Of a stretch of 64,000 bases of DNA, positions 1 through 64,000 are shown in pieces (the first letter of the stretch is position 1; every line of letters starts with the position of its first letter). The notes beneath the pieces are model-generated. The model searched no databases. It was not told the origin of the DNA and worked only from the letters and a program-made list of their open reading frames with translations. The stretch comes from Deltaproteobacteria bacterium (GTDB lineage: Bacteria; UBA10199; JADGCS01), in contig JADGCS010000001.1 in the NCBI GenBank assembly GCA_015228875.1, positions 55,886 to 119,885 of the forward strand. Reading direction: 5' to 3'. The position numbers and the translations under genes were made by a program.

Positions 1-48
1 ATGAGGTGCCAGCCCCTTTAGTATTTTCGGCTTGATGCGGGTTATGGT
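1..48 (+). repeat. Repeat family B (REP-like), partial copy at the window edge
   Basis: gtattttcggcttgatgcgggttatgg matches the 3' end of family B. Confidence 0.5.
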
Positions 49-168
49 GTGTGGGTGTCATCGGGCGTAGATGGCCTCGATTTAAGTCAATTCAAGTATT
101 CACTTGTCAAATAACTGGCGCAAATCCAGATAGAACGCATGTCTGGTCAGCCAATTCCGGAGAAATAA

Positions 169-1731
169 ATGGGAAACGATAGCGATCATATAAAAAACGA
201 TTCAAACAATGGGCGGGAGCAGCGGACCTACGAAAGACACTCATCAAAGACTGGTGTAGCTCGCAGGACCTACACCAAGGATAACAACAGAAGGCCGTCA
301 AGATATTCAAACGATGACAGGGACAACAGAGATATGAGGGATAATAGAGACATGAGAGACAACAGGGATGTTCGTGAAAACGGTGTGGTGACCGAGCAAA
401 AAAAAGTCAGCATCAAAGATATAGACCTGACCATCATGGCCCAAGAGGCCCCCAACCTGGTCCATTTTTTTTCGGGCAACGAGGCCATCTACCTTAAAGA
501 ACTCAAAGAGGTCGACATCAACGAGCTCATTTCCGTGGGGAGGCTCTTTGGTGTCGAAAATCCTTCAGGACTCAAAAGACAAGAGCTCATCTTTGCCATT
601 CTGCAGGCACAAAAGGATACGGGGGATATATACGGCGAGGGTGTCTTAGAGACCCTGCCGGACGGTTTTGGTTTTTTAAGGGCCACAGATTTTAACTACC
701 TGCCGGGGCCGGACGATATTTATGTCTCTCCCTCGCAGATCCGCCGCTTTAATCTGCGAACAGGCGATACAGTCTTTGGTCAGATCCGTCCGCCCAAAGA
801 GGGTGAGCGGTACTTTGCGCTTCTTAAGGTCGACAAGGTCAATTTTGAATTGTCCGAACAAGCTCGTAACAAAATTCTGTTTGACAACCTCACACCGTTG
901 TATCCCAACAACAAATTCAACCTCGAACACTCCACCAAAGAATACACATCCCGCATCATTGACCTCTTAGCCCCCATTGGCAAGGGTCAGAGGGCAATGA
1001 TTGTGGCGCCCCCAAGGACTGGTAAAACAATGATGCTGCAAAATGTCGCCAATGCCATCAGCGCCAACCATCCGGATGTCACACTCATTGTGCTGCTCAT
1101 CGATGAGCGCCCCGAAGAGGTCACCGACATGAAACGCTCCATTAGGGGTGAGGTGATCAGTTCCACATTTGACGAACCTGCCACGCGTCACGTTCAAGTT
1201 GCCGAGATGGTCATCGAAAAGGCCAAGCGCCTTGTCGAACACAAAAAAGATGTCGTGATCCTGCTCGATTCAATCACGCGCCTTGCAAGGGCCTACAATA
1301 CTGTTGTGCCGCCATCCGGCAAGATCCTGTCTGGTGGTGTCGATTCTAATGCGCTTCACAAACCCAAGAGATTTTTTGGCGCTGCCCGCAACATAGAAGA
1401 GGGTGGTTCGCTCACCATCATCGCGACGGCCCTTATCGATACCGGTTCGCGCATGGACGAGGTCATCTTCGAAGAATTTAAGGGCACAGGTAATTCCGAA
1501 ATCCACCTCGACCGCAAACTCATGGAAAAGCGCATCTTCCCGTGCATGGATGTCAACAAGTCCGGCACCCGAAAAGAAGAACTCCTCCTTAAACCAGAGG
1601 TCTTAAGCCGCGTCTGGATCCTTCGCAAACTCCTCCACGCCCTCAACGTGGTCGACACATTAGAGTTTCTGCAGAGCAAAATGAAAGACACCGCGGACAA
1701 CACAGACTTTTTGGAGTCGATGAATAAGTAG
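169..1731 (+). CDS. rho: Transcription termination factor Rho with N-terminal low-complexity (DNRDMR)x3 insertion
   Basis: RNA-binding motif [18 protein letters not shown]...ERYFALLKV. Walker [19 protein letters not shown] and conserved C-terminal ATPase region. The N-terminus is rich in R/D/N repeats. Confidence 0.93.
322..375 (+). repeat. 3x tandem 18-bp repeat encoding DNRDMR / DNRDMR / DNRDVR inside rho
   Basis: gacaacagagatatgagg / gataatagagacatgaga / gacaacagggatgttcgt read directly from the sequence. Confidence 0.85.
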
Positions 1732-1768
1732 TTACAGCGTCTGTGTCAGCCAGTATCACCCAAAAGAG

Positions 1769-3844
1769 CTACTTACCTGGCTTTTTTTCGATCCTGCAGA
1801 TCTTGGAACACCCGTCACCATTCCTTTGGTTGCCATCGTCACATTCCTCGCTGCCGGCTTTTTTCCCGTTGCCACACCCCTTTGTGCATTGGCTGGGGTT
1901 ATTATAATTGCAGGCATAACCGCTCTCAATGGCGCAGGCTGAACACCCATCACCGCTGACATTTGGTTCTGCAGAATTCATACCATCTATTGCAGAACGT
2001 GACAGTTGGGTGATTGTTTGTGAAGACACATCGAGACCAAAAATTGTAAAGCCTTGCCGACTCGTGCCAGTCCATATTGATGAACCGGAATTAAAAACAA
2101 CCTTGTTACCATCTGATGAGGTTCTTTGATCAAAAGAATGTCCGTTACCCTGAACGCCACTTGCATCCTTGGATACAAGCGAAATGTTATTCCGCACGCG
2201 ATCATAACGAAACAGATCTTTCATTGTTCTGTTGGTGTCAAGTCTGGTCAATCCGGGATCTTCGGACACAAAGACTACATAGCGCCCGTCAAAACTGACT
2301 TGTGGTTTGTTTGATGCTCCTGTTGGCTCCGCCCCGTCGTGTCTCATCGAAATACGCGTGAAAGTACCCCCAACAGCATTTTTTTCGTAAAGAAACACAT
2401 CTAATTTATTATTGTTGTCATTGGGTACAAGATTGGTTGCCTCCGATTCAAAGGCGATAAAGTTACCGTCGTCACTTATGCTGGGATTATCAGATGCCCC
2501 ATTGGCATCTGACCCATCATCACCCTGAGTGATTTTTTGCGTCCTGCCTTCCACAAGATCGTGAATACATATGTTTTTGATGTCATTGATTGTGCAAACA
2601 AAGGCCAGATAGCGGGCATCGGGTGTGATTTGTGGGTTTGTATTTTGCCCAGAAAGGTCAAGGCCCTCACCGTGAAGTTTTATGAGTTGTGCATCGAATG
2701 GGTCGGGGTAGGTCAGCCTTCCAGTGGCGGCACGCTCGTGCGTTACAGAGTCACGACACATGACTTCGTATGCAATGGTCGCGGTATCATCCATTCCGGG
2801 GCTGGTTCTCAAGTTGACGCCAAACCAGCCGTCAAACCATTCGGTCTCTAAAGAAGATCCGGAATGTGTGTAAACCACCTTACAGGATATATTATTTTCT
2901 TTGTTAGTATTTGGTTCAAATCTCAGTTGACCATCGTCCAGCAAATGGACTTTCGTTGAGATAATATGCAAAGGGTTGTCGATGATAATGTGACGATGAA
3001 TAATTGTTTCATTCCCGTAAACATCGGTTACCTTGATGAGAAGGTCTGTTGCTCCATTTTTAAAAAGACGGGTATCAAAGTCAAAATCCCATGCGCCATC
3101 TACAACCCCAGTTACAACAGTGCAAACATGCGATGGATTACAAAGACTGATACGTCTCACCCCTGTGTCATCAAGGGCAACCCCACGGAATGTGACAGTG
3201 CCGCTGATCGTTGAATCTTCTGCGGGAGCGGTCAATGAGACTTGGGGGTTATTCATCACAAAATAGGCAATCCTGTCTTCAAACACAATTCCATCGGGGT
3301 CAGAGGTTCTCAGACGCAATTGATACGACCTGTTTTCTGTGACCGTCGGGACCGTTAATTCCCCCAAGACCCTTTCACCAATCACGGCACTCCCCCCCAG
3401 GCTGCTGATCACAGCGCCAGCGTCGTCAAGCCACTCCAGTGTATAGGGTGTTGGCGCGTCAGCATCCTCTGATCCCACAGAGCCCTCTACACTCAGGGTG
3501 TCTCCAGTGTTCAAGACGATCCCATTATGCGGGGACGTGATCATGACCTCGTAGGGATCCTGAATATCTAAAGCAATATCTGCCTGCACAAGGCCGTAAC
3601 CGTAGTATACATCAAAGCCAGGTGCCCCAAAGTCTGTGCCGCCCAGACGCAATGCCTGTTGCACCTGATCGTTACTGTATTCTGGGTGGGACTCGCGTAT
3701 GAGTGCGGCAATACCGCATACGTGAGGGGTGGCCATGCTTGTGCCGCTTTTCATCTCATAGGAACTACCTGGGATGGTTGATAAGACATCAACACCGGGG
3801 GCTGCCACATCAACGTTGATCCCAAAATTTGAGAAATCCGCGGA
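1769..3844 (-). CDS. S8 subtilase C-terminal fragment in the -1 frame relative to 3751..5112. It carries the catalytic Ser (SGTSMATPHV), PD40/TolB-like beta-propeller repeats and a C-terminal Myxococcus-type Cys-rich repeat.
   Basis: In frame B, upstream of the GTG the tool used, the sequence reads SADFSNFGINVDVAAPGVDVLSTIPGSSYEMKSGTSMATPHV. Repeated DGxxxAFxS units follow. The C-terminus reads ECDDGNQRNGDGCSKIC. Confidence 0.75.
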   Translation of the reverse strand, partial: SADFSNFGINVDVAAPGVDVLSTIPGSSYEMKSGTSMATPHVCGIAALIRESHPEYSNDQVQQALRLGGTDFGAPGFDVYYGYGLVQADIALDIQDPYEVMITSPHNGIVLNTGDTLSVEGSVGSEDADAPTPYTLEWLDDAGAVISSLGGSAVIGERVLGELTVPTVTENRSYQLRLRTSDPDGIVFEDRIAYFVMNNPQVSLTAPAEDSTISGTVTFRGVALDDTGVRRISLCNPSHVCTVVTGVVDGAWDFDFDTRLFKNGATDLLIKVTDVYGNETIIHRHIIIDNPLHIISTKVHLLDDGQLRFEPNTNKENNISCKVVYTHSGSSLETEWFDGWFGVNLRTSPGMDDTATIAYEVMCRDSVTHERAATGRLTYPDPFDAQLIKLHGEGLDLSGQNTNPQITPDARYLAFVCTINDIKNICIHDLVEGRTQKITQGDDGSDANGASDNPSISDDGNFIAFESEATNLVPNDNNNKLDVFLYEKNAVGGTFTRISMRHDGAEPTGASNKPQVSFDGRYVVFVSEDPGLTRLDTNRTMKDLFRYDRVRNNISLVSKDASGVQGNGHSFDQRTSSDGNKVVFNSGSSIWTGTSRQGFTIFGLDVSSQTITQLSRSAIDGMNSAEPNVSGDGCSACAIESGYACNYNNPSQCTKGCGNGKKAGSEECDDGNQRNGDGCSKICRIEKKPGK

Positions 3845-5112
3845 TTATCACCTGACTGTATTGCGGCAACGGTCACAACACCAGCAATGTTGGCAGGGTA
3901 GTAGTTGTAGGTATCAGAGTGATCGTTCCCTGCAGCGGCCACGACCACAGCATCCAGACTGCGCGCAAACGCAATCGCTTCACGCTCAACAAGTGATCCT
4001 TCATACGAGCTAACACGTCCCAGACTTAAATTGATCACATCAGCCCCCATAGTCGCCGCGTAGGTGATTGCCGCAGCAATATCCGAGGAGCGGCCTTTAC
4101 CAATTGATGATAGAGCTCGCACCGGCATGATCTCGCTCCCATGCGCAACACCAACCACACCGATCCCATTATCGCCCACAGCCGCAATGTTCCCTGCAAC
4201 GTGTGTGCCGTGATAATGTTGATCCATCGGGTTGTTATCCGGGCCTTCATCGTTGTAGGTTGTAAAATTGTAACCGTTAACATCATCAATGTAACCGTTT
4301 GCATCATCGTCGATGCCGTTATCGGGGATCTCGCCGGGATTTTGCCAGATATTCTCGCTTAAATCGGGGTGGTTGTAATCAACACCGCTGTCCACAACGG
4401 CAACAACGACGCCAGCCCCGGTGATGCCCTGTGCCCAAGCCTCAGGTGCGTTTACCCTGTCGATTCCCCAGAGTTCCGGCAGGGAGGGGTCATTGGGGAG
4501 GGGGACTGCGGGATCCACCTCATCGAGTGTAATCACCTCGTCAATTGTTACCGACTCCACATCTGGGTCGTTTTTAAGTTCGTTGATGAGATCTGTCACT
4601 GCGGGGTCTGTTTTGTCTTTGCTGATTTTTGCATCAAGCTTCATGACGTAGAAATCAGAGAGACGGGGAGTCTTGTCTGTGGGAGACCCCTTATTTTTAA
4701 GGGTTGGACGCTGTTGCTTGACCTTATTAAACACATCTTGATGCAACAGGCCTTCGGTTTTCCCCGATGTTTTCATTTTTTTTACAAGTCCGGTAAACAC
4801 GGGCCTTGTCTCGCTGATCTTTTTATGCTGATTAAAAAAGGTATCCAGTTTTGAACCTCCTGATTTTTTGATATCACCTCTCTTAAACCGCATTTTGTCT
4901 GCTGATAATCTGTCCTTTAACAGGCCGCCCAACCCAGGGGCACCGGACTTCGCGGGCTTAAATTTGACGATCAGGCGCACAGGTTCTTTTTCTGCATCCG
5001 CCTGTTGATCCAAAAGTGGATCTAAGCCCTTAAACTGGCCCTGCGTGAGGCAGGGGACAAGAAACAGACAGCCAATAAAAACGATCAACGCGATGGATGT
5101 GTTTTTAAACAT
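3751..5112 (-). CDS. Secreted S8 subtilase, N-terminal fragment: signal peptide, propeptide, and the catalytic Asp/His/Asn part
   Basis: Signal peptide MFKNTSIALIVFIGCLFLV. Motifs VAVVDSGVD, HGTHVAGNIAA and AAGNDHSD. The frame ends in out-of-frame residues after ...SGDNPR. Confidence 0.8.
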   Translation of the reverse strand: MFKNTSIALIVFIGCLFLVPCLTQGQFKGLDPLLDQQADAEKEPVRLIVKFKPAKSGAPGLGGLLKDRLSADKMRFKRGDIKKSGGSKLDTFFNQHKKISETRPVFTGLVKKMKTSGKTEGLLHQDVFNKVKQQRPTLKNKGSPTDKTPRLSDFYVMKLDAKISKDKTDPAVTDLINELKNDPDVESVTIDEVITLDEVDPAVPLPNDPSLPELWGIDRVNAPEAWAQGITGAGVVVAVVDSGVDYNHPDLSENIWQNPGEIPDNGIDDDANGYIDDVNGYNFTTYNDEGPDNNPMDQHYHGTHVAGNIAAVGDNGIGVVGVAHGSEIMPVRALSSIGKGRSSDIAAAITYAATMGADVINLSLGRVSSYEGSLVEREAIAFARSLDAVVVAAAGNDHSDTYNYYPANIAGVVTVAAIQSGDNPRISQILGSTLMWQPPVLMSYQPSQVVPMR

Positions 5113-5426
5113 ACAGGAGACCTCATTCGGTTAAGTGTTTAGCTATAGATGAAAGCAATTTTTGTGCCACTGCTTTGTTTTTTTGCTGGAATAACAATAG
5201 GTTACATGTTTGTCGCCCCAAAGACCTGTTATCAAATTGATAAATTATCATATTAGGGGGCAAAATATTGACACCAGAATTGCTGATACAGCTACAAAAT
5301 TAAAGGCTGATGCGACAGTCCAATCCACAGGTACCCTTAAAAAAAAGCAGAAAAACGCCTTTTTTCATACCAAAAAAAACAAAATAATGCCTTTATTCAT
5401 ATTAAAAAAAGCACTATAATAGAGCC

Positions 5427-6740
5427 ATGCGAAGAACAATCTATCAGGACCTGCTTGGTTGGAAGCGTGCAAAGGCGCGAAAGCCGTTGATTCTCAAGGG
5501 TGCCAGACAGGTCGGCAAGACCTACTCTTTAAAAGAATTTGGAGCAGTCGAGTTTGCACACTGCCATCATTTTGATTTTATTAAAGACAAAAAATTAAAA
5601 ACAGTATTTGAAGGGGACACTGATCCTCTGGCCATCATAAAAAAACTCGAGATTCAATACGATAAAAAAATTGATCCCGCCCGCGATCTTATTATCTTTG
5701 ATGAAATACAGGACTGTCCCAACGCCTTAACCTCTCTAAAATATTTTTGCGATGATTTAAAAAATTCTTTTGTTATTGGTTCGGGTTCTTTTTTGGGTGT
5801 CAGTCTCTCTGCAGAGCCCTATCCTGTGGGCAAGATTAAAACCCTCAAAATGTATCCGATGACCTTTTTTGAGTTCTTAAGAGGGCTTGGTAGAGAACCC
5901 TTGCTCAATGCCATTTTAGAAGGCACTCAGGGCAACAGGATTGATTTATCGGTTCACGAAAAGGCGTTGGAGTATCTTAAATTTTATTTTATCACGGGGG
6001 GCTTGCCCGAGATCGTCAACGAGTTTAAAAACAGCCATTCTGATTTAGCGGGTTCGTTTATCAAAGTGCGCGAGATGCAGTTCGAGATGCTGGACAACTA
6101 TCAGAACGACATGTCAAAGCATGCCGGAAAAATAAATGCATTAAAAATACAGGCGGTCTTTCAAGATGTGCCCGTTCAACTTGCAAGAGAAAACAAGAAC
6201 ACAACAAAGTTTGTCTTTAAGGATGTTTTAACTTCACGCTCAAACTACGAGCAACTCGAAGACCCCATCATGTGGCTTGAAAAATCAGGTTTGATATTTA
6301 AGGTGCCTGTCTGCAACAGGGCCGCCCAACCGTTAAAGGCCTACACGACACACAATCATTTCAAGTTGTACCTGTTTGATGTCGGGCTGCTTGGGGCCAT
6401 GACGGGGCTTGAGCCAAAGACCATCTTCAATTACGATTTCGGCAGTTACAAAGGGTATTTTGTCGAAAACTATGTGTTGCAAGAGTTGACATCGTCTCTT
6501 GAGGCGCCTGTTTACAGTTGGAAAGAAAACACCAGCGAGGTTGAATTTTTAATTGCGCTATCGGGTGAGATAACGCCTGTTGAGGTCAAGGCAGGGATCA
6601 ACAAAAAGGCAAAGAGCCTCAAGGTCTTTATGGATAAGTATTCGCCAAAAAAAAGTTTTCTGGTGTCGGGCCACACCATCAGTCTTAAAAATAAGGGGGT
6701 GTCTTATTTGCCCTTGTATGCGGTGTCTGCGATCGGGTGA
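5427..6740 (+). CDS. AAA+ ATPase family protein (N-terminal P-loop GARQVGKT, DUF4143-like C-terminus)
   Basis: ILKGARQVGKTYSLKEF Walker A, DExx-like IIFDEIQ. The length and layout are typical of stand-alone AAA/DUF4143 proteins. Confidence 0.6.
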   Translation: MRRTIYQDLLGWKRAKARKPLILKGARQVGKTYSLKEFGAVEFAHCHHFDFIKDKKLKTVFEGDTDPLAIIKKLEIQYDKKIDPARDLIIFDEIQDCPNALTSLKYFCDDLKNSFVIGSGSFLGVSLSAEPYPVGKIKTLKMYPMTFFEFLRGLGREPLLNAILEGTQGNRIDLSVHEKALEYLKFYFITGGLPEIVNEFKNSHSDLAGSFIKVREMQFEMLDNYQNDMSKHAGKINALKIQAVFQDVPVQLARENKNTTKFVFKDVLTSRSNYEQLEDPIMWLEKSGLIFKVPVCNRAAQPLKAYTTHNHFKLYLFDVGLLGAMTGLEPKTIFNYDFGSYKGYFVENYVLQELTSSLEAPVYSWKENTSEVEFLIALSGEITPVEVKAGINKKAKSLKVFMDKYSPKKSFLVSGHTISLKNKGVSYLPLYAVSAIG

Positions 6741-6841
6741 CAGCCTGTTGATTTTTTTATTCGGGGCTCAGGGACACTTGGGGCATGGCACCATCCTTGC
6801 CAACCACCCCGATGTTTAAAAAAAGAGGGAAACTCACATCA

Positions 6842-8305
<1,464 letters not shown>

Positions 8306-8309
8306 CCTG

Positions 8310-9276
8310 TTATTTTTTTACGGCATCGGCATTGAGCGCGTTGATCAACTCACCTTTTGTTAAAAAGGCTGCGATTTGATTTGCCGCATCGATGGCGACG
8401 TTATCCTGCGCCTCGTGCGTGGAGGCGCCGAGGTGCGGGGTAAAGATGACCTTGTCGCTTTTTAAAAGAGGGTGATGAGGGTCGACAGGTTCTTTTTCAA
8501 AGACATCAAGGGCTGCACCCGCCACAATGCCGTTTTCTATGGCCGCGCAGAGGTCTATTTCGTTGATGATCCCGCCGCGTGCACAGTTGATAATAAAGAC
8601 GCCTTTTTTCATTTTTTCGAAGGCCTGTTTGTTGACCATGCCGGCTGTTTTTTCATTTTTTGGCGTATGAATGGTGATGTAATCGGCGGTTTTGTAAAGG
8701 TCGTCGAGCTCTACTTTTTTTGCACCCAGTGCCGTGACAGCGGCCTCTGTTAAAAAGGGATCGTAGACAATGACATTCATTTTAAGACCTGCGGCCCTGT
8801 CGGCCACTATTTTACCTATGTTGCCGGCGCCGATGAGACCAAGAGTTTTATTGAAAATCTCCGACCCCATGAAGGCGTTTTTTTCCCACTTGCCGGCCCT
8901 GATTGAGGCGGTAGCCTGCGGGATCTGGCGGGAGCAGGCAAACATCATCGCGATGGCGTGTTCGGCGGTGGTGACTGTATTGCCAAACGGGGTATTCATC
9001 ACGATGATCCCTTGTTTGGAGGCCGCGGGGATATCGACGTTATCAACACCAATCCCTGCACGAGCAATGACCTTAAGTTTTTTTGCACAGGATAAGATGT
9101 CGGCCTTGAGTTTTGTTGCCGAGCGAATAATAATGGCATCAACATCGGCAATCACCTCCTTGAGTTTGTCGATATCTTTACCAAGACCGGGCTGGTTTAA
9201 GACCTCGATCCCCTTTGTTTCCTGAAGTATTTTGATTCCCTTGGGGGAGCACTTGTCCGAAATGAGTACTTTCATA
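8310..9276 (-). CDS. D-isomer-specific 2-hydroxyacid dehydrogenase (short SerA-like phosphoglycerate dehydrogenase, no ACT domain)
   Basis: MKVLISD start with upstream RBS. NAD-binding motif GLIGAGNIGKIVA. Catalytic region FINCARGGIINE...HLGAST. The tool ORF extends upstream through a spurious region. Confidence 0.8.
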
Positions 9277-9410
9277 ATGTTTGCAAAAATTCCAGACAGC
9301 CCCCTGATACGCACGGTTGCCGTGCAGGAGAGCACCCACCTTCTCTGTGGTGGCATGAGGAGGGGGGTGAGTCTGGAAGAACGCGTTAATGGTTGTTATA
9401 CCCTCGATGT

Positions 9411-9507
9411 ATAGGAATTTCAAAGTCGACAGAGCGCGGGTGCATTCCTCGCAAAATGGAGGAATTCAATCGCGTCAAAGTCAAGTTAGTAACTTGTGAT
9501 CATTTGA
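9411..9507 (+). repeat. Repeat family A copy
   Basis: ataggaatttcaaagtcgacagagcgcgggtgcattcctcgcaaaatggaggaattcaatcgcgtcaaagtcaagttagtaacttgtga. Confidence 0.85.
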
Positions 9508-9744
9508 GCCGCGCCTTTACCAGGTTCAAGTCAATAACCGGGACCGTGCTATCATACGGGTGGACATTGTCAATAGCACCTTGATCAGAAGACCGCTGAT
9601 GATGGGACAGAGGCCCTGAGCGGGTATCCTTCGCTCTCAGGAGACAGGTGAATAACGCGCTGATATTATAAAAAAAGTTGATGTCAGGGGCTCTCATGCC
9701 CTATGGGTTTCCTGGATGGGAGAGACCTTTTCTGGAGGGTGCCT

Positions 9745-10122
9745 ATGTTGACCGCAAATCATGAATACGACATCATCACCTGCCGGGGATTTCAATACGC
9801 ATGCGAGATCGGCATTTTTGAGAATGAGCAGGGCGTTAAACAAAAAATTCTTGTGGATCTTAAGGTCCCCATCAAGAAAGACGTGTCTTACGAACAGGAC
9901 AGGGTGCAGGATATCCAGTTCGCTTACGATCAGGCAAATCAGGTGATCAAGGGTGTTGTTGAGGGAAAAAGGTATAATCTGATCGAATCACTCGCAGAAA
10001 AAATTGCCTGTGAGCTTTTACAAAAATTTGCTATTGAGTTTGTCGAAGTGGAGGTCACAAAATTTCCCATCGATATGCCCAACGCAGACTCCGTTTCATT
10101 CACATGCATCAGGGGCAGGTAA
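9745..10122 (+). CDS. folB: Dihydroneopterin aldolase
   Basis: About 125 aa with the FolB-like pattern IxxCRGFQYACEIGIFENEQGVKQKILVDL...YNLIESLAEKIA. A GGAGGG RBS precedes the ATG at 9745. Confidence 0.75.
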   Translation: MLTANHEYDIITCRGFQYACEIGIFENEQGVKQKILVDLKVPIKKDVSYEQDRVQDIQFAYDQANQVIKGVVEGKRYNLIESLAEKIACELLQKFAIEFVEVEVTKFPIDMPNADSVSFTCIRGR

Positions 10123-10123
10123 T

Positions 10124-10777
10124 ATGAAAATCATATCCAATACCGCCATCAGTATCGATGGAAAAATAGGTTTTAAAATAGATCAGCTTGTTTTTTTGGG
10201 GACACGGCGGGACCGTATCAGGATGAGTGAGATTAGGGGAACGGCGGACGCCATTCTGGTTGGAGGGCAGGGTTTTAGAAACTGGCCAAAACCCCTGCTG
10301 GCCAGAGAAGAAGACGAAAAACACGATCTTAAAAAAAAACCAAAACTGAATGTCGTTTTATCCCACAGCCTGCATCTACCGGTTGACAACGAATATCTTG
10401 CCGAAAAGAGAAAAAGAACTCTGGTCCTGACTGACGCCACAGCAATCCCCCATGGATTTCCCTTTGAGGTCGTGCAGTGCAGGGGGCAGATTTCTGCGGA
10501 ATGGATCGCGGACGAGATTGCCAAGAGGGGTGTAGAGACGCTGCTGATCGAGGGCGGTTCAACCATCCTGCACATGTTTTTACAGTCCGAACTCATCGAT
10601 GAGATGTTTATCACGCTGTGTCCGCTGATTATTGGTGGCCATCAGGCCCCGTCGCTTGTGGGCGGCGAGGGATTTACCGTCAGCCATTTCAAGCGTTTCG
10701 AGATCGTTAAAAACGAAGTCATCGGTCACGAGATCTTTCTGCACTACAAGTTACTAAAAAACAAGTTACTAACTTGA
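10124..10777 (+). CDS. RibD C-terminal-domain / dihydrofolate-reductase-like family reductase
   Basis: ISIDGKIG, DAILVGGQGF and LLIEGGSTILHMFLQSELIDEMFITLCPLIIGG are hallmark motifs of the RibD_C/DHFR fold. The ATG lies 1 nt after the folB stop. The C-terminal approximately 12 aa are read from repeat A. Confidence 0.7.
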   Translation: MKIISNTAISIDGKIGFKIDQLVFLGTRRDRIRMSEIRGTADAILVGGQGFRNWPKPLLAREEDEKHDLKKKPKLNVVLSHSLHLPVDNEYLAEKRKRTLVLTDATAIPHGFPFEVVQCRGQISAEWIADEIAKRGVETLLIEGGSTILHMFLQSELIDEMFITLCPLIIGGHQAPSLVGGEGFTVSHFKRFEIVKNEVIGHEIFLHYKLLKNKLLT

Positions 10778-10875
10778 CTTTGATGCCCCGAAGGAAATGC
10801 CCTTGGGGCACGCGATTGAATTCCTTCATTTTGCGAGGAATGCACCCGCGCTCTGTCGACTTTGAAATTCTTGGA
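10762..10875 (-). repeat. Repeat family A copy (inverted), with a nested 24-nt GC motif
   Basis: Reverse complement of the 9411 copy, with inserted ccccgaaggaaatgcccttgggg. Confidence 0.85.
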
Positions 10876-10895
10876 TATAAATATAGAGGTATCAA

Positions 10896-11519
10896 ATGAA
10901 ATGTGAAGAATCAAACCGCAAGTGTCAGCACACAGTTTTCAAGATCGCAGAAAAAAAAGACAACAGCCCCGTCATCAGGGAGTCTGTGGCAAATATTCTC
11001 TCTGCCCTTGGTGAGGATGTGGGACGGGAGGGGCTGGTTAAAACCCCCGAACGTGTGGCAAAGGCGCTGCAGTTTTTAACCAAGGGCTACTACGAAGACC
11101 CCTGCTCCATTATCAAGAGTGCGCTGTTCGAAGAAGACATAAACGAGATGATCGTGGTCAAAGACATCGAGCTTTATTCGATGTGCGAACACCATCTGCT
11201 GCCTTTTGTTGGCAAGGCGCATGTTGCCTATCTCCCCAGAGGGAGAATTGTAGGCCTTTCAAAGGTTGCGCGTGTGGTCGATATCTTTGCGCGCAGGTTT
11301 CAGGTGCAGGAAAGGCTCACCAAGCAGATTGCCGAGACACTCAACAACTGCCTTGAGCCGCAGGGGGTTGCTGTGGTCATTCAGGCGGCCCATATGTGCA
11401 TGCAGATGAGGGGGGTGCAGAAACAAAATTCGGTCATGGTCACTTCGACGATGCTGGGGGCCTTTCAGGAGCTGGCGACACGCAATGAGTTCATGAATTT
11501 TATCAAGGGGAGTTTATAA
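10896..11519 (+). CDS. folE: GTP cyclohydrolase I
   Basis: [18 protein letters not shown]...[25 protein letters not shown]. Confidence 0.93.
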
Positions 11520-11531
11520 AGCGGGGAGAAT

Positions 11532-11939
11532 ATGTCTCACACACGATTAATCTGCCGCTATCCATTTTGCGCGGCGCACAGACTCTGGCGATCGGACTGG
11601 TCCGAAGAAACCAATAAAAAACATTTTGGCAGATGCACCGGTATCCATGGCCACGATTACAGGATAGAGGTCCACCTCACGGGTGATGTGTCAAGGGAAA
11701 CCGGGATGCTCATTAACGGTTTTGCAGTCGACGAGATTGTCGGCACATTTATCAGTAAACACCTTGATCACAAGTATCTCAATCAGGACATCCCTTTTTT
11801 TTCAGATCATCTGCCCACAGCCGAGATGATTGCCTTCTGGGTTTATAGCAGTCTCAAAGCATCGTTTCCCAGTCATGTGACACTCGAGAAAATAGTGATT
11901 TTCGAAACACCCGATCTGATCGTCGAGTACAGTGTATGA
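11532..11939 (+). CDS. queD: 6-carboxytetrahydropterin / 6-pyruvoyl-tetrahydropterin synthase family (QueD/PTPS)
   Basis: CxxxHGH motif (CTGIHGHDYRIEV), FxAAHRL start, about 135 aa. Confidence 0.8.
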   Translation: MSHTRLICRYPFCAAHRLWRSDWSEETNKKHFGRCTGIHGHDYRIEVHLTGDVSRETGMLINGFAVDEIVGTFISKHLDHKYLNQDIPFFSDHLPTAEMIAFWVYSSLKASFPSHVTLEKIVIFETPDLIVEYSV

Positions 11940-13024
11940 ACATCAGACATGTTATCTTTGACTGGTCGGGGACTTTGTTCAACGATCACAGGCCTGGATA
12001 TCTGGCCACCAGGGATATTTTTGTAAAACTTGCCGGCATTGATATTTCTTTTAAGGATTACAAAAAATATTTTAAACTGCCGGCGGTTTCCATTTACAGG
12101 CGTTACGGCATCAAGACCCCTTTTAAAAAAATCAACGAAATCTATTTTAAAATATATGAAAATTACTACAGAAAGGGATCCCTTTTTGACGGGGTGATTG
12201 ATGTCCTCAAAACACTTAAAAAACAGGGGATACAGGTCAGTGTTTTTTCTACGGTCAGACAGGATCTCATTGAGGATCTTGTCAAAGCATACAATCTTGA
12301 GAGTTATATTACAAACGTCACGGGTTCGGTATGTGACAAACGTAAAGAGATGAAAGGGCTGTTACAAAAAATCAAATGTCAGCCCGCTCAAATCCTGTTT
12401 ATAGGAGACATGGAACACGACATTCAGGCGGCGAAAAAAAACGGACTGATCAGCGGCTGTGTGAATAATGGGTATAGTACAAAAGAGATACTTGTTCGTT
12501 CCCGTCCGCGTTTTATGTGGCAGACACAGAGGGATCTGGTCCCTTTTTTAAAAAAAATATCCCAGAAAAAAAATAAAGCAGTTTGTCCCTTAAAATACCC
12601 TGTGTCAACTGTCGGGGCGCTGATCTTTAATACAAAAGGAGAGGCCCTGTTTGTGCTGACACACAAATGGGGATTCACTTACGGGATTCCCGGCGGCAAA
12701 ATAAAAAAAGGTGAAAGTGCAGATGCTGCCCTAAAGAGGGAGCTTCTCGAAGAGACAGGTCTCGATATCATTATCAAGGAACTCATTGTTGTGCAGGACT
12801 GCATTGCTTCGAGGGAATTCTACATCAAAAAGACACATTTTATTTTATTTAATTATCTTGCCTGTGCAAAGAGTGGTGTCGTACAACTTAACAATGAGGC
12901 CGTATCGTTTTTGTGGCTTGATCCTCGTGATGCACTCAACTTAACACTTAATGAACCCACGCGGTATCTGTTAAAAGTTTATCTTCAAAAGGCAAAAAAA
13001 AAGACCCTCGCACATTGCCGGTAG
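11936..13024 (+). CDS. HAD-superfamily phosphatase fused to a NUDIX hydrolase
   Basis: N-terminus VIFDWSGTLFND (HAD motif I DxxGT) and FIGDMEHDIQAAKKNG (motif IV). C-terminus carries the Nudix box GGKIKKGESADAALKRELLEETGLD. The start overlaps the queD stop (ATGA). Confidence 0.75.
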   Translation: MNIRHVIFDWSGTLFNDHRPGYLATRDIFVKLAGIDISFKDYKKYFKLPAVSIYRRYGIKTPFKKINEIYFKIYENYYRKGSLFDGVIDVLKTLKKQGIQVSVFSTVRQDLIEDLVKAYNLESYITNVTGSVCDKRKEMKGLLQKIKCQPAQILFIGDMEHDIQAAKKNGLISGCVNNGYSTKEILVRSRPRFMWQTQRDLVPFLKKISQKKNKAVCPLKYPVSTVGALIFNTKGEALFVLTHKWGFTYGIPGGKIKKGESADAALKRELLEETGLDIIIKELIVVQDCIASREFYIKKTHFILFNYLACAKSGVVQLNNEAVSFLWLDPRDALNLTLNEPTRYLLKVYLQKAKKKTLAHCR

Positions 13025-13244
13025 GCAACGGGAAGGTCTTAAAAGGGGGTCAGTCAGCTCTTTCGAGCTTCTAAGTCTTTATCGGGTGGGCCTGTGTGAT
13101 GTTGCGCCTTTTTTAACAAAAGACCGGTTGCACAACAGACGCGAGAAACACAGAGTGATAACAACAAGATGAGCGTGCCGCGCCGTGTCAGACACCCCCC
13201 CCGTTGATGCGCTATTTTAAATTGGGGCGCGCTTTGGGTTTTAT

Positions 13245-14501
13245 TTGATCATGCGAATATTGGAATCTCTCAATGTCCCCAAAAATGACAACGATTTTCC
13301 GGTCGAAAAGATTCTCAATCACAAATTGATTCTTGAGTTTGAAAAACTTGCGCGGTTTAATTCGTCAAAGCAACTGGTTCAATCCGCAGAATTTCAACAG
13401 CTCAAGCAGCCGTTATCCGAGTTGATTTACGGATACGAGTACGGCTGTTATGTCGACGAATCCGACACGGCGAGAAAAAAACCATTTATCAGAGCTGTGT
13501 TGTGGCACCTTGAGAATGGGATTAACTACAACGGTATTCTCGAGACATTAAGAAACAGGGCGCTTGTGCGCAAGGCTGATATTTATTTTTTTCCCTCGAC
13601 CGACATTGGTATGGCCCGTTCGGGCAACAGAAATGTCATTCGCGATCTCGCCATCGAGCTTGGGTATAATTATTATTTTGCAACAACCTTTGTAAATCTG
13701 GATTCAAGCGATACAAATCATTTCGGACAAAAAACAAATGTGCTGGGGCTGGAGGGAAACGCCATCATGACAAGGTTTCCCGTCTCAAACTTAAGGTACG
13801 TCTCCCTTAATCATTATCACGATATTTTTAATGGTCCCAAAAAGATTCTGGGTTGCGAAAAGGTGCTGCTTGCAGACCTTGTCATCGATGACAACCGGCA
13901 TTTGACGGTTGTTTGTATCAATCTCCCCGATTATTCATCTCCGCGACACCGCTACAAATACATGCGGCAGGTGATGGGCAGCTTGAAAGACCATCAAATC
14001 AGAAAAACACCCATTTTGATTGGTGGGGATTTAAAAACCTCCACGTACAACTGTAAGACAGAATTGCATTTTTTCTTGAGTGTTCTCAATAAGGTCTATC
14101 GTGATTTTGATTTTATTGCAGGTGAGCACCATGTTTTTCCCGAGCGTTTCTTTGAAAAACATTTCTTTGATTACCTTAAAAGCAGGGGGTTTTATTTTGA
14201 TATTTTAAATGAGATGGGAACAGGGTGTTTTAACGTCAAACCAGAAGAAATTTTTGCTGCTTACACAAAAAAAAGAGATACAAAATTATACAATCTGGTC
14301 AGATCTTTGTTAAAAAACAGAAATGAAAAACTTTCGTATAAACACGACTGGTTTATAGGCAACCGCTTTATCAAGCCCAGCGAAAGTCATCAGGCGGAAA
14401 GACCAAAGGTTATTTCGCATTTGTTTTTTGATGGTCGTCCCGTATCGAGTCATGATCCTGTTCTACTGGACTTTGAGATTGCGGATGTTCGGAAAGATTA
14501 A
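13245..14501 (+). CDS. Endonuclease/exonuclease/phosphatase (EEP)-family protein
   Basis: GNAIMTRFPV and ILIGGDLKTSTYN resemble EEP catalytic motifs. The gene is AT-rich. Confidence 0.45.
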   Translation: MIMRILESLNVPKNDNDFPVEKILNHKLILEFEKLARFNSSKQLVQSAEFQQLKQPLSELIYGYEYGCYVDESDTARKKPFIRAVLWHLENGINYNGILETLRNRALVRKADIYFFPSTDIGMARSGNRNVIRDLAIELGYNYYFATTFVNLDSSDTNHFGQKTNVLGLEGNAIMTRFPVSNLRYVSLNHYHDIFNGPKKILGCEKVLLADLVIDDNRHLTVVCINLPDYSSPRHRYKYMRQVMGSLKDHQIRKTPILIGGDLKTSTYNCKTELHFFLSVLNKVYRDFDFIAGEHHVFPERFFEKHFFDYLKSRGFYFDILNEMGTGCFNVKPEEIFAAYTKKRDTKLYNLVRSLLKNRNEKLSYKHDWFIGNRFIKPSESHQAERPKVISHLFFDGRPVSSHDPVLLDFEIADVRKD

Positions 14502-14994
14502 ATGAATCAAAAAATCTCTTGTTGTCTTTTTTGGACGAAAAACCATGCTTTGAAATCACACCCAGTGTGTAGAGGGTATTGGCGTTAAAAAAGATACGGT
14601 AACAGATGTATTGCTGATCCTGCGTGACAAAACTGATTTCTACCCCCGCGTTTTTTTTCACGGTGATTTTTTTTTCTGATTTGACCGTTCCCATTTTGGT
14701 GTTCACAAGGATTGATTTTGTATTGTCAATAAAAAGCTGCTTGTCTTCTTGCGACAGTTCCGTGCTGTGGATTGAATAGATAATCTTGAATTGTGTGTCA
14801 CCGCTTTCGGACAGGACTGTGTTGACGGTGTATTCTGCCCTGACGGTGAAAGAAAACTGTGGTTCGGCTGGCAAAAGAATGGAGAACAAGTCATCGGGTG
14901 TCTGGTACTGTATCCAGTCAGGTTGATCATCAGCCTCTGCGCTGTTTGCGCATAAAGAAAACAACACGGCAATCAGCAGTATTTTTTTTATCAT
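14410..14994 (-). CDS. Secreted hypothetical protein (signal peptide)
   Basis: MIKKILLIAVLFSLCANSAEADD signal peptide. Its 3' end overlaps the convergent EEP gene by about 90 bp. Confidence 0.45.
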   Translation of the reverse strand: MIKKILLIAVLFSLCANSAEADDQPDWIQYQTPDDLFSILLPAEPQFSFTVRAEYTVNTVLSESGDTQFKIIYSIHSTELSQEDKQLFIDNTKSILVNTKMGTVKSEKKITVKKNAGVEISFVTQDQQYICYRIFFNANTLYTLGVISKHGFSSKKDNKRFFDSFNLSEHPQSQSPVEQDHDSIRDDHQKTNAK

Positions 14995-15063
14995 GGGGCA
15001 ATCTTATAATGTGCCCGTAATAAAAACAATTGATTTAAAGGCACGCACTCAATATCAGTTACA

Positions 15064-15153
15064 CCCTAACCCGCATAAAGCGGAAAAACCTACGCGGGCA
15101 GGCGACTCGAAAATTTTGTTGCCGAAACGCGTAGAAAAAACCTATCTAGGTTC
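15064..15153 (-). repeat. Repeat family B copy (inverted)
   Basis: ccctaacccgcataaagcggaaaaacctacgcggg...gaaacgcgtagaaaaaacctatctaggttc. Confidence 0.8.
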
Positions 15154-15154
15154 T

Positions 15155-15625
15155 ATGGCAAAAAAGACCGAAGAGGGCGGGATTAAAATTGTCTGCGAAA
15201 ATAGAAAGGCCAGATTCCTTTACCAACTCACAGATCGTTTTGAGGCTGGGATCGTTCTGACCGGCTCGGAGGTCAAGTCCATCAGAAAAGGCCAGGTGAA
15301 TCTCACAGATGCCTATGCCGACATCCACAACGATGAGGCCTTTATTCTGCAAATGCACATCTCTCCCTACGATAAAGGGGGCTATGCCAATCACGAACCC
15401 AAACGAAAGAGAAAACTTCTGCTGCATAAACGTGAGATTTTAAAGCTCATTGGAAAAACAGAGATCAAGGGAATGACCCTGATTCCACTCAAGGTCTACT
15501 TTAAAAATGGAAAGGCCAAGATTGAACTGGCTCTGGGATCAGGAAAAAAGGGCCCTGACAAAAGACAGACAATCAAAGAACGTGAAACAAAACGGGAACT
15601 CGATCGCGAGATGAAAAGGAGATAA
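15155..15625 (+). CDS. smpB: SsrA-binding protein
   Basis: ENRKARFLYQLTDRFEAGIVLTGSEVKSIR...LLLHKREI, and a basic C-terminal tail. The tool ORF starts upstream inside a family-B repeat; the true start is ATG 15155. Confidence 0.9.
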   Translation: MAKKTEEGGIKIVCENRKARFLYQLTDRFEAGIVLTGSEVKSIRKGQVNLTDAYADIHNDEAFILQMHISPYDKGGYANHEPKRKRKLLLHKREILKLIGKTEIKGMTLIPLKVYFKNGKAKIELALGSGKKGPDKRQTIKERETKRELDREMKRR

Positions 15626-15630
15626 GTTAA

Positions 15631-17433
15631 ATGCAGACAGATACCATTGCCTCACCAGTGATTGTTCCCCGCAAAAAAATCAAGGGGAGCAGAATTATTA
15701 TCAGCTGTCTTGAGAGGGAGGGGGTAGATACCGTGTTTGGTTATCCCGGCGGGGCATCCATGGATATTCATCAAGCGCTTACCTTGTCAAAAAAAATCAG
15801 GGTGGTTCTGCCCAGACACGAGCAGGGAGCGGCGTTTGCTGCCTCAGGTTACGCGCGGGCCACGGGCAAACCAGGGGTCTGCCTTGCGGCCTCAGGCCCC
15901 GGGGCAACCAACCTCATCACGGGGATCATGGACGCAAGACTCGATTCGATTCCCATGGTGATTCTCACAGGGCAGGTTGCGACAAAAGTCATCGGGACGG
16001 ATGCCTTTCAGGAAACAGACATTGTGGGTGCCACATTGCCCTGTGTCAAGCACAGCTACCTCATGAAGGACGTCAATGACATCTCATGGGTGATGAAAGA
16101 GGCCTTTCATCTGGCAAGCTCCAACCGTCCAGGACCTGTGTTGATTGACTTTCCCGTTGATATCCAGCAGGCGCTCGCTGTCCTTGATGACAACGCCGAA
16201 CGCAAAAGAAGCGGGGCTGTTTTTAAAACAGAACCGGCCAAAGGGCAGATCAAAAAGGCCCTTGGGCTGATTAACGAGGCGCAACGGCCCGTTATCTATG
16301 CCGGTGGCGGCATCATATCGGGAAATGCCTCTGATGAACTGAGAAGGTTTGTCAAAAAAACGGGGATCCCTGTAACAACCACCAGCATGGGGCTGGGCGC
16401 ATTTCCAGAGGACGACCCCTTGTCACTGCATATGCTGGGGATGCACGGCGCTGTTTACGCCAATATGGCCATCGCCCGTGCTGATCTTGTCATCGCGCTG
16501 GGGACGCGCTTTGACAACAAGGTGACTGGCAAGATTTCAGAATTTTGCAAAAACGCAAAGATCATTCATGTCGATATCGATGCGAGCGAGATCAACAAAA
16601 ACACAATTGTGGCCCTCCCCATTCAGGGGGATGTCCGGCAGACACTCGAAGCATTCAACACAGAGGCAGTCAAACTTAATATTGAACCCTGGATCAACGA
16701 GATCCAAAAATTAAAAAAAGAATTTGCGCACAGTTATCCAAAGTCAAAAGAGCACATCGTGCCGCAGGCCGTGATTGTAGAGTTGTCCGGGCTTGTCCCC
16801 AACGATGCCGTGGTCTGCACGGGGGTGGGACAGCATCAAATGTGGACCGCACAGTTTTTCAAGTTTAAAAATCCGAGGAGTTTTATTTCGTCCTGCGGCC
16901 TGGGGGCTATGGGATTTGGCCTTCCGGCGGCCATAGGGGCACAGGTGGCTTTTCCGAACAGAATGGTGATCGATATCGACGGCGACGGCAGTTTTTTAAT
17001 GAACATTCAGGAGCTTCAAACCCTTAAGACAGAGAACATCCCGGTCAAGTGCGTTGTGCTCAACAACAGCTATCTTGGCATGATGGCACAGTGGGAAGAT
17101 CGTTATTACAAATCCGTGCGTGGCCACACCTGTCTTGGCGAGGCCAATTTTGCCGAGATTGCCAAGGCGTTTGGCATTGCGGGGGCAACGGTCTCAAGGT
17201 CTGAAGATGTCGCACCGGCCCTTAAGGAGATGTTATCACACAAGGGGGCCTACGTGCTTGATGTCAAGTACCCCTACAACGATGCTACTCACGGGCATGT
17301 GCTGCCGATGATCCCTGCGGACGGGACGTATTTGGATTCGATATTACCGGGTGGGGTTATCCTGCGCGACTACCTGAAGCAGAAGGGTGCAACGGAGTGC
17401 TGCGTATCAAAAGACCGCCCTGCAGGTCTTTAA
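15631..17433 (+). CDS. ilvB: Acetolactate synthase large-subunit-like TPP enzyme
   Basis: GYPGGASMDIHQAL, GPGATNLITGIMDA, and the TPP-binding GDGSFLMNIQEL...NNSYLGMM. Confidence 0.85.
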   Translation: MQTDTIASPVIVPRKKIKGSRIIISCLEREGVDTVFGYPGGASMDIHQALTLSKKIRVVLPRHEQGAAFAASGYARATGKPGVCLAASGPGATNLITGIMDARLDSIPMVILTGQVATKVIGTDAFQETDIVGATLPCVKHSYLMKDVNDISWVMKEAFHLASSNRPGPVLIDFPVDIQQALAVLDDNAERKRSGAVFKTEPAKGQIKKALGLINEAQRPVIYAGGGIISGNASDELRRFVKKTGIPVTTTSMGLGAFPEDDPLSLHMLGMHGAVYANMAIARADLVIALGTRFDNKVTGKISEFCKNAKIIHVDIDASEINKNTIVALPIQGDVRQTLEAFNTEAVKLNIEPWINEIQKLKKEFAHSYPKSKEHIVPQAVIVELSGLVPNDAVVCTGVGQHQMWTAQFFKFKNPRSFISSCGLGAMGFGLPAAIGAQVAFPNRMVIDIDGDGSFLMNIQELQTLKTENIPVKCVVLNNSYLGMMAQWEDRYYKSVRGHTCLGEANFAEIAKAFGIAGATVSRSEDVAPALKEMLSHKGAYVLDVKYPYNDATHGHVLPMIPADGTYLDSILPGGVILRDYLKQKGATECCVSKDRPAGL

Positions 17434-18928
17434 CAGGGATGCTTTTAAAACCTTGGAAGGTTTTTTCTACGCGTTTCGGCATCAATTTTTGCATGGTGTC
17501 CGCCCGCGTAGTATTTTCCGCTTTATGCGGGTTATGACTCACCCTGCCTTCGATCTGCCAGTCATCGTTTAACGGAAAACAAATCAGGGTAAAGGGGTCA
17601 GGGCGCTCCATCAGCCTGTATTTTTTTCCGACAATTTCAAACTCATCACCGGCCTTTAATCCCAGCGGGAGGGAGGGCAGTGCCCTTTTGTAGTTTGTAA
17701 ACGTCGACGGATTAACATGATTAAGGTCGATGACCTCTCTGATGAGATAACCGTTTGCATCGATGGTTTCTATGATGATGGTTGGCTCCTTGATCTCTGC
17801 AATTTTACCTGTTTTATCCTTGATTGTAACGCAGTCTCCCTGCGTGAGTGATTGCACGAGTGTTTTGATTTCGTCCCTGATCCTGAACGTGTGAGGGTTG
17901 ACGTCGTTGAGGTCAACGGGTTCCGTGACCACGACCCCCTTGGCATCGACGGCCTCAATGAACATGACATAGTCGTTGATCGCGGCAACCCTTCCCCTTT
18001 TTTCCTTAAGACTGATGTAGTCCCCGACCTTGATTGCGGCAATGAGCGCTGGATGTTTGTCGCGTCGGGTAGTGGCGGTGCCGATCAATGCCGAGTTTGG
18101 GACTGTGACCACGACCCCATCACCAAACACGTCAAAGTCACGCAGTTCGACAGAAAAAGGGGTGACCTGTTTCACAACCCCTTTGTGTTCGCCAATAACA
18201 ATACTGTCGCCGATACCAAAGTGTTGGTACATATTGGAAAGAAAAAAAGTGGCGAGATTTTTTATCGGGTCCTGAAGTGCAAACCCCAGGCCCAGGCCCA
18301 GGAGTCCCATGCCTGCAACCAGTGCCGTGACATCTACCCCAATCGATTTAAGACCAAAGATCGCTGCCCCTCCAAGCAGGGCCGTCTGCGCAAGTTTGAG
18401 GCCAAGCCCCGTCATTTTTTTGCCGCGCTCGGTGATGTTGGGGTCGTCCTTTATGGCCTTTGCCCTGTTCGAAAGATGGCGATACAAAAGATAGGCGCCA
18501 AGCCCCAATGCCCCCACCTTGCCGATCCCGGGCAGTTGTCTGGTTATAAAATCGTTAATATTGAGAATGTTCCATGAGTGGAGGACAGCAAGCAACGCCC
18601 CCGTATCAAAGACAAGCTCCGCAGTTGTGAGCGCTGTATTAATAGCGGGTTTTGTTGTGTCCTTGATGCGGGATGACTGATGAATTTTTTGTTTTGCATA
18701 GCCCAGCGTACGGTGTAAGGCATACGCGCCCGTGGCAAGACCCGCAGTGGTCAAGAGTGGTGTCTGGACTGTCCTGAGCACACCCGCAACACTGTCAACC
18801 GTGAAAACAGCATGGGATAACCCCTGCAGGGAGGGTGTCGTCTTGACAGGTAACGCATGTTGTACCTGAGTGAGCGGGGAATGAAGAAAATGAGAAACGG
18901 GGCCGTGAAGCAGTTGTCCAAGGTGCAT
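17357..18928 (-). CDS. MscS-family mechanosensitive channel with duplicated C-terminal beta-domains
   Basis: Transmembrane segments, then GLGLGFALQDPIKNLATFFL...IGDSIVIGEHKGVVKQVTPFSVELRD, the MscS signature. An internal 40-aa duplication follows. The C-terminus as translated runs into a family-B repeat. Confidence 0.75.
   Translation of the reverse strand: MHLGQLLHGPVSHFLHSPLTQVQHALPVKTTPSLQGLSHAVFTVDSVAGVLRTVQTPLLTTAGLATGAYALHRTLGYAKQKIHQSSRIKDTTKPAINTALTTAELVFDTGALLAVLHSWNILNINDFITRQLPGIGKVGALGLGAYLLYRHLSNRAKAIKDDPNITERGKKMTGLGLKLAQTALLGGAAIFGLKSIGVDVTALVAGMGLLGLGLGFALQDPIKNLATFFLSNMYQHFGIGDSIVIGEHKGVVKQVTPFSVELRDFDVFGDGVVVTVPNSALIGTATTRRDKHPALIAAIKVGDYISLKEKRGRVAAINDYVMFIEAVDAKGVVVTEPVDLNDVNPHTFRIRDEIKTLVQSLTQGDCVTIKDKTGKIAEIKEPTIIIETIDANGYLIREVIDLNHVNPSTFTNYKRALPSLPLGLKAGDEFEIVGKKYRLMERPDPFTLICFPLNDDWQIEGRVSHNPHKAENTTRADTMQKLMPKRVEKTFQGFKSIPVKDLQGGLLIRSTPLHPSASGSRAG
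17448..17546 (+). repeat. Repeat family B copy
   Basis: aaaccttggaaggttttttctacgcgtttcggcatcaatttttgcatggtgtccgcccgcgtagtattttccgctttatgcgggttatg. Confidence 0.85.
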
Positions 18929-19043
18929 AACAAAAAAACTGTCGCAGAGTATAAAAAAAATGGCAAGGAAAAAGTGGGTCGAAACAAAAAAACAAACCCC
19001 ATATAATCAACTGTTTGCAACGGTTGGGGAGGGGTGGCATGCC

Positions 19044-19077
19044 TCGCGTCATTGCGAGGAGCGCTAGCGACAAAGCA
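19044..19077 (+). repeat. Single family-C unit
   Basis: cgtcattgcgaggagcgctagcgacaaagcaatc matches the arms of the 26.3 kb hairpin. Confidence 0.6.
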
Positions 19078-19142
19078 ATCCAGTGATAACCATTGATTTT
19101 ACTGGATCGCCACGCAGGCCACCTTCGGTGGCTTGTGCGCGC

Positions 19143-20330
19143 TTATTTAACTGGTGTGTCCTGCCTGTTTTTGTGTTTGAGGGTCATGTGGTACTTGAGT
19201 GAGGCCCTGAGGGCACTTGCGCCCTGTGACGTTTTGATGAGTCTCACACTGACAATACGCGCAAGATTGCGGTAGATTTTTGCTGCAATGACAGGAAAAT
19301 TTCTTTCGATATTTTCGAGGTTGTTAAGATCGTGTACCAAAACATCTGCAGGGGACATGGCAATGACATCGGAAGAACGCGTGGTCTCGGCAAGGTAGGC
19401 CACCTCGCCGAATGTTTCTCCCTCGGAAAAACTGCAGATCTGATTGATGATGCCTTCGATCTCGTGACAGACCGAGACCTCTCCCGACAGCAGGGTGTAA
19501 ATCTCGTTTTTGGAGTCGCCAAACGTGATGATTTTATCGCCATTCTTGTATTTTTTTATTTTACCGAGACTGGTGATCAGTTGCACTTCTTCTTTTGACA
19601 TCGACTTGAAGAGATTAACCGTGTCACCGATGGTTGCCGAGATTTTTTCGGAGATGAGATCAAACGCGTCATCGTTGCTCATGGAGAGCTTGATTTCCCT
19701 GTCCGCGTAACGGGAGAAAACTTTTTTATAATGCTGGGCAGCATCCGGGGCGTTGGGAAATTTGACCGCGATTTCGACAAACGGAGAACAGACCGTGTCA
19801 AAGTGGTTGGTGTCTTCTGTCACAAGGACCATGGGGGTGGCATAGCCGCTTTCTGGGTGATTGATATTGGACATGTACTGTCTGAATCCCAGGTGTTCGA
19901 AAAGAGTAACAAGGTGTGCCCAACTGTCGATAAAAACATACTGGCACTTCTGCTTTCGGGCAAATTCGTAGCAGGCAAGGAGGAGTTCTTTTACAATCGA
20001 CCCGCCGCTGTGTGACTGACTGATAGCGAATTTGGTGAACATCGCCGTGTGACCCGGATAATAAGGTTTAAAACCGTCGAGTTCGTAAAAATTTTCGTGA
20101 TGAACAGGCCCGTCTTTAGAAAGGTTGACCCTTAAGGCCCCAACGACCTTGCCGTTTTCTACGGCGAAAAAGTTGTGTGCGTAGCTGTCACAGGGTTCGA
20201 TGAGTTGTTTACTGTCGTGGAGCGCGTGCTCTGGAAAAAGATGAAGTTCTTCGACAAAGACCTTGTAGCGCAAGTGATAGACAGCATCCTTGTCTTCTTT
20301 GGTCGTGGCTTCTTTAACTTGAATGGTCAT
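19143..20330 (-). CDS. GNAT-fold (N-acyl amino acid synthase-like) acyltransferase fused to a cyclic-nucleotide-binding domain
   Basis: N-terminal about 200 aa resemble acyl-CoA N-acyltransferases (ALRVNLSKDG...FIDSWAHLVTLFEHLGF). C-terminal FGEVAYL...RSSDVIAMSPADVL is a cNMP-binding fold. Confidence 0.5.
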   Translation of the reverse strand: MTIQVKEATTKEDKDAVYHLRYKVFVEELHLFPEHALHDSKQLIEPCDSYAHNFFAVENGKVVGALRVNLSKDGPVHHENFYELDGFKPYYPGHTAMFTKFAISQSHSGGSIVKELLLACYEFARKQKCQYVFIDSWAHLVTLFEHLGFRQYMSNINHPESGYATPMVLVTEDTNHFDTVCSPFVEIAVKFPNAPDAAQHYKKVFSRYADREIKLSMSNDDAFDLISEKISATIGDTVNLFKSMSKEEVQLITSLGKIKKYKNGDKIITFGDSKNEIYTLLSGEVSVCHEIEGIINQICSFSEGETFGEVAYLAETTRSSDVIAMSPADVLVHDLNNLENIERNFPVIAAKIYRNLARIVSVRLIKTSQGASALRASLKYHMTLKHKNRQDTPVK

Positions 20331-20665
20331 AAGGGCACCTTGTTATGGGGAAAAACAAGAAAAACAAAACACAAATAACTGCGGGGTTGTTTACTCGATC
20401 TTGGTCACGAATTCAACCGGAGATTTACTGTATCACATTGATTGCATTCTTGCCAAACTATCGATGACAGGTTGTTTTATCCGAGCATTGTTTTAACCCT
20501 TTCACACCTGTCACAAATACATTCTTCTCGCGCCCAAGAAATCGGTGTCGCATAAGGCTTCAACCAACGAACCCAAAAGGTCATTTTCAGGTATCACAGT
20601 CGAGAGTATCTCCCCGATGTGATCTATTGACAAGGATATAAAATATTGAATATACACTTTATTAT

Positions 20666-20938
20666 ATGTATACTGTTTATGAACACAAGAGAGTAAAATT
20701 GCAGATCAAGAAAGCTCCTCCAGATGTCAAAAGAAAGTATATGGCATGGAAAAGGATTATGGAACTCGAGGGTCAGTATGGACTGAGTTTTATCAAGGGA
20801 TTCCATGATGAGGGTTTAAAAGGCCAATGGAAAGGGTTTCGATCATCACGTCTTGGTTTAAAATGGCGCGTTATTTATAAAATATACAAGGATGATTTAG
20901 AGGTTTATGTGATCGAAATTAACCCACATAAATATTGA
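20666..20938 (+). CDS. higB: Type II toxin, RelE/ParE (HigB-like) family
   Basis: 90-aa basic protein ending ...GLKWRVIYKIYKDDLEVYVIEINPHKY, placed upstream of an HTH antitoxin. Confidence 0.7.
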   Translation: MYTVYEHKRVKLQIKKAPPDVKRKYMAWKRIMELEGQYGLSFIKGFHDEGLKGQWKGFRSSRLGLKWRVIYKIYKDDLEVYVIEINPHKY

Positions 20939-21222
20939 GAGGCAACATTATGAGAAAGATTAATAAAAAAAATTTTGAGAAAGCAAAAGATCACATCAAA
21001 ATGACTCCTGGTGAAATGCTTGTCACATTACGTAAACTGCAGGATATCTCGCAGAACGATTTGTCAGAGATGACGGGAATGAGCCAATCAAACATTTCCA
21101 ATATGGAATCAGGGCGCCAACAAATAGGAAGAGATAGAGCTCTCGTTTTGGCTCAGGCCCTCAAAGTGCATCCTTCAGTTATTCTGTTTCCAGATTACCA
21201 AATGGATGAATGTGCGGTATAA
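20935..21222 (+). CDS. higA: XRE-family HTH antitoxin (HigA-like)
   Basis: QNDLSEMTGMSQSNISNMESGRQ helix-turn-helix. Overlaps the higB stop. The alternative start ATG 20950 has a better RBS. Confidence 0.7.
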   Translation: MRGNIMRKINKKNFEKAKDHIKMTPGEMLVTLRKLQDISQNDLSEMTGMSQSNISNMESGRQQIGRDRALVLAQALKVHPSVILFPDYQMDECAV

Positions 21223-21235
21223 CGTTTCGATTACC

Positions 21236-21262
21236 TGCAGCGGCTGTGCCGCTGTCTTGACC
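21236..21262. terminator. Candidate bidirectional terminator hairpin between convergent higA and ORF 21323
   Basis: gcagcggctgtgccgctg stem-loop followed by a T-containing tract; weak. Confidence 0.3.
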
Positions 21263-21322
21263 TCCGTCTATTTTTGACCTTAAACGGGGCGGGCAACAGA
21301 GTCTCGTGATTACTGGTCAAGA

Positions 21323-22210
21323 TCAATTATGAAAAAGCGGCACCTCGCGCATCTTGTCAAACTCTGCGGTATGAAATCTTTTCATGCGCTCCAATACCTT
21401 TTTGCCTGAAGCGGTGAGCTTTATGTACACCCTGCCCATGCAGAAATAGCCTTCAATAGAGGACCGGAACCGGTTGAGTTGTGCCTCGAAGACAGCCATG
21501 TCACTCTCCATGGCCTCGATTTGATTTTTCTTGTCCCTTAAGATCTCTACCAGTTGATGGGCAGCATGGACGTGGTCGGCCCTCTTTTGTTCGAGGCGCT
21601 CCTTTTTTTTGCCCGCATCTATTTCGGGGTTGAAGTAGCTCATGAATGACCGCGTCATGACCATCCACGATGAATTGACATGCCAGGATGTGATTTGATC
21701 TTCTATTTTTTCTATCTCCCTTGTGTGATGCAGAAGTTTTTTTGTGATCTCTACTGTTTGTCTTCTGATCGGGAAGATCTGATCCTGAACCGACTGGATA
21801 AAACCCTTAAGGGCTGAAATCTCAGAGACCTCCCATTGAATTTCCTGGGCAGCGCGCATTTTTACAAGGCCCTCATCGTTAAGCCTGTTAAGAAAAGAGA
21901 GGGGAACTGTTTCGAGATCATGGTTTGTTGTCCCTGTTTCGGCAAAGAGCAGGACGTCGAATTTTTTTACCTGTATGGAATCTGTTGCCGAAAAATCGCT
22001 TCTGATCCTTTCTATTTTTTTGCCTGGCCCCACTGTTTCTGAAGAGGGCGTTTGTAAATCCGATTGATAGGTGAGGGATTCATCCGCATCCAATGTCCCC
22101 GGAGGTACATCAGAGACAGAGATGCTTAACTCGTGCGAGAGCCCGCGATATTTTATATGGTCAGTCATGGCAGCAAGATAACGCATGAAGGAAATGATGA
22201 CTATAGGCAT
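21323..22210 (-). CDS. Hypothetical coiled-coil protein
   Basis: Long ORF without recognisable motifs. Confidence 0.4.
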   Translation of the reverse strand: MPIVIISFMRYLAAMTDHIKYRGLSHELSISVSDVPPGTLDADESLTYQSDLQTPSSETVGPGKKIERIRSDFSATDSIQVKKFDVLLFAETGTTNHDLETVPLSFLNRLNDEGLVKMRAAQEIQWEVSEISALKGFIQSVQDQIFPIRRQTVEITKKLLHHTREIEKIEDQITSWHVNSSWMVMTRSFMSYFNPEIDAGKKKERLEQKRADHVHAAHQLVEILRDKKNQIEAMESDMAVFEAQLNRFRSSIEGYFCMGRVYIKLTASGKKVLERMKRFHTAEFDKMREVPLFHN

Positions 22211-22299
22211 GCCTGATCACAAACCTTTGGTCTCTCGCGCATTGTTGTAGCGTATTGAAATTATTTATGTATTTCTCGTTAACATGACAAAGAACACCT

Positions 22300-24099
22300 G
22301 TGGGTCAGAAATGTAATAAACATTTTGAGATTGGTCTGAAAAGGGGTATGACCCTTTTGGCAGAACAAGCAGAACAAAGTGATACTATGATCAAACAACG
22401 CATCTTACTCTTTGCCCTTTTGTTTTCGATGACGCTTGCGGGGGTGCTGGGTCATCTGATCTGGAAGGACCTGCTGGGTCGCGAAAATAAAGGGTATGCT
22501 GTTAAAATGATCCGGGGTATGTATGCCCTTGTCAATAATGTCGATCAAGTTGTGCATCGACACATTACCCCGGAACTTTATAAAGACATTCTGCATCAGC
22601 CCCTATCAAAGACGTCTTTTAAGGACTCTCAGGTTTTTAATAATTTAAGAAAAGAACTCAAAAAAATTGACGGTCTTCACAATTTTTATATCGGATTTTA
22701 CACAGACTGTAGCGATGAAGAACCCGGTTCATGTTATTTTGATGACTACCCGGGTGGACAGGTTGTCAGGCGCTACGAGCCAGAGAGCCGCCCATGGTAT
22801 CTTGCCACGCATTCCCACACCGACTGGGTCCTGATCAACTTTATGAGGTTAAAGGAAACCCTCTCGACAGATTACCCTCCAAAGTGGGGATGGGTCTTGA
22901 GCAAAAAAATCGTTTACGATGAACAGGACGACCCTGCAGACAGCCCGCGGGACAAGGGTCTCTGGATCAACCTTTATATCCCGTTTGAGCAAAAAGAAAA
23001 TCTGGAACAGGACTTCAACGAATATCATGGCTCCATCCTTGAACTCGCCCTTTCAAAGGATTACCCCTATTTTTTCTTTTTTGAACTTTTTTTTAAGACG
23101 GTGCTGTTTCCCAAAAAAGCAATCTCTGATCCGGGATCACTGACCATCCTGTGCCATCAAAACAACGAGTACGAACTCTTCAGTTCTCTGTACAGGTCCT
23201 TTGTTTCCTGCCAGGTCAACAAAGAGACGATCCATTTTAATTTTTCAAAAAAATATGATCATTCCTGGCACCGCCTTTTTCTGGTGTTCATTGGACTCGT
23301 GTTTGTTTTTGTGACTTATTTTTTCTTCAGGTACATCCAGGGCCTTCAGATGCAGAGCATCAACAACAGACTGGAAATTGAAAAAGCCAAAACAGCAAAC
23401 TTGATCGGATCAAAGCTCATCCACGATCTCAAAAAGGGCATCATGGCCCCACTCAACCAACTCCCGCAGATTTATGAACACAACTTCGAGTCCGAGGCGC
23501 TGCAACGCGATTTTAAGGAGCGTCTCAAGGCCAACTTTAAACAGCATTTTAAATACTTAAGTTTGCTGAGTAAATACACTCAGCTTCTCACAAACAATTT
23601 AAAGAGAACGCGGGAAAAAAGGTGGGTCAAACTTGATCAGACAATCATGGTGCAATACCTCGACTGGATACTGGGCCGCCATGAAGTGGACATCATCCCG
23701 GTGAACGATGAAGATATTGTTTTAAGAATGGAAATCGAATCGACGGAAAAAATACAGGCAGGGCTTTATCTGTCGGTCAACTTTCCAGACATGTATATCC
23801 CCGAAATATCCTTTTACCGCATCCTTAAAAACATCTGGGAAAACTACAACGCCTACGGAAAAGGGTCGCTTGTTATTGAGTGCGAAAAGCAGAACCACAT
23901 GATGATTGTCAGGGCAACAAACCAGATCAAAGAGCAGACTGAACACACAGCGTCAGCAACCAATCTGGGGCTTACCATCATCAATCAACTTTTGGAGGAC
24001 AATTTTGGCGCAGAAAGGGTTAACGCCTCTGTCAAAAAAGATGATGATCTTTACCTGATCAACATTGTTTTCCCGATCCTTGAGGTTCCTCCCGAGTAA
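22300..24099 (+). CDS. Sensor histidine kinase with periplasmic Cache-like domain
   Basis: TM1, periplasmic region with RPWYLATHS (Cache PWY motif) and TM2. Then LIHDLKKGIMAPL (H-box-like) and a C-terminal ATPase with NLGLTIINQLLE. Confidence 0.6.
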   Translation: MGQKCNKHFEIGLKRGMTLLAEQAEQSDTMIKQRILLFALLFSMTLAGVLGHLIWKDLLGRENKGYAVKMIRGMYALVNNVDQVVHRHITPELYKDILHQPLSKTSFKDSQVFNNLRKELKKIDGLHNFYIGFYTDCSDEEPGSCYFDDYPGGQVVRRYEPESRPWYLATHSHTDWVLINFMRLKETLSTDYPPKWGWVLSKKIVYDEQDDPADSPRDKGLWINLYIPFEQKENLEQDFNEYHGSILELALSKDYPYFFFFELFFKTVLFPKKAISDPGSLTILCHQNNEYELFSSLYRSFVSCQVNKETIHFNFSKKYDHSWHRLFLVFIGLVFVFVTYFFFRYIQGLQMQSINNRLEIEKAKTANLIGSKLIHDLKKGIMAPLNQLPQIYEHNFESEALQRDFKERLKANFKQHFKYLSLLSKYTQLLTNNLKRTREKRWVKLDQTIMVQYLDWILGRHEVDIIPVNDEDIVLRMEIESTEKIQAGLYLSVNFPDMYIPEISFYRILKNIWENYNAYGKGSLVIECEKQNHMMIVRATNQIKEQTEHTASATNLGLTIINQLLEDNFGAERVNASVKKDDDLYLINIVFPILEVPPE

Positions 24100-25320
24100 T
24101 TGCTGATGATCAAACCATTTCTCAACATACTGCTGCTCGATGACGACAACAATTTCGCCGCAACACAGGCCGAAAACATCAGGCATCGGCTGCACGCGTC
24201 TTACGGGCTCGATAAAGAGGTTTTTTTTATTGAAAGCAGCACACGCCTGGATACGATTACCGAGACCATCAGCTCAAGAAACTGGGACGTGGTTTTGTGT
24301 GATCTTGGCTGGGGGGATCTTAATCTCGAAGGTATCCAGATTCTCAACGACATCAAAATGTCTTACCCTTCGGTCTACGCCTTTCTGTACACGGCTCAGG
24401 ACCCCAGTGACGAAACAGTGAGTCAGGCACTGCAGTGGAAGCTCAATTTTATAGATGACATCATCCCGATCGATGAGCAGGATTATACAATGCGCATGGT
24501 TGCCAATATCATCGACGTCTTTGAACGCAAGCGGTCCTTGCTCCTTTCCAAAAAGGATCCCGAGGATACCATTAAACTGCTCGAGGATTTTTTAAAGGCA
24601 GAGTCCGTACACAAAAATAAGATGTGCGAAAAAAACTTTGCAGAAGGGTACCTTTTTAAACACGTCTTTCCGGAGTGCCATTATCTGGCACTCACTGAGC
24701 CAGCTTTTGCTGATGATGTGGCAGGGGTGTGGAGGGGGAAGGTCTTAAACATCATTGATCAGCTAGATCACCAGACGCACGAACACGATGTGTCCATCAG
24801 GGGAACACGCTTACTCCCCAAAAATCAGAGGGTGGCGGTCATCAAGGATTTATCACGCGAGCTGCATGACATTCAAAAGAGGATACAACCGCTCCTCAAC
24901 GAACAGGCGGAATCACTCGCTGCCGAGATTTGTGTCTCCCAGTACGAGCTATCCATCAAGATTAAAGAAAACCCCATCGACCAGCGTTTAAAAAAATACA
25001 ACGACCTCATCCTTAACAAAAAAAGATTCCCGCGTGTCGAGGGCCATGACCTTCTTGCCCTCGATAAAACCTCTTTCATTGAGTTTATCAAGTCCACATA
25101 CGGTGGTTTTCCTCAAATGGCCGAAAGACGCGGGTTGGATCTTAACAATATTTACCGTGTCAACAGAAAATTTAAAAACCTGCCGTTTATTGTATTTAAA
25201 TACGAAACGATCGCCGAGATCATCGGCATTCACAATCCGGACGCCCTAAACGAAAAGATCGCCAGGCTGCTGTCACAGGAAAGACAGATCAGACGCGTTG
25301 TCAACAGACTGCCGCGGTGA
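24100..25320 (+). CDS. Response-regulator receiver protein with uncharacterised 250-aa C-terminal output domain
   Basis: ILLLDDD...VVLCDLGWGD...YTAQDPSD receiver motifs. The C-terminal domain was not recognised. Confidence 0.55.
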   Translation: MLMIKPFLNILLLDDDNNFAATQAENIRHRLHASYGLDKEVFFIESSTRLDTITETISSRNWDVVLCDLGWGDLNLEGIQILNDIKMSYPSVYAFLYTAQDPSDETVSQALQWKLNFIDDIIPIDEQDYTMRMVANIIDVFERKRSLLLSKKDPEDTIKLLEDFLKAESVHKNKMCEKNFAEGYLFKHVFPECHYLALTEPAFADDVAGVWRGKVLNIIDQLDHQTHEHDVSIRGTRLLPKNQRVAVIKDLSRELHDIQKRIQPLLNEQAESLAAEICVSQYELSIKIKENPIDQRLKKYNDLILNKKRFPRVEGHDLLALDKTSFIEFIKSTYGGFPQMAERRGLDLNNIYRVNRKFKNLPFIVFKYETIAEIIGIHNPDALNEKIARLLSQERQIRRVVNRLPR

Positions 25321-25328
25321 GGGCCAAG

Positions 25329-26252
25329 TCACCCATTTCCAATCCTGATTTTTTCCGAGGTTGTGTTTTCACGATTGTCTGATACCTCTGTCGCCTCTTT
25401 GCCCGATTGTTCCTCTATCGGGATTGGCATGTATTTGACATCCTCACGGGTGCTGTCCTCAATGAGGATCTGGCTGTCCTGAGTATCAGGGCCCCTGAAA
25501 AGCCCGTTATTCTGGGGCAGAGGTGTGTCTTCTGCGGTGGTTGCCTTCTGGGTCATGCCCCTGAAGAGCCCAAGGACAAGGCGCAGGATGTAAAGCGGAA
25601 TCACCGAAAACATGACAAGCGCGGTAAAACGGGAAAAGGGGGTGATGCCGTCAAGAATCATGGAGACATAGGCAGAGGTGTTAAACTGTGAAATAAAAAT
25701 ATCGACGGCACAAAAGACGCCAAAACCGATGATAGAGGCAACGGGAAAACGGATAAACATGAGATAATTGCGCGTGAGTTTTTTTATGCCAAATGCCAGG
25801 ACAAAGATGGATGTAAAACCCGATGCAATGGCCGCGGAGAGGGCAACAGCAGAGGTCAGGCGATAATTGATCAATTGATCGAGCAGGGTGTCGAACTGTG
25901 AGGTCTCAGGGTCGAGGCTGTGTTTTTTAAACATCATGAGCAGAAAGAAAGAGAGTAAGACCATGCCTGCGGTGTTGAGAGATGCATAAAAGGCGGATTT
26001 AAAGCCGTAAAATTCGAAGACAAGATACAGACAAATAAATGAGATAAAGAGTGCCATGTGGGAGAGTGGCATCAAGCCTGTGATGACGGTGATGTGTGGC
26101 TCACCGTCGGTTGTGGTGGCCTCAACACTGGGGTAGAACGGGATCTGCTTTGCGGACAGGACGAGTCCAAGGACCGCAATAGTGATCGCGACAGCAAAAA
26201 GCAGATACTGCACCAGGAAAATTTTTGTGGGGATGGGTTTCATATCTTGCAA
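25329..26252 (-). CDS. Integral membrane protein (possibly YhhQ/VUT-like)
   Basis: Six or more hydrophobic helices. The family assignment is tentative. Confidence 0.4.
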   Translation of the reverse strand: MQDMKPIPTKIFLVQYLLFAVAITIAVLGLVLSAKQIPFYPSVEATTTDGEPHITVITGLMPLSHMALFISFICLYLVFEFYGFKSAFYASLNTAGMVLLSFFLLMMFKKHSLDPETSQFDTLLDQLINYRLTSAVALSAAIASGFTSIFVLAFGIKKLTRNYLMFIRFPVASIIGFGVFCAVDIFISQFNTSAYVSMILDGITPFSRFTALVMFSVIPLYILRLVLGLFRGMTQKATTAEDTPLPQNNGLFRGPDTQDSQILIEDSTREDVKYMPIPIEEQSGKEATEVSDNRENTTSEKIRIGNG

Positions 26253-26311
26253 AAGCGTGGGCCATGAGAAATTCTGACGTATCCGCAGGAACGTCAGAAT
26301 TGCTTATGGTC

Positions 26312-26462
26312 TGGTAACTTCTCAATAAGTCATGGCGCATGCATACGTCATTGCGAGCGTACGCGAAGCAATCCCCCGAGTTCACTCATGAGATTGCTTT
26401 GGTCGCTTACGCTCCCTCGCAATGACGGCCGCAACTGCCAGGGGTTATTGAGAGAAGTTACA
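26312..26462. repeat. About 150-bp imperfect palindrome built from two inverted family-C units (cgtcattgcgag...aagcaatc) with perfect 15-bp outer arms
   Basis: gtaacttctcaataa (26314-26328) pairs with ttattgagagaagttac (26446-26462). The inner arms are also reverse-complementary. The centre is the palindrome ctcatgag. Confidence 0.8.
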
Positions 26463-26504
26463 TGGCCCGCGCTTTATTAACTGCATTTATTGGGTTTATG
26501 CAAA

Positions 26505-27257
26505 CTAATAGTACGCCCCGTACCCGGTCCACTGCTGCCAGGGATAGTGTGTGTCTGCTGTGACCTTGATCCAGAAGGGGCGCCCGGATGTTCTCCAGGG
26601 GTCAACGATCAGACCGTCCTTGAAGGGTCGTCCCATGGGGATAATGACAGCCACATTGTGTTCGGTAATTTTTTGCATGTTTGCTTCGCCCCAGACCACA
26701 TAGAAAAACCCGCGATTGACCGTCCTTAAATAAGCAAGCAGGTCCTCCGCCCAGTGTTTGCAGGCACCCCTCTTGCGCACGCCGACATCGATCATCATAT
26801 TGTGGACAATAGGAATAAAGATTGACCTGTAGGATTTTTTTAATCTTCTGATCTCGTTAAATAGGCCCACAGTCAGTACGGTGGCCTCGGTTTGCAGACT
26901 GGCGCGGTCAAAGTCGGTGTTTTTATAATGAGCAGTGTACAGATCGATCAGATCTTCCCTGAGTCTATAAAGGGGGTCGATTTGTTTTTTTTGTTCTACA
27001 AGATCAAAGTACTCTTTTTTGTAAGAGGCCTGTTTTTTAGAAAGCCTGTTTAGATTTTTGCCCTTGGAATTTTTGAATCGCCTGATGAGATCGGGCGAAA
27101 GGGTAGAGATCAGTTTGTTGTACCTTGTCGTTATCTCTGTGTGGTAAGAGTCGAAGTTTTCGGGGGTGATTTGAGTAAGGTAGTCCCGTTTTGCCATGGC
27201 AGAAGGGGAGATAAAGACAAAAATCAATAACAGGATCGAGATCAGGGTCTGTTTCAT
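26505..27257 (-). CDS. Secreted hypothetical protein
   Basis: MKQTLISILLLIFVFISPSAMA signal peptide. Confidence 0.45.
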   Translation of the reverse strand: MKQTLISILLLIFVFISPSAMAKRDYLTQITPENFDSYHTEITTRYNKLISTLSPDLIRRFKNSKGKNLNRLSKKQASYKKEYFDLVEQKKQIDPLYRLREDLIDLYTAHYKNTDFDRASLQTEATVLTVGLFNEIRRLKKSYRSIFIPIVHNMMIDVGVRKRGACKHWAEDLLAYLRTVNRGFFYVVWGEANMQKITEHNVAVIIPMGRPFKDGLIVDPWRTSGRPFWIKVTADTHYPWQQWTGYGAYY

Positions 27258-27543
27258 ATGTCTGATAAAACCTTTCTTGCGTTGCATGGGTTGGCAGGCA
27301 CCCCTGTTTTACCATGAAGATTATGCAAAAATCCATGGCGCAAAGCGGCCCTGACGGATGTAACCATTTTTGGCAGAAATCAAGAGAATACTCACTTTAA
27401 ATTAACTTGAAAATTATGCAAAAAGGAAGACGCGTTCAATGCGTCTTTGTTTTTGCCGAAAAAAAATGACATTAGTTTTATTGCATTAACAGGGATGGCG
27501 TTGTAAATGTTCGTATCCTGCAAATCATGGGGAGGGGGGGACA

Positions 27544-27936
27544 ATGGAGCCTTCTAAGATACTGCTTGTCGATGATGAAAGAGGCTACATCGATAGTCTT
27601 TCGGGGCGCCTTGTGATTCGCGGTTTTGATGTCCGTGGCGTCGAGGATGGTTTTAAAGCCATCGAAGCCCTTAAGGATTTCAGGGCAGATGTCGTCCTGC
27701 TTGATGTGGTCATGCCAGGCAAGGACGGCGTGCAGACGCTCAGGGAGATCAAACAAAATTACCCCAACATTGAAGTCATCATACTCACAGGCAACGCAGA
27801 TGCGCAGACAGCGATTAACGTAATGGAGCTCGGGGCCTTCGACTACCTTCTTAAACCGGTTGGTGTGGATCATCTTGTCTGCAGGCTCAACGATGCCTGC
27901 AAGAAAAAAATGCTGCTCTTAAAAAAAGTGTATTAG
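27544..27936 (+). CDS. Single-domain response regulator (CheY-like receiver)
   Basis: ILLVDDE...VVLLDVVMPGKDG...IILTGNAD...LLKP. Confidence 0.9.
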   Translation: MEPSKILLVDDERGYIDSLSGRLVIRGFDVRGVEDGFKAIEALKDFRADVVLLDVVMPGKDGVQTLREIKQNYPNIEVIILTGNADAQTAINVMELGAFDYLLKPVGVDHLVCRLNDACKKKMLLLKKVY

Positions 27937-28152
27937 CCGTTTGTGTCGAGCGGCAATGCGCTTGAGAACATAACAAGTGTCTGTCGGTAAATGCCCTGTT
28001 TCTTCGGAAGTTTGAAAATTTTGCCGCTTGCAAAATATTTCAAACCCTGAAAAATCATGTCTTTATGTTTTGTCACGGGACATGATTTTTCAGGACTCCT
28101 GCGAAACAGGGCGTTTACCGACAGACACAAACCAAGCCAGCGAGGTACAAAA

Positions 28153-29433
28153 ATGAAAAAAATGAGAAAAGTCTACGACATGATGCTGGAGGCATCAGTG
28201 GCTCATGCAAAATGGGATTACGAGGTCTCTTCCAATATCTTAAAAAGAAAGAGTCGTCTCCTTATCCTTTTTATTCTCCTGCTTCCGATTATACTGGTGT
28301 CCCTTGCGCAGGCAACAGGCAATCTGCCGGTATCTCTCGGCGGAAAGGAAACTTACACACCAGAGTTCTACACAACATCGGTCTTTCTCCTTTCGATTGT
28401 CATCGGTTTTTGTGCCGGACTCATTACGGGCTGTATCGGTGCGGGTGGCGGGTTTATTATTACGCCCGCCCTGATGAGCATTGGGATCAAGGGCATCCTG
28501 GCCGTGGGGACAGATCTTTTTCATATCTTTGCCAAGGCCATTATGGGAACTGTCATTCATAAAAAACTGGGAAATGTCTGCGTGGGACTTGCTGTGGCCT
28601 TTCTGGTTGGTTCCGGTATTGGTGTGGTTGGCGGGGGTGTGATTAACCGTACCTTGTACGAGATCAACCCCATCTTAAGCGATACCTTTATCAGCCTGTT
28701 TTATGTGTTTCTGCTCGGGTTTCTGGGAGTCTATGCCCTGACGGACTTTTTAAGGCTCAGAAAAAAGGGGGAAGATGTCGATGTGCACCGGAGCGGCAGC
28801 TCGCTCAAAGAAAAAGACGGAAGTTTAAAAAAAGCAACCCTCTCTTCAAGGCTTCAGGCCTCCAATATACCGCCCGTTATTAACTTTGATCAGGACCTTG
28901 TCCCTGGTGGTAAAAAAATTCCGGCTCTGTTTGTGGCGATCTGCGGTTCAATAGTGGGTTTTGTGGCCGCGATCATGGGTGTGGGCGGCGGTTTTTTGAC
29001 CTTCCCCATGTTTGTGTACATCCTAGGCGTGTCTTCTTACACAACTGTCGGGACCGACATCACACAGATCATTTTTACGGCCGGTTTCGCCTCGATCACC
29101 CAGTATGCCATTTATGGTTTTATTTTTTATACCTTGGCGATGGGGATGCTGATTGGTTCGCTGGCGGGTATCCAGATCGGGGCGTTGACCACAAAGGTTG
29201 TCCGTGGAATTTATATCCGCGGGTTTTATGCCATGGCCATCCTTGCCGGTTTTTTTAACAGGCTTTTTATCCTGCCCAAAAAACTGGATGAGTTGGGGGT
29301 GATTGCGATCCCCAAGACAATACTGGCAGTCCTCACCCAGTTTGGCACGATCAGTTTTTATATTACCATTGCCATTTTTGCGCTGTGGGTGACGAGCAAG
29401 TTTTTTCTTAATATCAAACAGCTCAGGGCCTAA
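28153..29433 (+). CDS. TSUP (TauE/SafE, DUF81) family membrane transporter, tandem two-domain form, paralog 1
   Basis: Two GxGGG signatures: GCIGAGGGFIITPALMSIG and MGVGGGFLTFPMFVYILG. Multiple transmembrane helices. Confidence 0.7.
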   Translation: MKKMRKVYDMMLEASVAHAKWDYEVSSNILKRKSRLLILFILLLPIILVSLAQATGNLPVSLGGKETYTPEFYTTSVFLLSIVIGFCAGLITGCIGAGGGFIITPALMSIGIKGILAVGTDLFHIFAKAIMGTVIHKKLGNVCVGLAVAFLVGSGIGVVGGGVINRTLYEINPILSDTFISLFYVFLLGFLGVYALTDFLRLRKKGEDVDVHRSGSSLKEKDGSLKKATLSSRLQASNIPPVINFDQDLVPGGKKIPALFVAICGSIVGFVAAIMGVGGGFLTFPMFVYILGVSSYTTVGTDITQIIFTAGFASITQYAIYGFIFYTLAMGMLIGSLAGIQIGALTTKVVRGIYIRGFYAMAILAGFFNRLFILPKKLDELGVIAIPKTILAVLTQFGTISFYITIAIFALWVTSKFFLNIKQLRA

Positions 29434-29554
29434 AGCTGGTTCTTTCTATGCCCCGAAGGAAATCCCCTTGGGGGAGGTGCGGTTTAACGTCAATATATGA
29501 TAGTCAGCCCGCGTGGTATTTTAGGACCGATGCGGGGTATGGAGGATAAGCAAA

Positions 29555-30256
29555 ATGATTATTGTAAACAAAAAAACTTTTTATACCGGTTTCTTTATGG
29601 CTGTTGTCTTTGTTTGTGTCCTTGTGGGCATGTTTATGCCTTTGTTCGAGGGAAAAAACGCCTTTGAGTCCGCTGATGACCTGTTTAATTCACTTTCCAA
29701 GGGCTCAACGTATTATATACCCGGTGTTGAGAAGGAGGTCCGGGCTATGGGGCACCAGCCCATCACTTCCGAACAAAAAACCACCGACACAGCAGACACA
29801 CTCAAGGTGTTGACCACAAACAATATACAGGTTGTTCCATCGGGCGATAAGATCAGTGTGACGGGAAACCTCGACGATATCATCAGCGTCGCACTTGGTG
29901 ATGCAGACTTAATGTTTAAAAATGACGGGGACGCGATTGTAAAAAAGTACGGTATTCCCGAGGCAAAAAGGGTGGTCTACATTTGGTGGCATGTATTGAC
30001 CGGTCTCGAAAAATCCCTCGAAAAGGCAGAACGCTTTAAAGAGGCGGCCATGACAAAAAAGGCCAAGGCACGGGGGATAGAGGTTGCCTACAATTTTTTC
30101 GCAATTAATTCACAGGATATCTCGCAGAAGTGGGGGATTCTTTTATTCTCACTGATATTCTATGTGTGCTACACACTGTGGTGGGGTTATGCCATTTTTT
30201 ATCTCGTAGATGGTGTGGGACTCAAACTCAAACCGGGCATGAAAAAAGAGGCGTAA
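29555..30256 (+). CDS. Hypothetical membrane protein
   Basis: N- and C-terminal transmembrane helices. The gene sits between TSUP-1 and the ppsA-like gene with 8-bp spacing. Confidence 0.45.
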   Translation: MIIVNKKTFYTGFFMAVVFVCVLVGMFMPLFEGKNAFESADDLFNSLSKGSTYYIPGVEKEVRAMGHQPITSEQKTTDTADTLKVLTTNNIQVVPSGDKISVTGNLDDIISVALGDADLMFKNDGDAIVKKYGIPEAKRVVYIWWHVLTGLEKSLEKAERFKEAAMTKKAKARGIEVAYNFFAINSQDISQKWGILLFSLIFYVCYTLWWGYAIFYLVDGVGLKLKPGMKKEA

Positions 30257-30263
30257 CGCCGTT

Positions 30264-32864
30264 ATGGGGCCCAAAAAACCGTTTTTTTCCTTCGTAAAAA
30301 AAAAACCTCAAAAAAATACAGAAGAGCTTCGTCACGAGTTTAAAAAGAGATATCATCATTTTAAACTCCTGCTTCTTGCAAACAGCAATGCCCTCAATGC
30401 CATGACGGAGATGGAAGAGGCCCATCAGGGGGAACGCCCGTTAAGACTCAGTTTCATCAGGTCAAGATGCACGACCATTGCCACTAATGTTTATCTGATG
30501 ATCAAAAATCTCAATGCCCTGTCTGGTGACAAATACACCAGGCTGTATGAAAAATTTAAGGAGATTCAATCCAGCATCTCGCCCTTTCTGGTTCGTCATG
30601 AGCCTCTTAAAGACCAGCCCTTGATTCTCTCCATGGAGAAACTCAATAAAACTCTTGCGGATCACTCGGGAAACAAAATGGCAAATCTCGGTGAGATCAG
30701 AAGCAGACTTGGTATTGCTGTTCCCGAAGGTTTTGTTGTGACCTCAAGGGCCTATCGTGCTTTCATGGATGACACAGGTCTCAAGTCCGCCATATACGAG
30801 TCTTTGCAAATGGCGGAGGCAGAATCCTTTGAGGACTACGACAATCTGTGCCGTGAAATCAGGCGAGTTGTTCTAAAGACTGATCTCCCTGATGCGCTAA
30901 AAAACGCCATCACCGAAGGGTATTCTGCCGTCGAAAAGAAACTGGTGGCAGGCGTGCCTGTTGCCATGAGAAGCTCTTCTTCACTGCCTGAACTGGCAGG
31001 ACGCTCCTTTGCGGGGCAGTACCACACTGTACTTGGTGTGACACAAGAGCATCTCTTTCAGGCATACAAGGAGGTCGTTGCGAGCAAATATTCACTGCCG
31101 GCGATGATGTACAGGATCAACCGCGGTATTCGTGAAGACGATGTCACAATGTGCGTCGGCTGCATGGCCATGGTGAGCGCAGAAGCGGGCGGGGTGGCCT
31201 ATTCAAAAAATCCTGTAGATGCACAGGATGACAATGTGATGATTCATTCGGTCTTTGGACACCCCAAGTGTATCATGGACGGGACTGACACAGCGGATTT
31301 GTTGGTTGTGACGAGAGAAACACCGCTGAGAATTGTCAAGAGGGACATCCCTTTAAAAACAAGGGAAATCAAATTTAACCCCGCGGGTCTTTTGTCCGAA
31401 GTGGGGATCAATGAGGAGCGTGGGCTTAAGGCCTCGCTATCCGATGAAAAGGCGCTTGAACTCGCTGCGCTTGTCCTTAAGATTGAGGATTATTACAAGA
31501 CAGCGCAGGATGTAGAGTGGGTATTGACAAGAGAGGGAAAAATTATTGTCGTGCAGTGTCGCCCCATTGTGCAAATCAGTCTTAAGGACCCCGTCAATAT
31601 TGAGGAGGATGATCATACAAGGCCGCACGGGATTCTTATGTCGGGTGGCAGCACAGCAAGTCCGGGCATTGCATCTGGTCCGGTCTTTGTGGCGAGAAAA
31701 GAAAAAGATATCCTTAATTTCCCCCAAGGGGCGGTTCTGGTTGCGGAGCAGTCCCTGCCTTACTGGGCCATTGTATTAAACAGGGCCTCCGCGGTCATTG
31801 CCGAGTCGGGCAATATCGCGGGGCATCTGGCCACTGTCGCCAGGGAATTTAATGTCCCGGCCCTTTTTGGATTAAAGGACGCCACAAAAATCTTGAAGAA
31901 CGGGGAGGCGATCACTGTTGACGCGGACCGCAGGCAGGTCTGTGAAGGCAAGATTGAAAGGGAGTCTTTAAACAGACTTAAAGAATCACAAGAGGTTTCT
32001 CAGCGGAGATATTATAAAAGCACCCCCGTTTATGCAGCCCTGTGTGGCGCGATACAGCACATCACCCCACTGCATCTGCTTGACCCCGATGCCATCGATT
32101 TTGTCCCCGAAAAATGCACGACCTTTCATGACATCACGCGATTTTGTCACGAAAAGGCATCAAACGGGATGTTTGAAACAGGGACTGACAAGGAGTTTAC
32201 AGAGTATCAGAGCAGGCAGCTTGTCTGCGACATCCCGATGCAGTTCTGGGTCATTGATCTTGACGACGGCTTTCGCGAAAGACCCGCAGACAACAACTTT
32301 GTCAAATTTGAAAATATCGTGTCGATTCCCATGCTGGCGATCTGGGCCGGGATGACGGCGATTCCATGGAAAGGCTCCCCGCCTGTTAATTTAAAGGGTT
32401 TCATGTCTGTTATTTTGGGATCAATGGGCGACACGTCACTCGATCCCTCTATGCCCTCAAGGTATGCGATAAAAAATTATTTTATGGTCTCCAAAAATTA
32501 CTGCAGCCTTCAGTCAAGATTTGGTTATCATTTTTCTTCTACCGAGGCTATTATCGGCGAAAATGCCTTTGAGAACTACATTCATTTTCGATTTAAGGGG
32601 GGTGCTGCCGACCGTCGTCAAAGGGTCGACCGTGCGAGACTGATCGCCAGCGTACTCGAAGAGATGGGCTTTCATACCGTGCTTAGAGGAGATTCGGTGG
32701 ATGCCAGAATGAAGGGGCACGATCCCATCTTTACCGAGTCACGATTAAGGATCATCGGCTATTTAACCATCCACACAAGACAACTCGACATGGTGATGGA
32801 GGGAGAAGAATCAATCCAGATCTACAAGGACAAGATTATTGCGGATGTTTTAAAACTGGTCTGA
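30264..32864 (+). CDS. PEP-utilising-enzyme family protein: PpsA-like ATP-grasp domain plus swivel phospho-histidine domain, with an unrecognised C-terminal domain
   Basis: KMANLGEIRSRLGIAVPEGFVVTSRAY (PPDK_N-like), central SGNIAGHLATVAREFNVPALFG (mobile His domain). No PEP-binding TIM-barrel motifs were seen. Confidence 0.65.
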   Translation: MGPKKPFFSFVKKKPQKNTEELRHEFKKRYHHFKLLLLANSNALNAMTEMEEAHQGERPLRLSFIRSRCTTIATNVYLMIKNLNALSGDKYTRLYEKFKEIQSSISPFLVRHEPLKDQPLILSMEKLNKTLADHSGNKMANLGEIRSRLGIAVPEGFVVTSRAYRAFMDDTGLKSAIYESLQMAEAESFEDYDNLCREIRRVVLKTDLPDALKNAITEGYSAVEKKLVAGVPVAMRSSSSLPELAGRSFAGQYHTVLGVTQEHLFQAYKEVVASKYSLPAMMYRINRGIREDDVTMCVGCMAMVSAEAGGVAYSKNPVDAQDDNVMIHSVFGHPKCIMDGTDTADLLVVTRETPLRIVKRDIPLKTREIKFNPAGLLSEVGINEERGLKASLSDEKALELAALVLKIEDYYKTAQDVEWVLTREGKIIVVQCRPIVQISLKDPVNIEEDDHTRPHGILMSGGSTASPGIASGPVFVARKEKDILNFPQGAVLVAEQSLPYWAIVLNRASAVIAESGNIAGHLATVAREFNVPALFGLKDATKILKNGEAITVDADRRQVCEGKIERESLNRLKESQEVSQRRYYKSTPVYAALCGAIQHITPLHLLDPDAIDFVPEKCTTFHDITRFCHEKASNGMFETGTDKEFTEYQSRQLVCDIPMQFWVIDLDDGFRERPADNNFVKFENIVSIPMLAIWAGMTAIPWKGSPPVNLKGFMSVILGSMGDTSLDPSMPSRYAIKNYFMVSKNYCSLQSRFGYHFSSTEAIIGENAFENYIHFRFKGGAADRRQRVDRARLIASVLEEMGFHTVLRGDSVDARMKGHDPIFTESRLRIIGYLTIHTRQLDMVMEGEESIQIYKDKIIADVLKLV

Positions 32865-33438
32865 GACCACTCGTAATCCCCAAAAAATCAAGAAGTTTGT
32901 TTTTAAATCTGATTGTGAAGGCTGGCTTTGGTCCCTCGGGGTCTGTGGGAGGGGTGTGCAGTATTTTGTTGTCACGCGCATCGCTTAATCTTGCGATCAA
33001 ACAGTCCATGTTGATGGGTTTAAGGAGATAAGCAAAGGCCCCTGATTCGAGAATGCGAATAGACAAATCCATATCTGCATGAGCGGTGAGGACAATAATT
33101 TCACACAAGGGGTGCCTTTTTTTGATTTGCTGAATGCAGTAGATGTCCTCAGCGTTGGGGGCCTGTGTGTCAAGCAGGATTACATCGGCCTTAAAAGTGG
33201 CCAGCGCTGCCAAAAGATCCTCCCGGCATGAAACACCCACTGTGTCAAGGTTTCTTGCCTTAAAGATTTTGATCATCCTTTCCCTGTAGTAATCGACATC
33301 GTTAACAAACAACACCCTGGTGCGTTCTGCATAAATCGCGTCACGCGTGCGTGGGTGATCCAAAGACACACCCTTTCGATCAGACACCCCCTCTCTAATC
33401 AAGGCGGGGTAATAACTGATGACACTGTGAAAGCTCAT
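32836..33438 (-). CDS. Response-regulator receiver-domain protein
   Basis: VLFVNDVD...VILLDTQAP...IIVLTAHAD...YLLKP. Confidence 0.7.
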   Translation of the reverse strand: MSFHSVISYYPALIREGVSDRKGVSLDHPRTRDAIYAERTRVLFVNDVDYYRERMIKIFKARNLDTVGVSCREDLLAALATFKADVILLDTQAPNAEDIYCIQQIKKRHPLCEIIVLTAHADMDLSIRILESGAFAYLLKPINMDCLIARLSDARDNKILHTPPTDPEGPKPAFTIRFKNKLLDFLGITSGLRPVLKHPQ

Positions 33439-33609
33439 AAAAATTCATTATGCAATGAGCATGCCAAAATCAGTGGGGTCCGCATTTGTTCTATCTTGTT
33501 GAAAAAAGAGACTTATTTATTAACAGCTGTTTTTGAATGCGGTGACAAACAGGACGGTAGCGTCAGATTTTTTTACAGGTTGTAAAGAACATGTGAGGGA
33601 CTTGATGTA

Positions 33610-33693
33610 TAGGAATTTCAAAGTCGACTGAGCGCGGGTGCATTCCTCGCAAAATTAAGGAATTCAATCGCGTCAAAGTCAAGTTAGTAACTT
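33610..33693 (+). repeat. Repeat family A copy
   Basis: aggaatttcaaagtcgactgagcgcgggtgcattcctcgcaaaattaaggaattcaatcgcgtcaaagtcaagttagtaacttg. Confidence 0.85.
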
Positions 33694-33700
33694 GTTAATA

Positions 33701-35131
33701 CTACCCGACCGTTGAGCGCACCTTGAGATTGTATTTTTCGATCTTGGCCTGAAGCGTTGGTCTTGTGAGCCCCAGAAGTTTGGCGGCATTGGTCCTGTTG
33801 CCATCAGTCAATTTGAGGGCTTCAGCGATAATGATTTTGCCGAACTGGTCCATTAAAGAATCAAACTTGCCATCTTGGGTCGTCGCATCGAACATGTGAC
33901 GAACAAGCTGTTGCACACTGCATTCGGGGTCGCTCATAAATTCATTGGGTGTCTTTGTGTTTTTTTTGCACAGGATAACCTGCCGCAGGTCCTTGACCTC
34001 AACGGGGGCGCCTTGAGAGAAGATCAGAACCCTTTGAATGGTGTTTTGCAGTTCCCTGACATTGCCTGGCCAGTTGTATTCTAAGAGCATGGCAACGGCA
34101 TCTTCAGTCAGGCCTGGATTGGGTTTGCCGTTTTGTGCCGAGAAAAAACTCATGAAATAATCGGTGAGCAGAGGGATATCTCCCTGACGGTCGCGTAAAG
34201 GCGGGACATTAAGGGTGACAACTTTAAGTCTGTAATAGAGATCCTCCCTGAAACTTCCCTCCGCAAGAGCCGCTTCAAGATTGCGATTGGTCATGGCCAC
34301 AATTCTCACGTCGACAGGAATGGTCTCTCTGCCGCCGAGTCTTTCGATGCATTTTTCCTGCAGGAGTCTTAAAATCTTTGCCTGAATATTTGCCGGCATA
34401 TCGCCGATTTCATCGAGGAGTACGGTTCCCTTGTTTGCCTGTTCAATCTTCCCCAGTTTTCTGCTGACGGCGCCAGTAAAGGCGCCTTTTTCGTATCCAA
34501 AAAGCTCGCTTTCGAGCAGGGTGTCGGGGATAGCCACGCAGTTGATGACGACAAAAGGTTTGTTGGATCGTTCGCTGTGCTGATAAATGGCTCTGGCCAC
34601 GAGTTCCTTGCCTGTGCCAGTCTCGCCGCGCACAAGCACTGTGGCATCGTTGGGTGCAACATGCCCGATTTCTTTGTAGAGCTTTTGCATAACCTTGCTT
34701 TGTCCTACAATGACATCGGACTTTGTCCCATCGGCAATGATATTCATGTCTATTCTTTTTCTCATGAACTGGCCCGACTTAATGGCGTCTTTGATGAGTT
34801 CAAGGATCTCCGGGATATCAAATGGTTTAAAGATGTAATCAAATGCCCCCATCTTGGTCGCTTCGATGGCCATATCTGTGGTTCCGTACGCAGTCATGAT
34901 GATCAATGGGAGTTTGGGATCGATATCGTGAATGATCAAAAAAGCGTCATACCCACTCATGCCAGGCATTTTGATATCCATCAAGACAAGGTCGGGAGAG
35001 CGGGACTCAACCAGATTGATGCCCTCCTGCCCGGTCTGTGCAATGATGACGTTATAGCCCTCAGCGATCAGAATTTTTTTAAAACTCTTGAGAAGCTGCA
35101 GATCATCATCGACTATGAGAATGGTTTCCAT
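33701..35131 (-). CDS. Sigma-54-dependent transcriptional activator (NtrC family response regulator)
   Basis: Receiver domain, AAA+ domain with GETGTGKELVARAIY and GAFTGA, and a C-terminal Fis-type HTH. Confidence 0.93.
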   Translation of the reverse strand: METILIVDDDLQLLKSFKKILIAEGYNVIIAQTGQEGINLVESRSPDLVLMDIKMPGMSGYDAFLIIHDIDPKLPLIIMTAYGTTDMAIEATKMGAFDYIFKPFDIPEILELIKDAIKSGQFMRKRIDMNIIADGTKSDVIVGQSKVMQKLYKEIGHVAPNDATVLVRGETGTGKELVARAIYQHSERSNKPFVVINCVAIPDTLLESELFGYEKGAFTGAVSRKLGKIEQANKGTVLLDEIGDMPANIQAKILRLLQEKCIERLGGRETIPVDVRIVAMTNRNLEAALAEGSFREDLYYRLKVVTLNVPPLRDRQGDIPLLTDYFMSFFSAQNGKPNPGLTEDAVAMLLEYNWPGNVRELQNTIQRVLIFSQGAPVEVKDLRQVILCKKNTKTPNEFMSDPECSVQQLVRHMFDATTQDGKFDSLMDQFGKIIIAEALKLTDGNRTNAAKLLGLTRPTLQAKIEKYNLKVRSTVG

Positions 35132-36597
35132 TATTTTTCCTCACATGGCAAAGAGATCACAAAGGTTGTTCCTTTGTTGTTTTCGGAGATGACGTGTATC
35201 TTTCCCCCGTGTTCATTGATGATCCTGACGGCAATACTCAGACCAAGACCAGTGCCGTCATCCTTTGTGCTAAAAAACGGCTGAAATATTTTTTCCTGAA
35301 CAGCCCTTGGTATGCCTGGTCCGTTATCTGCGATGCTGATGACAACGGCCCGGCCTATCGATGCATTTGTTTCAAGGTGTTCGGTAATCTCAATCCTGCC
35401 TTCTTTGACCATGGCCTCGCAGGCGTTGGTGATGATGTTGACAAGAACTTCTATCAGTTGATCTGGATCGGCCCAAATATCGGGGGATTTGTCTTTTCTG
35501 TTGATGATGACTTCTACGTTATACAATTTTAAGCGATGGTGCAGGAGTTGCAAGGTGGAGTCGACAATAGATGACGGGCTGATCTTTTTTTGCTTGAGTT
35601 TGGGTGGTCTGGCAAACTCGACAAAGTTATTGATCACGCTGTCGATGTGTCTGACCTCTTCTGAAATAACGTCAAGGTCCTCCTTCTGATCCCCTGTAAG
35701 AGCTTTGTGTCTCTGCATGGAAAAAAGTCTCATTTTAACGGATGTCAGGGGGTTGCGAACGCTGTGAGCCACACCGGCAGCCAGTTTTCCAACCTCAATC
35801 CATTTCTCTGATTTTTGCAGTATCTCGTGACTTAATTCGAGTTCGATCTTGGTCTTGTCGGCGTTTTCTATCAGGGTGTGTACACTTCTGCTTAATGTCT
35901 TGACCTCGTCGGACGGGTGCGATTCGGCGGGCGCGGCGTGGGCGTCGAATGTCAGCTGGCGTATGGGTTCGAGGATAAAATTAAGCAGGATATAACCAAG
36001 CAGTGCAGTAAAGAAGATCATCAGGCTCATCGTGACAAGGACAAAGGTATTGACAATATTTGCCTTGTGGTAATTTTTTTTGATGGCCTCGTTGATAATG
36101 CGTTGATGCAGTTCCTTGTAAGCCTCACACGATTTTTGAATTTCAAAGAATTTGCCGCGGACATCCTGATGAAGCCTGGCGCCGGCTTCTTTTTCGCCCC
36201 TTTGATACATTGTGATCACCTTGCTCTTTGAGTCAGAATATTTCTGGTATTCCACCCTGATGGTATCAAGCAGTTTTTTTTCTGGTTCGCCCTCGCTGAA
36301 TTGATTGGCCTCGGCCAGTTTTGTATCAAAGAGGTTCTGATATTTTTTGAGTTGGTCAAGCCATGCCGGGTTTCCATCAAGAAAAAAATAACTAACGTAG
36401 CCTTTTTGCATGGCGAGCGCGTTATCAAATTCGTGAGCCGAATTAAGGGCCTTGGTACTCCTGTCTATGATATTTTTTAGGGAGCCATCGACCTGATGAA
36501 TGTACCAGATGGTCACTACAGCCCCTGTGATGGCCATGATCATGATGAAAAGGAGAATGATCAGGATCCTTGTACGCAAACTCAGTTTGAAAAACAT
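35131..36597 (-). CDS. Sensor histidine kinase (partner of the NtrC-like regulator)
   Basis: N-terminal TM/HAMP region, H-box AAGVAHSVRNPLTSV, and ATPase NGPGIP...GTGLGLSIA. Confidence 0.9.
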   Translation of the reverse strand: MFFKLSLRTRILIILLFIMIMAITGAVVTIWYIHQVDGSLKNIIDRSTKALNSAHEFDNALAMQKGYVSYFFLDGNPAWLDQLKKYQNLFDTKLAEANQFSEGEPEKKLLDTIRVEYQKYSDSKSKVITMYQRGEKEAGARLHQDVRGKFFEIQKSCEAYKELHQRIINEAIKKNYHKANIVNTFVLVTMSLMIFFTALLGYILLNFILEPIRQLTFDAHAAPAESHPSDEVKTLSRSVHTLIENADKTKIELELSHEILQKSEKWIEVGKLAAGVAHSVRNPLTSVKMRLFSMQRHKALTGDQKEDLDVISEEVRHIDSVINNFVEFARPPKLKQKKISPSSIVDSTLQLLHHRLKLYNVEVIINRKDKSPDIWADPDQLIEVLVNIITNACEAMVKEGRIEITEHLETNASIGRAVVISIADNGPGIPRAVQEKIFQPFFSTKDDGTGLGLSIAVRIINEHGGKIHVISENNKGTTFVISLPCEEK

Positions 36598-36761
36598 AAT
36601 TCTTGATGTGTTGCTGCCCCTTAACGTGGCAACAAATATTTTTTACAACCTGTAAAAAAAAATGGCAACAAGCAGCTGAGTCAGGTGTCTCATATGACAG
36701 CCAGAGAGAAATTATACACTCATTTCAGTAAGATATTGCCCCATGCAGGTCATGCCTTTTC

Positions 36762-36777
36762 TGGCACACTTGTTGCT
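36762..36777 (+). promoter_or_regulatory. Sigma-54 (-24/-12) promoter TGGCAC-N5-TTGCT
   Basis: ctGGCACacttgTTGCTata matches the consensus with correct GG/GC spacing. It lies 70-90 bp upstream of the small-TM/TSUP-2 operon and is divergent from the NtrC/HK pair. Confidence 0.7.
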
Positions 36778-36780
36778 ATA

Positions 36781-36810
36781 AGATCAAGTAGGATCAAGTA
36801 GGATCAAGTG
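36781..36810 (+). repeat. 3x tandem 10-bp repeat (a/g)GATCAAGTA, followed by a gaagc-tgcttc hairpin, in the 5' leader
   Basis: agatcaagta ggatcaagta ggatcaagtg read directly. Confidence 0.8.
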
Positions 36811-36849
36811 GAAGCTGCTTCAAATTTCTTAGATAGAAAGGACGTTATT

Positions 36850-37020
36850 ATGGGAACTATCATCAACTGGATGACCGAGTTAAATTCATCTGATCGCCTG
36901 ATGTTTGGTGTTTTGACTGTGTTTACAATGGCTGGTCTCGGGATTTCAATTGCCATCATCGCAGAATTATTCTTCAGGGCTCTTGGTATCAAGTGTGACA
37001 AGATTGAAATTCAGCACTGA
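36850..37020 (+). CDS. Small (56 aa) single-pass membrane protein
   Basis: AAAGGA RBS, then ATG MGTIINW... and hydrophobic FGVLTVFTMAGLGISIAIIAELFF. It immediately precedes TSUP-2. Confidence 0.45.
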   Translation: MGTIINWMTELNSSDRLMFGVLTVFTMAGLGISIAIIAELFFRALGIKCDKIEIQH

Positions 37021-37087
37021 CTGGCTGTGTGGAACTTGGTGGGGCAACCTGTGTAAATCTTTGTAAACTTTTTTAAGGAGGATCATC

Positions 37088-38299
37088 ATGGATCTTTATT
37101 TACCTATAGCCGGTGTTGAGATCGCCGCATGGCAGCTTGTGTTGCTTGGTCTCACCGTTGGTGTGATCGGTGGTTTTTTTGGAATTGGCGGGGCCTTTAT
37201 GGTCACGCCAGCCCTTAACGTATTTGGTTTTCCGATGGCCTATGCCATCGGCACAGACATGGCGCACATCGCGGGTAAATCGATTGTGGCCACGGCCAAA
37301 CATCGCAAACTCGGTAATGTAGATTTAAGGCTGGGCATCCTGATGGTTATTTTTACGGCAATAGGCATCGAGGGGGGCGCAACGCTTATCATGTGGCTTG
37401 AAAAGATCGGCAGAGTAGGCCCCATTGTGCGTATTGTTTACATGGTTCTTCTTTTTGGACTTGGTTCCTACATGATGTACGAGTATTTCAAACTGACTCG
37501 TGGGGCGATGAGCAGCGGGGCTCATGATGCCAAGACATCAGGTCTGGCCCTCAGGATGCAGAGCCTTAAACTCAAACCCATGATCACTCTTAAAACGTCC
37601 GGTGTTCAAATTTCTCTATGGGTTATTGCGGTTGTTGCCACCTTCACGGGATTTCTTGCGGGTTTTCTGGGTGTCGGCGGCGGTTTTATCAGGATGCCCT
37701 CCCTCATCTACGTTATCGGCTGCCCAACTACGGTAGCCGTTGGCACAGATCTATTTGAGGTCATGATCTCCGGCGCATACGGCGCCTTCTCTTATGCCTA
37801 CAAGGGCCGCGTGGAGATTGTTGCAGCGATTGTCATGCTGCTTGGTGCGGCACTGGGAGCGCAGTTTGGGACTGTGGCCACAAAATACGTCAAGGGACTC
37901 ACCATACGGCTCTATTTTGCTGTGACCATGCTGCTTGCCGGTGTGTCTGTTATTTTTAAACACATTGCCTCCCACTACAAAAATATGTACGAGCCGTCGC
38001 TTATTGCATGGGCAAAGAGCACAAGTGGTTTGTCCGACAAAGTAGAGGTCAAGGACTGGATCATGATGCACAAACCTGCTGTGCAGAGTTGGGTCACTCA
38101 ACAATCCGATATCTTGCAAAGTGCCTACGTCCTGGATAAGTCCTGGAACAACTATTCTGGCTATCTGATGCTGGGTGCGGCCTGTGCCTTGAGCGCCCTG
38201 ATTATCATTAAAATGATCAGGGGTGTCATTTACGAGCGACGTCTTAATGGCTCGAAGATGCCTCTGGGGCGACAGGTAAACGTCGCAACAGCTGAATAA
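37088..38299 (+). CDS. TSUP (TauE/SafE) family membrane transporter, tandem two-domain form, paralog 2
   Basis: GGFFGIGGAFMVTPALNVFG and LGVGGGFIRMPSLIYVIG. A strong GGAGGA RBS precedes the start. Confidence 0.7.
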   Translation: MDLYLPIAGVEIAAWQLVLLGLTVGVIGGFFGIGGAFMVTPALNVFGFPMAYAIGTDMAHIAGKSIVATAKHRKLGNVDLRLGILMVIFTAIGIEGGATLIMWLEKIGRVGPIVRIVYMVLLFGLGSYMMYEYFKLTRGAMSSGAHDAKTSGLALRMQSLKLKPMITLKTSGVQISLWVIAVVATFTGFLAGFLGVGGGFIRMPSLIYVIGCPTTVAVGTDLFEVMISGAYGAFSYAYKGRVEIVAAIVMLLGAALGAQFGTVATKYVKGLTIRLYFAVTMLLAGVSVIFKHIASHYKNMYEPSLIAWAKSTSGLSDKVEVKDWIMMHKPAVQSWVTQQSDILQSAYVLDKSWNNYSGYLMLGAACALSALIIIKMIRGVIYERRLNGSKMPLGRQVNVATAE

Positions 38300-38429
38300 G
38301 GGTCTTGTCCTGCCCATACCTGGTATCCATTTGTCTTGATTGCATCCCTCACATGTTATAGAGGTCTGCCTGATTTTTTTACTCAAATATAAACCTCGTT
38401 GTGAGTCACGAGGTATTAAGGAGCAGATT

Positions 38430-39239
38430 ATGTCTATAGTCACCATCTCAAGGGGGTCGCATTGTTACGGTACAGAGATAGCCGAAAAGGTTGCCCGCAA
38501 ACTGGGATTTGAGTGTATCTCCAGAGAGATCCTGCTCGATGCCTCAAGGGATTATCATGTCCCAGAGGTCAAGCTCATCAAGGCCATTCACGATTCACCG
38601 TCTTTTCTTGACCGATTAACCCTTGGTAAAAAGAGATACATCACCTACATCCAGACAGAACTGCTTAAACACTTAAACAGGGACAATATTGTTTATCACG
38701 GCCTGGCCGGGCATTTTTTTGTGAGGGACATCAGTCATGTGCTCAAGGTGAGGGTCATCGCCGATCACGAAGACCGGATCAAGCTCGTCATGGGGCGCGA
38801 TCATGTCTCCGAAAAAGAGGCTGTTAAACTGCTCGAAAGGGACGATGCAGAACGCAAAAAATGGGGGCTTGCCCTGTACAACATCGACACAACAGATCCT
38901 TCATTGTATGATCTCGTGTTGCGTATCCGTAAATTCTCTGTCGATGACGCCGTCGACATAATCTGTCGATCTGTTCAATTAAAACAATTTCAGACCACTG
39001 CCGATTCAAAACAAAAACTCGCGGATATCCTGCTTGCCTCACGTGTCAGGTCTATCCTGATTGATATTGCAGCTATCAGAGATATATCAGCGGCAGAGGG
39101 TGTCGTCTATGTCTCCCTTGAGGGACACGCGCTTCAACTGGATGAATTGCATACCCTGATCAGAAAAAAAATCTTTGATGAGGTTGGCTTTTCAGAGGTC
39201 AAATTTGAATCGATCATCACCGGCGGTCTCGCAGATTAA
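38430..39239 (+). CDS. Cytidylate-kinase-like family P-loop protein
   Basis: IVTISRGSHCYGTEIAEKVARKLGF is a (d)CMP-kinase-like N-terminus. An AAGGAG RBS is present. Confidence 0.55.
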   Translation: MSIVTISRGSHCYGTEIAEKVARKLGFECISREILLDASRDYHVPEVKLIKAIHDSPSFLDRLTLGKKRYITYIQTELLKHLNRDNIVYHGLAGHFFVRDISHVLKVRVIADHEDRIKLVMGRDHVSEKEAVKLLERDDAERKKWGLALYNIDTTDPSLYDLVLRIRKFSVDDAVDIICRSVQLKQFQTTADSKQKLADILLASRVRSILIDIAAIRDISAAEGVVYVSLEGHALQLDELHTLIRKKIFDEVGFSEVKFESIITGGLAD

Positions 39240-40429
39240 AACTCGTTCACCCCATTAATCAACGCCACGGCATCCAGATCAAAGCCGTTGGTGACCAGTC
39301 CTCCCGTATTGGCTTCTGCCCGGTTTTTTGCACAGAGCCCGATGTCCCGAATTTTGATATACTTGACTGCCGGCTCGGGAGGGGCTTCGAGGTCTGAGAT
39401 ATCAAAAGGATCGCCGCCGGACAAGCTGGGGTCCAGATATTCCTCCACATCAAGCCCTGCCTTGACAGGATGAACCCCCGCGCATCCTTTAAAGACAAGC
39501 CCTGCGTCATATTGCGTGCAGTCGAATGTCGCGTAGTGTACATCATCGGCGCTGACAGCGACCTCTGCACACTCCCTCCAGCCCGGAAACGGATTTTCGA
39601 AGACGGTAAAATCGGGACCTGGGCCATCAACAATAAGATAACCGTTAAGTTCGATCTTGATCTCGCCATCAGTGCCCAGAGAGACGACATCGTATGTGCC
39701 GCCGGGTGGGCCGAAGATGATCCCTGGAAAATCACTCAACCCAAAACCCGCGTCCGGTCCAAAGTTTGTTGTAAAAATGTCGTCGTCATTTAAAAAATAA
39801 TCTGCCTCATCATCCGGTGGTTCGGGGAGGAGGGGAGAGAAGGGGGTGTCAACAGGTTCGTCTGTTTCCTCTGTGATCACTTCCGCGGGTTCTGTGTCTT
39901 CAATGAGAGTCTCCTCAACTGCCATGAGAGATTCTGTGTCTTCATTGGAGGTCTCTTCAATGGCTGTTTCAGATTCTGCCTGAGCGGGCGTGTTGTTGCG
40001 CACCTCGACAAAGACCGCAGTGGATATGTTTTGCAGGGTGACGAGAATGTTTGTTGTCCCCGCTTGCACGGCCAAGAGCCGGCCTTTGTGGTTCACGGTG
40101 ACTGTATCACTGTCATTTGAGTACCAGATGATTTTGCCGCTTAAGAGCGGGTAAGGGCAGTTTAAGGTGTCTGTAAGATTTGTATAAACTGTGCCGTCGG
40201 AGAGTTGGACATTGAGCATGAGCCCCTTCTTTTGCCCCGGGGTCAACGTGATACTTGTGCCCTGAATCACAGTAATGGAGTCAATGGTTACGTAGGTTGC
40301 GGCCGGTTCCTCATTGACGGAGGGAGCGGGCGGCGTAGTGCCCTGATCAGGCGGGGCAGGGGTTGCAAACCTGTCTGGAGTAAAACATGCAGGGAGCAGG
40401 CAAAAAAGCAGCAAGGGGAGTACGCGCAT
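39236..40429 (-). CDS. Lipoprotein with Big_2-like Ig domain and acidic linker
   Basis: LLFCLLPAC lipobox, BIG2-like TVTVNHKGRLLAVQAGTTNILVT, and a long E/D/T-rich spacer. Confidence 0.5.
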   Translation of the reverse strand: MRVLPLLLFCLLPACFTPDRFATPAPPDQGTTPPAPSVNEEPAATYVTIDSITVIQGTSITLTPGQKKGLMLNVQLSDGTVYTNLTDTLNCPYPLLSGKIIWYSNDSDTVTVNHKGRLLAVQAGTTNILVTLQNISTAVFVEVRNNTPAQAESETAIEETSNEDTESLMAVEETLIEDTEPAEVITEETDEPVDTPFSPLLPEPPDDEADYFLNDDDIFTTNFGPDAGFGLSDFPGIIFGPPGGTYDVVSLGTDGEIKIELNGYLIVDGPGPDFTVFENPFPGWRECAEVAVSADDVHYATFDCTQYDAGLVFKGCAGVHPVKAGLDVEEYLDPSLSGGDPFDISDLEAPPEPAVKYIKIRDIGLCAKNRAEANTGGLVTNGFDLDAVALINGVNEF

Positions 40430-40430
40430 A

Positions 40431-41702
40431 TTATTCCCCCGTGATTGAAACACCCGCCACAATTGGGGTGAGCGTCTCACCGACCTGCTCTTTTGTTTCA
40501 ATATTGAAAACCTTGATGGCAGGGTTTGCGTCCCCTTCTGAGGTGCTGATCACCCGGTAACTTGCCCAGAGATAAGGGGGGTGAACATGGATGTCGCGGA
40601 TATCTGTTGCGTAGTCCTGAAAGGTTGTGATCGCAGATGAATCGCTTAAATCTTGCGGGAAAGAAACAATTTTTGATTCAAATGTGAAACTGCTGATGTC
40701 GTATCTGGCAAGGACAGCAAAAATTTTATCGCCCGATGGTTTGAGGTATTCGACGTAGCCACCAAGCCCCGAATCGTGGATAAATAATTCTGTGGTTTGG
40801 GCCTCGATATTTATGACCTCGATCCCGCCATACGAGGTGTTAAAGGAATAATCCGCAGTGTGTGAAACAAAGAGTCGGGTCATGTCGTCACTGGCCGCAA
40901 GGGCGGAGGGATTGCGCCCCTGCATTTTGATGGTGCCGGTGATGTGATGTTCGTTGACATCAATCATCCCGACGAGACCGTTTGAGTTCGCCGTAAATGT
41001 GCTCTGAAGATCCTGCAAGAGAACGTACAGTGTGTTGTTAACGATAAGCATCTTGTACGCACTGCCATTTTGGTCGCCATCGTCATTAAGGTATGCGGCA
41101 AAAGAATAGCGATGGGGTATTTCGCCCGTGTTGGTATTCATTTCGATGACATCGGCAGGGTCGCCGTTACTATCGATATTGTCGGGGTCACTCCCCGGAT
41201 TGTAAAGGGAGATAAAGGCCCTGTTGCCCTCGATGATACAATCACGCGGGTTGGTGCCGTTGCCTGTGGAGAATTGATTGAGGGTTTTAAAGGGGTGTTG
41301 TGGGTCGTACGGGTCGATGATTTGAAGGTTATCCGAACTGACCGAGTTGAACATGGCCCCGGCGTGAAGAACGTATAAAAGCCCTTCATGCAACCGCACG
41401 GTTGCCTCTGTCCCTAGCAGGGTGACCCCGGAGTTGGTAAGCACTGTAACTCCGTCTTCGATTTGGGCGGCATAAAGCTGACCGCTAGACTGGTAGTCCG
41501 TTGCAAAAACAAAAACAGTTTGCCGGTCTTCTGCGCTGTCCTCTGGGTCGAAATCAGTCTCATCCTCGATACCTATGGATGGATCAACAGCGACACCCTT
41601 TGCAGGCTCCACAGAGATACTGCCGCAAGAGAGCAAAAAGCAGACCGACAAACAAATGAATAAAGCAACACAAACAGTTTTTTTAGGGGAACGGATAGAC
41701 AT
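40431..41702 (-). CDS. Lipoprotein, probable beta-propeller
   Basis: FLLSCGS lipobox, then a repetitive beta-rich sequence. Confidence 0.5.
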   Translation of the reverse strand: MSIRSPKKTVCVALFICLSVCFLLSCGSISVEPAKGVAVDPSIGIEDETDFDPEDSAEDRQTVFVFATDYQSSGQLYAAQIEDGVTVLTNSGVTLLGTEATVRLHEGLLYVLHAGAMFNSVSSDNLQIIDPYDPQHPFKTLNQFSTGNGTNPRDCIIEGNRAFISLYNPGSDPDNIDSNGDPADVIEMNTNTGEIPHRYSFAAYLNDDGDQNGSAYKMLIVNNTLYVLLQDLQSTFTANSNGLVGMIDVNEHHITGTIKMQGRNPSALAASDDMTRLFVSHTADYSFNTSYGGIEVINIEAQTTELFIHDSGLGGYVEYLKPSGDKIFAVLARYDISSFTFESKIVSFPQDLSDSSAITTFQDYATDIRDIHVHPPYLWASYRVISTSEGDANPAIKVFNIETKEQVGETLTPIVAGVSITGE

Positions 41703-41924
41703 GGGGTTGTCCTCGCAAAAGTCTTTGTCCTACAATGTCTTGATGGTCTTTATTAAAGAAAAACTTAAAACCACAGAACGGTTGCAGCAACGACAAAGCT
41801 CAGGCAGGTCTTCTGACTTATGGGACTTGATATGATTTTATCAAGAGACGATTAAGGCAACCTTCCCATGTTTTGTCTGGCAAGCTAGCGCTTGGCGCAA
41901 CTACGCGACGAAATCTTCTGTTTT

Positions 41925-41967
41925 GCACGGGATGCACCCGCGCTCAATTGACTTTGAAATTCCCAGA
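41925..41967 (-). repeat. Repeat family A partial copy
   Basis: gcacgggatgcacccgcgctcaattgactttgaaattcc. Confidence 0.6.
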
Positions 41968-42096
41968 CACCAACACACAGTGGTTATACGCCCTACAACC
42001 CCATTTACAGCGGCGGGACCGCGCCGGATTTGCACCGGCTTCCCGTTTAATCCCCGAGGGGAACCTGATGTGTGGTATTTACACGGCGTTGTGATT

Positions 42097-42933
42097 TTAT
42101 GTCAAGACCAGACTGATGGGACAGTGATCGGAACCCCATTGATCCATATGTACCTCTGCCTTTTTTACCCGACCGAGCATATCGGGAGTGACCACAAAGT
42201 AATCAATACGCCACCCGATATTTTTCTCTCTGACACCCGGGCGGTAGGACCACCAGCTGTAAACATCCTTGGTGTCTGGATGAAGATGTCTGTAGGTATC
42301 GATGTAATCATGACCGAGAAATTTTGTAAATGACTCGCGTTCTGTGAGTGTAAAGCCACTGTTGTTCTCGTTACTTTTTGGATTCTTAATGTCGATCTCT
42401 TGATGCGCTACATTCATGTCACCGCAGCAGATAATGTTCTTTTGTGTGCTTCTTTTTTTTTGCAGCACTTTTAACAGATGCTCGTTAAACTTGAGTTTAA
42501 AGGGGATGCGTTCGAGCTCCCTCCCGCCGTTGGGGACATAAACATTGACCAGCGTAAATTTGTCAAAGTCCGCAATGATGGTTCTCCCTTCGTTATCACA
42601 TTCGGGCCTGCCCAAACCAATCGTGACAAGTTGTGGTCGTATTTTTGTAAGTATGGCGACGCCGCTGTAACCCGGTTTTTTTGCGCAGGCGAGGGCATAG
42701 TAGATGGGGGGGCGTTGTCCTTTTGATGATGCCTGTTCGTCAAAGGGGAGTTCTTCGGGGTCATTGAGCAGGGGGATCAAGTTATATTCCCTCGCTATTT
42801 TTAAAAAATCGACGGCCATGATCTTGGTTTCCTGCAGGCAGACAATGTCCGCGTTGGTTTGGTAAAACCATTCCCAGAAACCCTTTTTAATGCAGGCACG
42901 GATGCCGTTAACATTCCATGATATGATTTTCAT
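42097..42933 (-). CDS. xth: Exodeoxyribonuclease III
   Basis: MKIISWNVNGIRA...CLQETK...GDMNVAH...WSYR...GWRIDYF...SDHCP. The tool ORF is extended N-terminally through a repeat-A copy. Confidence 0.9.
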   Translation of the reverse strand: MKIISWNVNGIRACIKKGFWEWFYQTNADIVCLQETKIMAVDFLKIAREYNLIPLLNDPEELPFDEQASSKGQRPPIYYALACAKKPGYSGVAILTKIRPQLVTIGLGRPECDNEGRTIIADFDKFTLVNVYVPNGGRELERIPFKLKFNEHLLKVLQKKRSTQKNIICCGDMNVAHQEIDIKNPKSNENNSGFTLTERESFTKFLGHDYIDTYRHLHPDTKDVYSWWSYRPGVREKNIGWRIDYFVVTPDMLGRVKKAEVHMDQWGSDHCPISLVLT

Positions 42934-43050
42934 AGGTTGTCCATGAGGACCGAGGTAACAGGGATTGCAATTCTCATGATTTGTCAGTAATTCATTGCTT
43001 GCAAAACCATGAAACCTTCTTATGAACTTAACGTAAATCACATGGGTTGG

Positions 43051-43135
43051 CAAGTTACTAACTTGACTTTGACGCGGTTGAGTTCCCTCGTTATGCGAGG
43101 AATGCACCCGCGCTCTGTCGACTTTGAGATTCCTG
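43051..43135 (-). repeat. Repeat family A copy (inverted)
   Basis: caagttactaacttgactttgacgcggttgagttccctcgttatgcgaggaatgcacccgcgctctgtcgactttgagattcc. Confidence 0.85.
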
Positions 43136-43154
43136 GACATCAAGCAGGCTGATC

Positions 43155-43694
43155 ATGTGCTCATTATCCATGAAAAAAAATTTTATTTTTATTGTTGTCA
43201 TTTTTTTGTTGGGATATTTTTTGTACTCTGCCCTGTTTTCTCAGTCGGGGCTGGCCATTGGTAAGGCGGCCCCCTTATTTACTGTAGAGACACCAGGGCA
43301 TGAGCCATTTCAACTCAAAGATCATATTGGCAAAAAGGTGATCCTTTTGAATCTCTGGGCCACATGGTGTCCCGCCTGCCGCGAGGAGATCCCGGTACTT
43401 AATCAAATCCAGTCAGAACTTGATGGTGCAAAATTCATGATGGTTTCTATCATGCTTGATGAGACAAAGGACGCACAACAAAAACACGAGGCTCTCAACA
43501 GATTTAAGGAAAAAATACCCATTCACTTTCCTGTGTATTTTGATAACGGCTTTGCTGTGGCAGATGCTTACGGCACTTATAAACTGCCCGAATCCTACAT
43601 CATCGATTTAAACGGTGTCGTCAGTTACAAACATGTGGGACCCATAATGGGCTGGGATAAAAACGACATTATAGAGAGAATCAAGCAACTATAA
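43155..43694 (+). CDS. TlpA-like thiol:disulfide oxidoreductase (thioredoxin fold), membrane anchored
   Basis: WATWCPACREEIP motif with an N-terminal hydrophobic segment. Confidence 0.8.
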   Translation: MCSLSMKKNFIFIVVIFLLGYFLYSALFSQSGLAIGKAAPLFTVETPGHEPFQLKDHIGKKVILLNLWATWCPACREEIPVLNQIQSELDGAKFMMVSIMLDETKDAQQKHEALNRFKEKIPIHFPVYFDNGFAVADAYGTYKLPESYIIDLNGVVSYKHVGPIMGWDKNDIIERIKQL

Positions 43695-43699
43695 TATAC

Positions 43700-43816
43700 A
43701 GGAATTTCAAAGTCGACAGAGCGCGGGTGCATTCCTCGCAAAATAAAATGGAGAAATTCAATCGCGTCCCCCAAGGGGATTTCCTTCGGGGCATCACAGT
43801 CAAGTTGGTAACTTGA
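43700..43816 (+). repeat. Repeat family A copy, with a nested 24-nt GC motif
   Basis: aggaatttcaaagtcgacagagcgcgggtgcattcctcgc...cccccaaggggatttccttcggggc...gtcaagttggtaacttg. Confidence 0.85.
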
Positions 43817-44567
43817 GGTCTATTTTTTCCCCGGGTCTTAAAAGGCAGACCTCACTTGTCACACCTTGTTTTGTCATTTCTTGTGAGAGTGTTTCGCTTA
43901 TTTTTTCGAAGGTTCGGCCGTGATAATTAAAGGATCCAAACGCATTGGGGATCATTTTTTTGGCCCCCAAATCTTTAAAGGCCTGCACTGCCTCTGCAGG
44001 GGTCATGTATCTTTTGCCCGCAATAAAATCGGGATTTAAGTGATCGATGGGAAGGATAGCCACATCGATGTTGTAGTTTTTACCAATATCGAAAAAACAG
44101 GCCCCATCGTATTTTGTATCGCTACAGTAAAAGACCGTGGCTGTGGGGAGTTTGATGATGTAGTGAAGACTGTTCTGAGGGATCAATGGGCAGTTTCTAA
44201 ATCCCCTATGAAGGGGTTTTAATCCGATAATTTGACACGACCCGATCCCCATTTCTGCTCCATTTTTGAGTTCGTTGATGGGGAATCTGTGGAACCTGCT
44301 GATGATCCTGCCAAGTCCCATGGGGAGAATAATCTGGGCGGTCTGTTTAAAATACCTGAGGGCATCGAGATTCATCCGATGATGATGGGCGTTGCTTAAG
44401 AGGACACAGTTAACCTTGTGAAGGTCCTCGGTGTTTATTGACGGGTCATCCAGTCTCCTGAGGTAGAACATTTTTTTGTCAAAGTTGGGATCGATGACAA
44501 GACTGATATCTGACGTTTTGAGCCACACGGTTGTGTGTCCGAGAAATGTGATGCTGCATTCATTCAT
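43800..44567 (-). CDS. MBL-fold metallo-hydrolase
   Basis: ITFLGHTTVWL...LLSNAHHHRMNLDAL pattern. Confidence 0.65.
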   Translation of the reverse strand: MNECSITFLGHTTVWLKTSDISLVIDPNFDKKMFYLRRLDDPSINTEDLHKVNCVLLSNAHHHRMNLDALRYFKQTAQIILPMGLGRIISRFHRFPINELKNGAEMGIGSCQIIGLKPLHRGFRNCPLIPQNSLHYIIKLPTATVFYCSDTKYDGACFFDIGKNYNIDVAILPIDHLNPDFIAGKRYMTPAEAVQAFKDLGAKKMIPNAFGSFNYHGRTFEKISETLSQEMTKQGVTSEVCLLRPGEKIDLKLPT

Positions 44568-44705
44568 AATGGGTTAGGGCTCTAAAGCCAAGCCCTGTCA
44601 TAGGGGCGAAAACAATTGATTTGACCAACCGACGCATGTAGTAACAACAAGTTGGATTCTTGTCAAAGGATCCGCTTTTGAGATTATTACAATCGGAGAA
44701 TCATC

Positions 44706-45830
44706 ATGGATTTTGTAAAACGACCCACTGTTGCAGTGGTGCATCTTGATCATATCAGACACAACGCAAGACAGATCCTTGCCCTGCTCCCCAAGGGGCA
44801 GGAGGTCATGGCCGTTGTCAAGGCCAATGGTTATGGGCTGGGCTCGGTCATGACAGCACGCGCACTGGGTTCTTGCGGGATTAAAAAATTTGGTGTGGCC
44901 ACGTTCGAAGAAGGTCTCGAATTAAGAAAACAGGGGATCAGTCACGAGATTCACATCCTCGATGGGATCATGGCCCCGCTCGAAGACTACCATTCCAACA
45001 GGTTGTACCCGGTTATCTACGAGATGGAACATCTTAAGGCACTTAATGAGTATCTTGCTCGTGAACAGCGCGAATTTTCTGCAAGCCTTAAATTTGATAC
45101 CGGCATGGGCAGACTTGGTTTTGCACCGGCACAGGTCGACGAGGTGGTTGCGATGCTCAAAAGGACACCCGAACTCAAAATTGTTGCCGTGATGACCCAC
45201 CTCTCAAAGGCCGATGTCGACAATACAGAACACACTGCCCGACAATACACACTGTTTGGAAAACTAAGAGAGATCCTTAAAGAGAGGGGGCTCAAAAACG
45301 CAAAGTACGGCATCTGCAATTCGGCAGCCATTGTGGACCAGCGCTTCGAAGACTTCGATTTTGTCAGGCCGGGCATTATTCTCTACGGTTGTTATCCCGA
45401 TCCAAGACAGCATACAAAGATCGACCTCAAACCCGTGGTCGAACTTAAAACCAGGATTTTCAGCCTTAAAAAATATCAAGTCAATTCTTCCATTGGTTAT
45501 CGCGGCACCTTTGTGACAGACAGGGAATCCTTAATCGCCTTTTTGCCCATTGGTTATGCTGACGGTTATCCCAGACTCGTCTCAAACAGGGGACACGCCA
45601 TTATCAGGGGGCTAAAGGCCCCGATTGTCGGCAATATATCCATGGACCTCATGGCCATTGATGTCACGGATATCAAAGACGTGGAACTCTACGACGATGT
45701 CATCCTTATCGGACAAGACGGGAGCGAGATCATTCGGGTCGAGGACGTCGCAACATGGGCCGAGACCATTTCATACGAAATCATCTGTGGCCTGTCAGTC
45801 AGGGTCCCCAGGGTGTACGAAGGGGCGTGA
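44706..45830 (+). CDS. alr: Alanine racemase
   Basis: AVVKANGYGLG PLP-lysine motif, length about 375 aa. Confidence 0.9.
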   Translation: MDFVKRPTVAVVHLDHIRHNARQILALLPKGQEVMAVVKANGYGLGSVMTARALGSCGIKKFGVATFEEGLELRKQGISHEIHILDGIMAPLEDYHSNRLYPVIYEMEHLKALNEYLAREQREFSASLKFDTGMGRLGFAPAQVDEVVAMLKRTPELKIVAVMTHLSKADVDNTEHTARQYTLFGKLREILKERGLKNAKYGICNSAAIVDQRFEDFDFVRPGIILYGCYPDPRQHTKIDLKPVVELKTRIFSLKKYQVNSSIGYRGTFVTDRESLIAFLPIGYADGYPRLVSNRGHAIIRGLKAPIVGNISMDLMAIDVTDIKDVELYDDVILIGQDGSEIIRVEDVATWAETISYEIICGLSVRVPRVYEGA

Positions 45831-46588
45831 TGCGGTTCTTTTACGATATCGTTAATTATCTGGGGGATTTTTTTGTCTTCTGCGTCAACAGCTTTCTGTG
45901 GCTGTTAAGACGCCCCTTCAGGCACCGGCTTTTTATCGATCAGGTCAACACGGTTGGTGTCGATTCCATCCCCATCATCGTCCTTGTCAGTATCTTTACG
46001 GGGATGGTCTTCGCCCTGCAGACCACATACGCGTTCCGCCTGTTTAATGCGGAGAGTCTCGTCGGGGCCACTGTGGCCCTGTCGCTCACGCGCGAGATCG
46101 CCCCTGTCTTTGCTGCCCTTATGATCACGGCACGCATTGGTTCCTCAATGGCCGCAGAACTAGGCACCATGAAGGTCTCAGAACAGATCGATGCCCTCGA
46201 CTCCATGGCGGTCTATCCCCACCAGTACCTCGTTGTCCCCAGGGTCTTTGCAGCCACACTTATGGTCCCGTTGCACACCGTTATTTTTGACTTTATAGGC
46301 GTGCTGGGTGCGTATTTTGTCGGCGTGATCCTCTTGGGGATCCCCAAGGGTTATTTTATGATGCGCATCGAAAACATGGTCGACCCTGATGACGTTTTTG
46401 GGGGTGTGGTCAAGGCGGCTGTTTTTGGCTTTATTCTGGCGAGCATCTCCTGTTTTGAGGGATTTCGCACCAAAAACGGCGCCAAGGGTGTGGGTATCTC
46501 AACCACAAGGGCCGTGGTCATCTCCTCCGTTTCCATACTGATTATCGATTATTTTCTCACACAACTCATTCTGGAGTTCATCACATGA
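45830..46588 (+). CDS. mlaE: Phospholipid ABC transporter permease MlaE
   Basis: MlaE-like transmembrane pattern. The start overlaps the alr stop. Confidence 0.85.
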   Translation: MRFFYDIVNYLGDFFVFCVNSFLWLLRRPFRHRLFIDQVNTVGVDSIPIIVLVSIFTGMVFALQTTYAFRLFNAESLVGATVALSLTREIAPVFAALMITARIGSSMAAELGTMKVSEQIDALDSMAVYPHQYLVVPRVFAATLMVPLHTVIFDFIGVLGAYFVGVILLGIPKGYFMMRIENMVDPDDVFGGVVKAAVFGFILASISCFEGFRTKNGAKGVGISTTRAVVISSVSILIIDYFLTQLILEFIT

Positions 46589-47337
46589 TCAGTATCAAGG
46601 GACTCAAAAAAAGTTTTGGCGCCCAGGTTGTCCTTGATGATCTCTTTTTCGAGATCCCAGACGGCAAAATCACTGTTATCATAGGCCGCAGCGGTGAGGG
46701 AAAAAGTGTTCTCTTAAAGCACATGATGGGACTCATCCGCCCCGACAGCGGCGAGGTCGTTGTAGACGGCGTTTCGCTGTTCACGCTTGATGACTTTCAA
46801 CTCAACGAAAACAGAAAGCAGTTTGGCATGCTCTTTCAAAATGCGGCCCTCTTTGATTCGATGACCGTGTTTGAAAACATAGCATTTCCCCTGGTCGAAC
46901 ACAGCGTTCTTTCGGGGAATAAGATCACAGAGAGGGTGAACGACCTGATCTCCCTTGTGGGGATGGATGAGGTTGTTTTAAAAAAATTTCCATCAGAACT
47001 CTCTGGGGGGATGAGAAAAAGGGTGGGGCTTGCCAGGGCGATAGCCCTTAAGCCCAAGATACTCCTCTATGACGAGCCGACAACGGGGCTGGACCCCGTG
47101 ATGACCGACGTTGTAGACCACCTGATATTAAATACACAAAAAAAATTGAAAGTTACCTCGGTAGTGATTAGTCATGACATCTCTGCTGTTTATGCCATTG
47201 CCGATAAAATCGCCATGCTGCATGAGGGTAAAATATTAATGGATGGGACACCCGATGAATTTAAAAACACAAACAACGAGGTCATTAAAAATTTTCTTGA
47301 GGGCAGGGCAACGGGGGAGCAGCTTAAAGACTTGTAA
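46585..47337 (+). CDS. mlaF: Phospholipid ABC transporter ATP-binding protein MlaF
   Basis: GRSGEGKS Walker A, LSGGMRKRVGLARA signature, LLYDEPT Walker B. Confidence 0.9.
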   Translation: MISIKGLKKSFGAQVVLDDLFFEIPDGKITVIIGRSGEGKSVLLKHMMGLIRPDSGEVVVDGVSLFTLDDFQLNENRKQFGMLFQNAALFDSMTVFENIAFPLVEHSVLSGNKITERVNDLISLVGMDEVVLKKFPSELSGGMRKRVGLARAIALKPKILLYDEPTTGLDPVMTDVVDHLILNTQKKLKVTSVVISHDISAVYAIADKIAMLHEGKILMDGTPDEFKNTNNEVIKNFLEGRATGEQLKDL

Positions 47338-47370
47338 CGCGTCTCAAAACGCCGCACAATAAACGCCAAC

Positions 47371-48726
47371 ATGAAGAGCAACAATTTCAAAGCCGGCATT
47401 TTTGTCCTGATCACAATGGTCCTTCTTGTGATCATGATCCTCAAGATCAGTCAGGGTGGTCTCATCTTTTCAAAGACATATTACCTTTACATGGACATCA
47501 ATTCTGCCGTGGGCCTTGCAAAAAACAGTCCTGTCCAGATTGCCGGCGTGGATATCGGGATTATTGAGGATATCCTGCTCACAAACCGCAACACGGCTCG
47601 ATTAAAACTCTCCATCAGGGACGACATAAGAATCTCCAGACAGGCATCGGGCAACATCAAGACAACGGGTATTCTGGGCGATGCCTATGTCGAGATCATG
47701 CAGGGCGAGTCCATGACAGAGACACTTAAAGATGGCGATGTGATCACCGATGTGACCAGTTTCGGGGATATCAATTCAGTCACGGGCCAGATTGCTGCCA
47801 TTGCGACCGATGTTAAAGCGATCACCGCTCAAATGCGTAAACTCATGGCGGGAGACGGTTCCACTTTTGACAACACCATGAAGAACATCGAGAAAATTTC
47901 CAACTCGCTTTCCAATGTCACCTCAGCAAACGAAGACAACATCAACGTCATCATTGCCAACATGAAGGCGCTGTCGCAAAACCTTAATTACATGGTGGCC
48001 CGCAACATGGGAAGGGTCGACAGCACGTTTTACAACCTCGACGATATTACAGGGACCATCTCCCGCGGAGAAGGCACTATCGGACAGCTCGTCAAGGACG
48101 ACAAAACGATCAACAAACTCAACGAGACGCTCGAAGGCATCAACGATTTTTTGGGCGGGGCCAACAGGCTTAAGGTAGATCTGGGCATGCACTCCGAATA
48201 CCTTGCCGGGACGGGAGATTTTAAAAACTATGTCTCCCTAAGTTTAAAGCCAAGGCCCGATAAATATTTTCTACTCGAGGTAATGAGCGACCCCGATCCC
48301 AGTTTTGAAACGGGGATCGAAGAGACCATTGTGACCTCCGGGGCAACAAGCAACAAAATCACCACAAAAACGCGCACAAAAAAACTTGATGGGTTCATGT
48401 TTTCGGCGCAGATCGCAAAAAAAATACACGACTTCACCATCAGGGGGGGGCTCATCGAATCGTCCGGCGGTATCGGGGTTGATTACGACAAAGGCATCTT
48501 TGGCCTTTCTTTTTCTGCGTTCGATTTTAAGAGCGATGAAGGGCAAAAGCCGCACCTTAAGGCCATGGGGCGCACGCAGGTGAGTCACAATTTTTATTTT
48601 CTGGGCGGTGTTGATGACTTTATCAACACCAATCAGGATCTGGCCTGGTTTCTGGGCGCCGGTCTTTCGTTCACGGACGACGACATCAAATCACTCCTGG
48701 GGATCATGACAGGGTTAAAGCGGTGA
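47371..48726 (+). CDS. mlaD: MCE-domain protein (MlaD-like) with long C-terminal extension
   Basis: N-terminal TM, then MCE-like VGLAKNSPVQIAGVDIGIIEDI. Confidence 0.75.
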   Translation: MKSNNFKAGIFVLITMVLLVIMILKISQGGLIFSKTYYLYMDINSAVGLAKNSPVQIAGVDIGIIEDILLTNRNTARLKLSIRDDIRISRQASGNIKTTGILGDAYVEIMQGESMTETLKDGDVITDVTSFGDINSVTGQIAAIATDVKAITAQMRKLMAGDGSTFDNTMKNIEKISNSLSNVTSANEDNINVIIANMKALSQNLNYMVARNMGRVDSTFYNLDDITGTISRGEGTIGQLVKDDKTINKLNETLEGINDFLGGANRLKVDLGMHSEYLAGTGDFKNYVSLSLKPRPDKYFLLEVMSDPDPSFETGIEETIVTSGATSNKITTKTRTKKLDGFMFSAQIAKKIHDFTIRGGLIESSGGIGVDYDKGIFGLSFSAFDFKSDEGQKPHLKAMGRTQVSHNFYFLGGVDDFINTNQDLAWFLGAGLSFTDDDIKSLLGIMTGLKR

Positions 48727-48801
48727 GCTGGGGGATATTTGTTGGCAGTGGGCCGTGTAAGTCGAGGCTGATGTTTCCCGGCTAAGGGCTGGGGGCTGCT
48801 T

Positions 48802-50037
48802 ATGGCACAAATCAACAGTCATTATTTAAAACTCAAATCAGGTTATTTGTTTCCAGAGATTGGTCGCAGGGTGAGCGAATTTGCTCAAAAAAATCCTGCA
48901 GCCCGTCTCATCCGTCTTGGTATTGGTGATGTGACACGGCCGCTCCCCGATGCTGTGGTCAAAGCGGGCAAGGCTGCCTTTGACGAGCTGTCACGGGCCG
49001 AGACATTCAGGGGCTATGGTCCAGAAAAGGGCTATGAGTTTTTAAGACGGGCCATTGCAGAAAACGATTTTAAACCCCGTGGGGTTGTTGTTGATCCAGA
49101 AGAGATCTTTATCTCCGACGCCTCCAAGTGCGACACGGCCAACATGCAGGAGCTCTTTGATCAAAACTGCAGGGTGGCGATTCCCGATCCTGTCTACCCC
49201 GTCTATGTCGATACCAATGTGATGGCGGGCAGGACAGGCAGTGCAGACGGGCAGGGGAGGTACGAGGGGCTTCATTATCTTTCATCGGGTCCTGAGAGCG
49301 GTTTTCTTCCCCAAATTCCCCGAGAAAGATTCGACATCGTCTACCTTTGTTTTCCAAACAACCCAACGGGCGTTGTCGCCACAAAGGACGAGCTTAAAAG
49401 ATGGGTCGATTACGCACGGGCAAACGAGGCCGTTATTTTTTTTGACGCGGCCTACGAGGCTTACATCACCGATGAGCACATCCCTCATTCTATTTTCGAA
49501 ATCGAGGGGGCCAGCGAATGCGCAGTTGAATTCCGCTCATTCTCCAAAACTGCGGGTTTTACCGGCACGCGGTGCGCCTTTACGGTGGTCCCGCGGGCGT
49601 TGATGTGCCGCAATAGCCGCGGGGAAAAGGTTGCGCTTCACGCCCTGTGGCACAGGCGTCAGTCTACAAAGTTTAACGGTGTGAGTTACCCCGTTCAAAG
49701 GGCGGCGGAGGCCTGCTACTCGGACGAGGGTAAAAAAGAGATCAGGGAGTTGATCGCTTATTACATGGAAAATGCCAAGTTCATTCACCAAACCCTTTCA
49801 AAGATGGGGTTTGCGGTCTACGGGGCCATCAACGCGCCTTACATCTGGCTTAAAACACCACACGACACAGATTCGTGGGGTTTCTTTAACGAGCTTTTGC
49901 ACAAGGCCCATGTGGTTGGCACGCCCGGGGCCGGTTTTGGGGCCTGCGGCGAGGGGTATTTAAGGCTCTCCTCATTTGGCTCGCGTGCGGACATCGCAGA
50001 GGCCATGGAGCGGATCAGACAGATTTATGATATTTAA
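48802..50037 (+). CDS. dapL: LL-diaminopimelate aminotransferase
   Basis: N-terminus [20 protein letters not shown] is characteristic of DapL. Class I aminotransferase fold with [15 protein letters not shown]. Confidence 0.85.
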
Positions 50038-50038
50038 A

Positions 50039-50095
50039 TATATCATGTGATATTTTAAAATATCATACGATATTTGACAATAACATATGATATAT
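50039..50095 (+). promoter_or_regulatory. Three spaced ATATC-N4-GATAT palindromes, a candidate operator upstream of the HTH-MNT gene
   Basis: atatcatgtgatat, atatcatacgatat and atatgatatat lie within 60 bp in front of ORF 50124. Confidence 0.5.
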
Positions 50096-50123
50096 CGTAA
50101 AATCATAAAAAAGGCCATTCGCC

Positions 50124-50747
50124 ATGCAGTTTCGCAATCACCTCATCAACTTACTTGCCGACCCTGTCAAAATACGTGTGTATCAAGCATTATCTCTCCA
50201 CACTGTCGGCTTGACCGGCAGGGCACTGGGCCAGATCGTTGAAACCTCGCCTTTTAAGATCAATCAGGTCCTGAAATATCTGGTTGAACAGGGGCTTGTT
50301 ATCCAAACCGTCCTGGGGAAGGCCCATCGCTACAGCCTCAACCTCGAACACGTCTTTATCAAAAGTGCCATGATGGCTCTGCTCAAGTCTGAGAAAGACA
50401 TTTTAAAAAACATGGGGCGCATGATGACCAACAGGCTCTCCCCAAAGCCTCTGGCCATTATCCTTTACGGGAGTGTCGCGCGGGGAGACGAGGGGGCGAG
50501 GAGCGATCTGGACCTCCTTGTTGTCTTTGGAGACCGGCCCCCTTCTTCGAAGGTACTCATAAAAAAGTTTGAAGACATCCCCCTTATGTACGGCAATTTC
50601 CCGTCGATCACATGTGTTGGACTGTCTGACTTTCTGTCGCCAGACAGTGCCCACCAGGCGTTGATGAGGCACATTAAAAAAGAGGGTAAAAGCATTGCGG
50701 GTTTATCAGTCACTGCATTAATAAGCAAATATGGTCACAAAAGTTAA
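50124..50747 (+). CDS. Minimal nucleotidyltransferase (MNT) with N-terminal winged-helix DNA-binding domain
   Basis: LYGSVARGDEGARSDLDLLVVF matches the GS-x9-DxD nucleotidyltransferase motif. Confidence 0.7.
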   Translation: MQFRNHLINLLADPVKIRVYQALSLHTVGLTGRALGQIVETSPFKINQVLKYLVEQGLVIQTVLGKAHRYSLNLEHVFIKSAMMALLKSEKDILKNMGRMMTNRLSPKPLAIILYGSVARGDEGARSDLDLLVVFGDRPPSSKVLIKKFEDIPLMYGNFPSITCVGLSDFLSPDSAHQALMRHIKKEGKSIAGLSVTALISKYGHKS

Positions 50748-51135
50748 CACAGTCGCTGTTATAAAAAACGAATACAAAAGCTACAAAAAAAAGGCCGACC
50801 AGTTCTTTGCGGTTATGAACATGTGTCTCGAAGACCGAGAATGGGACGCTGTTTTTCTTAATGGCCTGCACGCGGTGATCAGTATCAGTGATGCCCTGTG
50901 CGTTTTTCAACTCGGGCAGAGGAGCACCGGGCGCTCTCATACCGACGCATCAAAACTGCTTCAACAGGCTTACCCCACGGCCGAAGGAAAAAAACGCGCC
51001 GGTCAGTTTTTTGAAATGATTAATATTAAAAACGAGGTCGAATACACACCACGCCTGTTTCAAGAAGGCGAGGCCCGCACGTTTTCCCTCAAAGTCAGCC
51101 GGTTTATAGAATGGGCGGTCAAGAAGCTGCCTTAG
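50731..51135 (+). CDS. HEPN-domain protein (partner of MNT)
   Basis: Overlaps the MNT stop. An R-x5-H motif (RSTGRSH) sits in a helical protein of about 130 aa. Confidence 0.6.
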   Translation: MVTKVNTVAVIKNEYKSYKKKADQFFAVMNMCLEDREWDAVFLNGLHAVISISDALCVFQLGQRSTGRSHTDASKLLQQAYPTAEGKKRAGQFFEMINIKNEVEYTPRLFQEGEARTFSLKVSRFIEWAVKKLP

Positions 51136-51282
51136 TGCCTTAGTACCTCGATTCATAAACATGGCAACATATTTATTCACTCGGCACCCAGTACTGAGTG
51201 AGCAAAAATATAATTCAATGGTAATCAAATTACGTTACCGTATTTGCGAATCGAAGTACTTAGTGGGGTGTTACCGCGCGGT

Positions 51283-53793
51283 TTATTCTGTCACCTGCAA
51301 GACACCACCAATCACTGCAGGGGCATCTGTGACAGTTGGTTGTGTCCCGATATTTGGTACTGTATACAGCGAGGCATCCGGCAGGTCGTATGTGGTGAGG
51401 CTTAAACCCGCGCCTGTGCACTCGGAGGTTGCGACAGAAGTCATCTGTTGTTCTCTCTCAAGGGCCTTAACGTAGTAGGTGGTATTGGTTGCGATGTCTG
51501 TTACCGCTGCCCCGTTTGCAATCGCAAACTCGGGGACCCAACGTATAAAGACGTCACCATCCATACCCTCGGCACAGTTTACCTCGGTCCCCGTGTCTTC
51601 GTTGATGCACTTGCCCGGGATCCCCCAGAGGTCACCGTGTCCCTCGTAACTCAGATAGTACTTGGCCCCCGTGGTGTGTGTGTATTCAACCATGACGGGG
51701 TGATCGAAGGTCACAAATGTACCATTGGCATCTTTGATAAGGGACAGCTTTTGGTGATTCTCGGGGCCTGTCTCCCATGTGTAGTATTCATCGAGGTCCC
51801 AGATTTTAAACGTGCAGGTCTGGTTTGCGTCCCAGTCGCAGGCAAGGCCCGAGAAGGATGCGGGGTCGATGAGCGTCCCCATCCAGATCCCCCAAGGATA
51901 GGCCGCGTTGGTACTGGAGAGGACCACATCACTCGTGCCATGGATGAGTTGCATGGTGTCTTCGTTAAAACTGTAGCTTGCGTAATTTGTACCCGCAGCG
52001 AGGCTGCCGGGTGCGGTGTTAAATGCCAGGTCCTGATAGGACGTCCCCGCATCAGCGGCCCATGTGCTTGCCTCAAAGTAGGGATTTTCGGTTGTGATCG
52101 CTGTGGGATCGATACAGTTTTCGAAGCAGGCAAAGGACGCTGGGATTTCGGTATCACCGGGCATGACGTACTCATTGCGGTAGAAGATGACCTGCGTTAA
52201 ACCGGTGAGGGGGATGAGTTCGTTATTTGCGTTTCTCAATTTAACGCGCCCATGACCGCCGAGTGATTCGGCCCAAAAGCCAAAGTCCCAGTCGTTATCA
52301 GTAAAGGTGATCACTACCGGTGTGATGTCTTCCCAGTACCAAGTGGTTTCGTTCATCTGCGCGACCTTGTAGAGTTTGTCTTCTGTGGCGTTCCATTCGA
52401 CCCGGTAGTTGGTGCAGCCGTTTTGATCACAACTTCCCCAGTTGAGGGGGACACCGGCAATCTCATCGAGGGTGACTGTGTCCCTTGTGTGCCTGACAAG
52501 CTTGCCCCCTGCTACAAAGAGTTCGTACTCCTCTTCTGCAGACTCGCCCCCAGGACCCCACGACATTTTTTGCACGGTATCACCCGATTCGAGGCTGACA
52601 TCGCCGTTTACCCACAGCCCCCAGTAACCGACATAACCGTGGTGGTCTTCGATGCCATCATTGTATTTTATCGGGAATCCTGAGTCCAGTTCAAGACGCG
52701 CCCCGGGAGTCTGTGATGTTTCATGGTGGTAAAGACTGTATCTAAAGACAATGTCGTGATAAGCCGCGCGTGAAAGACACAATTCGGAGCTATCGGCGGC
52801 ATTGGACCTGTAAAAATAGTTGTCGTTGTAGGCAAGATTAAATGTATCGGACTTGTTGGTGCTGTATAAAGTTTTAAAAAGGTCCATCGAATCATACGTC
52901 TCTGTGTTGGAGATAGTCCCCGAACCTGCAGAACCATTGGTGTTGCGGGCCATGGTCACTGCCTGCGTGTATTCTGCATAACCAAAAGAACCCGTGTTAT
53001 AAAACTGCAGCATGATCTGGCCGTCGTCGTCGTATGTGCGCATGTGACCTGTCATGACCTGCGGCCCCCTTGAACCATCATCTAAAACATCGTAACCGGC
53101 AAAGTTCATGGTGAAGATACCAAGGGGGTTTGCCTCGGAGGCGGATTCTTCGATCTCCAGTCTGGCATCAATGAACATGGCTGGTTCTGAATGAAATTCG
53201 TCGCCACTGCCTTCTTGCTTAAACCAGACCGAGACAACCTGTCCTGATGTGTCCGTCTCGCGATAGGAGTTGACGGTCCAGAGTTCATACTCCGGTGCTG
53301 AGCCGCTTGAGGATTGATCTTGTGAGCTTTGTCCCGCCGACTGGGCATTATCCTTGTTTGACGAGCACTGTGTGGTGTCGATCATCGCCAAATAATCACC
53401 CGCGTTGAGCATGGCATAGTATTGAGTCTGGTCTGTCATGCAGAGGATCTGGTTGATGAGATCGAAAACCTCTGCCGATCTTTCGTGCACATAAGTGAAG
53501 GTTATGTCGTTGTGATAGTCAGAATCGGCGGGCAAGTCGGCTACGGCGTACTGAAGCTTTGTGAGAGTCTTTGCAAGACCCGCGCTGATGGCAGTTGACG
53601 CTGTGGTCTGGGCATCGACAACGCTGACCTGTTCTGCCAGGGTGAGTGACTGCGAGGCAAGTCCCACAGCCCCCGCGCCGCCTTCGGTGGTCGCCGAAGT
53701 ACTGATGGCACTGCCCCCGCCGCCAAAACAGTGCAGGATGAGCATGGCCAGACACACGATGACGAGGCTCAACAATTGTTGGTGTTTTTTCAT
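51283..53793 (-). CDS. Large secreted hypothetical protein (836 aa)
   Basis: Signal peptide MKKHQQLLSLVIVCLAMLIL, G/S/T-rich, no recognisable catalytic motif. Confidence 0.5.
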   Translation of the reverse strand: MKKHQQLLSLVIVCLAMLILHCFGGGGSAISTSATTEGGAGAVGLASQSLTLAEQVSVVDAQTTASTAISAGLAKTLTKLQYAVADLPADSDYHNDITFTYVHERSAEVFDLINQILCMTDQTQYYAMLNAGDYLAMIDTTQCSSNKDNAQSAGQSSQDQSSSGSAPEYELWTVNSYRETDTSGQVVSVWFKQEGSGDEFHSEPAMFIDARLEIEESASEANPLGIFTMNFAGYDVLDDGSRGPQVMTGHMRTYDDDGQIMLQFYNTGSFGYAEYTQAVTMARNTNGSAGSGTISNTETYDSMDLFKTLYSTNKSDTFNLAYNDNYFYRSNAADSSELCLSRAAYHDIVFRYSLYHHETSQTPGARLELDSGFPIKYNDGIEDHHGYVGYWGLWVNGDVSLESGDTVQKMSWGPGGESAEEEYELFVAGGKLVRHTRDTVTLDEIAGVPLNWGSCDQNGCTNYRVEWNATEDKLYKVAQMNETTWYWEDITPVVITFTDNDWDFGFWAESLGGHGRVKLRNANNELIPLTGLTQVIFYRNEYVMPGDTEIPASFACFENCIDPTAITTENPYFEASTWAADAGTSYQDLAFNTAPGSLAAGTNYASYSFNEDTMQLIHGTSDVVLSSTNAAYPWGIWMGTLIDPASFSGLACDWDANQTCTFKIWDLDEYYTWETGPENHQKLSLIKDANGTFVTFDHPVMVEYTHTTGAKYYLSYEGHGDLWGIPGKCINEDTGTEVNCAEGMDGDVFIRWVPEFAIANGAAVTDIATNTTYYVKALEREQQMTSVATSECTGAGLSLTTYDLPDASLYTVPNIGTQPTVTDAPAVIGGVLQVTE

Positions 53794-53991
53794 GGCTACT
53801 CCTTTATGCCCACGTTTGCGCCGAGTGCTTTAAACACTGCAGACAGCAGAGAACGCCAGCATTAAGTTTATAGGTTGGATCGGATAGGAGCCCACTATCA
53901 CACATGCGGATAAAACGCAAAAAACGATTTTTTCCCCCGCGAGCCAATGCACAACGCCTTATTGTAAACCAAAAATGACGCTGTTGCAATA

Positions 53992-54083
53992 GAACCTTGG
54001 AAGGTTTTTTCTACGCGTTTCGACATCAATTTTTGCATGGTGTCCGCCCGCGTAGTTTTTTCGGATTTATGCGGGTTATGGGA
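53992..54083 (+). repeat. Repeat family B copy
   Basis: gaaccttggaaggttttttctacgcgtttcgacatcaatttttgcatggtgtccgcccgcgtagttttttcggatttatgcgggttatgg. Confidence 0.85.
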
Positions 54084-54154
54084 GCTGAGCCACATCTCTT
54101 TTGACAGACGGGCTCAATACATTATAGCGGTGTTAAGTCCTGCAGGCGTTTGTC

Positions 54155-55522
54155 ATGAACAAAAACACATCATTTTACAAATCACTCAAATACTCCATTT
54201 ACGACGGCAGCGCCCACGCGGTCATGGTGGGGGCGGGTGAGAGTTATCTCATGGCCTATGTTGTGGCCCTGGGGTTCAGTAATTTTGCGATTGGTCTGAC
54301 AGCATCTATTCCCCTCCTCATTGCCGCTTGTTCACAGCTCTACATTGTCAATCGGGCCGGGGACATCACCTCACGCAGGTTTTTTATTGTGAGACTGGCA
54401 CTGCTGCAGGGCGCAATGTGGATTCCGTTGATGGTCCTTCCGGCCCTTCTGCCCGCGTACAGGGTCTCTGTGGTGGTTCTTCTGCTGATCCTCTACCACA
54501 GTTGTATCCATCTAGCCACACCCGTCTGGAACTCGTGGATGGCGGACCTTGTGGACCCCGCAAAAAGGGGGGATTACTTTGGCACACGAAACAAATATCG
54601 TGCCTTGTCTGAGGTCATTGCCTATCTCATCTGCGGTTTTATTCTGCAATTTATGTCAACAGATGATTCGCTTGACGGATTTTATATTATTTTCTGCGTG
54701 GCCTTTGCGGCAAGGGGCGTGTCTGCCCTGTTTCTGCACAAAATAGAAGAACCCACTTACCAGAGACCACAGGCAGAGGACCAGTTTACCTTTCTTGAGT
54801 TTTTAAAAAAGGCTCCCCATAACAACTTCGGCAGATTTGTGTTGTTTAATTTTTGTCTGATCGCGGGGTCGTTTCTCGCAAGCCCTTTCTTTACGGCCTA
54901 CATGCTCAAAACACTGCACTTTAGTTACATTGAGCTTGTGGCAATCTATGCCACATGCCTTGTCTTCCAATTCTTTTTTTATCACAGTTGGGGGATCATT
55001 GCAGATCGTTATGGCAATATCCGCGTCCTCAAGGTGACAGCACTTGGGCTGTCTGTCATCCCTGTTTTGTGGGTCCTCACCCGTAATTTCTGGTGCATCA
55101 TTTTTTTTCAGTTTTTGGCAGGTGTGACCTGGTCAGGCTATCTTTTAACCTCATCCAATTTTATCTATGATGCGGTCTCGCAGAAAAGGCTGCAGCGCTG
55201 TGTTGCCTACTTTAATTTTATGGGGAATTTTGCCATTTTTATCGGCGCCTTGTGTGGCGGCGCCATCACAAGGATCTATGATTTTTTCCTGGGGGACTTA
55301 TGTCACATGATGCCGCAGGGTTTTGTATATTACCTGCTGTTTACTCTCTCGTCTGTTTTAAGACTCCTTGCGGTGGTCTTTTTTGCAGAACGCCTTAAGG
55401 ATGTGCGTCCCGTACAACAGGGCAGTCTCTTTAAACTGCTTGGTGACTTTATGACTGTGAGTCTCACCTTTGAATCCGGCGGGCGCAGGAGGCCACAGCA
55501 GCAAGACGATTTAAAAAAATAA
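54155..55522 (+). CDS. MFS transporter
   Basis: Twelve predicted transmembrane segments in a typical MFS layout. Confidence 0.7.
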   Translation: MNKNTSFYKSLKYSIYDGSAHAVMVGAGESYLMAYVVALGFSNFAIGLTASIPLLIAACSQLYIVNRAGDITSRRFFIVRLALLQGAMWIPLMVLPALLPAYRVSVVVLLLILYHSCIHLATPVWNSWMADLVDPAKRGDYFGTRNKYRALSEVIAYLICGFILQFMSTDDSLDGFYIIFCVAFAARGVSALFLHKIEEPTYQRPQAEDQFTFLEFLKKAPHNNFGRFVLFNFCLIAGSFLASPFFTAYMLKTLHFSYIELVAIYATCLVFQFFFYHSWGIIADRYGNIRVLKVTALGLSVIPVLWVLTRNFWCIIFFQFLAGVTWSGYLLTSSNFIYDAVSQKRLQRCVAYFNFMGNFAIFIGALCGGAITRIYDFFLGDLCHMMPQGFVYYLLFTLSSVLRLLAVVFFAERLKDVRPVQQGSLFKLLGDFMTVSLTFESGGRRRPQQQDDLKK

Positions 55523-55819
55523 TCAATGGCAAATGACCTGCGTGTTGTTTTTTTGGGGGCCTTGTTGCTCCTCCATCCTTTTTATGATTTCCTGTTCTTG
55601 TTGTTTGGCTTCGAGTTTTTTTTGGTTACGGTGTCTTTTGTATGCACGTTTTTCTTCGAGCGTGTAGTTTTGCGGGTCCCTCTGGGTATTTCCCTTAAAA
55701 CCGGAGCCGATAAACTCCACCGCGGGCGATAACACGGCACAGTTCTGCACACCGAGGGATAAAATCAGGGTTGCTAAGACAGTCAAATGGCGATATTTTG
55801 CGGAGTCTAAAGAGGTCAT
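55523..55819 (-). CDS. Small secreted basic protein (hypothetical)
   Basis: Signal-peptide-like N-terminus and K/E/Q-rich tail; weak evidence. Confidence 0.25.
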   Translation of the reverse strand: MTSLDSAKYRHLTVLATLILSLGVQNCAVLSPAVEFIGSGFKGNTQRDPQNYTLEEKRAYKRHRNQKKLEAKQQEQEIIKRMEEQQGPQKNNTQVICH

Positions 55820-55827
55820 CTATGATA

Positions 55828-56727
55828 TTGAAACATGTTTTTATATTTTTACTACTTATGGTCCTGATTCCGCAACATTCCTTTGCAGAACTCACAAAAA
55901 GACACAACATCCCTCACGACGGTGTGATTAATCTCTACTCCTACCACTTCAACGAATTTCTCCATATAAAGTACCTCGATGAACAGGGTCGCTGGATTGA
56001 AAGTGCCTACAAAAAAATAAATTACATCCTCAGATCACGCAAGGACAATCAGGAGATCAACATGAGCAAACCGCTCGTTGAGCTTGCGGATCACCTGCAG
56101 GATCACTTTAAGGCCGATACCATAGAGGTCATCAGCGCCTACCGCAGCCCCGAGTTTAACAAGGCCCTCAGAGATGCGGGCCGCAATGTGGGAGAAAAGA
56201 GTTATCATATAAAAGGCATGGCCATGGATATTCACATCGACGAGGTCCGTGAAACAACCCTGCGTGATTATCTCTTGTCACTGAGGATGGGCGGTGTGGG
56301 TTACTACGGGCCAGAACTCATGGTACACATGGACCTTGGCCCTGTTCGTCAATGGCAGGGCGGTGCGTTTAAAGACAATACCGAGATCGGTTATTTTTCA
56401 AAGGGTCCGATAAAAATCAGGACCGACCGGTTGTATTATCGTAAAGACGCGGCTCTGCGCATATCAATGGAAGGGTTCGTGCCCACAGGGGGGACAAAAC
56501 TTGTTTTGCAAAAATTTTACCGCGGTCATTTTGTAAAAGCGGGTGATTGCTCTTTTCTCCTTGCCCAAAAACGGGCCGGGGCCACTGGACAGGTGGGGAT
56601 AGTGACCACTGTACGTGATGTCACGGGCGCAATGACATCCCAAAGCCCCCTTGGAAGATTCAGACTGAGGCTTCAGGGCAGGGGACAGTGGCAGAATTCA
56701 AACGAGTTTTACATTAAGGGGATTTAA
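55828..56727 (+). CDS. DUF882 / peptidase M15-like (YcbK-type) secreted protein
   Basis: Signal peptide, then VISAYRSPEFN...SYHIKGMAMDIHID, a motif typical of DUF882. Confidence 0.7.
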   Translation: MKHVFIFLLLMVLIPQHSFAELTKRHNIPHDGVINLYSYHFNEFLHIKYLDEQGRWIESAYKKINYILRSRKDNQEINMSKPLVELADHLQDHFKADTIEVISAYRSPEFNKALRDAGRNVGEKSYHIKGMAMDIHIDEVRETTLRDYLLSLRMGGVGYYGPELMVHMDLGPVRQWQGGAFKDNTEIGYFSKGPIKIRTDRLYYRKDAALRISMEGFVPTGGTKLVLQKFYRGHFVKAGDCSFLLAQKRAGATGQVGIVTTVRDVTGAMTSQSPLGRFRLRLQGRGQWQNSNEFYIKGI

Positions 56728-56750
56728 AATTATAAACGGGACGATACCCC

Positions 56751-57317
56751 ATGTTGCTCTTAATCGACAATTATGATTCCTTTACCTACAATCTGGTGCA
56801 GTACCTTGGGGAACTGGGGGCCGATGTTGTGGTCAAACTGCACGATCAAATCAACTGCGATGACATCGACAGCCTGCAACCCGATCACATTGTTATTTCA
56901 CCCGGTCCCTTAACCCCAGACGAAGCGGGGATCTCAATTGAAGTGGTCAGGAGATTTTCGGGCCGCATCCCGATATTGGGTGTTTGTCTTGGTCACCAAA
57001 GTATTGGAGCGGCGTTTGGTGCCCACGTGATTAAGGCTCCAGTGGTGATGCACGGAAAAACATCCAAAATCTATCATGACGGGAAAACTATATACAAAGG
57101 GCTTCCGGTGCCTTTTGAGGCGACACGTTATCATTCACTGGTGATTGACAGGGACGCCTTGCCCAGTGAACTGGAAATCTCTGCAACAACTGATGACGGT
57201 GTCATCATGGGCGTGCGACACAAACACCACCCAACAGAGGGTGTGCAGTTTCACCCCGAGTCTGTTCTGACTCATGAGGGCAAAAGGCTCTTGGGAAATT
57301 TTATTGAATGTGTGTGA
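56751..57317 (+). CDS. pabA: Glutamine amidotransferase, anthranilate/aminodeoxychorismate synthase component II
   Basis: LLIDNYDSFTYNL...ILGVCLGHQSI...HPES. Confidence 0.85.
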   Translation: MLLLIDNYDSFTYNLVQYLGELGADVVVKLHDQINCDDIDSLQPDHIVISPGPLTPDEAGISIEVVRRFSGRIPILGVCLGHQSIGAAFGAHVIKAPVVMHGKTSKIYHDGKTIYKGLPVPFEATRYHSLVIDRDALPSELEISATTDDGVIMGVRHKHHPTEGVQFHPESVLTHEGKRLLGNFIECV

Positions 57318-57323
57318 ATCATT

Positions 57324-58034
57324 ATGAACAACACAGTCATCAAAAACAAAACGGCGGTCATTATCCCTGCGGGGGGTGCAAGCCTGCGTTTTGGAGGCGG
57401 GCAAAAAAAACAGTTTGTCACACTCAACGGCAGACCTGTTGTTAACCACAGCATTGCAGCCTTTATCAATCACCCCGCTGTGACAGAGATCGTGGTCTGT
57501 CTCCCCAAAGAAGACCTTGATCACCCCGAGATCATCCATGATAAAAAAATCCGCAGGGTCGAGGGTGGCGGTACGCGAAGCAGCTCTGTCCATAAGGGTT
57601 TTAGTCACCTTACAAACACAGATGACAACACCGTGGTCCTCATCCACGACGCCGCGAGGCCCATTTTATCAAGGTGCCTCATCGATGCGGTGATTGAGGC
57701 GACGCTCAAGGGTGGTGCGGCCATCCCCGTTACCAGACTGACCGACACGATCAAAGAGGTCGATGATCACAAGACCGTCATTAAAACACTCAACCGCGAA
57801 CACTTAAGGGCTGTGCAAACCCCGCAGGGGTTTTTGTACGGAATCTTAAATAAGGCGTATCGGTTCCCTGCCTTTGATGACCCTCGGTACACCGATGAGG
57901 CCTTGCTTGTAGAAGAAACGGGCCAGACAGTATCGGTGGTTGATGGGGAGAGGGAGAACATCAAGATCACTAATCAGTTTGATCTTAAGGTGGCAGAGGC
58001 GATATTGAGCCGGACATGGGGGGGGCTGCCATGA
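57324..58034 (+). CDS. ispD: 2-C-methyl-D-erythritol 4-phosphate cytidylyltransferase
   Basis: AVIIPAGGASLRFG...KQF motif. Confidence 0.9.
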   Translation: MNNTVIKNKTAVIIPAGGASLRFGGGQKKQFVTLNGRPVVNHSIAAFINHPAVTEIVVCLPKEDLDHPEIIHDKKIRRVEGGGTRSSSVHKGFSHLTNTDDNTVVLIHDAARPILSRCLIDAVIEATLKGGAAIPVTRLTDTIKEVDDHKTVIKTLNREHLRAVQTPQGFLYGILNKAYRFPAFDDPRYTDEALLVEETGQTVSVVDGERENIKITNQFDLKVAEAILSRTWGGLP

Positions 58035-58510
58035 AATTTCATACCGGTATCGGCTACGATGTCCATAAACTGGTCAGGGGCAGGGACTGCATCATAGGCG
58101 GTGTCAAGTTTGATCACACGCACGGACTTCTGGGCCACTCCGATGCCGATGTGCTTTTGCATGCGGTCTGTGATGCCCTCTTGGGAGCACTTGCCCTGGG
58201 TGATATCGGCGATCATTTTCCCGACAGAGACCCCAGGTATAAAAATATTGACTCCCGCATTCTTTTAAAAAAAACCTACCAGATGATTTTAGACCGGGGC
58301 TATGTGCTCAACAACCTCGACACCATCATCGTCTGCGAAGACCCAAAAATAAAGCCCCGCAGGCAGGAGATCATCAGCACCCTTGCAGAAATATTAGCAG
58401 CAGACAAGACACAGATCTCCGTCAAGGCCACAACCGAGGAACACATGGGCTTTACAGGCCGCTGTGAGGGGATCAAGGCCTGGGCTTATGTTTCAATAGT
58501 GGAGAAATAA
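58031..58510 (+). CDS. ispF: 2-C-methyl-D-erythritol 2,4-cyclodiphosphate synthase
   Basis: GIGYDVHKL...GHSDADVLLHA motif. ATGA overlap with ispD. Confidence 0.9.
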   Translation: MKFHTGIGYDVHKLVRGRDCIIGGVKFDHTHGLLGHSDADVLLHAVCDALLGALALGDIGDHFPDRDPRYKNIDSRILLKKTYQMILDRGYVLNNLDTIIVCEDPKIKPRRQEIISTLAEILAADKTQISVKATTEEHMGFTGRCEGIKAWAYVSIVEK

Positions 58511-59950
58511 ATGCAGATTTACAACACACTCACAAGAAAAAAAGAAGACCTGATCCCCTTGGAGGCGGGCAGGGTTAAAATGTACGCCTGCGGGATCACG
58601 GTCTACGACTTCTGCCACCTGGGACACGCGCGGGCGCTGCTCACCTACGATATCATTGCCCGCTACCTTAAATATAAAGGTTATCAGGTCCTGTTTGTGC
58701 GCAACATCACCGACATCGACGACAAAATCATCAACCGCGCCAATGAGAGGGGAATTGATTATCGTGACCTCACAAAACAATACATCGGTTATTTTTATGA
58801 AGACACAAATACCCTTGGTCTTTTAAGACCTGATCACGAACCCCGCGCGACGGACTGCATTGCCGAAATCATAGCCCTCGTCCAGGGTCTCATCGATAAA
58901 GACCTTGCTTACAACGTGCATGGCGACGTCTTTTATGCGGTGCGAAAGTTTAAGGGGTACGGTAAACTCTCCGGAAAAAATATCGAAGAGTTGAGCTCCG
59001 GCGCGCGAGTGGATGTCAACGAGGCCAAAAGGGACCCGCTTGACTTTGCACTGTGGAAGGCCGCCAAGCTTAACGAGCCAAGCTGGGACTCGCCTTGGGG
59101 CAAGGGCCGGCCCGGGTGGCACATCGAGTGTTCGGCGATGAGCATGAAATACCTCTCTGCGACCTTCGACATCCACGGTGGGGGGCGTGACCTGATCTTC
59201 CCGCATCACGAAAACGAAATCGCGCAGTCCGAGGGTTTTACGGACAAGCCATTTGCGCGGTACTGGTTTCATAACGGTTTTGTAAACATCAACACGGAAA
59301 AAATGAGCAAGTCGCTGGGTAACTTTAAAACCATCAGGGATATTCTGCAAAAATTTCCCGCCGAGGTTGTCAGGTTTTTTATCCTCTCGTCCCACTACCG
59401 TTCACCGCTCGATTACACCGATCAAAATATTTTCGACGCCGTCACAAGCCTCGAAAGATACTATGAGACCAAAAAGAGACTCAAAGATTATTGCGCACAA
59501 GGTCTTGATCCCGCGAGCCCTGAAAAATTGGGGGACAAGATCGCCGCATTTAAAAACGATTTTATCACATCGATGGACGATGACTTTAATACAGCAAAGG
59601 TTGTGGGTGCGGTCTTCGAATGGGTGCGGGTGTGGAACAAACTGCTCGACGAAGGCAGAGCGCTGTGTGATGACATCAGGGTGTTTTTTAATGTTATAGA
59701 AGAGATCCACCAGACCCTTGGCATGTTTGGATCAGATCCAGATGTGTTTTTGACCGAACTAAAAAACAAAAGGGTGACGCAAACGGCCGTGTCGCCCGAA
59801 TCGATCGAGGGTCTCATCGCAGAGAGGCAGGGCGCACGCAAGGGCAAAAACTTTAAACGCTCCGACGAGATCAGGGATGAACTTCTCAAAAACGGCATTG
59901 TGCTCAAGGATCACCCCGACGGCACAACGAGCTGGACTGTGAAAGGGTAA
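58511..59950 (+). CDS. cysS: Cysteine--tRNA ligase
   Basis: HLGHAR (HIGH) and KMSKSLGN motifs. Confidence 0.95.
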   Translation: MQIYNTLTRKKEDLIPLEAGRVKMYACGITVYDFCHLGHARALLTYDIIARYLKYKGYQVLFVRNITDIDDKIINRANERGIDYRDLTKQYIGYFYEDTNTLGLLRPDHEPRATDCIAEIIALVQGLIDKDLAYNVHGDVFYAVRKFKGYGKLSGKNIEELSSGARVDVNEAKRDPLDFALWKAAKLNEPSWDSPWGKGRPGWHIECSAMSMKYLSATFDIHGGGRDLIFPHHENEIAQSEGFTDKPFARYWFHNGFVNINTEKMSKSLGNFKTIRDILQKFPAEVVRFFILSSHYRSPLDYTDQNIFDAVTSLERYYETKKRLKDYCAQGLDPASPEKLGDKIAAFKNDFITSMDDDFNTAKVVGAVFEWVRVWNKLLDEGRALCDDIRVFFNVIEEIHQTLGMFGSDPDVFLTELKNKRVTQTAVSPESIEGLIAERQGARKGKNFKRSDEIRDELLKNGIVLKDHPDGTTSWTVKG

Positions 59951-59959
59951 AGGTTCTCA

Positions 59960-61489
59960 ATGTCAACCATCTTCAATCACCTTCTCTCAAACCAAACACC
60001 CTACACCATCATCCTTGCACTTGTGCTGCTGCATTTTATACTCAAGGTCATTGACACAAGGGTAATCAAAAAAAACAGGCACATCGCATCCCTCATCCGG
60101 GCATTTAGAAATCTGGTCCTGCCGACCTCCATCACCCTTGTGGTTGTGCTTAAAATTCTCAACTATCCTGACACCTCAACACCTGTCAGGCTTGTTAACA
60201 CCCTGCTGTGGGTCTTTGTTTTTCATATCATCCTGTCCCTTCTTAACGTTATCCTGTTTGTTGGGGAACACAAGGGATCCTGGCGCGATCAGGTTCCAAA
60301 AATCTTTGTCAATCTCTCACGTCTTGTTTTGATCCTCATTGGTCTTGCCTTTATTCTCTCGGTTGTCTGGGGACAGGATCTCAAGGCCCTCTTTGCTGCA
60401 CTGGGTGTGGGTTCGATTGTGGTTGGCTTTGCCCTGCAGGATACACTGGGGAGCCTCTTTGCGGGTATCGCACTCTTGTCCGAAAAGGCCTACAAGGTGG
60501 GCGATTGGATCGAGATTGGTGAGACAAAAGGGAGGATTGTCGATGTCAACTGGCGGTCCGTGAGCTTGCAGACACGTGAACACGACCTGGTGCGTATCCC
60601 CAACTCTGTGATGGGAAATCAGATCATTAAAAATCTTAACAGACCAACCACGGTTCATACCGAGATCGTCAATATTGGTTTTTCATACAACGATCCCCCC
60701 AATCAGGTTAAGGAACTTCTTAAACAGGCGGCACTGACCACAAAGGGTGTTCTGCCAAACCCAGTTCCAGAGGTGCAAACCATGGGTTATAACGATTCTG
60801 CAATAGACTACCGCGTCCTTCTGCACCTCAGCGACCTCAACCACCTTTTAAAAATCCGCGACGACTTTTTATCGCAGGTCTGGTACCTCGCCAAAAGAAA
60901 CAAGCTCACGATCCCGTTTCCGATCAGGACTATCCACAGGGAGACGCAGGTGCATCGCAAGGCACCGCACACGTCACCGTCACTTGTTAATCTTCTCAGG
61001 GCTGTTTCCATTTTTTCACCTCTTGAGGAGGCAGATCTTGTGACACTTGCTGACAACGCGCTCACGGAACACTACGGTAAAACCGAAAGGATTGTCAGGC
61101 AGGGTGATCCCGGAAACGCCTTTTATGTGATTATCAATGGCGAGGCGGTTGTTGAGGTGTGCGACGATCACGGCAAGATGCAGACTGTCGGCAGGATCAA
61201 AAAAGGTGATTTTTTTGGTGAGATGTCCCTGCTCACAGGAGAACCGCGTTCCGCCTTTGTCACAGCCCAGCAAGATATGGACGTTCTTGTGATTTATCCC
61301 GGCGCGTTAAAGCCACTCCTCGAAAGTAAAACAGAGATTGCGTTACAAATGGCCGAAATTATCGAGACCCGCAAAAAAGGACTCAAAGAGGTCAGGGAAA
61401 AGGCCCATCTGTCGCCTGCCGAAGTTTCAGAGATCAACGGCAGGGTGAACAAACTGTTTAACAGGATCAAACATTTTGTGGGTGTGTAG
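59960..61489 (+). CDS. MscS-family mechanosensitive channel fused to C-terminal cyclic-nucleotide-binding domain
   Basis: VGFALQDTLGSLFAGIAL...VGDWIEIGETKGRIVDV (MscS), then RQGDPGNAFYVIINGEA...GDFFGEMSLLTGEPRSA (cNMP-binding). Confidence 0.8.
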   Translation: MSTIFNHLLSNQTPYTIILALVLLHFILKVIDTRVIKKNRHIASLIRAFRNLVLPTSITLVVVLKILNYPDTSTPVRLVNTLLWVFVFHIILSLLNVILFVGEHKGSWRDQVPKIFVNLSRLVLILIGLAFILSVVWGQDLKALFAALGVGSIVVGFALQDTLGSLFAGIALLSEKAYKVGDWIEIGETKGRIVDVNWRSVSLQTREHDLVRIPNSVMGNQIIKNLNRPTTVHTEIVNIGFSYNDPPNQVKELLKQAALTTKGVLPNPVPEVQTMGYNDSAIDYRVLLHLSDLNHLLKIRDDFLSQVWYLAKRNKLTIPFPIRTIHRETQVHRKAPHTSPSLVNLLRAVSIFSPLEEADLVTLADNALTEHYGKTERIVRQGDPGNAFYVIINGEAVVEVCDDHGKMQTVGRIKKGDFFGEMSLLTGEPRSAFVTAQQDMDVLVIYPGALKPLLESKTEIALQMAEIIETRKKGLKEVREKAHLSPAEVSEINGRVNKLFNRIKHFVGV

Positions 61490-61509
61490 TTTTTTTTAGA
61501 ACCTAAGTA

Positions 61510-61703
61510 GAACCTTGGAAGGTTTTTTCTACGCGTATCGGCATCAATTTTTGCATGGTGTCCGCCCGCGTAGTATTTTCCGCTTTATGCGAGTTATGTT
61601 TTTTCTACGCGCAGGGGTTTGGCGCATTTCGTCAAACATGAAATCATTCATGTTTGAACGCAATGCACCCCGCGCAGTATTTTCAGCTTTATGCGGGTTA
61701 TGG
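61510..61703 (+). repeat. Two tandem repeat family B copies; the second has a variant core with a perfect caaacatgaa/ttcatgtttg hairpin
   Basis: gaaccttggaaggttttttctacgcgtatcggc...gctttatgcgagttatg, then ttttttctacgcgcagggg...cgcgcagtattttcagctttatgcgggttatgg. Confidence 0.85.
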
Positions 61704-62996
61704 ATTTTTAAGCGTGCCCAGACCTGCCACGTATCCCGATGACCATGCCCACTGCAGATTGTACCCGCCAAGGGTTCCCGTCACATCAAGGACTTCGCCC
61801 GCAAAAAACAGCCCTCTGACAATTGTTGACTCCATTGTTTGGGGATCAATGTGTGTTGTGGCGACCCCGCCGCGCGTGACCTCGGCCTGAGCAAATCCGG
61901 CTGTTGCAACAGGGACAAAAGAAAACTCCTTCACAAGCGTTGAGAGTTGTGCTGCGGTATGGTGAGAGACGGCGCCTGTGGTTAATTTGCCGACCCCTGC
62001 AATAGCGCAGAGTGTCTTTGCCAGATTTGCAGGCATGATTTTTGAAAGCACCGTGCACGCCTGTTTTTTGTTGTCCGTTTTTTTTCTGCCGTTAAGCCAA
62101 TTTTTAAAATCCTCACAGGACGGGGCAAAATCAACGGATAGAGACTCGTGCGGGTTCCAGAAAAGTGAGGCGTTAAAGACGGCGGGGCCGCTCAGTCCCG
62201 TGTGTGTAAAAAGAATACCGCCCGCAAAGCTTTTGCCCGCCGTAGTCACAACGGCATCAAGGGAGACGCCCGCAAGTTTTGAAAAATGGTTTTTAAGTGC
62301 GGCGGGAAAAATCACTCCCGCGAGCGCCGGATGCCGTTTGGTGACCTTGTGTCCAAACTGCCTTGCCAACCGATAACCCAAATCGGAACTCCCCAGGTGG
62401 GGACAGGACAAGCCCCCCGTGGCAATGACAAGATTCTTTGAGGAGAAGGTGTTGTTGTCGGTTTTTACGGTAAATATGGGAATTTCAAAGTCGACAGAGC
62501 GCGGGTGCATTTCTCGCATGACGGAGGAATTCAACCGCGTCAAAGTCAAGTTGGTAACTTGTTTCCGACCAGGGTCGTGCTGAACAGACAGGACATTGGT
62601 GCTGGTGAGTAACGTCACACGTTGTTTATCCAGTTTTGTGACAAGCATGTTAAGAATGTCGCGTGAGGTTTTTTTACAGAACAACTGCCCCTTGTCCTTT
62701 GTAAAAAACTCTATATGGGCCGATTGCACCCAATTAATAAAATCGGTGTTTTTAAAACGGTTGAGCGCGTGAGTGCAGAAATCAGGATCTTCGGAAACGT
62801 AGTCTGCACTTGATACTTTAAGGTTTGTAAAATTGCAGCGTCCACCGCCTGAGGCGAGTATTTTTTTTCCTGCAGAGGTGTTTTTTTCGAGAATGAGCGC
62901 CTTGTGGCCCCGGTTTCCCGCTGTGACAGCACAAACAAGCCCTGCGGCCCCCGCCCCGATGATGATGACATCAAATAAAGTGGCAGATTGATCCAT
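61698..62996 (-). CDS. HI0933-like FAD-dependent oxidoreductase carrying an in-frame repeat-A insertion
   Basis: FDVIIIGAGAAGLVCA dinucleotide fold, NLVIATGG and C-terminal GEVLDVTGTLGGYNLQWAWSSG. Family-A repeat copy 62479-62562 is translated without a stop. Confidence 0.7.
   Translation of the reverse strand: MDQSATLFDVIIIGAGAAGLVCAVTAGNRGHKALILEKNTSAGKKILASGGGRCNFTNLKVSSADYVSEDPDFCTHALNRFKNTDFINWVQSAHIEFFTKDKGQLFCKKTSRDILNMLVTKLDKQRVTLLTSTNVLSVQHDPGRKQVTNLTLTRLNSSVMREMHPRSVDFEIPIFTVKTDNNTFSSKNLVIATGGLSCPHLGSSDLGYRLARQFGHKVTKRHPALAGVIFPAALKNHFSKLAGVSLDAVVTTAGKSFAGGILFTHTGLSGPAVFNASLFWNPHESLSVDFAPSCEDFKNWLNGRKKTDNKKQACTVLSKIMPANLAKTLCAIAGVGKLTTGAVSHHTAAQLSTLVKEFSFVPVATAGFAQAEVTRGGVATTHIDPQTMESTIVRGLFFAGEVLDVTGTLGGYNLQWAWSSGYVAGLGTLKNP
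62479..62562 (+). repeat. Repeat family A copy located inside a CDS (in-frame)
   Basis: gggaatttcaaagtcgacagagcgcgggtgcatttctcgcatgacggaggaattcaaccgcgtcaaagtcaagttggtaacttg. Confidence 0.85.
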
Positions 62997-63006
62997 TGTG
63001 AAAAAG

Positions 63007-64000
63007 CTATTTAACCCCGACACCTGTATACTCAAACCCCATCTCTTTTAAAAAGCGGGCATCGTACAAATTGCGGCCGTCAAAGATTTTGGGTTGTTTA
63101 AGGTTTGAGAGCACAGCATTAAAGTCGGGGCTTCGAAATTCGTTCCAATCGGTGGCAATAATCAGCGCATCAGCGCCCACGGTGCATTCCAGCGGGTCGT
63201 TGTGGTAATGAAGTTTGTCGATATAGGCGAGCTTGGTGTTGTCCATGGCCTCGGGGTCGTACACATGGAGTTCAACCCCCGAGTCGACCAGATGATCAGC
63301 AAGCTTAAGGGCCTGAGACTCGCGGATATCGTCGGTCTTGGCTTTAAAGGCGAGTCCCCACAGGGCCATCTTTTTGCCTTTGAGTCTCTCCCTTGAACCA
63401 AAAGAGGCGCAGATTTTTTTAAAAAATTTTAACACCTGTTTGCTGTTGACGCTGTCACACGCCTTAAGTGTCTCAAACGGGGTATCGGCATCTTCGGCGA
63501 CCCTGATAAGCGCCTTGACATCCTTTGGAAAGCAGGACCCACCGTACCCAAGACCCGGATAAAGAAAGGCGGGACCTATGCGGGGGTCGGTCCCCATGCC
63601 GGCCCTGACATCGTTGACGTCTGCGCCCACAGCATCGCAGAAATTGGCCACCTCATTCATGAATGAGATGCGCAGGGCGAGCATGGCGTTTGCCGCGTAT
63701 TTGGTGATCTCGGCAGAACGACGTTTCATAAAGACCAGTCTTCTTTTTTGATGTGTAAAGGGCGCGTAGAGTTTTTCGATCAGGGGCTTGATGGAGTCGT
63801 CATTGGTCCCGATGACAATCCTGTCTGGTTTCATAAAATCGTTGACAGCATCGCCTTCTTTTAAAAATTCGGGGTTGGAAAAAACACAGTACGGGTGTTT
63901 GAGTCCTTCTTTAAAAATTTTTTCGATCTGATCGCCAGTGCCTACGGGGACTGTGCTCTTGGTAGCAATGATCACCTGCTTTTGAGCCACGGCGCAGATT
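63007..64000 (-). CDS. ugd: UDP-glucose 6-dehydrogenase, C-terminal part; the N-terminus lies beyond the window end
   Basis: GSCFPKDV catalytic Cys region, TDWNEF, UDP-binding domain. Confidence 0.85.
   Translation of the reverse strand, partial: ICAVAQKQVIIATKSTVPVGTGDQIEKIFKEGLKHPYCVFSNPEFLKEGDAVNDFMKPDRIVIGTNDDSIKPLIEKLYAPFTHQKRRLVFMKRRSAEITKYAANAMLALRISFMNEVANFCDAVGADVNDVRAGMGTDPRIGPAFLYPGLGYGGSCFPKDVKALIRVAEDADTPFETLKACDSVNSKQVLKFFKKICASFGSRERLKGKKMALWGLAFKAKTDDIRESQALKLADHLVDSGVELHVYDPEAMDNTKLAYIDKLHYHNDPLECTVGADALIIATDWNEFRSPDFNAVLSNLKQPKIFDGRNLYDARFLKEMGFEYTGVGVK

Follow-up and report, generated by a model that had tools for sequence, protein, structure and literature searches.

The 11.7-kb block at positions 27544–39239 of the window, by which we mean the whole 64,000-nt stretch of DNA analysed, is a genuine gene cluster conserved across sulfate-reducer-type bacteria, in which two membrane anion transporters are combined with an incomplete PEP-synthase-like phosphotransfer enzyme. 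Its genes constitute a functional neighbourhood and not a chance juxtaposition; the first of its two arms is kept in ~90% of the related loci. Running Pfam on each ORF and checking the ORFs of the window recovered all the genes of the original prediction in their places, ten in number:

27544–27936, forward strand: RR1, a receiver-only response regulator of 130 aa (Pfam Response_reg, E 9e-28)
28057–29433, forward strand: TSUP-1 (Pfam TauE, E 8e-35, residues 114–397)
29555–30256, forward strand: M233, a 2-TM protein (TM scan, segments 13–31 and 195–213)
30264–32864, forward strand: PPSL, a PpsA-like phosphotransferase of 866 aa (PPDK_N 136–451, E 2.5e-78; PEP-utilizers 486–556)
32836–33438, reverse strand: RR2, a second receiver-only protein with a ~45-aa tail (Pfam Response_reg, residues 42–151)
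33701–35131, reverse strand: NtrC-type sigma-54 activator (Pfam Response_reg, Sigma54_activat and HTH_8)
35131–36597, reverse strand: sensor histidine kinase (Pfam 4HB_MCP_1, HisKA and HATPase_c)
36850–37020, forward strand: SMALL, a 56-aa single-TM protein (NCBIfam DVU0150_fam, E 1.3e-5, below cutoff)
37088–38299, forward strand: TSUP-2 (Pfam TauE, E 1.5e-42)
38340–39239, forward strand: CKL, a Cytidylate_kin2-family protein with a BON-like tail (Pfam, E 1.5e-40)

Arm 1, consisting of receiver, TSUP-1, M233 and PPSL, is a strongly conserved module. Among the 56 informative related loci on which these counts are based, TSUP-1 is found in 51 and M233 adjoins it as its constant partner in 49, while in 54 a receiver precedes PPSL at a distance of no more than 6 kb. 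A shorter 765-aa variant keeps the same gene order. RR1 carries the usual acidic pocket, T and K residues. The intergenic gaps are 121 bp between TSUP-1 and M233 and 7 bp between M233 and PPSL. The ~160-aa domain that M233 places between its two TM segments belongs to a protein for which no Pfam or NCBIfam family was matched. Both transporters had been described as double TSUPs, but each gene encodes a single TauE/TSUP domain, whose usual 4+4 TM internal repeat contributes one GxGGG motif per half (residues 128 and 308 in TSUP-1). Beyond this repeat each protein has one or two extra TM segments, N- and C-terminal in TSUP-1 according to the TM scan and one within the C-terminal extension of TSUP-2, which is 30% identical to TSUP-1 by BLASTP. 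For TSUP-1 the ATG at 28153 is the probable start; the resulting length of 426 aa agrees with that of its orthologues (425–426 aa).

The PPSL protein, encoded on the forward strand, is composed as follows:

residues 1 to ~115: N-terminal helical domain
residues 136–451: ATP-grasp (Pfam PPDK_N)
residues 486–556: swivel domain (Pfam PEP-utilizers), with His521 at 31824–31826
residues 575–866, nt 31986–32861: family-specific C-terminal domain

It had been predicted to lack the PEP-binding barrel, and this proved correct: PPSL is not a complete PEP synthase. Nothing in Pfam matches its last ~300 residues, PEP-utilizers_C finds no match in PPSL even at E <= 10, and the NCBIfam PpsA models align over only the first ~470 of their ~790 positions, with a score of 320 against cutoffs of 598–740. 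The C-domain, a family-specific one that takes the place of the barrel, is modelled as alpha+beta with no TIM barrel; a comparison of the model with the PDB gave no convincing match. The family has more than 1126 full-length homologues, and species-representative genomes contain at least 575 of its loci; the C-domain forms 1389 clusters at 50% identity, being always C-terminal in the full-length members among the 150 clusters listed. A conserved ATP-grasp motif reads SSSSLPELAGRSFAGQY in the window versus SSALGEDxAGTSFAGQY in the family, and because of this deviation the activity of the PPSL studied here may differ.

Between the two arms lie RR2, whose 3′ end overlaps that of PPSL by 29 bp and whose actual start, judged from the sequence and the position of its promoter, probably lies downstream of 33438, and the two-component pair. 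GAFTGA is seen in the translated AAA+ domain of the activator, and the kinase is laid out as TM, periplasmic 4-helix-bundle sensor, TM, HisKA and HATPase_c (TM segments 11–29 and 186–204). Promoters and upstream palindromes for predicted sigma-54 control, and a repeat next to one of the promoters, are as follows:

36762–36777, forward strand: sigma-54 promoter TGGCACACTTGTTGCT
33451–33466, reverse strand: sigma-54 −24/−12 promoter of RR2, TGGCATGCTCATTGCA (pattern search)
36642–36656, unstranded: upstream palindrome TTTACAACCTGTAAA (19-mer runs to 36660)
33572–33586, unstranded: upstream palindrome TTTACA-N3-TGTAAA (19-mer spans 33568–33586)
36779–36809, forward strand: three 10-nt tandem repeats TA(A/G)GATCAAGT, at the predicted transcript start

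The canonical promoter that had been noticed at the outset, TGGCACACTTGTTGCT, matches the consensus perfectly in a pattern search and is predicted to start transcription near 36786–36787 because of the usual −12 to +1 distance. The original prediction missed the second promoter, TGGCATGCTCATTGCA, together with the upstream 19-mer, which is identical at both sites. TGGCATGCTCATTGCA and TGGCACACTTGTTGCT share one geometry, with the palindrome ~105 bp upstream of the −24/−12 promoter; measured from TGGCATGCTCATTGCA, the 19-mer is 102 bp away and the 15-bp palindrome ends at a distance of 105 bp. Two copies of the palindrome are present in the window versus 0.16 expected. In the related loci the pair of palindrome and sigma-54 promoter occurs at 37 places, mostly spaced by 100–112 bp: eleven precede TSUP-1-first operons, eight HK-RR-RR-TSUP-1 operons and two TSUP-2, and the remainder include sites before DASS or cache-kinase genes. 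Judged from these sites, the palindrome marks one putative regulon across relatives that includes TSUP-1/PpsA-like operons, TSUP-2 operons and DASS transporter genes. Orthologues of the activator (~600 bits) and of the kinase adjoin palindrome/sigma-54/TSUP-1 operons in six of these loci; a sigma-54 two-component pair is attached to the system. The supposed sigma-54 control of both arms held for RR2 and arm 2 but not for arm 1, where neither palindrome nor sigma-54 promoter was found in the window; predicted control here reaches only RR2 and the SMALL/TSUP-2/CKL operon.

The idea that the two arms are parallel (TSUP, small membrane protein, kinase-like enzyme) applies only loosely. SMALL, a homologue of the DVU0150 family over the C-terminal half of the latter, has a conserved 56-aa orthologue immediately before TSUP-2 in three distant loci that also encode sigma-54 activators, kinases and Usp proteins close by, and the TSUP-2 orthologues, found in Nitrospirota and Desulfobacterota, are 70–85% identical. 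A CKL-like gene, on the other hand, is present in 5/56 loci and in none of the three TSUP-2 orthologue loci; it is SMALL, not CKL, that consistently accompanies TSUP-2. CKL probably starts at ATG 38430, its P-loop (GSHCYGTE) is devoid of the Walker-A lysine, and in alignments its relatives carry a BON or a receiver domain at the C-terminus.

The combination was initially thought to be undescribed, but by gene content it corresponds to the Desulfovibrio clusters DVU0251-0245 and DVU0150-0146 (PMC4001038, PMC4641369, PMC4265775), which have known phenotypes and no known biochemistry. Arm 1 resembles the genetically studied "nitrate cluster" DVU0251-0245 in its domains, as annotated in the literature, and in the lengths and order of its genes (PMC4001038). 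Mutants in DVU0251 (TauE), DVU0250 (small hypothetical), DVU0247 (receiver) and DVU0246 (PPDK_N/mobile-domain protein) are all nitrate-resistant, most strongly the TauE mutant in D. vulgaris, whereas the DVU0245 (phosphatase) mutant is not; G20 mutants grow poorly on thiosulfate, for which a leaky thiosulfate transporter was proposed (PMC4001038). The nitrate phenotype would fit phosphorylation of an imported solute by PPSL equally well. Arm 2 resembles, by gene content, the predicted sigma-54 operon DVU0150-0146, of which the DVU0150-family small protein is the first gene (PMC4641369, PMC4265775); this "transmembrane transport" operon is up-regulated in sulfate-free syntrophic growth. Unlike the Desulfovibrio cluster, the window contains neither a PtxB-like nor a phosphatase gene. 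DASS sulfate-transporter clusters with cache kinases, Usp and CBS proteins have been described in Desulfobacteraceae and adjoin PPSL in two of our loci, whereas the window has none of the DASS, cache-kinase, CBS and Usp genes seen elsewhere.

A phospho-relay or substrate phosphorylation coupled to TSUP transport, as first suggested, is plausible. Our preferred reading, a tentative one, is a conserved Desulfobacterota system of two modules for regulated TSUP anion uptake, with PPSL as a phospho-switch and a sigma-54 palindrome regulon; the anion is most likely a sulfur oxyanion such as thiosulfate or sulfate. In Module A (RR1, TSUP-1, M233 and PPSL), TSUP-1 and M233 would form the membrane pathway, and PPSL would use ATP to phosphorylate His521 in its swivel domain, in the manner of PEP synthase, and pass the phosphoryl group on at its own C-terminal domain. 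We infer that the target is not pyruvate but a protein or regulatory site, a receiver protein or the transporter complex, which would switch transport on. Module B, a second TSUP carrier, would combine TSUP-2 with SMALL as its membrane subunit, to which this genome adds the degenerate kinase-like protein with its BON-like tail. The periplasm-sensing kinase would phosphorylate the activator, and this, bound at the palindrome, would turn on Module B and RR2 here and also Module A and DASS transporter operons in relatives.

It is possible, but unlikely, that transport serves metabolic trapping: TSUP-1/M233 would import a small solute X, and PPSL would act on it at the C-terminal domain as a "solute, water dikinase" (ATP + X + H2O -> AMP + X-P + Pi), the receivers merely tuning expression or activity. 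PPSL has its domains in exactly the order of PEP synthase, the swivel domain being followed by the acceptor domain, and is tightly linked to a transporter. Conservation of its C-domain is extreme, many polar residues being invariant (HDITR..HEK, R752, H756, FKGGAA, HTRQLDM), and the fold weakly resembles small-molecule-binding alpha+beta sandwiches; known relatives in which the acceptor domain has been replaced, for example rifampin phosphotransferase and PigC/RedH, use small molecules as phosphoryl acceptors. However, no candidate solute is known, we know of no precedent for phosphorylation of thiosulfate or sulfate, and the operon has no downstream metabolic enzyme. The near-universal receiver-only proteins and, in D. 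vulgaris, the neighbouring protein phosphatase with its opposite phenotype suit the preferred protein phospho-switch better.

Nearly all loci have between one and three receiver-only genes beside PPSL, some of them overlapping the PPSL start codon, kinase-like-domain–receiver fusions adjoin RR-PPSL, and the module sits among cache kinases, CBS, Usp and DASS genes under one sigma-54 palindrome. This might point to signalling only, with the TSUPs as sensors or co-sensors ("trigger transporters") and PPSL as a non-canonical ATP-grasp/His~P kinase that feeds stand-alone receivers with output to other genes, e.g. DASS sulfate transporters. We find this quite improbable, since canonical histidine kinases able to serve the receivers are present near PPSL in 33/56 loci, the family-conserved His31 of the N-terminal domain is missing in the PPSL2 paralogue, that domain matched no HPt or other solved structure, and the particularly strong nitrate resistance of the TauE mutant is most simply explained by transport. 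We are similarly doubtful that the arms are independent systems, neighbours by chance in this genome, even though TSUP-2 orthologues mostly occur without PPSL, a TSUP-2-like gene is found in just six of the 56 PPSL loci and a kinase-like gene in five, and arm 1 has no sigma-54 signature in the window. Against this, the same signature precedes TSUP-1/PPSL and TSUP-2 operons of different genomes, and the kinase-activator pair that accompanies arm 2 here stands next to arm 1 in six others. The two arms also co-occur elsewhere: they adjoin each other in L007 and L009, whose small protein scores above the DVU0150_fam cutoff, and are linked in L058. That PPSL is an ordinary gluconeogenic PEP synthase with unrelated neighbours, as its public annotation "pyruvate, water dikinase" and its strong similarity to PpsA over residues 117–571 would have it, is already contradicted by the partial PpsA match, the missing barrel and the conserved neighbourhood, and is exceedingly improbable.

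The intergenic leader between RR1 and TSUP-1 contains a further element:

27977–28128, forward strand: 152-nt Y-shaped hairpin with 42-nt arms and a perfect 16-nt inner inverted repeat

Its predicted RNA fold has an energy of −89.6 kcal/mol (z −13.6), and it is present as a single copy in the window.

The gene block in the window is a variant of a kind of locus already met genetically in Desulfovibrio, to which we liken it by architecture, length and gene order. All the genes listed in the original prediction are present according to an ORF map and Pfam scan of the window; that observation stands, while the interpretation placed on it is only partly supported.

Genes and predicted promoters of the block (basis in brackets)
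27544-27936: RR1, receiver-only protein (ORF map, Pfam)
28057-29433: TSUP-1, TauE/TSUP protein (ORF map, Pfam)
29555-30256: M233, 233-aa protein without a family (ORF map, Pfam)
30264-32864: PPSL, 866-aa PpsA-like phosphotransferase with PPDK_N (136-451) and PEP-utilizers mobile (486-556) domains (Pfam)
32836-33438, minus strand: RR2, second receiver (Pfam)
33466-33451, minus strand: second predicted sigma-54 promoter, TGGCATGCTCATTGCA, preceding RR2
33701-35131, minus strand: NtrC-type activator (Pfam)
35131-36597, minus strand: histidine kinase with a 4HB_MCP sensor (Pfam)
36762-36777: predicted sigma-54 promoter, TGGCACACTTGTTGCT, perfect consensus match
36850-37020: SMALL, 56-aa ORF (ORF map)
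37088-38299: TSUP-2, second TauE protein (Pfam)
38340-39239: CKL, Cytidylate_kin2 protein (Pfam)

Arm 1 runs from RR1 to PPSL and arm 2 from SMALL to CKL. PPSL and RR2 are convergent, and their 3' ends share 29 bp (32836-32864). In the public annotation of the source MAG (NCBI "Deltaproteobacteria bacterium"), PPSL is a "pyruvate, water dikinase" (MBF0103768.1) and TSUP-2 a "sulfite exporter TauE/SafE" (MBF0103773.1).

PPSL belongs to a family of more than 1000 sequence clusters whose members are uniformly and wrongly labelled PEP synthase. Like PEP synthase (PpsA), PPSL has an ATP-grasp domain (PPDK_N, PF01326, E 2.5e-78, residues 136-451) followed by a swivel domain (PF00391, residues 486-556), in which His521 aligns with the catalytic His of PpsA and is invariant in 20 homologues. 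Unlike PpsA, it carries an extra N-terminal helical domain of ~115 aa, and the regulatory Thr beside the His of PpsA (TSH) is replaced (AGH). Alignment to solved PEP synthases is confined to PPSL residues 117-571, the NCBIfam PpsA models are matched over their first ~470 positions only and far under cutoff, and for the C-terminal ~290 residues neither Pfam (E ≤ 10) nor the PDB sequences gave a match. Where PpsA has its PEP/pyruvate TIM barrel, PPSL has a family-specific alpha+beta domain of ~290 aa. An AlphaFold model of this domain built from 11 sequences reached a pLDDT of 37; with 35 sequences from two subfamilies (five from PPSL2, a PPSL paralogue) the value rose to 76.6, and this model predicts antiparallel sheets and no barrel. 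The PEP-utilizers_C TIM barrel being absent, the original description of a PpsA-like protein without PEP barrel was correct, and a genuine PEP synthase can in practice be ruled out. Since PPSL lacks the barrel, aligns with the solved enzymes no further than residue 571 and has a C-domain family of its own, it is, judged from sequence, a PpsA-type phosphotransferase with a different acceptor site.

The C-terminal ~290 residues are also the most conserved part of PPSL (HDITRFCHEK, LDDGF, PWxGPPPV, RNYFMIS, SRFGFHFS, FKGGAA, HTRQLDM). This domain defines a family of 1389 clusters at 50% identity, 694 of them at E ≤ 1e-30, and among 150 listed members it is always C-terminal in the full-length proteins (~850-900 aa). 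The window PPSL is ~50% identical to every listed homologue and is thus a divergent member of the family. Its residues ~235-251 (30966-31016) read SSSSLPELAGRSFAGQY, against the near-invariant ATP-grasp motif SSALGEDxAGTSFAGQY. The paralogue PPSL2 (34% identity) has the same four domains; it occurs at L007:11347-13941 and also in the related loci L009 and L058, where a receiver gene of its own separates it from PPSL and genes for a kinase and a sigma-54 activator come next. An HPt-like nature of the N-terminal helical domain (RYH motif) was rejected, the His being lost in PPSL2 and a PDB profile search empty.

Rifampin phosphotransferase and PigC/RedH serve a non-pyruvate acceptor by means of a different substrate domain, and they share with PPSL the ATP-grasp and swivel-His architecture with a replaced substrate domain. 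They have the swivel domain at the C-terminus and the substrate domain in the middle, whereas the swivel domain of PPSL is central (486-556 of 866), and on this domain order we rejected a rifampin-phosphotransferase-like assignment; the NCBIfam RPH model gives two partial matches to PPSL with a score of 197, the cutoff being 999. To our knowledge, these relatives have no linkage to transporters or receivers.

Such a linkage is the rule for PPSL. A scan of species-representative genomes with a profile of the C-domain returned at least 575 loci; the best 80, in which genes were labelled with the window proteins, are nearly all assigned to Desulfobacterota or Deltaproteobacteria. Among the 56 loci whose sequence extends 4.5 kb or more beyond PPSL on its upstream side, TSUP-1 is found in 51, with M233 beside it in 49, and a receiver lies within 6 kb upstream of PPSL in 54 (directly upstream in 18), while a histidine kinase is present in 33. 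The commonest orders are HK-RR-RR-TSUP-1-M233-PPSL and TSUP-1-M233-(small genes)-RR-PPSL, and gene order is unchanged around a short, 765-aa form of PPSL (locus L087).

The combination had been thought undescribed, which published Desulfovibrio clusters contradict: arm 1 matches in core gene set and order the "nitrate cluster", DVU0251-0245 / Dde_0597-0605, a locus with poor annotation (Korte et al. 2014, PMC4001038, Table 3). That cluster contains a TauE-like permease, a small hypothetical protein, a PtxB-like protein, a kinase, a receiver-only regulator, a 744-aa PPDK_N, mobile-domain and ATP-grasp protein and a phosphatase (PMC4001038). Judged by architecture, length and gene order, it shares with the window the TauE protein, the small hypothetical, the receiver-only regulator and the barrel-free PPDK_N/mobile-domain protein, plus a sensor kinase. 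It differs in having a PtxB-like protein, a Tyr/dual-specificity phosphatase and a DUF169 gene, which the window block lacks; the first two are absent from its flanks as well, and in relatives the interval between M233 and the receiver holds small receiver-like ORFs only, and no PtxB-like gene. DVU0246 has 744 aa compared with 866 for the window PPSL, a length consistent with a form that lacks the N-terminal helical domain (compare the 765-aa variant), and the nitrate-cluster kinase has a PAS/HAMP arrangement in place of the 4-helix-bundle sensor. The PPSL C-domain matches listed include no Desulfovibrio members.

Mutation of the permease, hypothetical, receiver or dikinase-like gene confers resistance to 100 mM nitrate, mutation of the phosphatase gene does not, and G20 mutants have a mild defect on thiosulfate; the authors propose a leaky thiosulfate transporter (PMC4001038). 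One phenotype from all four core knock-outs shows that the core genes act together (PMC4001038), and nitrate resistance upon loss of the cluster bears on souring control. Because mutants on the kinase side and on the phosphatase side behave oppositely in D. vulgaris, and because PPSL is constantly accompanied by receiver-only proteins, our tentative preference is for a protein phospho-switch by which transport is activated. TSUP-1 with M233 and TSUP-2 with SMALL would be anion carriers, with a sulfur oxyanion as the probable substrate; PPSL would load His521 from ATP, and its C-domain would hand the phosphoryl group on. That PPSL instead phosphorylates the imported solute seems to us less likely, and a purely signalling role for the system less likely still. 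PPSL might even found a novel class of kinases for signalling or gating, in which an ATP-grasp/swivel-His unit passes its phosphoryl group, via a fold without solved relative, to a stand-alone receiver or to the TSUP-M233 complex; we hold this proposal to be quite doubtful. If it were true, TSUP carriers would be phospho-gated, a His~P route would join two-component kinases and the PTS as the third in bacteria, and a palindrome-marked sigma-54 regulon would link it to the uptake of sulfur oxyanions throughout the sulfate reducers, in which uptake and sensing of sulfate, thiosulfate and related anions are still poorly resolved. The catalytic histidine, the defined partner proteins, a predicted operator and two promoters offer handles for experiment.

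A -24 GG / -12 GC element at consensus spacing, with an upstream site, is present twice, and both are predicted sigma-54-dependent promoters. The two share a 19-mer, TTTACAACCTGTAAAAAAA, which is the same in both and ends exactly 102 bp before the promoter (0.04 expected). At its core stands the palindrome TTTACA-N3-TGTAAA, found in these two copies only in the 64 kb (0.16 expected), with each promoter 105 bp after it. The proposed sigma-54 control would thus extend to RR2 and arm 2 and not to arm 1, as a search before RR1/TSUP-1 in the window found neither promoter nor palindrome. Across related loci, palindrome and promoter are paired at 37 places with near-constant spacing, mostly 100-112 bp: 11 before operons beginning with TSUP-1, 8 before HK-RR-RR-TSUP-1 and 2 before TSUP-2, the remainder mostly downstream of PPSL before DASS (Na_sulph_symp), cache-kinase or CBS genes. 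In six loci (L037, L047, L049, L063, L065, L073) orthologues of the window kinase and activator (about 300-470 and 600 bits) lie upstream of the TSUP-1 operon, and all six have the palindrome ~90-110 bp upstream of a -24/-12 element. This phylogenetic footprint, our strongest new result, marks a newly recognised, predicted sigma-54 operator shared among these loci. The activator has the complete NtrC-type architecture of receiver, AAA+ domain with GAFTGA and C-terminal HTH (Pfam; translation), and from co-location we infer that it binds the palindrome. The RR2 ORF starts at 33438, 2-3 nt past the transcript start predicted near 33440-33441, so its real start codon is probably downstream. Three 10-nt head-to-tail repeats, TA(A/G)GATCAAGT, at 36779-36809 (plus strand) directly follow the -12 element at the transcript start of arm 2, which is predicted near 36786-36787.

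The transporters had been described as "double-TSUP", and here the prediction misread a normal fold: each gene encodes a single TauE domain (PF01925; BLASTP internal repeat; TM scan), whose two GxGGG motifs mark the halves of the usual 4+4 TM repeat, with one or two extra TM segments. With two 4-TM half repeats and G-rich motifs, both belong to TSUP / TauE-SafE (TC 2.A.102), and they are 30% identical to each other (BLASTP). TSUP-1 probably starts at the ATG at 28153, giving 426 aa as in orthologues. According to TM scans, M233 is a ~160-aa domain flanked by two TM segments and SMALL has a single one. TSUP proteins are long-standing candidates for sulfate carriers in sulfate reducers (PMC5840216). 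TSUP-2 orthologues in Nitrospirota and Desulfobacterota are 70-85% identical, and in three distant loci a conserved 56-aa SMALL orthologue directly precedes TSUP-2, with Usp, histidine-kinase and sigma-54 activator genes close by; CKL is absent from all three. In Dissulfurispira a TSUP-2 orthologue and a universal stress protein domain are joined in one protein (P0229, 666 aa), which fits the recurring Usp genes beside TSUP-2. In a Thermodesulfovibrionales genome, a SMALL-TSUP-2 pair has a gene for a SulP/STAS sulfate transporter at a distance of 5 kb (L084:13239-15020).

Arm 2 in turn resembles DVU0150-0146, which has been predicted to be a sigma-54 operon for "transmembrane transport" controlled by DVU0151 (Kazakov et al. 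2015, PMC4641369) and is up in sulfate-free syntrophic growth (PMC4265775). In both, a small DVU0150-family membrane protein comes first in a sigma-54 operon and an activator gene adjoins. SMALL corresponds to the C-terminal half of the family (56 aa as against 99; NCBIfam NF040783, model positions 43-96 of 99), and with 25.5 bits against a cutoff of 70 it falls short of full-length membership. The window has CKL where the DVU0150-type operon has lipoprotein and membrane-protein genes, and its activator is an NtrC-type response regulator with HTH_8, whereas DVU0151 is a one-component regulator with another DNA-binding domain. The full form of the operon is found at L007, whose run reads RR, Usp, DVU0150_fam (131 bits), TSUP-2-like, DUF4881 lipoprotein, membrane protein, TSUP-1, M233, PPSL, RR, PPSL2, HK, activator; arms 1 and 2 therefore meet in other genomes, and TSUP-2-like genes are found in 6/56 PPSL loci. 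By synteny, DVU0149 would be a TSUP protein.

CKL itself does not qualify as a cytidylate kinase or P-loop NMP kinase: its P-loop reads GSHCYGTE without the Walker-A lysine (consensus GxxxxGK[ST]), and it scores 37.6 against a cutoff of 102 with the CMP-kinase model TIGR02173, the broad family PF13189 being its sole match. Its tail is BON-like, and relatives end there in a BON or a receiver domain. CKL genes are near PPSL in 5/56 loci, and three of those examined are fusions of Cytidylate_kin2 with a C-terminal receiver (L016:855-2075, L035:1529-2752, L065:16934-18175), the one in L016 directly upstream of RR-PPSL. In such fusions the kinase-like fold thus serves as an output domain of response regulators.

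Sulfate-transporter clusters of the DASS type with cache kinases, Usp and CBS genes were described in Desulfobacteraceae in a 2025 study (PMC11887813), with no mention of TauE, dikinase-like genes or sigma-54 in the description of the cluster (PMC11887813). DASS clusters adjoin PPSL in L001 and L003, and relatives share their cache kinases, receivers, Usp, CBS and DASS genes. The DASS genes of L003 and L073 bear the same palindrome/sigma-54 signature as the window, which, flanks included, contains no DASS, cache-kinase, CBS or Usp genes. The window locus and the conserved signature suggest that three observations hitherto separate and unexplained, namely the nitrate cluster, the "syntrophy-specific" DVU0145-0150 and the DASS/two-component clusters of Desulfobacteraceae, may concern one regulon around TSUP carriers and the PpsA-like family.

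Outside the block, a perfect sigma-54 consensus, TGGCACAAAAATTGCT, is found at 5154-5169 (minus strand) just upstream of a 453-aa ORF (3751-5112, minus strand), and five successive long ORFs upstream of the block (21323-27287; 295, 599, 406, 307 and 260 aa) match no Pfam family at E ≤ 0.001. A 152-nt Y-shaped hairpin, almost fully paired (-89.6 kcal/mol, z -13.6), occupies the RR1-TSUP-1 leader at 27977-28128 (plus strand). In an Rfam search of the block, a plant miRNA-precursor match to the hairpin was judged spurious and PhrS was sub-threshold. The hairpin is single copy in the window, and in related loci the receiver gene abuts TSUP-1, leaving no space for such a structure; it may serve as an attenuator or as a site of RNA processing, or be what is left of a palindromic mobile element.

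Follow-up and report, generated by a model that had tools for sequence, protein, structure and literature searches.

The window analysed here, a stretch of 64,000 nucleotides from a deltaproteobacterial contig (JADGCS010000001.1), carries on its forward strand four consecutive genes for a response regulator (RR130), a TauE permease, a protein with two transmembrane helices (X233) and a PpsA-like protein, referred to as PPSL in this text (Table 1). The PPSL frame runs through 866 codons without interruption, from an ATG at 30264 to the stop codon at 32862-32864. Its start codon lies 7 nt behind the end of X233, and an AGAGG-type ribosome-binding site is found within the final codons of this upstream gene. 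At the 3' side, PPSL overlaps by 29 nt with the 3' end of the convergent gene RR200. The true start of the first TauE gene may be an internal Met. A pattern search gave sigma-54-type promoter matches for RR200 (33451-33466, minus strand) and at 36762-36777, ahead of the second TauE gene and the Cytidylate_kin2 gene. When 27000-33600 was scanned for promoters and terminators, the counts were no higher than the shuffled expectation, and no operon boundary was drawn from them.

Table 1. Genes and protein domains at the PPSL locus, in window coordinates
Feature	Position	Strand	Basis or characteristics
RR130, single-domain CheY-like response regulator, first gene of the RR-TauE-X233-PPSL array	27544..27936	+	PF00072, E 9.4e-28
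TauE/TSUP-family permease	28057..29433	+	PF01925, E 7.8e-35
X233, 233 aa	29555..30256	+	N-terminal and C-terminal transmembrane helix around a soluble loop of ~155 aa
PPSL (PpsA-like protein), 866 aa, full ORF including stop codon	30264..32864	+	ORF and translation
PPSL N-terminal extension, residues 1-116	30264..30611	+	Three long helices: 19-54, 62-87, 93-108
PPSL ATP-grasp nucleotide-binding domain, residues 117-455	30612..31628	+	G136, K138, R236-S-S, S248-F-A-G, Q415-D-x-E-W, Q431-x-R433
PPSL phospho-His swivel (mobile) domain, residues 456-565	31629..31958	+	Motif G516-NIAG-H521-LATVA-R527-E528
PPSL linker helices and novel C-terminal domain, residues 566-866	31959..32861	+	
RR200, second receiver-domain protein, convergent with PPSL	32836..33438	-	PF00072, E 1.1e-16
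NtrC-type sigma-54 activator	33701-35131	-	Pfam
Histidine kinase with 4HB_MCP sensor	35131-36597	-	Pfam
Second TauE permease	37088-38299	+	Pfam
Cytidylate_kin2-family protein	38340-39239	+	Pfam

Domain architecture of PPSL

PPSL unites an ATP-grasp domain and a mobile phospho-His domain on one polypeptide, a feature of the swivel-His dikinase superfamily. An earlier, sequence-only reading of this DNA had described both domains as intact, and the analysis confirmed this: Pfam PPDK_N (PF01326) matches residues 136-451 (E 2.5e-78), the PEP-utilizers mobile domain (PF00391) matches residues 486-556 (E 6.8e-17), and the catalytic residues are present. Among PPSL orthologues, K138, R236 and the SFAG, QDxEW and QxR motifs are invariant. 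The same reading had pointed to the conserved His in GHLATVAREF, which is found at residues 520-529. This residue, His521, is the predicted catalytic histidine (nt 31824-31826); in the alignment with the solved PpsA chain 9dae it falls on the histidine of the TSH motif. The N-terminal extension, put at about 130 aa by the sequence-only reading, measures 116-135 aa relative to PpsA; its residues 1-116 form a helical bundle that PpsA does not have.

The best NCBIfam matches of PPSL are the PpsA equivalogs, confined to residues 117-573, and PPSL reaches only about half of both curated cut-offs (319.9 bits against 598 for NF005057; 316.1 bits against 739.75 for TIGR01418). Similarly, the solved PpsA chains 9dae, 8a8e and 2ols align to residues 117-574 only, and the PRK05878 model covers only residues 451-571. 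The rifampin phosphotransferase model NF041857 scores 197 bits, with a cut-off of 999. By its scores, the N-terminal region is nearer to PpsA models than to PPDK models. No Pfam family matched residues 1-135 or 570-866, even at E<=10. The architecture is real and not a chance assembly: homologues that cover 97-100% of its length at 45-50% identity number more than 1100, and the C-terminal region is conserved like the catalytic domains.

The last part of the protein, about 290 aa in which the sequence-only reading had recognised no TIM-barrel motifs, corresponds to an unmatched part of ~293 aa. A barrel here had been named beforehand as the finding that would speak for a simple ppsA gene. The PEP/pyruvate TIM barrel PF02896 was absent from the Pfam search even at E<=10, and the AF2 model of the region is alpha+beta and antiparallel, with no (beta/alpha)8 barrel. 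We can thus say with confidence that the C-domain is not a PEP/pyruvate TIM barrel. It is a conserved domain of about 295 aa that takes the place of the pyruvate-binding part of PpsA and has a fold without known match: a Foldseek search with the C-domain model, a profile search of PDB sequences and Pfam gave no solved or curated relative. RecJ/Cdc45 and I-CreI appeared in Foldseek with E >= 0.035, too weak and heterogeneous to be accepted as homologues. CheW was likewise rejected (E 0.6-0.7 in the profile search of PDB sequences); it is all-beta, as opposed to beta-alpha-beta-beta-alpha. Residues 772-837 resemble an ACT-like beta-alpha-beta-beta-alpha unit, a likeness of topology only.

Mean column conservation is higher in the C-terminal region than in the ATP-grasp domain (0.745 versus 0.696). 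The C-domain has its own signature, made up of H622, D623, R626, H629, E630, R752, G754, H756, G779, G780, R790, D810, R839, Q840 and D842, and its His, Asp and Arg residues and Gly-Gly loop are conserved above the level of the ATP-grasp residues. D623, H756, G780, R790 and D842 are present in all 101 family sequences, while H622, R626, H629, R752, R839 and Q840 each occur in 95-97 of them. The Gly779-Gly780 loop lies at the N-terminus of a helix. Given the high conservation and the separate signature, the domain is not a decaying one. We defined the PPSL family by H622, D623, R626, H629, R752, H756, G779, G780, R790, R839 and D842 downstream of ATP-grasp and swivel domains. All 11 of these residues are found in the window protein, and an identical pattern occurs in 82 of the 84 PPSL genes in the loci compared.

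Family spread and conserved gene context

Clustered at 50% identity, the C-domain family falls into 1407 groups, and species genomes hold at least 593 of its loci, chiefly those of Desulfobacterota. In hundreds of genomes of the sulfate-reducer type, the gene neighbours an anion transporter and genes for signalling. PPSL is concentrated in Syntrophobacteraceae, Desulfobacteraceae and Desulfomonile. The C-domain nearly always follows ATP-grasp and swivel domains, as in PPSL, and the longer family members (907-1078 aa) contain no additional Pfam domain. Source annotations call the homologues 'pyruvate, water dikinase' or 'Phosphoenolpyruvate synthase'. In the literature searched, we found no description of the family, of a TauE-dikinase link or of dikinase paralogues in sulfate reducers (including the DVU0150 lead), and no biochemistry of any family member.

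In about 10% of the family, Lys138 and His521 are both missing while the C-domain signature is kept. These degenerate members still lie beside TauE-X233 or beside a regulator. One locus (L088) carries a degenerate member and an active paralogue as a pair; in another with a degenerate member (L087), the 8 kb to each side contain no active paralogue. The degenerate gene of L087 adjoins dsrAB-dsrD, but this adjacency occurs in only one of ~90 loci and we rejected it as a functional clue, regarding it as anecdotal.

The sequence-only reading had placed the gene in a transporter operon, and the comparison with 59 related loci bears this out. TauE lies upstream of PPSL on the same strand in 53 of them and X233 lies upstream in 52, directly before PPSL in 31; the order TauE, X233, PPSL is kept in 51. 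X233 belongs to no family in Pfam or NCBIfam, and nearly all of its 228 homologues are labelled 'hypothetical protein' by their sources. A single-domain response regulator is found upstream of PPSL in 48 of the 59 loci. The three same-strand genes by which we recognised a family neighbourhood (TauE, X233 and a CheY-like regulator) are all present in the window. RR130 shares 48-53% identity with regulators that directly precede PPSL or TauE in other genomes, and 98 cluster regulators have the acid pocket (DD) in common, together with D54, T82 and K104.

Usual companions of PPSL are CheY-like regulators, dCache kinases and Usp proteins, and CBS proteins recur as well. In Desulfacinum infernum, for example, the cluster contains a dCache histidine kinase, three regulators, TauE, X233, PPSL, a GAF-histidine kinase and a Usp protein. 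Maridesulfovibrio ferrireducens has the order RR-TauE-X233-PPSL followed by a regulator and a SulP-STAS permease, and its cluster is flanked by a 4HB_MCP histidine kinase-NtrC pair, as in the window. Cytidylate_kin2-like ORFs also occur near PPSL in five other loci (L018, L043, L055, L062, L067). Besides TauE, DASS permeases were found in 15 loci and SulP permeases in 5, so that the family is linked to three unrelated families of anion permeases (TSUP, DASS and SulP). Some clusters consist of just a regulator and PPSL, without any permease, and regulator-PPSL pairs in L024, L030, L078 and L087 have no kinase in their flanks. A conserved metabolic enzyme, whether for a phosphorylated product or otherwise, was not found beside PPSL in the loci compared.

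Possible functions of PPSL

PPSL is very probably misnamed where databases call it 'pyruvate, water dikinase'. A plain ppsA gene with a fast-evolving C-terminus would agree with the source annotations and with the PpsA equivalogs as best NCBIfam matches. However, those matches end at residue 573 at about half of the cut-offs, PF02896 is undetected, the model is no barrel, and the C-domain is strongly conserved with a signature of its own. As far as computation allows, this explanation is refuted, and we give it next to no credence. As our preferred but tentative reading, PPSL is an ATP-driven phospho-His relay enzyme, the cytoplasmic partner of an anion sensing and uptake module, with a regulatory output. 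It is based on the invariant catalytic residues, the non-barrel C-domain with its conserved signature, the linkage to transporter and regulators, the lack of a conserved metabolic enzyme and the degenerate members that keep their gene context. On these grounds we favour a regulatory output over a dedicated catabolic phosphorylation step.

In such a relay, the ATP-grasp domain would bind ATP, as its complete set of catalytic residues suggests. His521 would then be phosphorylated as in PpsA, PPDK and RPH, to judge from the conserved motif and fold. Domain order and the retained linker helices point to a swivel domain that could dock on the C-domain, at the position of the pyruvate/PEP barrel of PpsA. 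There, His622, Asp623, Arg626, His629, Arg752, His756, the Gly779-Gly780 loop, Arg790 and Asp842 form a candidate pocket for an anion or phosphoryl group, which would bind an acceptor or an effector ligand. PPSL would act together with the co-transcribed TauE permease, its two-helix partner X233 and the CheY-like regulators: PPSL might exchange a phosphoryl group or its activity state with the transporter or with a CheY-like regulator as partner protein, or might itself be switched by the regulator. As a result, the cell would tune the uptake of an anion, for which sulfate or a related oxyanion is a possibility, to its ATP/AMP status. The link of TauE and X233 to sulfate is a possible one, by association at the family level only. 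Against a regulatory role, the many invariant charged residues resemble a catalytic pocket more than a protein-docking surface, the third domains of the characterised relatives bind small molecules, and all the regulators could be served by histidine kinases of their own clusters. In a more specific form, which we consider quite unlikely, PPSL would be a new type of phosphodonor or effector in two-component signalling: an ATP-grasp-based histidine kinase, unrelated in fold to HisKA/HATPase, that trades phosphoryl groups with the adjacent CheY-like receivers, senses an intracellular anion with its C-domain and couples adenylate status to the TSUP, DASS and SulP anion (sulfate) permeases of sulfate-reducing and syntrophic Desulfobacterota.

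Alternatively, PPSL could be a metabolic dikinase for a small molecule. A solute imported by TauE/X233, DASS or SulP would be bound in the C-domain and receive a phosphoryl group from His521~P, in a reaction that turns ATP into AMP and Pi. The solute would thereby be trapped or activated, while the two-component genes would regulate expression only. RPH, phenylphosphate synthase and HpeHI are the models for such dikinase logic. PPSL has the domain order of PpsA, with a new domain at the place of the PpsA and PPDK acceptor site, and the third domain of PpsA, PPDK, RPH and PigC/HapC binds a small-molecule substrate. Sites that bind anions or transfer phosphoryl groups typically show features such as the invariant His/Asp/Arg cluster and the Gly-Gly loop before a helix, and the coupling to transporter genes is tight, both in spacing and in conserved linkage. 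The known activities of three-domain relatives are all phosphorylations of small molecules (PMC4844700, PMC12167813). The clusters speak against this explanation: they hold no conserved downstream enzyme for the product, and the same C-domain signature occurs in them with three unrelated permease families or with no permease. Degenerate members might provide substrate binding for an active paralogue that acts in trans, after the pattern of the split HpeHI enzyme, and the L088 pair would fit this; the L087 member, with no active paralogue nearby, does not. We regard this explanation as possible, though rather unlikely. The sequence-only reading had likewise proposed phosphate transfer via His to a non-pyruvate acceptor, perhaps a transported substrate or a partner protein. 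That interpretation is partly supported, and its simple substrate-kinase form is complicated by signalling genes without a downstream metabolic enzyme, by the family members that lack Lys138 and His521 and keep the signature, and by the variety of linked permeases.

PPSL might also be a reversible, PPDK-like energy sensor or conserver. Here His521~P would be equilibrated with ATP and AMP + Pi (or PPi), and the protein would regenerate ATP from a phosphorylated donor in the C-domain or report adenylate status. Sulfate activation perturbs the adenylate and PPi pools, as Sat makes PPi and APS reductase makes AMP. The family is concentrated in energy-limited anaerobes, and one degenerate member adjoins dsrAB-dsrD, albeit in that single locus. 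PPDK-family chemistry is reversible, and bacterial and protozoan PPDK runs towards ATP (PMC5371819). The clusters repeatedly contain Usp and CBS proteins, which often bind adenine nucleotides (PMC11887813 for CBS). This proposal is inferred throughout, however, and the N-terminal region is nearer to PpsA, whose reaction is effectively irreversible with water as second acceptor, than to PPDK. We consider it very unlikely.

The family is large and coherent, and its C-domain, having no solved or curated relative, lends itself well to structural work and to a search for ligands. The annotation as PEP synthase in hundreds of genomes would put a misplaced gluconeogenic step into models of the metabolism of sulfate reducers and syntrophs. 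That PPSL is almost always linked to an anion permease, a dedicated two-helix partner and CheY-like regulators (occasionally to DASS or SulP) points to an unrecognised layer of anion-uptake control. The controlled anion may be sulfate, and such control would matter for organisms responsible for much of the anaerobic turnover of carbon and sulfur.

Comparison with known systems

PpsA (EC 2.7.9.2; TIGR01418 / NF005057; 2ols, 8a8e, 9dae) has an ATP-grasp domain, a swivel His domain and a third domain in the same order as PPSL, and the two share the motifs MRSS, SFAGQ, QDxEW, QxRP and G-x-x-x-G-H-x-A-x-x-x-R-E. PPSL differs from PpsA in the ~295-aa alpha+beta domain that replaces the TIM barrel, in the added N-terminal helical bundle of ~116 aa, and in its neighbours, a TSUP permease and two-component genes. 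In RPH, which we compared together with its relatives (PigC/HapC/RedH; the split HpeHI and phenylphosphate synthase), the order is ATP-grasp, acceptor domain, His domain, whereas the His domain of PPSL (486-556) precedes the third domain. The sequence-only reading had proposed an RPH-like protein with changed domain order. The order does differ from that of RPH, but it is the order of PpsA and PPDK and not a rearranged RPH. The C-domain of PPSL is unrelated to the RIF-binding domain of RPH and shows no structural similarity to it. Enzyme I of the PTS (PtsI / PtsP) takes its phosphate from PEP in a TIM barrel, whereas PPSL is predicted to take it from ATP in the ATP-grasp domain; the comparison established no homology of PPSL to the helical subdomain of enzyme I.

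One precedent for a regulatory PPSL comes from Desulfobacteraceae, in which a role in the control of sulfate uptake has been proposed for clusters that combine DASS or SulP permeases with cache-domain kinases, regulators and CBS proteins (PMC11887813). Similar genes (DASS, SulP, dCache kinases, regulators, CBS, Usp) are present at PPSL loci, a likeness of gene kinds only. The regulators at PPSL loci are single-domain receivers and the window permease is a TSUP protein with X233, in contrast to the WalR-type regulators and DASS or SulP permeases of those clusters. We found no mention of a dikinase in the text of that paper or in the supplements searched.

Another precedent for a regulatory PPSL is VadK (Rv1127c) of Mycobacterium tuberculosis, which is described as a PPDK-derived regulatory histidine kinase with proposed regulation via His autophosphorylation (PMC13400623). 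Both VadK and PPSL are proteins of the PEP-utilising family without a PEP/pyruvate barrel. VadK, however, lacks both the N-terminal bundle and any domain in place of the barrel, whereas PPSL has a conserved third domain; VadK also belongs to another lineage and another context, the methylcitrate cycle. Its length is presumably about 490 aa. If the acceptor of PPSL should prove to be a response regulator or a transporter, the VadK finding would be extended, and dikinase scaffolds would have been recruited repeatedly for signalling.

Domain structure of the PpsA-like protein

The C-terminus of the PpsA-like protein (PPSL) is a genuine conserved domain. PPSL aligns with more than 1100 proteins across 97–100% of its length at 45–50% identity, and the conservation of the C-terminal 296 residues equals that of the catalytic domains. 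The reading frame is clean (866 codons). Pfam places a PPDK_N ATP-grasp domain at residues 136–451 (E 2.5e-78) and a PEP-utilizers mobile domain at residues 486–556 (E 6.8e-17); residues before 136 and after 570 gave no Pfam match even at E≤10. Matches to the NCBIfam PpsA equivalogs are confined to residues 117–573 and score about half of the cut-offs (319.9 vs 598 bits and 316.1 vs 739.75), and alignments with the solved PpsA chains 9dae, 8a8e and 2ols are limited to residues 117–574. Since GNIAGHLATVAREF of PPSL is paired with GGMTSHAAIVSREL in the latter alignments, His521 is the swivel histidine. The N-terminal extension claimed by the sequence-only reading was found (about 116–135 aa), the ATP-grasp and His domains are intact as it had stated (Pfam, PpsA-chain alignments), and the C-terminus it had called divergent amounts to about 293 residues without a match.

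The same reading had recognised no PEP/pyruvate-binding TIM-barrel motifs in this C-terminus. A confident TIM-barrel match was looked for and is absent: neither a barrel of PpsA, PPDK or enzyme I nor the rifampin-binding domain of RPH is among the matches of the C-terminal domain (C-domain). An AlphaFold2 model of residues 560–866 (67 sequences, mean pLDDT 76.6, core >90) predicts nine mostly antiparallel strands with helices packed around them and a final beta-alpha-beta-beta-alpha unit; the alternating (beta/alpha)8 pattern is absent from it. The secondary structure of the C-domain in the full-length model (pLDDT 81.7) agrees with this prediction. As modelled, the C-domain is not a TIM barrel.

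Family signature and degenerate members

An exhaustive HMM search with the C-domain profile over 1.84 billion cluster representatives returned 1407 proteins, 699 of them with E<1e-30. The C-domain occurs in one architecture only, since it occupies about residues 560–870 of a protein of about 860 aa in essentially every full-length match; the longer family members carry no additional known domain. Scanning one genome per species yielded at least 593 PPSL loci. Those listed are mostly from Desulfobacterota (Syntrophobacteraceae, Desulfobacteraceae, Desulfomonile, Desulfatiglandaceae, Desulfacinum infernum DSM 9756), with a few from Acidobacteriota and Myxococcota MAGs. Homologues are annotated at source as 'pyruvate, water dikinase', 'Phosphoenolpyruvate synthase' or 'PEP/pyruvate-binding domain-containing protein'. 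The nearest PPSL relative in the protein collection searched is at most 50% identical, whereas X233, the protein encoded just upstream, has an identical copy there ('MAG: hypothetical protein HQM16_00440 [Deltaproteobacteria bacterium]', encoded on a 125-kb contig).

Conservation was scored in the window PPSL and 100 representatives with 28–45% identity to it (n = 101). D623, H756, G780, R790 and D842 of the C-domain are kept in 101/101 sequences and H622, R626, H629, R752, R839 and Q840 in 95–97, with 91 keeping H521 of the swivel domain and 89 keeping K138 of the ATP-grasp. The window PPSL has all of these residues. Lys138, His521 or both are missing in 12 of the 100 representatives (most lack both), yet in each of the 12 the C-domain signature is retained for the most part or in full, so the C-domain has a role not strictly needing phosphotransfer in cis. 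In loci L088 and L089, a degenerate PPSL stands after TauE-X233 and is followed by a dCache histidine kinase, a regulator and a catalytically complete paralogue. This array looks like a pseudoenzyme/enzyme pair within one cluster. The degenerate PPSL of L087, with a response regulator upstream, is adjacent to dsr genes, as no other locus was seen to be; a type III CRISPR-Cas locus adjoins this region. In the orthologous loci, all 84 PPSL genes are catalytically complete, tandem paralogues counted.

Gene context in the window and in other genomes

PPSL starts 7 nt past the X233 stop, downstream of the permease TauE and the regulator RR130. The topology of X233 would follow from the positive charges beside both of its TM helices; it belongs to no curated family, and nearly all homologues are named 'hypothetical protein'. 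A long Ser/Lys-rich loop at about residues 235–290 (HRSGSSLKEKDGSLKKATLSSRLQAS) joins the two halves of TauE, and its N-terminus ahead of the first TM helix is unusually long; the true start may be downstream of the annotated one. Convergent on the PPSL 3' end are a second receiver protein (RR200), an NtrC-type activator and a 4HB_MCP histidine kinase, and beyond the kinase lie a second TauE and a Cytidylate_kin2 protein. As kinase-like ORFs similar to the latter adjoin regulator-PPSL pairs in L018, L055, L043, L062 and L067, TSUP permeases of these organisms are repeatedly paired with nucleotide-using proteins.

The sigma-54 -24/-12 consensus TGGCAY-N5-TTGCW has three exact matches in the window vs 0.21 expected by chance. 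Two of them flank the NtrC-type activator/kinase operon, which suggests a local sigma-54 regulon around it.

A 131-aa ORF at 27478–27873 (-) was rejected as a gene: it has no Pfam match and shadows RR130. Four successive ORFs just upstream of the cluster (22300–27287; 599 aa (+), 406 aa (+), 307 aa (-), 260 aa (-)) also lack a Pfam match, and an 836-aa ORF at 51283–53793 (-) matches no Pfam family at E≤0.001.

Features of the window and of the loci with degenerate PPSL (locus coordinates for L087–L089)
Feature	Position	Strand	Remark
Sigma-54 match	5154-5169	-	upstream of ORF 3751-5112 (-)
RR130, CheY-like regulator	27544-27936	+	PF00072, E 9.4e-28
TauE/TSUP permease	28057-29433	+	array upstream of PPSL
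X233, 233 aa	29555-30256	+	one TM helix per end; array upstream of PPSL
PPSL	30264-32864	+
RR200, receiver-domain protein	32836-33438	-
Sigma-54 match	33451-33466	-	just upstream of RR200 ORF
NtrC-type activator/kinase operon	33701-36597	-
Sigma-54 match	36762-36777	+	about 310 nt upstream of second TauE/Cytidylate_kin2 pair
Second TauE permease, then Cytidylate_kin2-family protein	37088-39239	+	PF13189
L088 array	8001-15444		first PPSL without ATP-grasp Lys and swivel His
L089 array	4843-12286		first PPSL without ATP-grasp Lys and swivel His
L087 region	2603-10598		beside dsrA, dsrB, dsrD

For other genomes, six-frame ORFs from 85 related loci were surveyed with the window proteins as queries, upstream counts being taken from the 59 loci in which the upstream sequence spans 4.5 kb or more. 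TauE and X233 lie upstream on the same strand in 51/59, 48 have a single-domain receiver, and PPSL is directly abutted by X233 or a receiver in 51. In the cluster receivers, the acid pocket is retained together with the phospho-acceptor Asp, Thr and Lys, and RR130 is 48–53% identical to receivers immediately ahead of PPSL or TauE elsewhere. The Desulfacinum infernum cluster reads dCache HK, three regulators, TauE, X233, PPSL, GAF-HK, Usp; that of Maridesulfovibrio ferrireducens reads HK(4HB_MCP), NtrC, a weak receiver-like gene, dCache HK, three regulators, TauE, X233, PPSL, regulator, SulP-STAS. A variant places Usp and a receiver-like protein between X233 and a regulator-PPSL pair. DASS permeases occur in 15 PPSL loci and SulP in 5. 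In L004, a second module (2587-5895: Usp, DVU0150-family protein (PF28216), TauE, DUF4881, 251-aa protein) lies directly upstream of TauE-X233-PPSL; in D. vulgaris, the DVU0150-DVU0146 operon carries the annotation 'transmembrane transport' and is predicted to be a sigma-54 target (PMC4641369).

Possible role and relation to known systems

By sequence or structure prediction, both the ATP-grasp and the swivel His domain of PPSL are complete, the domains stand in PpsA-type order with linker helices, and the third domain combines a dense invariant set of His, Asp and Arg with a Gly-Gly loop where a helix begins. As in PpsA, PPDK and RPH, His521 would be loaded by ATP, and the swivel domain would move the phosphoryl group over to the third domain. 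The non-pyruvate phospho-relay proposed earlier appears to hold as an architecture, but the biological role may be regulatory rather than catabolic.

We tentatively favour a regulatory role, in which PPSL, with CheY-like receivers and the transporter, tunes anion uptake, because the conserved cluster comprises signalling and transport genes only, because the C-domain is found alongside permeases of three unrelated families as well as in bare regulator-PPSL pairs, and because degenerate members persist. No conserved metabolic enzyme was found in the PPSL clusters surveyed. VadK indicates that PPDK-derived proteins can turn into regulatory histidine kinases (PMC13400623). That PPSL instead phosphorylates the imported solute has precedent in the superfamily (PMC4844700, PMC12167813), and the C-domain pocket looks catalytic; we regard this as rather unlikely. 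A reversible energy-sensing or ATP-regeneration role is possible and decidedly improbable.

TSUP, DASS and SulP are families searched for candidate sulfate transporters of sulfate reducers (PMC5840216), and control of sulfate uptake has been proposed for Desulfobacteraceae clusters in which DASS/SulP permeases stand with cache-domain kinases, regulators and CBS proteins (PMC11887813). The PPSL loci are alike in gene composition, likened by kinds of genes alone, and PMC11887813 does not mention a dikinase. The PPSL clusters may be linked to sulfate uptake.

PPSL is a member of the swivel-His dikinase superfamily. It departs from PpsA in the defining third domain and in score, and plain PpsA is effectively excluded; from RPH it differs in domain order, domain content and score; and it is not like VadK, because it has a third domain. 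Our literature searches found no description of the family. PPSL has a known catalytic chassis, and what is new is the N-terminal bundle, the third domain of unassigned fold and the distinctive conserved context.

Follow-up and report, generated by a model that had tools for sequence, protein, structure and literature searches.

A predicted sigma-54-dependent TSUP permease operon beside its putative NtrC-type activator, with a probable and likely neutral decamer triplication at the predicted start site

Within the window, i.e., the whole 64,000-nt stretch of DNA that was analysed, a gap of 252 bp lies between the start of a sensor histidine kinase gene on the reverse strand (36597) and the ATG at 36850 of an operon on the forward strand. 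This gap houses a putative sigma-54 promoter, three tandem decamers, and a short palindrome. The first gene of the operon (36850..37020, +) encodes a 56-aa membrane protein that is distantly related to the DVU0150 family, and it is followed by a gene for a TSUP/TauE-family permease of 403 aa (37088..38299, +; Pfam PF01925, E = 1.5e-42). The last gene of the operon (38430..39239, +) encodes a cytidylate-kinase-like protein (Pfam PF13189, E = 9e-41), and the gene after it is convergent. The small open reading frame (ORF) is real: more than 60 loci, which belong to several phyla, conserve it directly 5' of TauE at 40-64% identity, and its homologues share the Met start, which they place behind a strong ribosome-binding site. 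In the window, a Shine-Dalgarno-like AAAGGAC, as read from the sequence, stands at 36837..36843 (+), 7 nt 5' of the ATG. A GTG-started version of 70 aa, which would overlap the decamers, is not supported, as the homologues start at the equivalent of ATG 36850 instead; the decamers are therefore non-coding. The 56-aa protein matches only the C-terminal half of the NCBIfam profile NF040783 (DVU0150_fam; E = 1.6e-5), with 25.2 bits against a cutoff of 70, and had no match in the local copy of Pfam; its homologues carry PF28216, weakly.

The divergent operon encodes a two-component system, namely, a histidine kinase (35131..36597, -) for which the domain search returned a 4HB_MCP (four-helix-bundle) sensor, HisKA, and HATPase, and an NtrC-type enhancer-binding response regulator (33701..35131, -) with a receiver, an AAA+ sigma-54 interaction domain (PF00158, E = 2.8e-71), and a Fis-type helix-turn-helix (HTH_8). 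The GAFTGA loop of this activator is intact (around 34486), and its gene is 1.6 kb away from the promoter. No curated NCBIfam equivalog was matched by the activator above its cutoff. Kinase orthologues (41-51% identity) always have the activator gene behind them, and activator orthologues are 56-69% identical, with a near-invariant helix-turn-helix (GNRSxAAKLLGLSRPTL). Neither an RpoN-box protein nor rpoN is encoded within the 64-kb window, and that the genome has sigma-54 is an assumption made on account of the activator. The permease is 70-85% identical to many Nitrospirota proteins. Its nearest relatives (80-85%) are from that phylum, whereas those of the kinase and the activator are from Thermodesulfobacteriota and reach only about 50% and 60%, respectively. 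As their nearest relatives thus lie in different phyla, the sequences suggest that the transporter module may have been acquired or shuffled independently of its regulators.

The candidate promoter, TGGCACacttgTTGCT (36762..36777, +), matches the sigma-54 consensus exactly, with TGGCAC at 36762-36767, ACTTG as the N5 spacer, and TTGCT at 36773-36777; the -24 GG (36763-64) and the -12 GC (36775-76) are 10 nt apart. The preliminary description of this DNA had reported this element with this spacing, and it was read in the sequence just so. It is intergenic, points toward the operon, and stands 73 nt before ATG 36850 of the conserved ORF. Exact matches to TGGCAC-N5-TTGCW were observed twice in the 64 kb against 0.12 expected, a count that 0 of 100 shuffles reached. 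The only other exact match (5154-5169, -) precedes an ORF at 3751-5112 (-), in an intergenic region that also holds an A-rich tandem repeat of a 32-nt unit in 2.5 copies (5340-5420). Counted from the -12 C at 36776, transcription is predicted to start at about 36787-36789. The divergent placement of the NtrC-like activator and kinase genes is likewise as described earlier, except for the distance: 165 bp, and not 200 bp, separate the promoter from the kinase start codon (36597).

The preliminary description had located the upstream activator sequence (UAS) somewhere within 36598-36760, and it can now be placed at 36642-36658, by a duplicate site in the window and by conservation in orthologous loci. 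This predicted site of the adjacent activator is the palindrome TTTACAaccTGTAAAAA, i.e., TTTACA-acc-TGTAAA, adjoined by an A-run, and the full inverted repeat around it (TTTTTTACA/TGTAAAAAA, 36639-36659) has 9-nt arms that are 100% complementary. It begins exactly 120 nt upstream of the sigma-54 promoter. The core, TTACNNNNTGTAAA, has only two matches in the window against 0.09 expected. The second copy, TTTACAACCTGTAAAAA (33570..33586, -), is an identical 17-mer. It precedes a second sigma-54-like promoter, TGGCATgctcaTTGCA (33451..33466, -), at the same distance of 120 nt as counted from its start, and both promoter regions align in register. This second promoter is just 3' of the activator gene and 5' of a receiver-only response regulator ORF (32836-33438). 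Transcription from it is predicted to start at about 33440, which leaves just 2 nt up to the listed ATG (33438), so that the receiver-only ORF probably has its true start further downstream, e.g., at an in-frame TTG after AAAGGG. No match to the IHF consensus WATCAANNNNTTR with up to one mismatch was found between UAS and promoter at either of the two promoters, which leaves any DNA bending there unexplained.

Two other repeats occur near the UAS. The inverted repeat TGTTGC-N14-GCAACA (36609-36634), which is followed by a T-run and is 12 nt away from the start of the kinase gene on the opposite strand, was considered as the activator site and rejected, as it was not found in orthologous loci. 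The direct repeat TGGCAACAA (36627-36635 and 36663-36671) flanks the UAS and is also absent from orthologous loci. Both are possibly involved in the control of the kinase operon.

A metagenome scan with the kinase alignment yielded 80 loci, most of which hold the same kinase-activator pair (kinase 41-49% and activator 56-69% identical to the window proteins). In the orthologous loci, a sigma-54 promoter is typically present 3' of the activator gene, and the palindrome TTTTACA-N3-TGTAAAA, often continued by N6-8-GACA, is found 111-148 nt, mostly 121-126 nt, upstream of sigma-54 promoters. Of the 43 loci with sufficient flanking sequence, 20 show the pairing of UAS and promoter under a strict pattern, and further loci fit it with one mismatch or bear the pair upstream of the kinase. 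The Thermodesulfobacteriota metagenome loci with this signature fall in the range L081-L151 (among them L090, 6580/6703; L107, 6505/6653; and L127, 6377/6581). Genes under the signature encode CBS-domain proteins, universal stress proteins, receiver-only regulators, a 190-aa membrane protein with TauE, and a PEP-synthase-like protein. In the window itself, 27544-33438 is one functional cluster, with a receiver-only regulator (27544-27936), a second TSUP gene (28057-29433), a 233-aa ORF, a PEP-synthase/PPDK-like gene of 866 aa (30264-32864), and the convergent receiver ORF. Genes of the PPDK-like and cytidylate-kinase-like types are found repeatedly beside orthologous kinase/activator pairs (e.g., L100, L127, L146).

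On these grounds, the sigma-54 promoter reading is strongly supported, and the comparison with related loci provides good evidence for control of the promoter by the adjacent activator via the UAS, since this site is twinned at the second promoter and conserved by the orthologous pairs. The earlier characterization of the region as a classical enhancer-dependent arrangement is borne out, with an adjacent activator that has a GAFTGA loop and a UAS 120 nt upstream of the promoter. It could be argued that the consensus match is fortuitous or inactive and that the operon is transcribed from another promoter, as rpoN was not seen in the window and the start site is a predicted one. This is extremely improbable given that the match is exact and rare, that there is a conserved UAS at the canonical distance, with a duplicate at the second promoter, and that related operons are known to depend on sigma-54. 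A sigma-70-type promoter had been named beforehand as the competitor that would speak against the call, and the scan upstream of the 56-aa ORF found no sigma-70-like site.

The architecture resembles the glnAp2/NtrC paradigm in its -24 GG/-12 GC elements, in the palindromic activator site about 100-150 bp upstream, and in a response-regulator activator with AAA+ GAFTGA and Fis-type HTH that is encoded beside both its kinase and its target. It would differ from the paradigm in signal and physiological role, with a four-helix-bundle sensor in the kinase of the window and with a TSUP permease, a small membrane protein, and kinase-like proteins as targets, and it also differs in its UAS, which is TTTACA-N3-TGTAAA and not an NtrC site. 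In Desulfovibrio vulgaris Hildenborough, the DVU0150-DVU0146 operon depends on sigma-54 and runs divergently to the gene of its activator DVU0151 (Kazakov et al. 2015, PMC4641369). In the same species, the activators DVU0110/DVUA0057 bind and control the TSUP operon DVU0132-0133 (PMC4641369). The common element is a small DVU0150-type protein and/or a TSUP permease behind a sigma-54 promoter that is divergent from, or adjoins, the gene of an enhancer-binding protein. However, DVU0151 is a one-component activator with a winged-helix-like domain and no Fis HTH, whereas the activator of the window is a two-component regulator with a receiver and a Fis HTH (HTH_8); moreover, the small protein of the window is a distant, sub-threshold DVU0150 relative, and its TauE is closest to Nitrospirota.

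The Nitrospirota operons of the type GntR/UTRA-small ORF-TauE (L001, L079, L160, L164, and others) contain the same pair of genes, at 64% and 80-85% identity, and have a sigma-54-type promoter upstream as well. In these operons the GntR/UTRA gene stands between the promoter and the small ORF, whereas the window lacks GntR and has the module directly behind a canonical promoter. Their promoter is TGGCAC-N5-TTG[T/A/G], and their UAS is a TGCAAT-type palindrome. A -12 element of TTGA, TTGT, or TTGG, not TTGC, was seen in the Nitrospirota small-ORF/TauE loci L002-L010, L023, L045, and L067, and in L001, L079, L160, and L164; palindromes of the type TGCAAT-N5-ATTGCA lie upstream of sigma-54-like promoters in Nitrospirota small-ORF/TauE loci. 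In magnetotactic Nitrospirota, TGGCAY-N5-TTGA is found about 95 nt before the small ORF. Sigma-54 control of the small-ORF/TSUP module is thus a recurring and already described theme, to which the window adds a different activator and a different UAS.

Just downstream of the promoter, the three tandem decamers and the palindrome that had been described earlier were all recovered in place. The decamer array, (A/G)GATCAAGT(A/G) in perfect copies, spans 36780..36809 (+), and consists of the units AGATCAAGTA (36781-90), GGATCAAGTA (36791-800), and GGATCAAGTG (36801-10), the third of which ends in G and not in A. Tandem Repeats Finder (TRF) called its core at 36782-36809 (unit GATCAAGTAG, period 10, 2.8 copies, 100% identity, score 56). 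As this is the longest perfect tandem in the window (period of at least 5, at least 2.5 copies), the duplication is real and does not stem from chance. Another, longer-period repeat lies elsewhere in the window, at 50026-50093, where a 20-nt unit occurs in 3.4 copies, each resembling the palindrome TGATATTTnAAATATCA, in the intergenic region before the ORF at 50124-50747; it looks like an operator array.

The decamer array starts 3 nt after TTGCT and covers about -8 to +22 of the predicted start, so that two full units would be transcribed. The UAS and the two promoter elements are all upstream of it, and the conserved start codon comes after it. Because it is downstream of the -12 element and non-coding, its copy number can alter only the length of the 5' untranslated region, and not the promoter geometry.

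No tandem repeat was present in any of the 29 orthologous leaders or at the second promoter of the window (31 promoters including this one), and the rest of the window shows no enrichment of the decamer motif (7 matches vs. 4.3 expected). Relatives of the leader were searched for in 77 genome loci, obtained with the TauE alignment, and in the 80 metagenome loci obtained with the kinase alignment; the contigs of the five nearest TauE relatives were looked up as well, as were exact copies of the small ORF (56 and 70 aa) and the TauE of the window. A homologous leader was found in none of the 77 genome loci, 80 metagenome loci, and 8 contig look-ups, and the exact look-ups of the small ORF in both versions and of TauE had nothing on record. 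The nearest kinase in the collections is just 51% identical, and the nearest TauE (80-85%) occurs in the GntR-small ORF-TauE arrangement. Two faint resemblances were set aside, namely, I) a proposed homology of the leader to the GntR 3' end/Shine-Dalgarno region of Nitrospirota operons, where a 12-nt identity with L012 (TTAGATAGAAAG) is embedded in an overall alignment that is unconvincing, and II) a GATCAAG-like motif in the TauE-operon leaders L107, L127, and L141, where the likeness is loose, tandem repeats are missing, and chance was taken as the explanation.

In keeping with the perfect copies, the array most likely goes back to a recent slipped-strand triplication, specific to this lineage, of 10 nt across the start site. 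Three perfect copies, one helical turn apart, each with GATC and GGA and located on the start site, could nevertheless be functional, and several such functions were considered. The array may serve as an operator, on which a direct-repeat binder (e.g., a winged-helix regulator or repressor) occupies -8 to +22 and modulates or blocks the promoter, adding a second input. The 10-bp spacing of three perfect copies right over the predicted start, in what is the longest perfect tandem of the window, fits such a role, as does an imperfect dyad that pairs CACTTG of the promoter spacer with CAAGTG at the array end. An operator is quite unlikely, though: neither the second promoter nor the 29 orthologous leaders have a like motif, and the decamer motif is not enriched in the rest of the 64 kb; no candidate regulator gene is adjacent, and the nearby response regulators are devoid of DNA-binding domains; and recent duplication explains the perfect identity more simply.

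The preliminary description had also raised phase variation of leader length. Promoter-spacer or leader repeats are known from simple-sequence-repeat contingency loci, e.g., in Neisseria, Haemophilus, and Mycoplasma, which the perfect repeat of the window resembles in form only, as it has few copies, a long unit, and a non-coding position downstream of the promoter elements. Differential GATC methylation is known from the agn43/OxyR switch of E. coli, and each decamer contains a GATC, so that either slippage or differential methylation of three GATC on one helical face may be imagined to create ON/OFF heterogeneity. This is highly improbable. Copy number alters neither the -24/-12 nor the UAS spacing, the array is 3' of the -12 element and non-coding, and three copies of a 10-nt unit (2.8 as scored) are a poor substrate for slippage; the suggested phase variation is therefore only weakly founded. 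As for a GATC/Dam signal, it was discarded, because GATC is common and unbiased in the window (418 sites, observed/expected 0.94) and clusters of it are frequent, as three GATC fall within 40 nt in 15 other runs. CTAG is strongly depleted in the window (10 observed vs. 28 expected, ratio 0.36), whereas GATC is not.

A further alternative places the function of the repeats in the RNA, where a CsrA/RsmA-type protein would bind the GGA motifs of the leader, three of them in or beside the repeats, and thereby repress the translation of the small ORF. The leader of about 62 nt contains four GGA, in AGGA at 36790-93 and 36800-03, UGGA at 36809-12, and AGGA of the Shine-Dalgarno at 36839-42, and their spacing is compatible with binding by a CsrA dimer. 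Yet two of the four are owed solely to the duplication, the GGA are not in stable hairpin loops, no csrA was found within the window, and the orthologous leaders have no comparable pattern, all of which make translational repression of this kind very improbable.

No significant fold was obtained for the leader RNA. The palindrome GAAGC-t-GCTTC (36811..36821, +), whose complement AAGCAGCT also occurs at 36670-36677, had been regarded as a hairpin. As it has a one-base centre, its RNA stem could have at most 4 bp with a 3-nt loop. The minimum free energy of the leader, -11.2 kcal/mol, does not surpass that of shuffles, which average -13.4 (z = +0.75), and no terminator-like site was called at 36811-36830 under criteria of a G+C-rich stem of at least 5 bp, a loop of 3-8 nt, and a U-run. 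The palindrome is too weak for an RNA hairpin or a terminator, and the supposed hairpin does not hold up as a meaningful structure. A structured RNA or riboswitch in the leader was dismissed as well, given the fold and the lack of an Rfam match at E <= 10.

The operator, methylation, and CsrA-type readings can also be combined into one scenario, in which the array is a second control layer (an operator for a repressor or roadblock, a methylation switch, or a CsrA-type site) that was acquired when a Nitrospirota-type small-ORF/TauE module lost GntR and came behind this promoter. We regard this scenario as unlikely. The decamer array is unusual in its form and lacks support for a function, and most likely it has no dedicated regulatory role, a neutrality that we infer from purely negative evidence.

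The reading that is preferred, and that we hold to be probable as a whole, is that of a sigma-54 operon (56-aa protein, TSUP permease, and cytidylate-kinase-like protein) under the control of the adjacent activator, with the decamers as a neutral recent triplication. According to this model, the divergently encoded histidine kinase would phosphorylate the NtrC-type activator, which would bind TTTACA-N3-TGTAAA at 36642-36658, 120 nt upstream of the TGGCAC -24 element. The bound activator, presumably this one, would contact RNA polymerase-sigma-54 at TGGCAC-N5-TTGCT (36762-36777) and drive open-complex formation, and transcription would start near 36788. The same activator would drive the second promoter (33466-33451, -) via an identical site that is likewise 120 nt away. 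The decamer triplication would add 20 nt to the 5' untranslated leader.

The decamer repeat would matter only if it were an operator or an RNA site, and no result points that way. The wider meaning of the locus lies in the regulatory system, i.e., a kinase with an NtrC-type activator that is widespread among sulfate-reducer-type Thermodesulfobacteriota. An otherwise uncharacterised two-component system is hereby linked to the motif TTTTACA-N3-TGTAAAA, located about 120 nt upstream of sigma-54 promoters, and to recurring targets, namely, the genes of a TSUP permease and its accompanying small membrane protein, of universal-stress and CBS-domain proteins, of receiver-only regulators, and of a PEP-synthase-like kinase. 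While the practical gain is modest, the motif and the target set together make up a directly testable regulon.

Follow-up and report, generated by a model that had tools for sequence, protein, structure and literature searches.

The two genes that follow dapL in a 64-kb stretch of DNA (here the window, 64,000 nucleotides) raise the question of whether they form a toxin–antitoxin-like pair, and whether the row of palindromes in front of them is an operator through which one of the two proteins represses its own operon. HEPN/MNT pairs, in which a minimal nucleotidyltransferase (MNT) accompanies a HEPN protein, are regarded as the most abundant prokaryotic toxin–antitoxin family. A preliminary description of this locus had proposed such a pair, with a winged helix-turn-helix (wHTH) fused to the MNT and autoregulation through three palindromic 14-mers. 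We analysed both proteins, the promoter and homologous operons.

Two overlapping genes downstream of dapL

The upstream gene is dapL (TIGR03542, 597 bits against a cut-off of 365), whose TAA stop lies at 50035–50037. Behind it follows an operon of two genes on the + strand, gene A and then gene B:

50124–50747, + strand: gene A, 207 aa
50124–50351, + strand: N-terminal winged helix-turn-helix of gene A, residues 1–76
50247–50288, + strand: recognition helix of gene A, SPFKINQVLKYLVE
50352–50747, + strand: minimal nucleotidyltransferase domain of gene A, residues 77–207
50469–50474 and 50505–50513, + strand: motif codons of gene A, GS and DLD respectively
50745–50747, + strand: TAA stop of gene A
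50731–51135, + strand: gene B, 134 aa, HEPN-domain protein of the PF05168 or 'Class II' type
50920–50940 and 51028–51045, + strand: motif codons of gene B, R64-x5-H70 and K100-x4-Y105 respectively

The two reading frames share 17 nt (50731–50747), the overlap given in the preliminary description, and the position of the gene B ATG 17 nt inside gene A suggests translational coupling. The window contains no second MNT or HEPN gene of these families, and the neighbouring genes in it are housekeeping or unknown genes without a defence island. The module has a GC content of 0.48–0.49, the same as the window average, so its composition bears no sign of recent transfer.

Pfam, an AF2 model and Foldseek agree that gene A is, as first proposed from its GS..DxD signature, an MNT with an N-terminal wHTH. 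The MNT motif is an intact GS-X10-DXD (G116-S117, ten residues, D128-L-D130), and the protein exceeds the cut-offs of PF18765 (35.8 bits; cut-off 26.9) and PF01909 (29.4 bits; cut-off 21). Matches of the N-terminus to ArsR, TrmB and MarR families are weak, with Pfam HTH_20, TrmB and MarR_2 all below gathering. The AF2 model (pLDDT 87.6) runs from an a1-a2-a3-aR-beta-beta wing through a long helix into the MNT alpha/beta core, and Foldseek matched it to Shewanella MntA (6m6u_F, 7bxo_A) and to the ArsR/SmtB-type repressors 3cuo, 6uvu, 1r23 and 1u2w (target TM 0.6–0.74), as well as 1smt. The wHTH thus resembles ArsR/SmtB proteins in its a1-a2-a3-aR-beta-wing fold and superposes on 3cuo, AntR, SmtB and CadC, but gene A falls below the cut-off of the NCBIfam ArsR/SmtB model HTH_metalloreg (NF033788; 27.7 against 55 bits). 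Among 32 gene A homologues, S42, F44, K45 and N47 of the recognition helix and the GS/SDxD residues are invariant or nearly so. In the interpretation of the whole locus that we consider probable, a nucleotidyltransferase acquired an ArsR/SmtB-like winged helix. The wHTH-MNT fusion defines a family that is not confined to the present locus, and the PADLOC PDC-M05A models already cover it.

Gene B carries R64-STGRS-H70, that is, an R-x5-H motif. The window protein alone gave no useful match in Pfam, NCBIfam, PADLOC or, by phmmer, the PDB, and a word-indexed protein search with it returned one homologue only; an exhaustive profile search opened up the family, with 728 cluster representatives. PF05168 is matched by 95 of 117 family members (best 2.4e-11), PF01934 (DUF86) and PF08780 are absent among the 25 Pfam families listed for the 117, and the family profile matches AF0298 at E = 0.0015. 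The AF2 model (pLDDT 97.1) is a PF05168-type HEPN helical bundle, and every one of the top PDB matches is a HEPN domain: 2hsb (TM 0.74/0.78), 1wol, sacsin, 1ufb and SO_3166. The R-x5-H motif noticed in the single sequence is upheld on the 117-member alignment, with R64 kept in 92 members (lysine in a further 12) and H70 in 115; K100 (116/117) and Y105 (114/117) are similarly conserved. Two positions after the histidine, 71 of the 117 members have D and 22 have E, the window protein reading H70-T-D72. We infer that gene B encodes a putative RNase toxin, with R64 and H70 proposed as its RNase residues. By analogy with HepT, Tyr105 may be a candidate target of AMPylation.

Palindromes at the promoter and in homologous operons

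The region between the end of dapL and gene A is occupied by the following elements (operators are given without strand):

50020–50033: degenerate in-phase operator copy, CAGATTTATGATAT, with the right half-site GATAT (50029–50033) only, inside the five terminal codons of dapL
50033–50061, + strand: possible upstream promoter P1, TTTAAA (50033–50038), 17 nt, TAAAAT (50056–50061), 9/12 match, with O1 in its spacer
50040–50053: putative operator O1, ATATCATGTGATAT, exact ATATC-N4-GATAT
50060–50073: putative operator O2, ATATCATACGATAT, exact, symmetry centre of the whole array
50074–50103, + strand: main sigma-70-like promoter P2, TTGACA (50074–50079), 18 nt, TAAAAT (50098–50103), 11/12 match
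50080–50093: putative operator O3, ATAACATATGATAT, one mismatch, filling the −35/−10 spacer of P2
50100–50113: decayed operator O4, AAATCATAAAAAAG, left half-site AAATC only, directly past the −10

Three palindromic 14-mers do lie in the gene A promoter, exact at 50040 and 50060 and with one mismatch at 50080. The further claim that one of them overlaps the dapL stop codon did not survive: none of the three does, and only the degenerate copy reaches into dapL. What spans the stop is an inter-site palindrome, GATAT-N6-ATATC (50029–50044), and the half-sites may be paired within one dimer either in this form or as ATATC-N4-GATAT. The spacing of O1, O2 and O3 is exactly 20 bp, with the remnants in register on either side, and the array as a whole is a near-palindrome with 41-nt arms centred on O2 and a family of 40-nt direct repeats. 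P1 repeats the layout of P2, which suggests that the promoter/operator unit was duplicated in tandem.

Across the whole 64-kb window, five matches with at most one mismatch to the 14-mer were found where 0.99 ± 0.95 were expected, and three of the five are clustered here. The one-mismatch matches at 19299 and 35477 are at chance level, and the window holds no further good operator copies that would indicate a regulon. With the AT-rich segment itself used to train a first-order Markov model as the null, the probability of at least three copies of the 14-mer pattern was 0.0004, and that of any 5-N4-5 palindrome family 0.07. The decisive argument for reading these sites as putative operators is their conservation in homologous loci.

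Additional close loci were obtained through exact-protein look-ups, with DNA available for all but one. A metagenome contig scan yielded nearly exclusively MNT relatives that are distant; its single close locus, L087, seems to duplicate L012. At all close-family loci that we examined, the MNT gene comes first and the HEPN gene follows, overlapping or abutting it, and the flanking genes vary by locus. The family also includes single-chain wHTH-MNT-HEPN fusions of about 330 aa (P0086, P0115, P0128 and P0139). The palindrome, with the consensus ATATCATATGATAT, recurs at some twelve homologous operons in different contexts. With at most one mismatch allowed, its core TCATATGA shows a 51-fold enrichment in the 100 nt preceding 13 operons. 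The palindrome occurs two to three times around the promoter, spaced by 20 bp wherever there are at least two sites, and the order in the relatives (−35, site, AT-rich −10, site) is the same as here. O3, in the −35/−10 spacer, takes the place of the distal operator in these operons; the promoter-proximal operator, well kept in the relatives, has decayed here (O4). Loci with the recognition helix [VA]S[VT]FK.. have half-sites GTTAT/ATAAC in place of GAT(A/T)T, so that half-site changes appear to co-vary with recognition-helix changes. The recurrence of the same phased palindrome before homologous operons, together with half-sites that track the helix, supports the autoregulation by wHTH-MNT that had been suggested for this locus; the comparative support for this prediction is strong, given the conserved palindrome sequence, number, 20-bp phasing and placement relative to the promoter.

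Placement among HEPN/MNT systems

In type VII systems, MntA AMPylates a tyrosine of HepT (PMC7641770; PMC13000451). The match to HepT/MntA drawn in the preliminary description stands for the gene arrangement, with an MNT gene preceding a HEPN gene that it overlaps or adjoins. The likeness extends to a GS-X10-DXD motif in the MNT, an Rx4-6H-type motif and a conserved tyrosine in the HEPN, and superposition of the gene A MNT on MntA structures and of the gene B HEPN on SO_3166. It does not stand for membership. The HEPN protein here is of the PF05168 type rather than DUF86/PF08780, its R-x5-H is followed by x-D/E rather than forming RX4HXY, and its conserved tyrosine lies 35 residues downstream; gene A bears an additional wHTH of 76 residues, while no DNA-binding domain is predicted for MntA (PMC4621449; PMC7641770). 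The NCBIfam model MntA_antitoxin (NF047752) aligns with residues 107–139 of gene A only and scores 28 bits, below its cut-off of 60. On the PF05168-type HEPN, the D at His+2 and this score, HepT/MntA proper was rejected. FhepTA of Shewanella (NAR 2026, PMC13000451), a fused MNT-HEPN, recalls the single-chain forms of the present family, which occurs both split and fused; however, FhepTA is of Class I (R-phi-xxxH with an adjacent Tyr) and lacks a wHTH, whereas the fusions here are wHTH-MNT-HEPN.

By sequence and fold, the pair instead belongs to the Class II (PF05168-type) HEPN/MNT group, which has been defined (PF05168 plus PF01909) and is experimentally uncharacterised (PMC7641770). The HEPN protein is placed there by the 95 of 117 homologues that match PF05168, the AF0298 profile match and the 2hsb fold, the window protein alone going undetected. 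An adjacent MNT with GS-X10-DXD, the near-invariant Y105 and the lack of RX4HXY agree with this placement. The pair thus resembles Class II members (HEPN-T; for example, AF0298, ST0689 and TT1696) in HEPN subfamily, MNT Pfam families, gene order and conserved tyrosine, the last noted as potentially adenylylatable in Class II toxins (PMC7641770). It differs in the wHTH and defined putative operator of its MNT, and in its clear R-x5-H: Yao et al. (2020) found no overall RX4H consensus among Class II toxins, whose chemistry may differ (PMC7641770).

Gene A also matches the PADLOC PDC-M05A model PDLC04368 (E = 3.1e-10, in output that carries no curated cut-off) over residues 6–134, so the wHTH region is included, and all 32 homologues match PDC-M05A (best 6.6e-16). 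For PDC-M05B, the window HEPN gave nothing at E ≤ 1, and a minority of its family match (12, 8, 7 and so on of 117 per model). PDC-M05, an archaeal-enriched phage-defence candidate that is unvalidated and was proposed from its embedding in defence loci (PMC12988326), is similar in combining a nucleotidyltransferase with a HEPN protein and in the matches of gene A and some HEPN partners to its models. However, the similarity is remote (E 1e-10 to 1e-16), and PDC-M05 lacks any described regulation, in contrast to the putative operators here.

With type II antitoxins and ArsR/SmtB autorepressors, the locus shares an N-terminal DNA-binding domain on the (here putative) antitoxin and repeated palindromes that overlap its own promoter, to which binding is here predicted. 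The neutralising part in type II systems is a disordered toxin-binding tail, whereas here it would be an enzyme domain. We found no description of a wHTH-MNT fusion or its operator in the literature, coverage of which was incomplete, so that absence is not proven; nor did we find experiments on the wHTH-MNT/HEPN family or on any Class II HEPN/MNT pair. The locus does not represent a novel type of system: it is one form, probably self-repressing, of a very widespread toxin–antitoxin family, and its fusion is already represented in database models.

Proposed mechanism, alternatives and wider reading

Probably, the two genes constitute a self-contained, horizontally mobile Class II HEPN/MNT toxin–antitoxin-like module, with wHTH-MNT as autorepressor and HEPN as putative toxin. 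Dimers of wHTH-MNT would sit next to each other on the palindromes along a single face of the DNA, 20 bp being two helical turns; O3 would place the complex in the −35/−10 spacer, O1 and O2 would extend it over the duplicated upstream promoter copy, and binding would repress the operon. HEPN, the product of coupled translation, would act as an RNase-type toxin using R64 and H70. The MNT domain would hold it inactive, maybe through nucleotidylylation of Tyr105, by analogy with the AMPylation of HepT by MntA, and/or through complex formation. Loss of antitoxin activity, through ATP depletion, antitoxin decay or perhaps phage infection, would then free the RNase and derepress the operon simultaneously.

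The same parts could serve another biological role, namely anti-phage defence by abortive infection in place of a housekeeping or addiction function; wHTH-MNT would then silence the HEPN RNase effector and repress the operon for as long as no infection occurs. We consider this somewhat unlikely. It gains from the PDC-M05A matches of gene A and all its homologues, the PDC-M05B matches of some HEPN members, the origin of the PDC-M05 proposal in defence loci (PMC12988326), and two relatives (L003 and L005) in which the pair neighbours PIN/HicB and PIN/Phd toxin–antitoxin modules. It loses from the missing PDC-M05B match of the window HEPN at E ≤ 1, the unvalidated antiviral role of PDC-M05 (PMC12988326), and the metabolic or housekeeping neighbours in the window and at L001, L002, L170 and L171. 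Alternatively, the pair could be a two-subunit nucleotidyltransferase that modifies a small molecule or other macromolecule, with a non-toxic HEPN as substrate-binding subunit, comparable to the C-terminal domain of kanamycin nucleotidyltransferase, and the wHTH as transcriptional autoregulator of the enzyme. The homology of the HEPN fold to substrate-binding domains of pol-beta-type nucleotidyltransferases (PMC3710099; PMC2701414), the wHTH-MNT-to-HEPN fusions and the missing Class II RX4H consensus (PMC7641770) fit such an enzyme; yet R64, H70, K100 and Y105 are conserved in 79–99% of the subfamily, fused forms included, whereas domesticated, fused HEPNs usually lose these residues (Anantharaman et al., PMC3710099), and the pair is patchily distributed irrespective of context and has two overlapping genes, as toxin–antitoxin modules do. 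On balance, we think an enzyme of this kind improbable.

Exchanging the roles, so that the MNT is the toxin, like the tRNA-modifying AbiEii/MenT nucleotidyltransferases, and HEPN the antitoxin, makes a very unlikely account. In its favour, the antitoxin of AbiE is a wHTH protein and the toxin a nucleotidyltransferase. The original MNT-HEPN prediction of Makarova et al. 2009 assigned the roles in this way (PMC2701414). Here, however, it is the MNT that has a DNA-binding domain and is encoded by the 5′ gene, two hallmarks of an antitoxin, and gene A matches PF18765/PF01909 and MntA structures. For the palindromes themselves, we weighed an RNA or DNA structural element (a stabilising hairpin or terminator at the dapL 3′ end, or a REP/MITE-like repeat) instead of a protein operator. 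The array does start within the dapL 3′ end, and transcribed 50015–50123 folds as a long hairpin (−28.2 kcal/mol, z = −6.35). But no U-tract follows the hairpin, no terminator is called there, no Rfam family matches, and the motif accompanies the wHTH-MNT gene rather than dapL in some twelve unrelated contexts; an RNA element was on these grounds rejected as the primary function. The chance-level occurrence of the motif elsewhere in the window, and the retention of its sequence rather than mere pairing potential, along with 20-bp phasing and the −35/−10 position, further make a structural element extremely unlikely.

Several observations were counted against the favoured toxin–antitoxin module: the report of Yao et al. 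on RX4H, the replacement of the canonical acceptor tyrosine (His+2) by D/E, the lack of direct model matches for the window HEPN, the decayed promoter-proximal operator, the P value of 0.07 for any phased palindrome family, and the lack of a compositional sign of transfer or a defence island.

Makarova et al. 2009 remarked that neither MNT nor HEPN resembles a transcription factor and speculated on a DNA-binding component in trans (PMC2701414); Shewanella MntA binds its own promoter although it has no recognisable DNA-binding domain (PMC4621449). A wider reading of the present locus, which is speculative and which we regard as unlikely, is that wHTH-MNT supplies the 'missing' component in cis and that HEPN dimers bridge a higher-order repressor on the two-turn-phased operators. 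Transcription would then read both the toxin:antitoxin ratio and ATP-dependent nucleotidylylation of Tyr105, which, if true, would amount to conditional cooperativity in an enzymatic (type VII-like) toxin–antitoxin system. A CATATG-centred operator code, retuned by recognition-helix changes, would be conserved from Deltaproteobacteria-like MAGs to Acidobacteriota. With an explicit wHTH on the MNT, a 14-bp putative operator and 20-bp phasing, this locus, together with its relatives, lends itself to clean tests and would be a good place to start on how regulation and neutralisation work in Class II HEPN/MNT (PDC-M05-like) modules. The natural variants, in which helix and half-site apparently co-vary, and the existence of split and fused forms add to this testability.

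The nucleotidyltransferase and its HEPN partner

The operon comprises gene A, encoding a minimal nucleotidyltransferase (MNT) with an N-terminal winged helix-turn-helix (wHTH), and gene B, encoding a HEPN protein. Coordinates, the 17-nt overlap and the motifs of both genes agree with those assigned in the preliminary description.

Genes of the operon (window coordinates)
50124-50747, +: gene A, 207 aa; G116-S117, ten residues, D128-L-D130
50731-51135, +: gene B, 134 aa, its ATG 17 nt within gene A; R64-STGRS-H70

The gene A residues form GS-X10-DXD, the signature of minimal nucleotidyltransferases. Residues 106-191 match PF18765 and PF01909, both over the Pfam gathering score, and the N-terminus gives sub-threshold Pfam matches to HTH_20, TrmB and MarR; NCBIfam scores are 27.7 bits against ArsR/SmtB (cut-off 55) and 28 bits against MntA (cut-off 60). 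A protein search returned 32 homologues of 181-226 aa with 37-53% identity. When aligned, they show little or no variation in T-S-P-F-K-I-N-Q-V-L-R, the predicted recognition helix, or in the motif Y-G-S-x-A-R-G ... S-D-x-D. An AlphaFold2 model built from this alignment (mean pLDDT 87.6) runs from two helices through a helix-turn-helix, a β-hairpin wing and a long linking helix to the MNT α/β core. Foldseek matches in the PDB to Shewanella MntA of MntA-HepT complexes (6m6u, 7bxo) are interleaved with ArsR/SmtB/MarR-type repressors (3cuo, AntR 6uvu, SmtB, CadC). Together, the predicted order of elements and these interleaved matches indicate that the wHTH-MNT fusion proposed earlier is real.

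The gene B protein itself had no match in Pfam, NCBIfam, PADLOC or the PDB, and a word-indexed search found one homologue (62% identity). An exhaustive profile search recovered 728 cluster representatives, with values below 1e-10 for 244. PF05168 (HEPN) is matched by 95 of 117 aligned members (best 2.4e-11), and the family profile matches the HEPN protein AF0298 (2hsb) with E = 0.0015. The top PDB matches of the AlphaFold2 model (pLDDT 97.1) are all HEPN domains: 2hsb (TM 0.74/0.78, rmsd 2.4 Å), ST0689, sacsin HEPN, TT1696 and toxin SO_3166. The proposed HEPN RNase motif holds in the family alignment, with R64 in 92/117 (Lys in 12 more) and H70 in 115/117; K100 (116/117), Y105 (114/117), D54 (114/117) and H47 (106/117) are likewise conserved. 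The position two residues after the histidine is D/E in 93/117 members, not Tyr.

A phased array of probable operators at the promoter

Gene A is preceded by an array of palindromic 14-mers, O1 to O3, whose start-to-start distance is exactly 20 bp.

Features upstream of gene A (window coordinates)
50020-50033: in-register remnant, GATAT alone kept
50033-50061: possible, weaker promoter of the same layout as the strong one, TTTAAA-17-TAAAAT, O1 inside
50035-50037: TAA stop of dapL
50040-50053: O1, exact ATATC-N4-GATAT
50060-50073: O2, exact ATATC-N4-GATAT
50074-50103: strong sigma-70-like promoter TTGACA-18-TAAAAT (11/12), O3 inside spacer
50080-50093: O3, one mismatch (ATAAC)
50080-50052, -: mirror-image promoter-like site TTGTCA-17-TAAAAT
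50100-50113: in-register remnant, AAATC alone kept

Given this spacing and the in-register remnants, half-site orientation alternates about every 10 bp across some 85 bp, and the full array, with O2 at its centre, forms a near-palindrome whose arms are 41 nt long. The 14-mers thus lie in the gene A promoter as first described, whereas the claimed overlap with the stop codon of the upstream gene dapL (TIGR03542, 597 bits) does not hold: the TAA is clear of all three, and the last five dapL codons contain only a degenerate operator copy. Across the window, ATATC-N4-GATAT with at most one mismatch occurs five times (three in the array) against 0.99 ± 0.95 expected. Under a Markov model of the AT-rich segment itself (22% GC), P for a threefold occurrence is 0.0004 with this pattern but 0.07 with any 5-N4-5 palindrome, so the local statistics, taken alone, are only moderately strong.

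Homologous operons carry the same palindrome (consensus ATATCATATGATAT, core TCATATGA) within the 100 nt that precede them, usually in two copies and sometimes in three (loci L002 and L012). Allowing at most one mismatch, the core is 51-fold enriched there over the remainder of the loci (13 operons). Spacing is 20 bp wherever at least two copies are present (-35/-15, -34/-14, -32/-12, -51/-31 and -42/-22; -81/-61/-41 in the window), the first copy directly following a TTGAC/TTGAA -35 element and the next an AT-rich -10-like hexamer. Acidobacteriota relatives at 25-28% identity retain two TCATATG cores 20 bp apart. Relative to these operons, the window has lost the promoter-proximal site and gained two upstream sites, apparently through tandem duplication of a 40-bp promoter/operator unit.

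In four loci (L001, L010, L011, L171) the recognition helix differs, reading [VA]S[VT]FK and then variant residues, and the half-sites are GTTAT/ATAAC; GAT(A/T)T half-sites accompany the T-S-P-F-K-I-N-Q helix. With a small sample and no correction for phylogeny, this covariation is no more than suggestive. At locus L170 (~1455-1515), perfect ATATCATATGATAT operators occur twice at 20-bp spacing, and the ATG of the wHTH-MNT gene falls inside the second; its mRNA would therefore be leaderless or nearly so, with repression directly over the start. In five Hadarchaeota loci (L015, L017, L021, L023, L024) the CATATG palindrome is absent upstream of the wHTH-MNT gene. About 60 nt upstream, these share a different repeated motif, TGAAGTTAAC ... 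TTGAAG/ACTTCA around a TATA-like TTTAAATA. We presume that the operator has been retargeted here, at an archaeal promoter.

The gene pair across genomes

In every close-family locus examined (L001-L012 and L167-L171), the wHTH-MNT gene is followed by an overlapping or abutting same-strand HEPN-family gene, and the pairing extends to more distant relatives in Acidobacteriota, Thermoplasmata and Hadarchaeota. Neighbours vary by locus (methylmalonyl-CoA mutase, hisS, carboxyl transferase, dCMP deaminase, ATP synthase genes, other toxin-antitoxin (TA) pairs), and the pair appears to be a mobile module. In some relatives it lies beside PIN/HicB-like or PIN/PhdYeFM pairs in small TA clusters (L003 599-1268; L005 1-585 and 1302-1996). 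Single-chain wHTH-MNT-HEPN fusions of ~330 aa, from at least four clusters at 50% identity (P0086, P0115, P0128 and P0139, all outside the window), retain both R-S-x4-H and K-N-x-V-E-Y; they form a Class II counterpart to the FhepTA fusions, which were reported in 2026.

For many wHTH-MNT-like proteins (200-220 aa) in Acidobacteriaceae loci L025-L086, the gene B family profile found no HEPN partner. At L041 (Granulicella sp. S156, 2360-3434), such a gene overlaps the next one, whose helical product of 153 aa carries the motifs G-H-H-Q-K and K-K-R-N-A-T-S-Y. This product is probably a more divergent HEPN, and the architecture would therefore be broader than the analysed gene B family.

Gene A and gene B each occur once in the window, and the GC content of the module equals the window mean. 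Here the module is isolated, between dapL and an orphan ORF.

Other features in the window
51283-53793, -: 836-aa ORF convergent with gene B, with a hydrophobic signal-like N-terminus and not one Pfam or NCBIfam match; probably a large orphan secreted or surface protein
41786-42083, -: cobalamin riboswitch RF00174, full-length match, 94 bits (gathering 31.5)

Proposed regulation and known systems

Architecture, catalytic motifs, obligate gene pairing and conserved, phased operators around the promoter are evident in the sequences themselves. We propose that the operon is repressed by dimers of the wHTH-MNT protein, which would occupy the 14-mers cooperatively along a single face of the DNA; O3 lies within the -35/-10 spacer. 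The strongly conserved central CATATG favours a dimer reading ATATC-N4-GATAT over the inter-site GATAT-N6-ATATC. The HEPN protein would be an RNase-type toxin produced by coupled translation and neutralised by the MNT domain, plausibly through nucleotidylylation of near-invariant Tyr105, for which AMPylation of HepT by MntA is the precedent (PMC7641770; PMC13000451; PMC11586414). We consider the overall picture, a repressor wHTH-MNT and a HEPN toxin neutralised by the MNT, quite probable, and regard the Tyr105 step, drawn by analogy, as evenly balanced.

A role in defence, by abortive infection, would fit the same parts and is a less probable alternative. A non-toxic, two-subunit nucleotidyltransferase is unlikely because the R/H/K/Y residues are conserved, fused forms included, and a swap of toxin and antitoxin roles is contradicted by all tested HEPN/MNT pairs and by where the DNA-binding domain sits. 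Another reading gives the array (50015-50123, +) an RNA function, since on a transcript running on from dapL it would form a long AU-rich hairpin (-28.2 kcal/mol, z = -6.35); yet it lacks a U-tract and matches no Rfam family, and the motif accompanies the wHTH-MNT gene, not dapL. Hairpin and minus-strand promoter-like site are probably by-products of the palindromic array.

The earlier reading was essentially right, save for the stop-codon detail and an over-specific HepT/MntA label. The pair has the type VII HepT/MntA arrangement but not the features that define this family: its toxin belongs to neither DUF86 nor PF08780, the toxin motif is not RX4HXY and gene A falls under the NCBIfam MntA cut-off. 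The pair fits instead Class II HEPN/MNT (PF05168 + PF01909), a group that Yao et al. 2020 defined without assays on Class II, suggesting that its toxin chemistry may differ (PMC7641770). The locus is a Class II module in which the nucleotidyltransferase is also the likely repressor of the operon. The operator code is conserved and unusually clear. The locus is a useful, tractable system in which to study regulation and neutralisation for the Class II half of the family.

All wHTH-MNT homologues match PADLOC candidate PDC-M05A, wHTH region included, and some HEPN partners match PDC-M05B; the window's own gave no match at E ≤ 1. The published description of PDC-M05 goes no further than a nucleotidyltransferase with a HEPN protein, an archaeal-enriched, unvalidated candidate (PMC12988326). 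Makarova et al. 2009 noted that MNT-HEPN has no obvious DNA-binding component (PMC2701414), and Shewanella MntA is reported to bind its own promoter without a recognisable DNA-binding domain (PMC4621449). Our literature search found no description of a wHTH-fused MNT or its operator; one gene A homologue is already named 'nucleotidyltransferase/ArsR family regulator' in JGI annotation.
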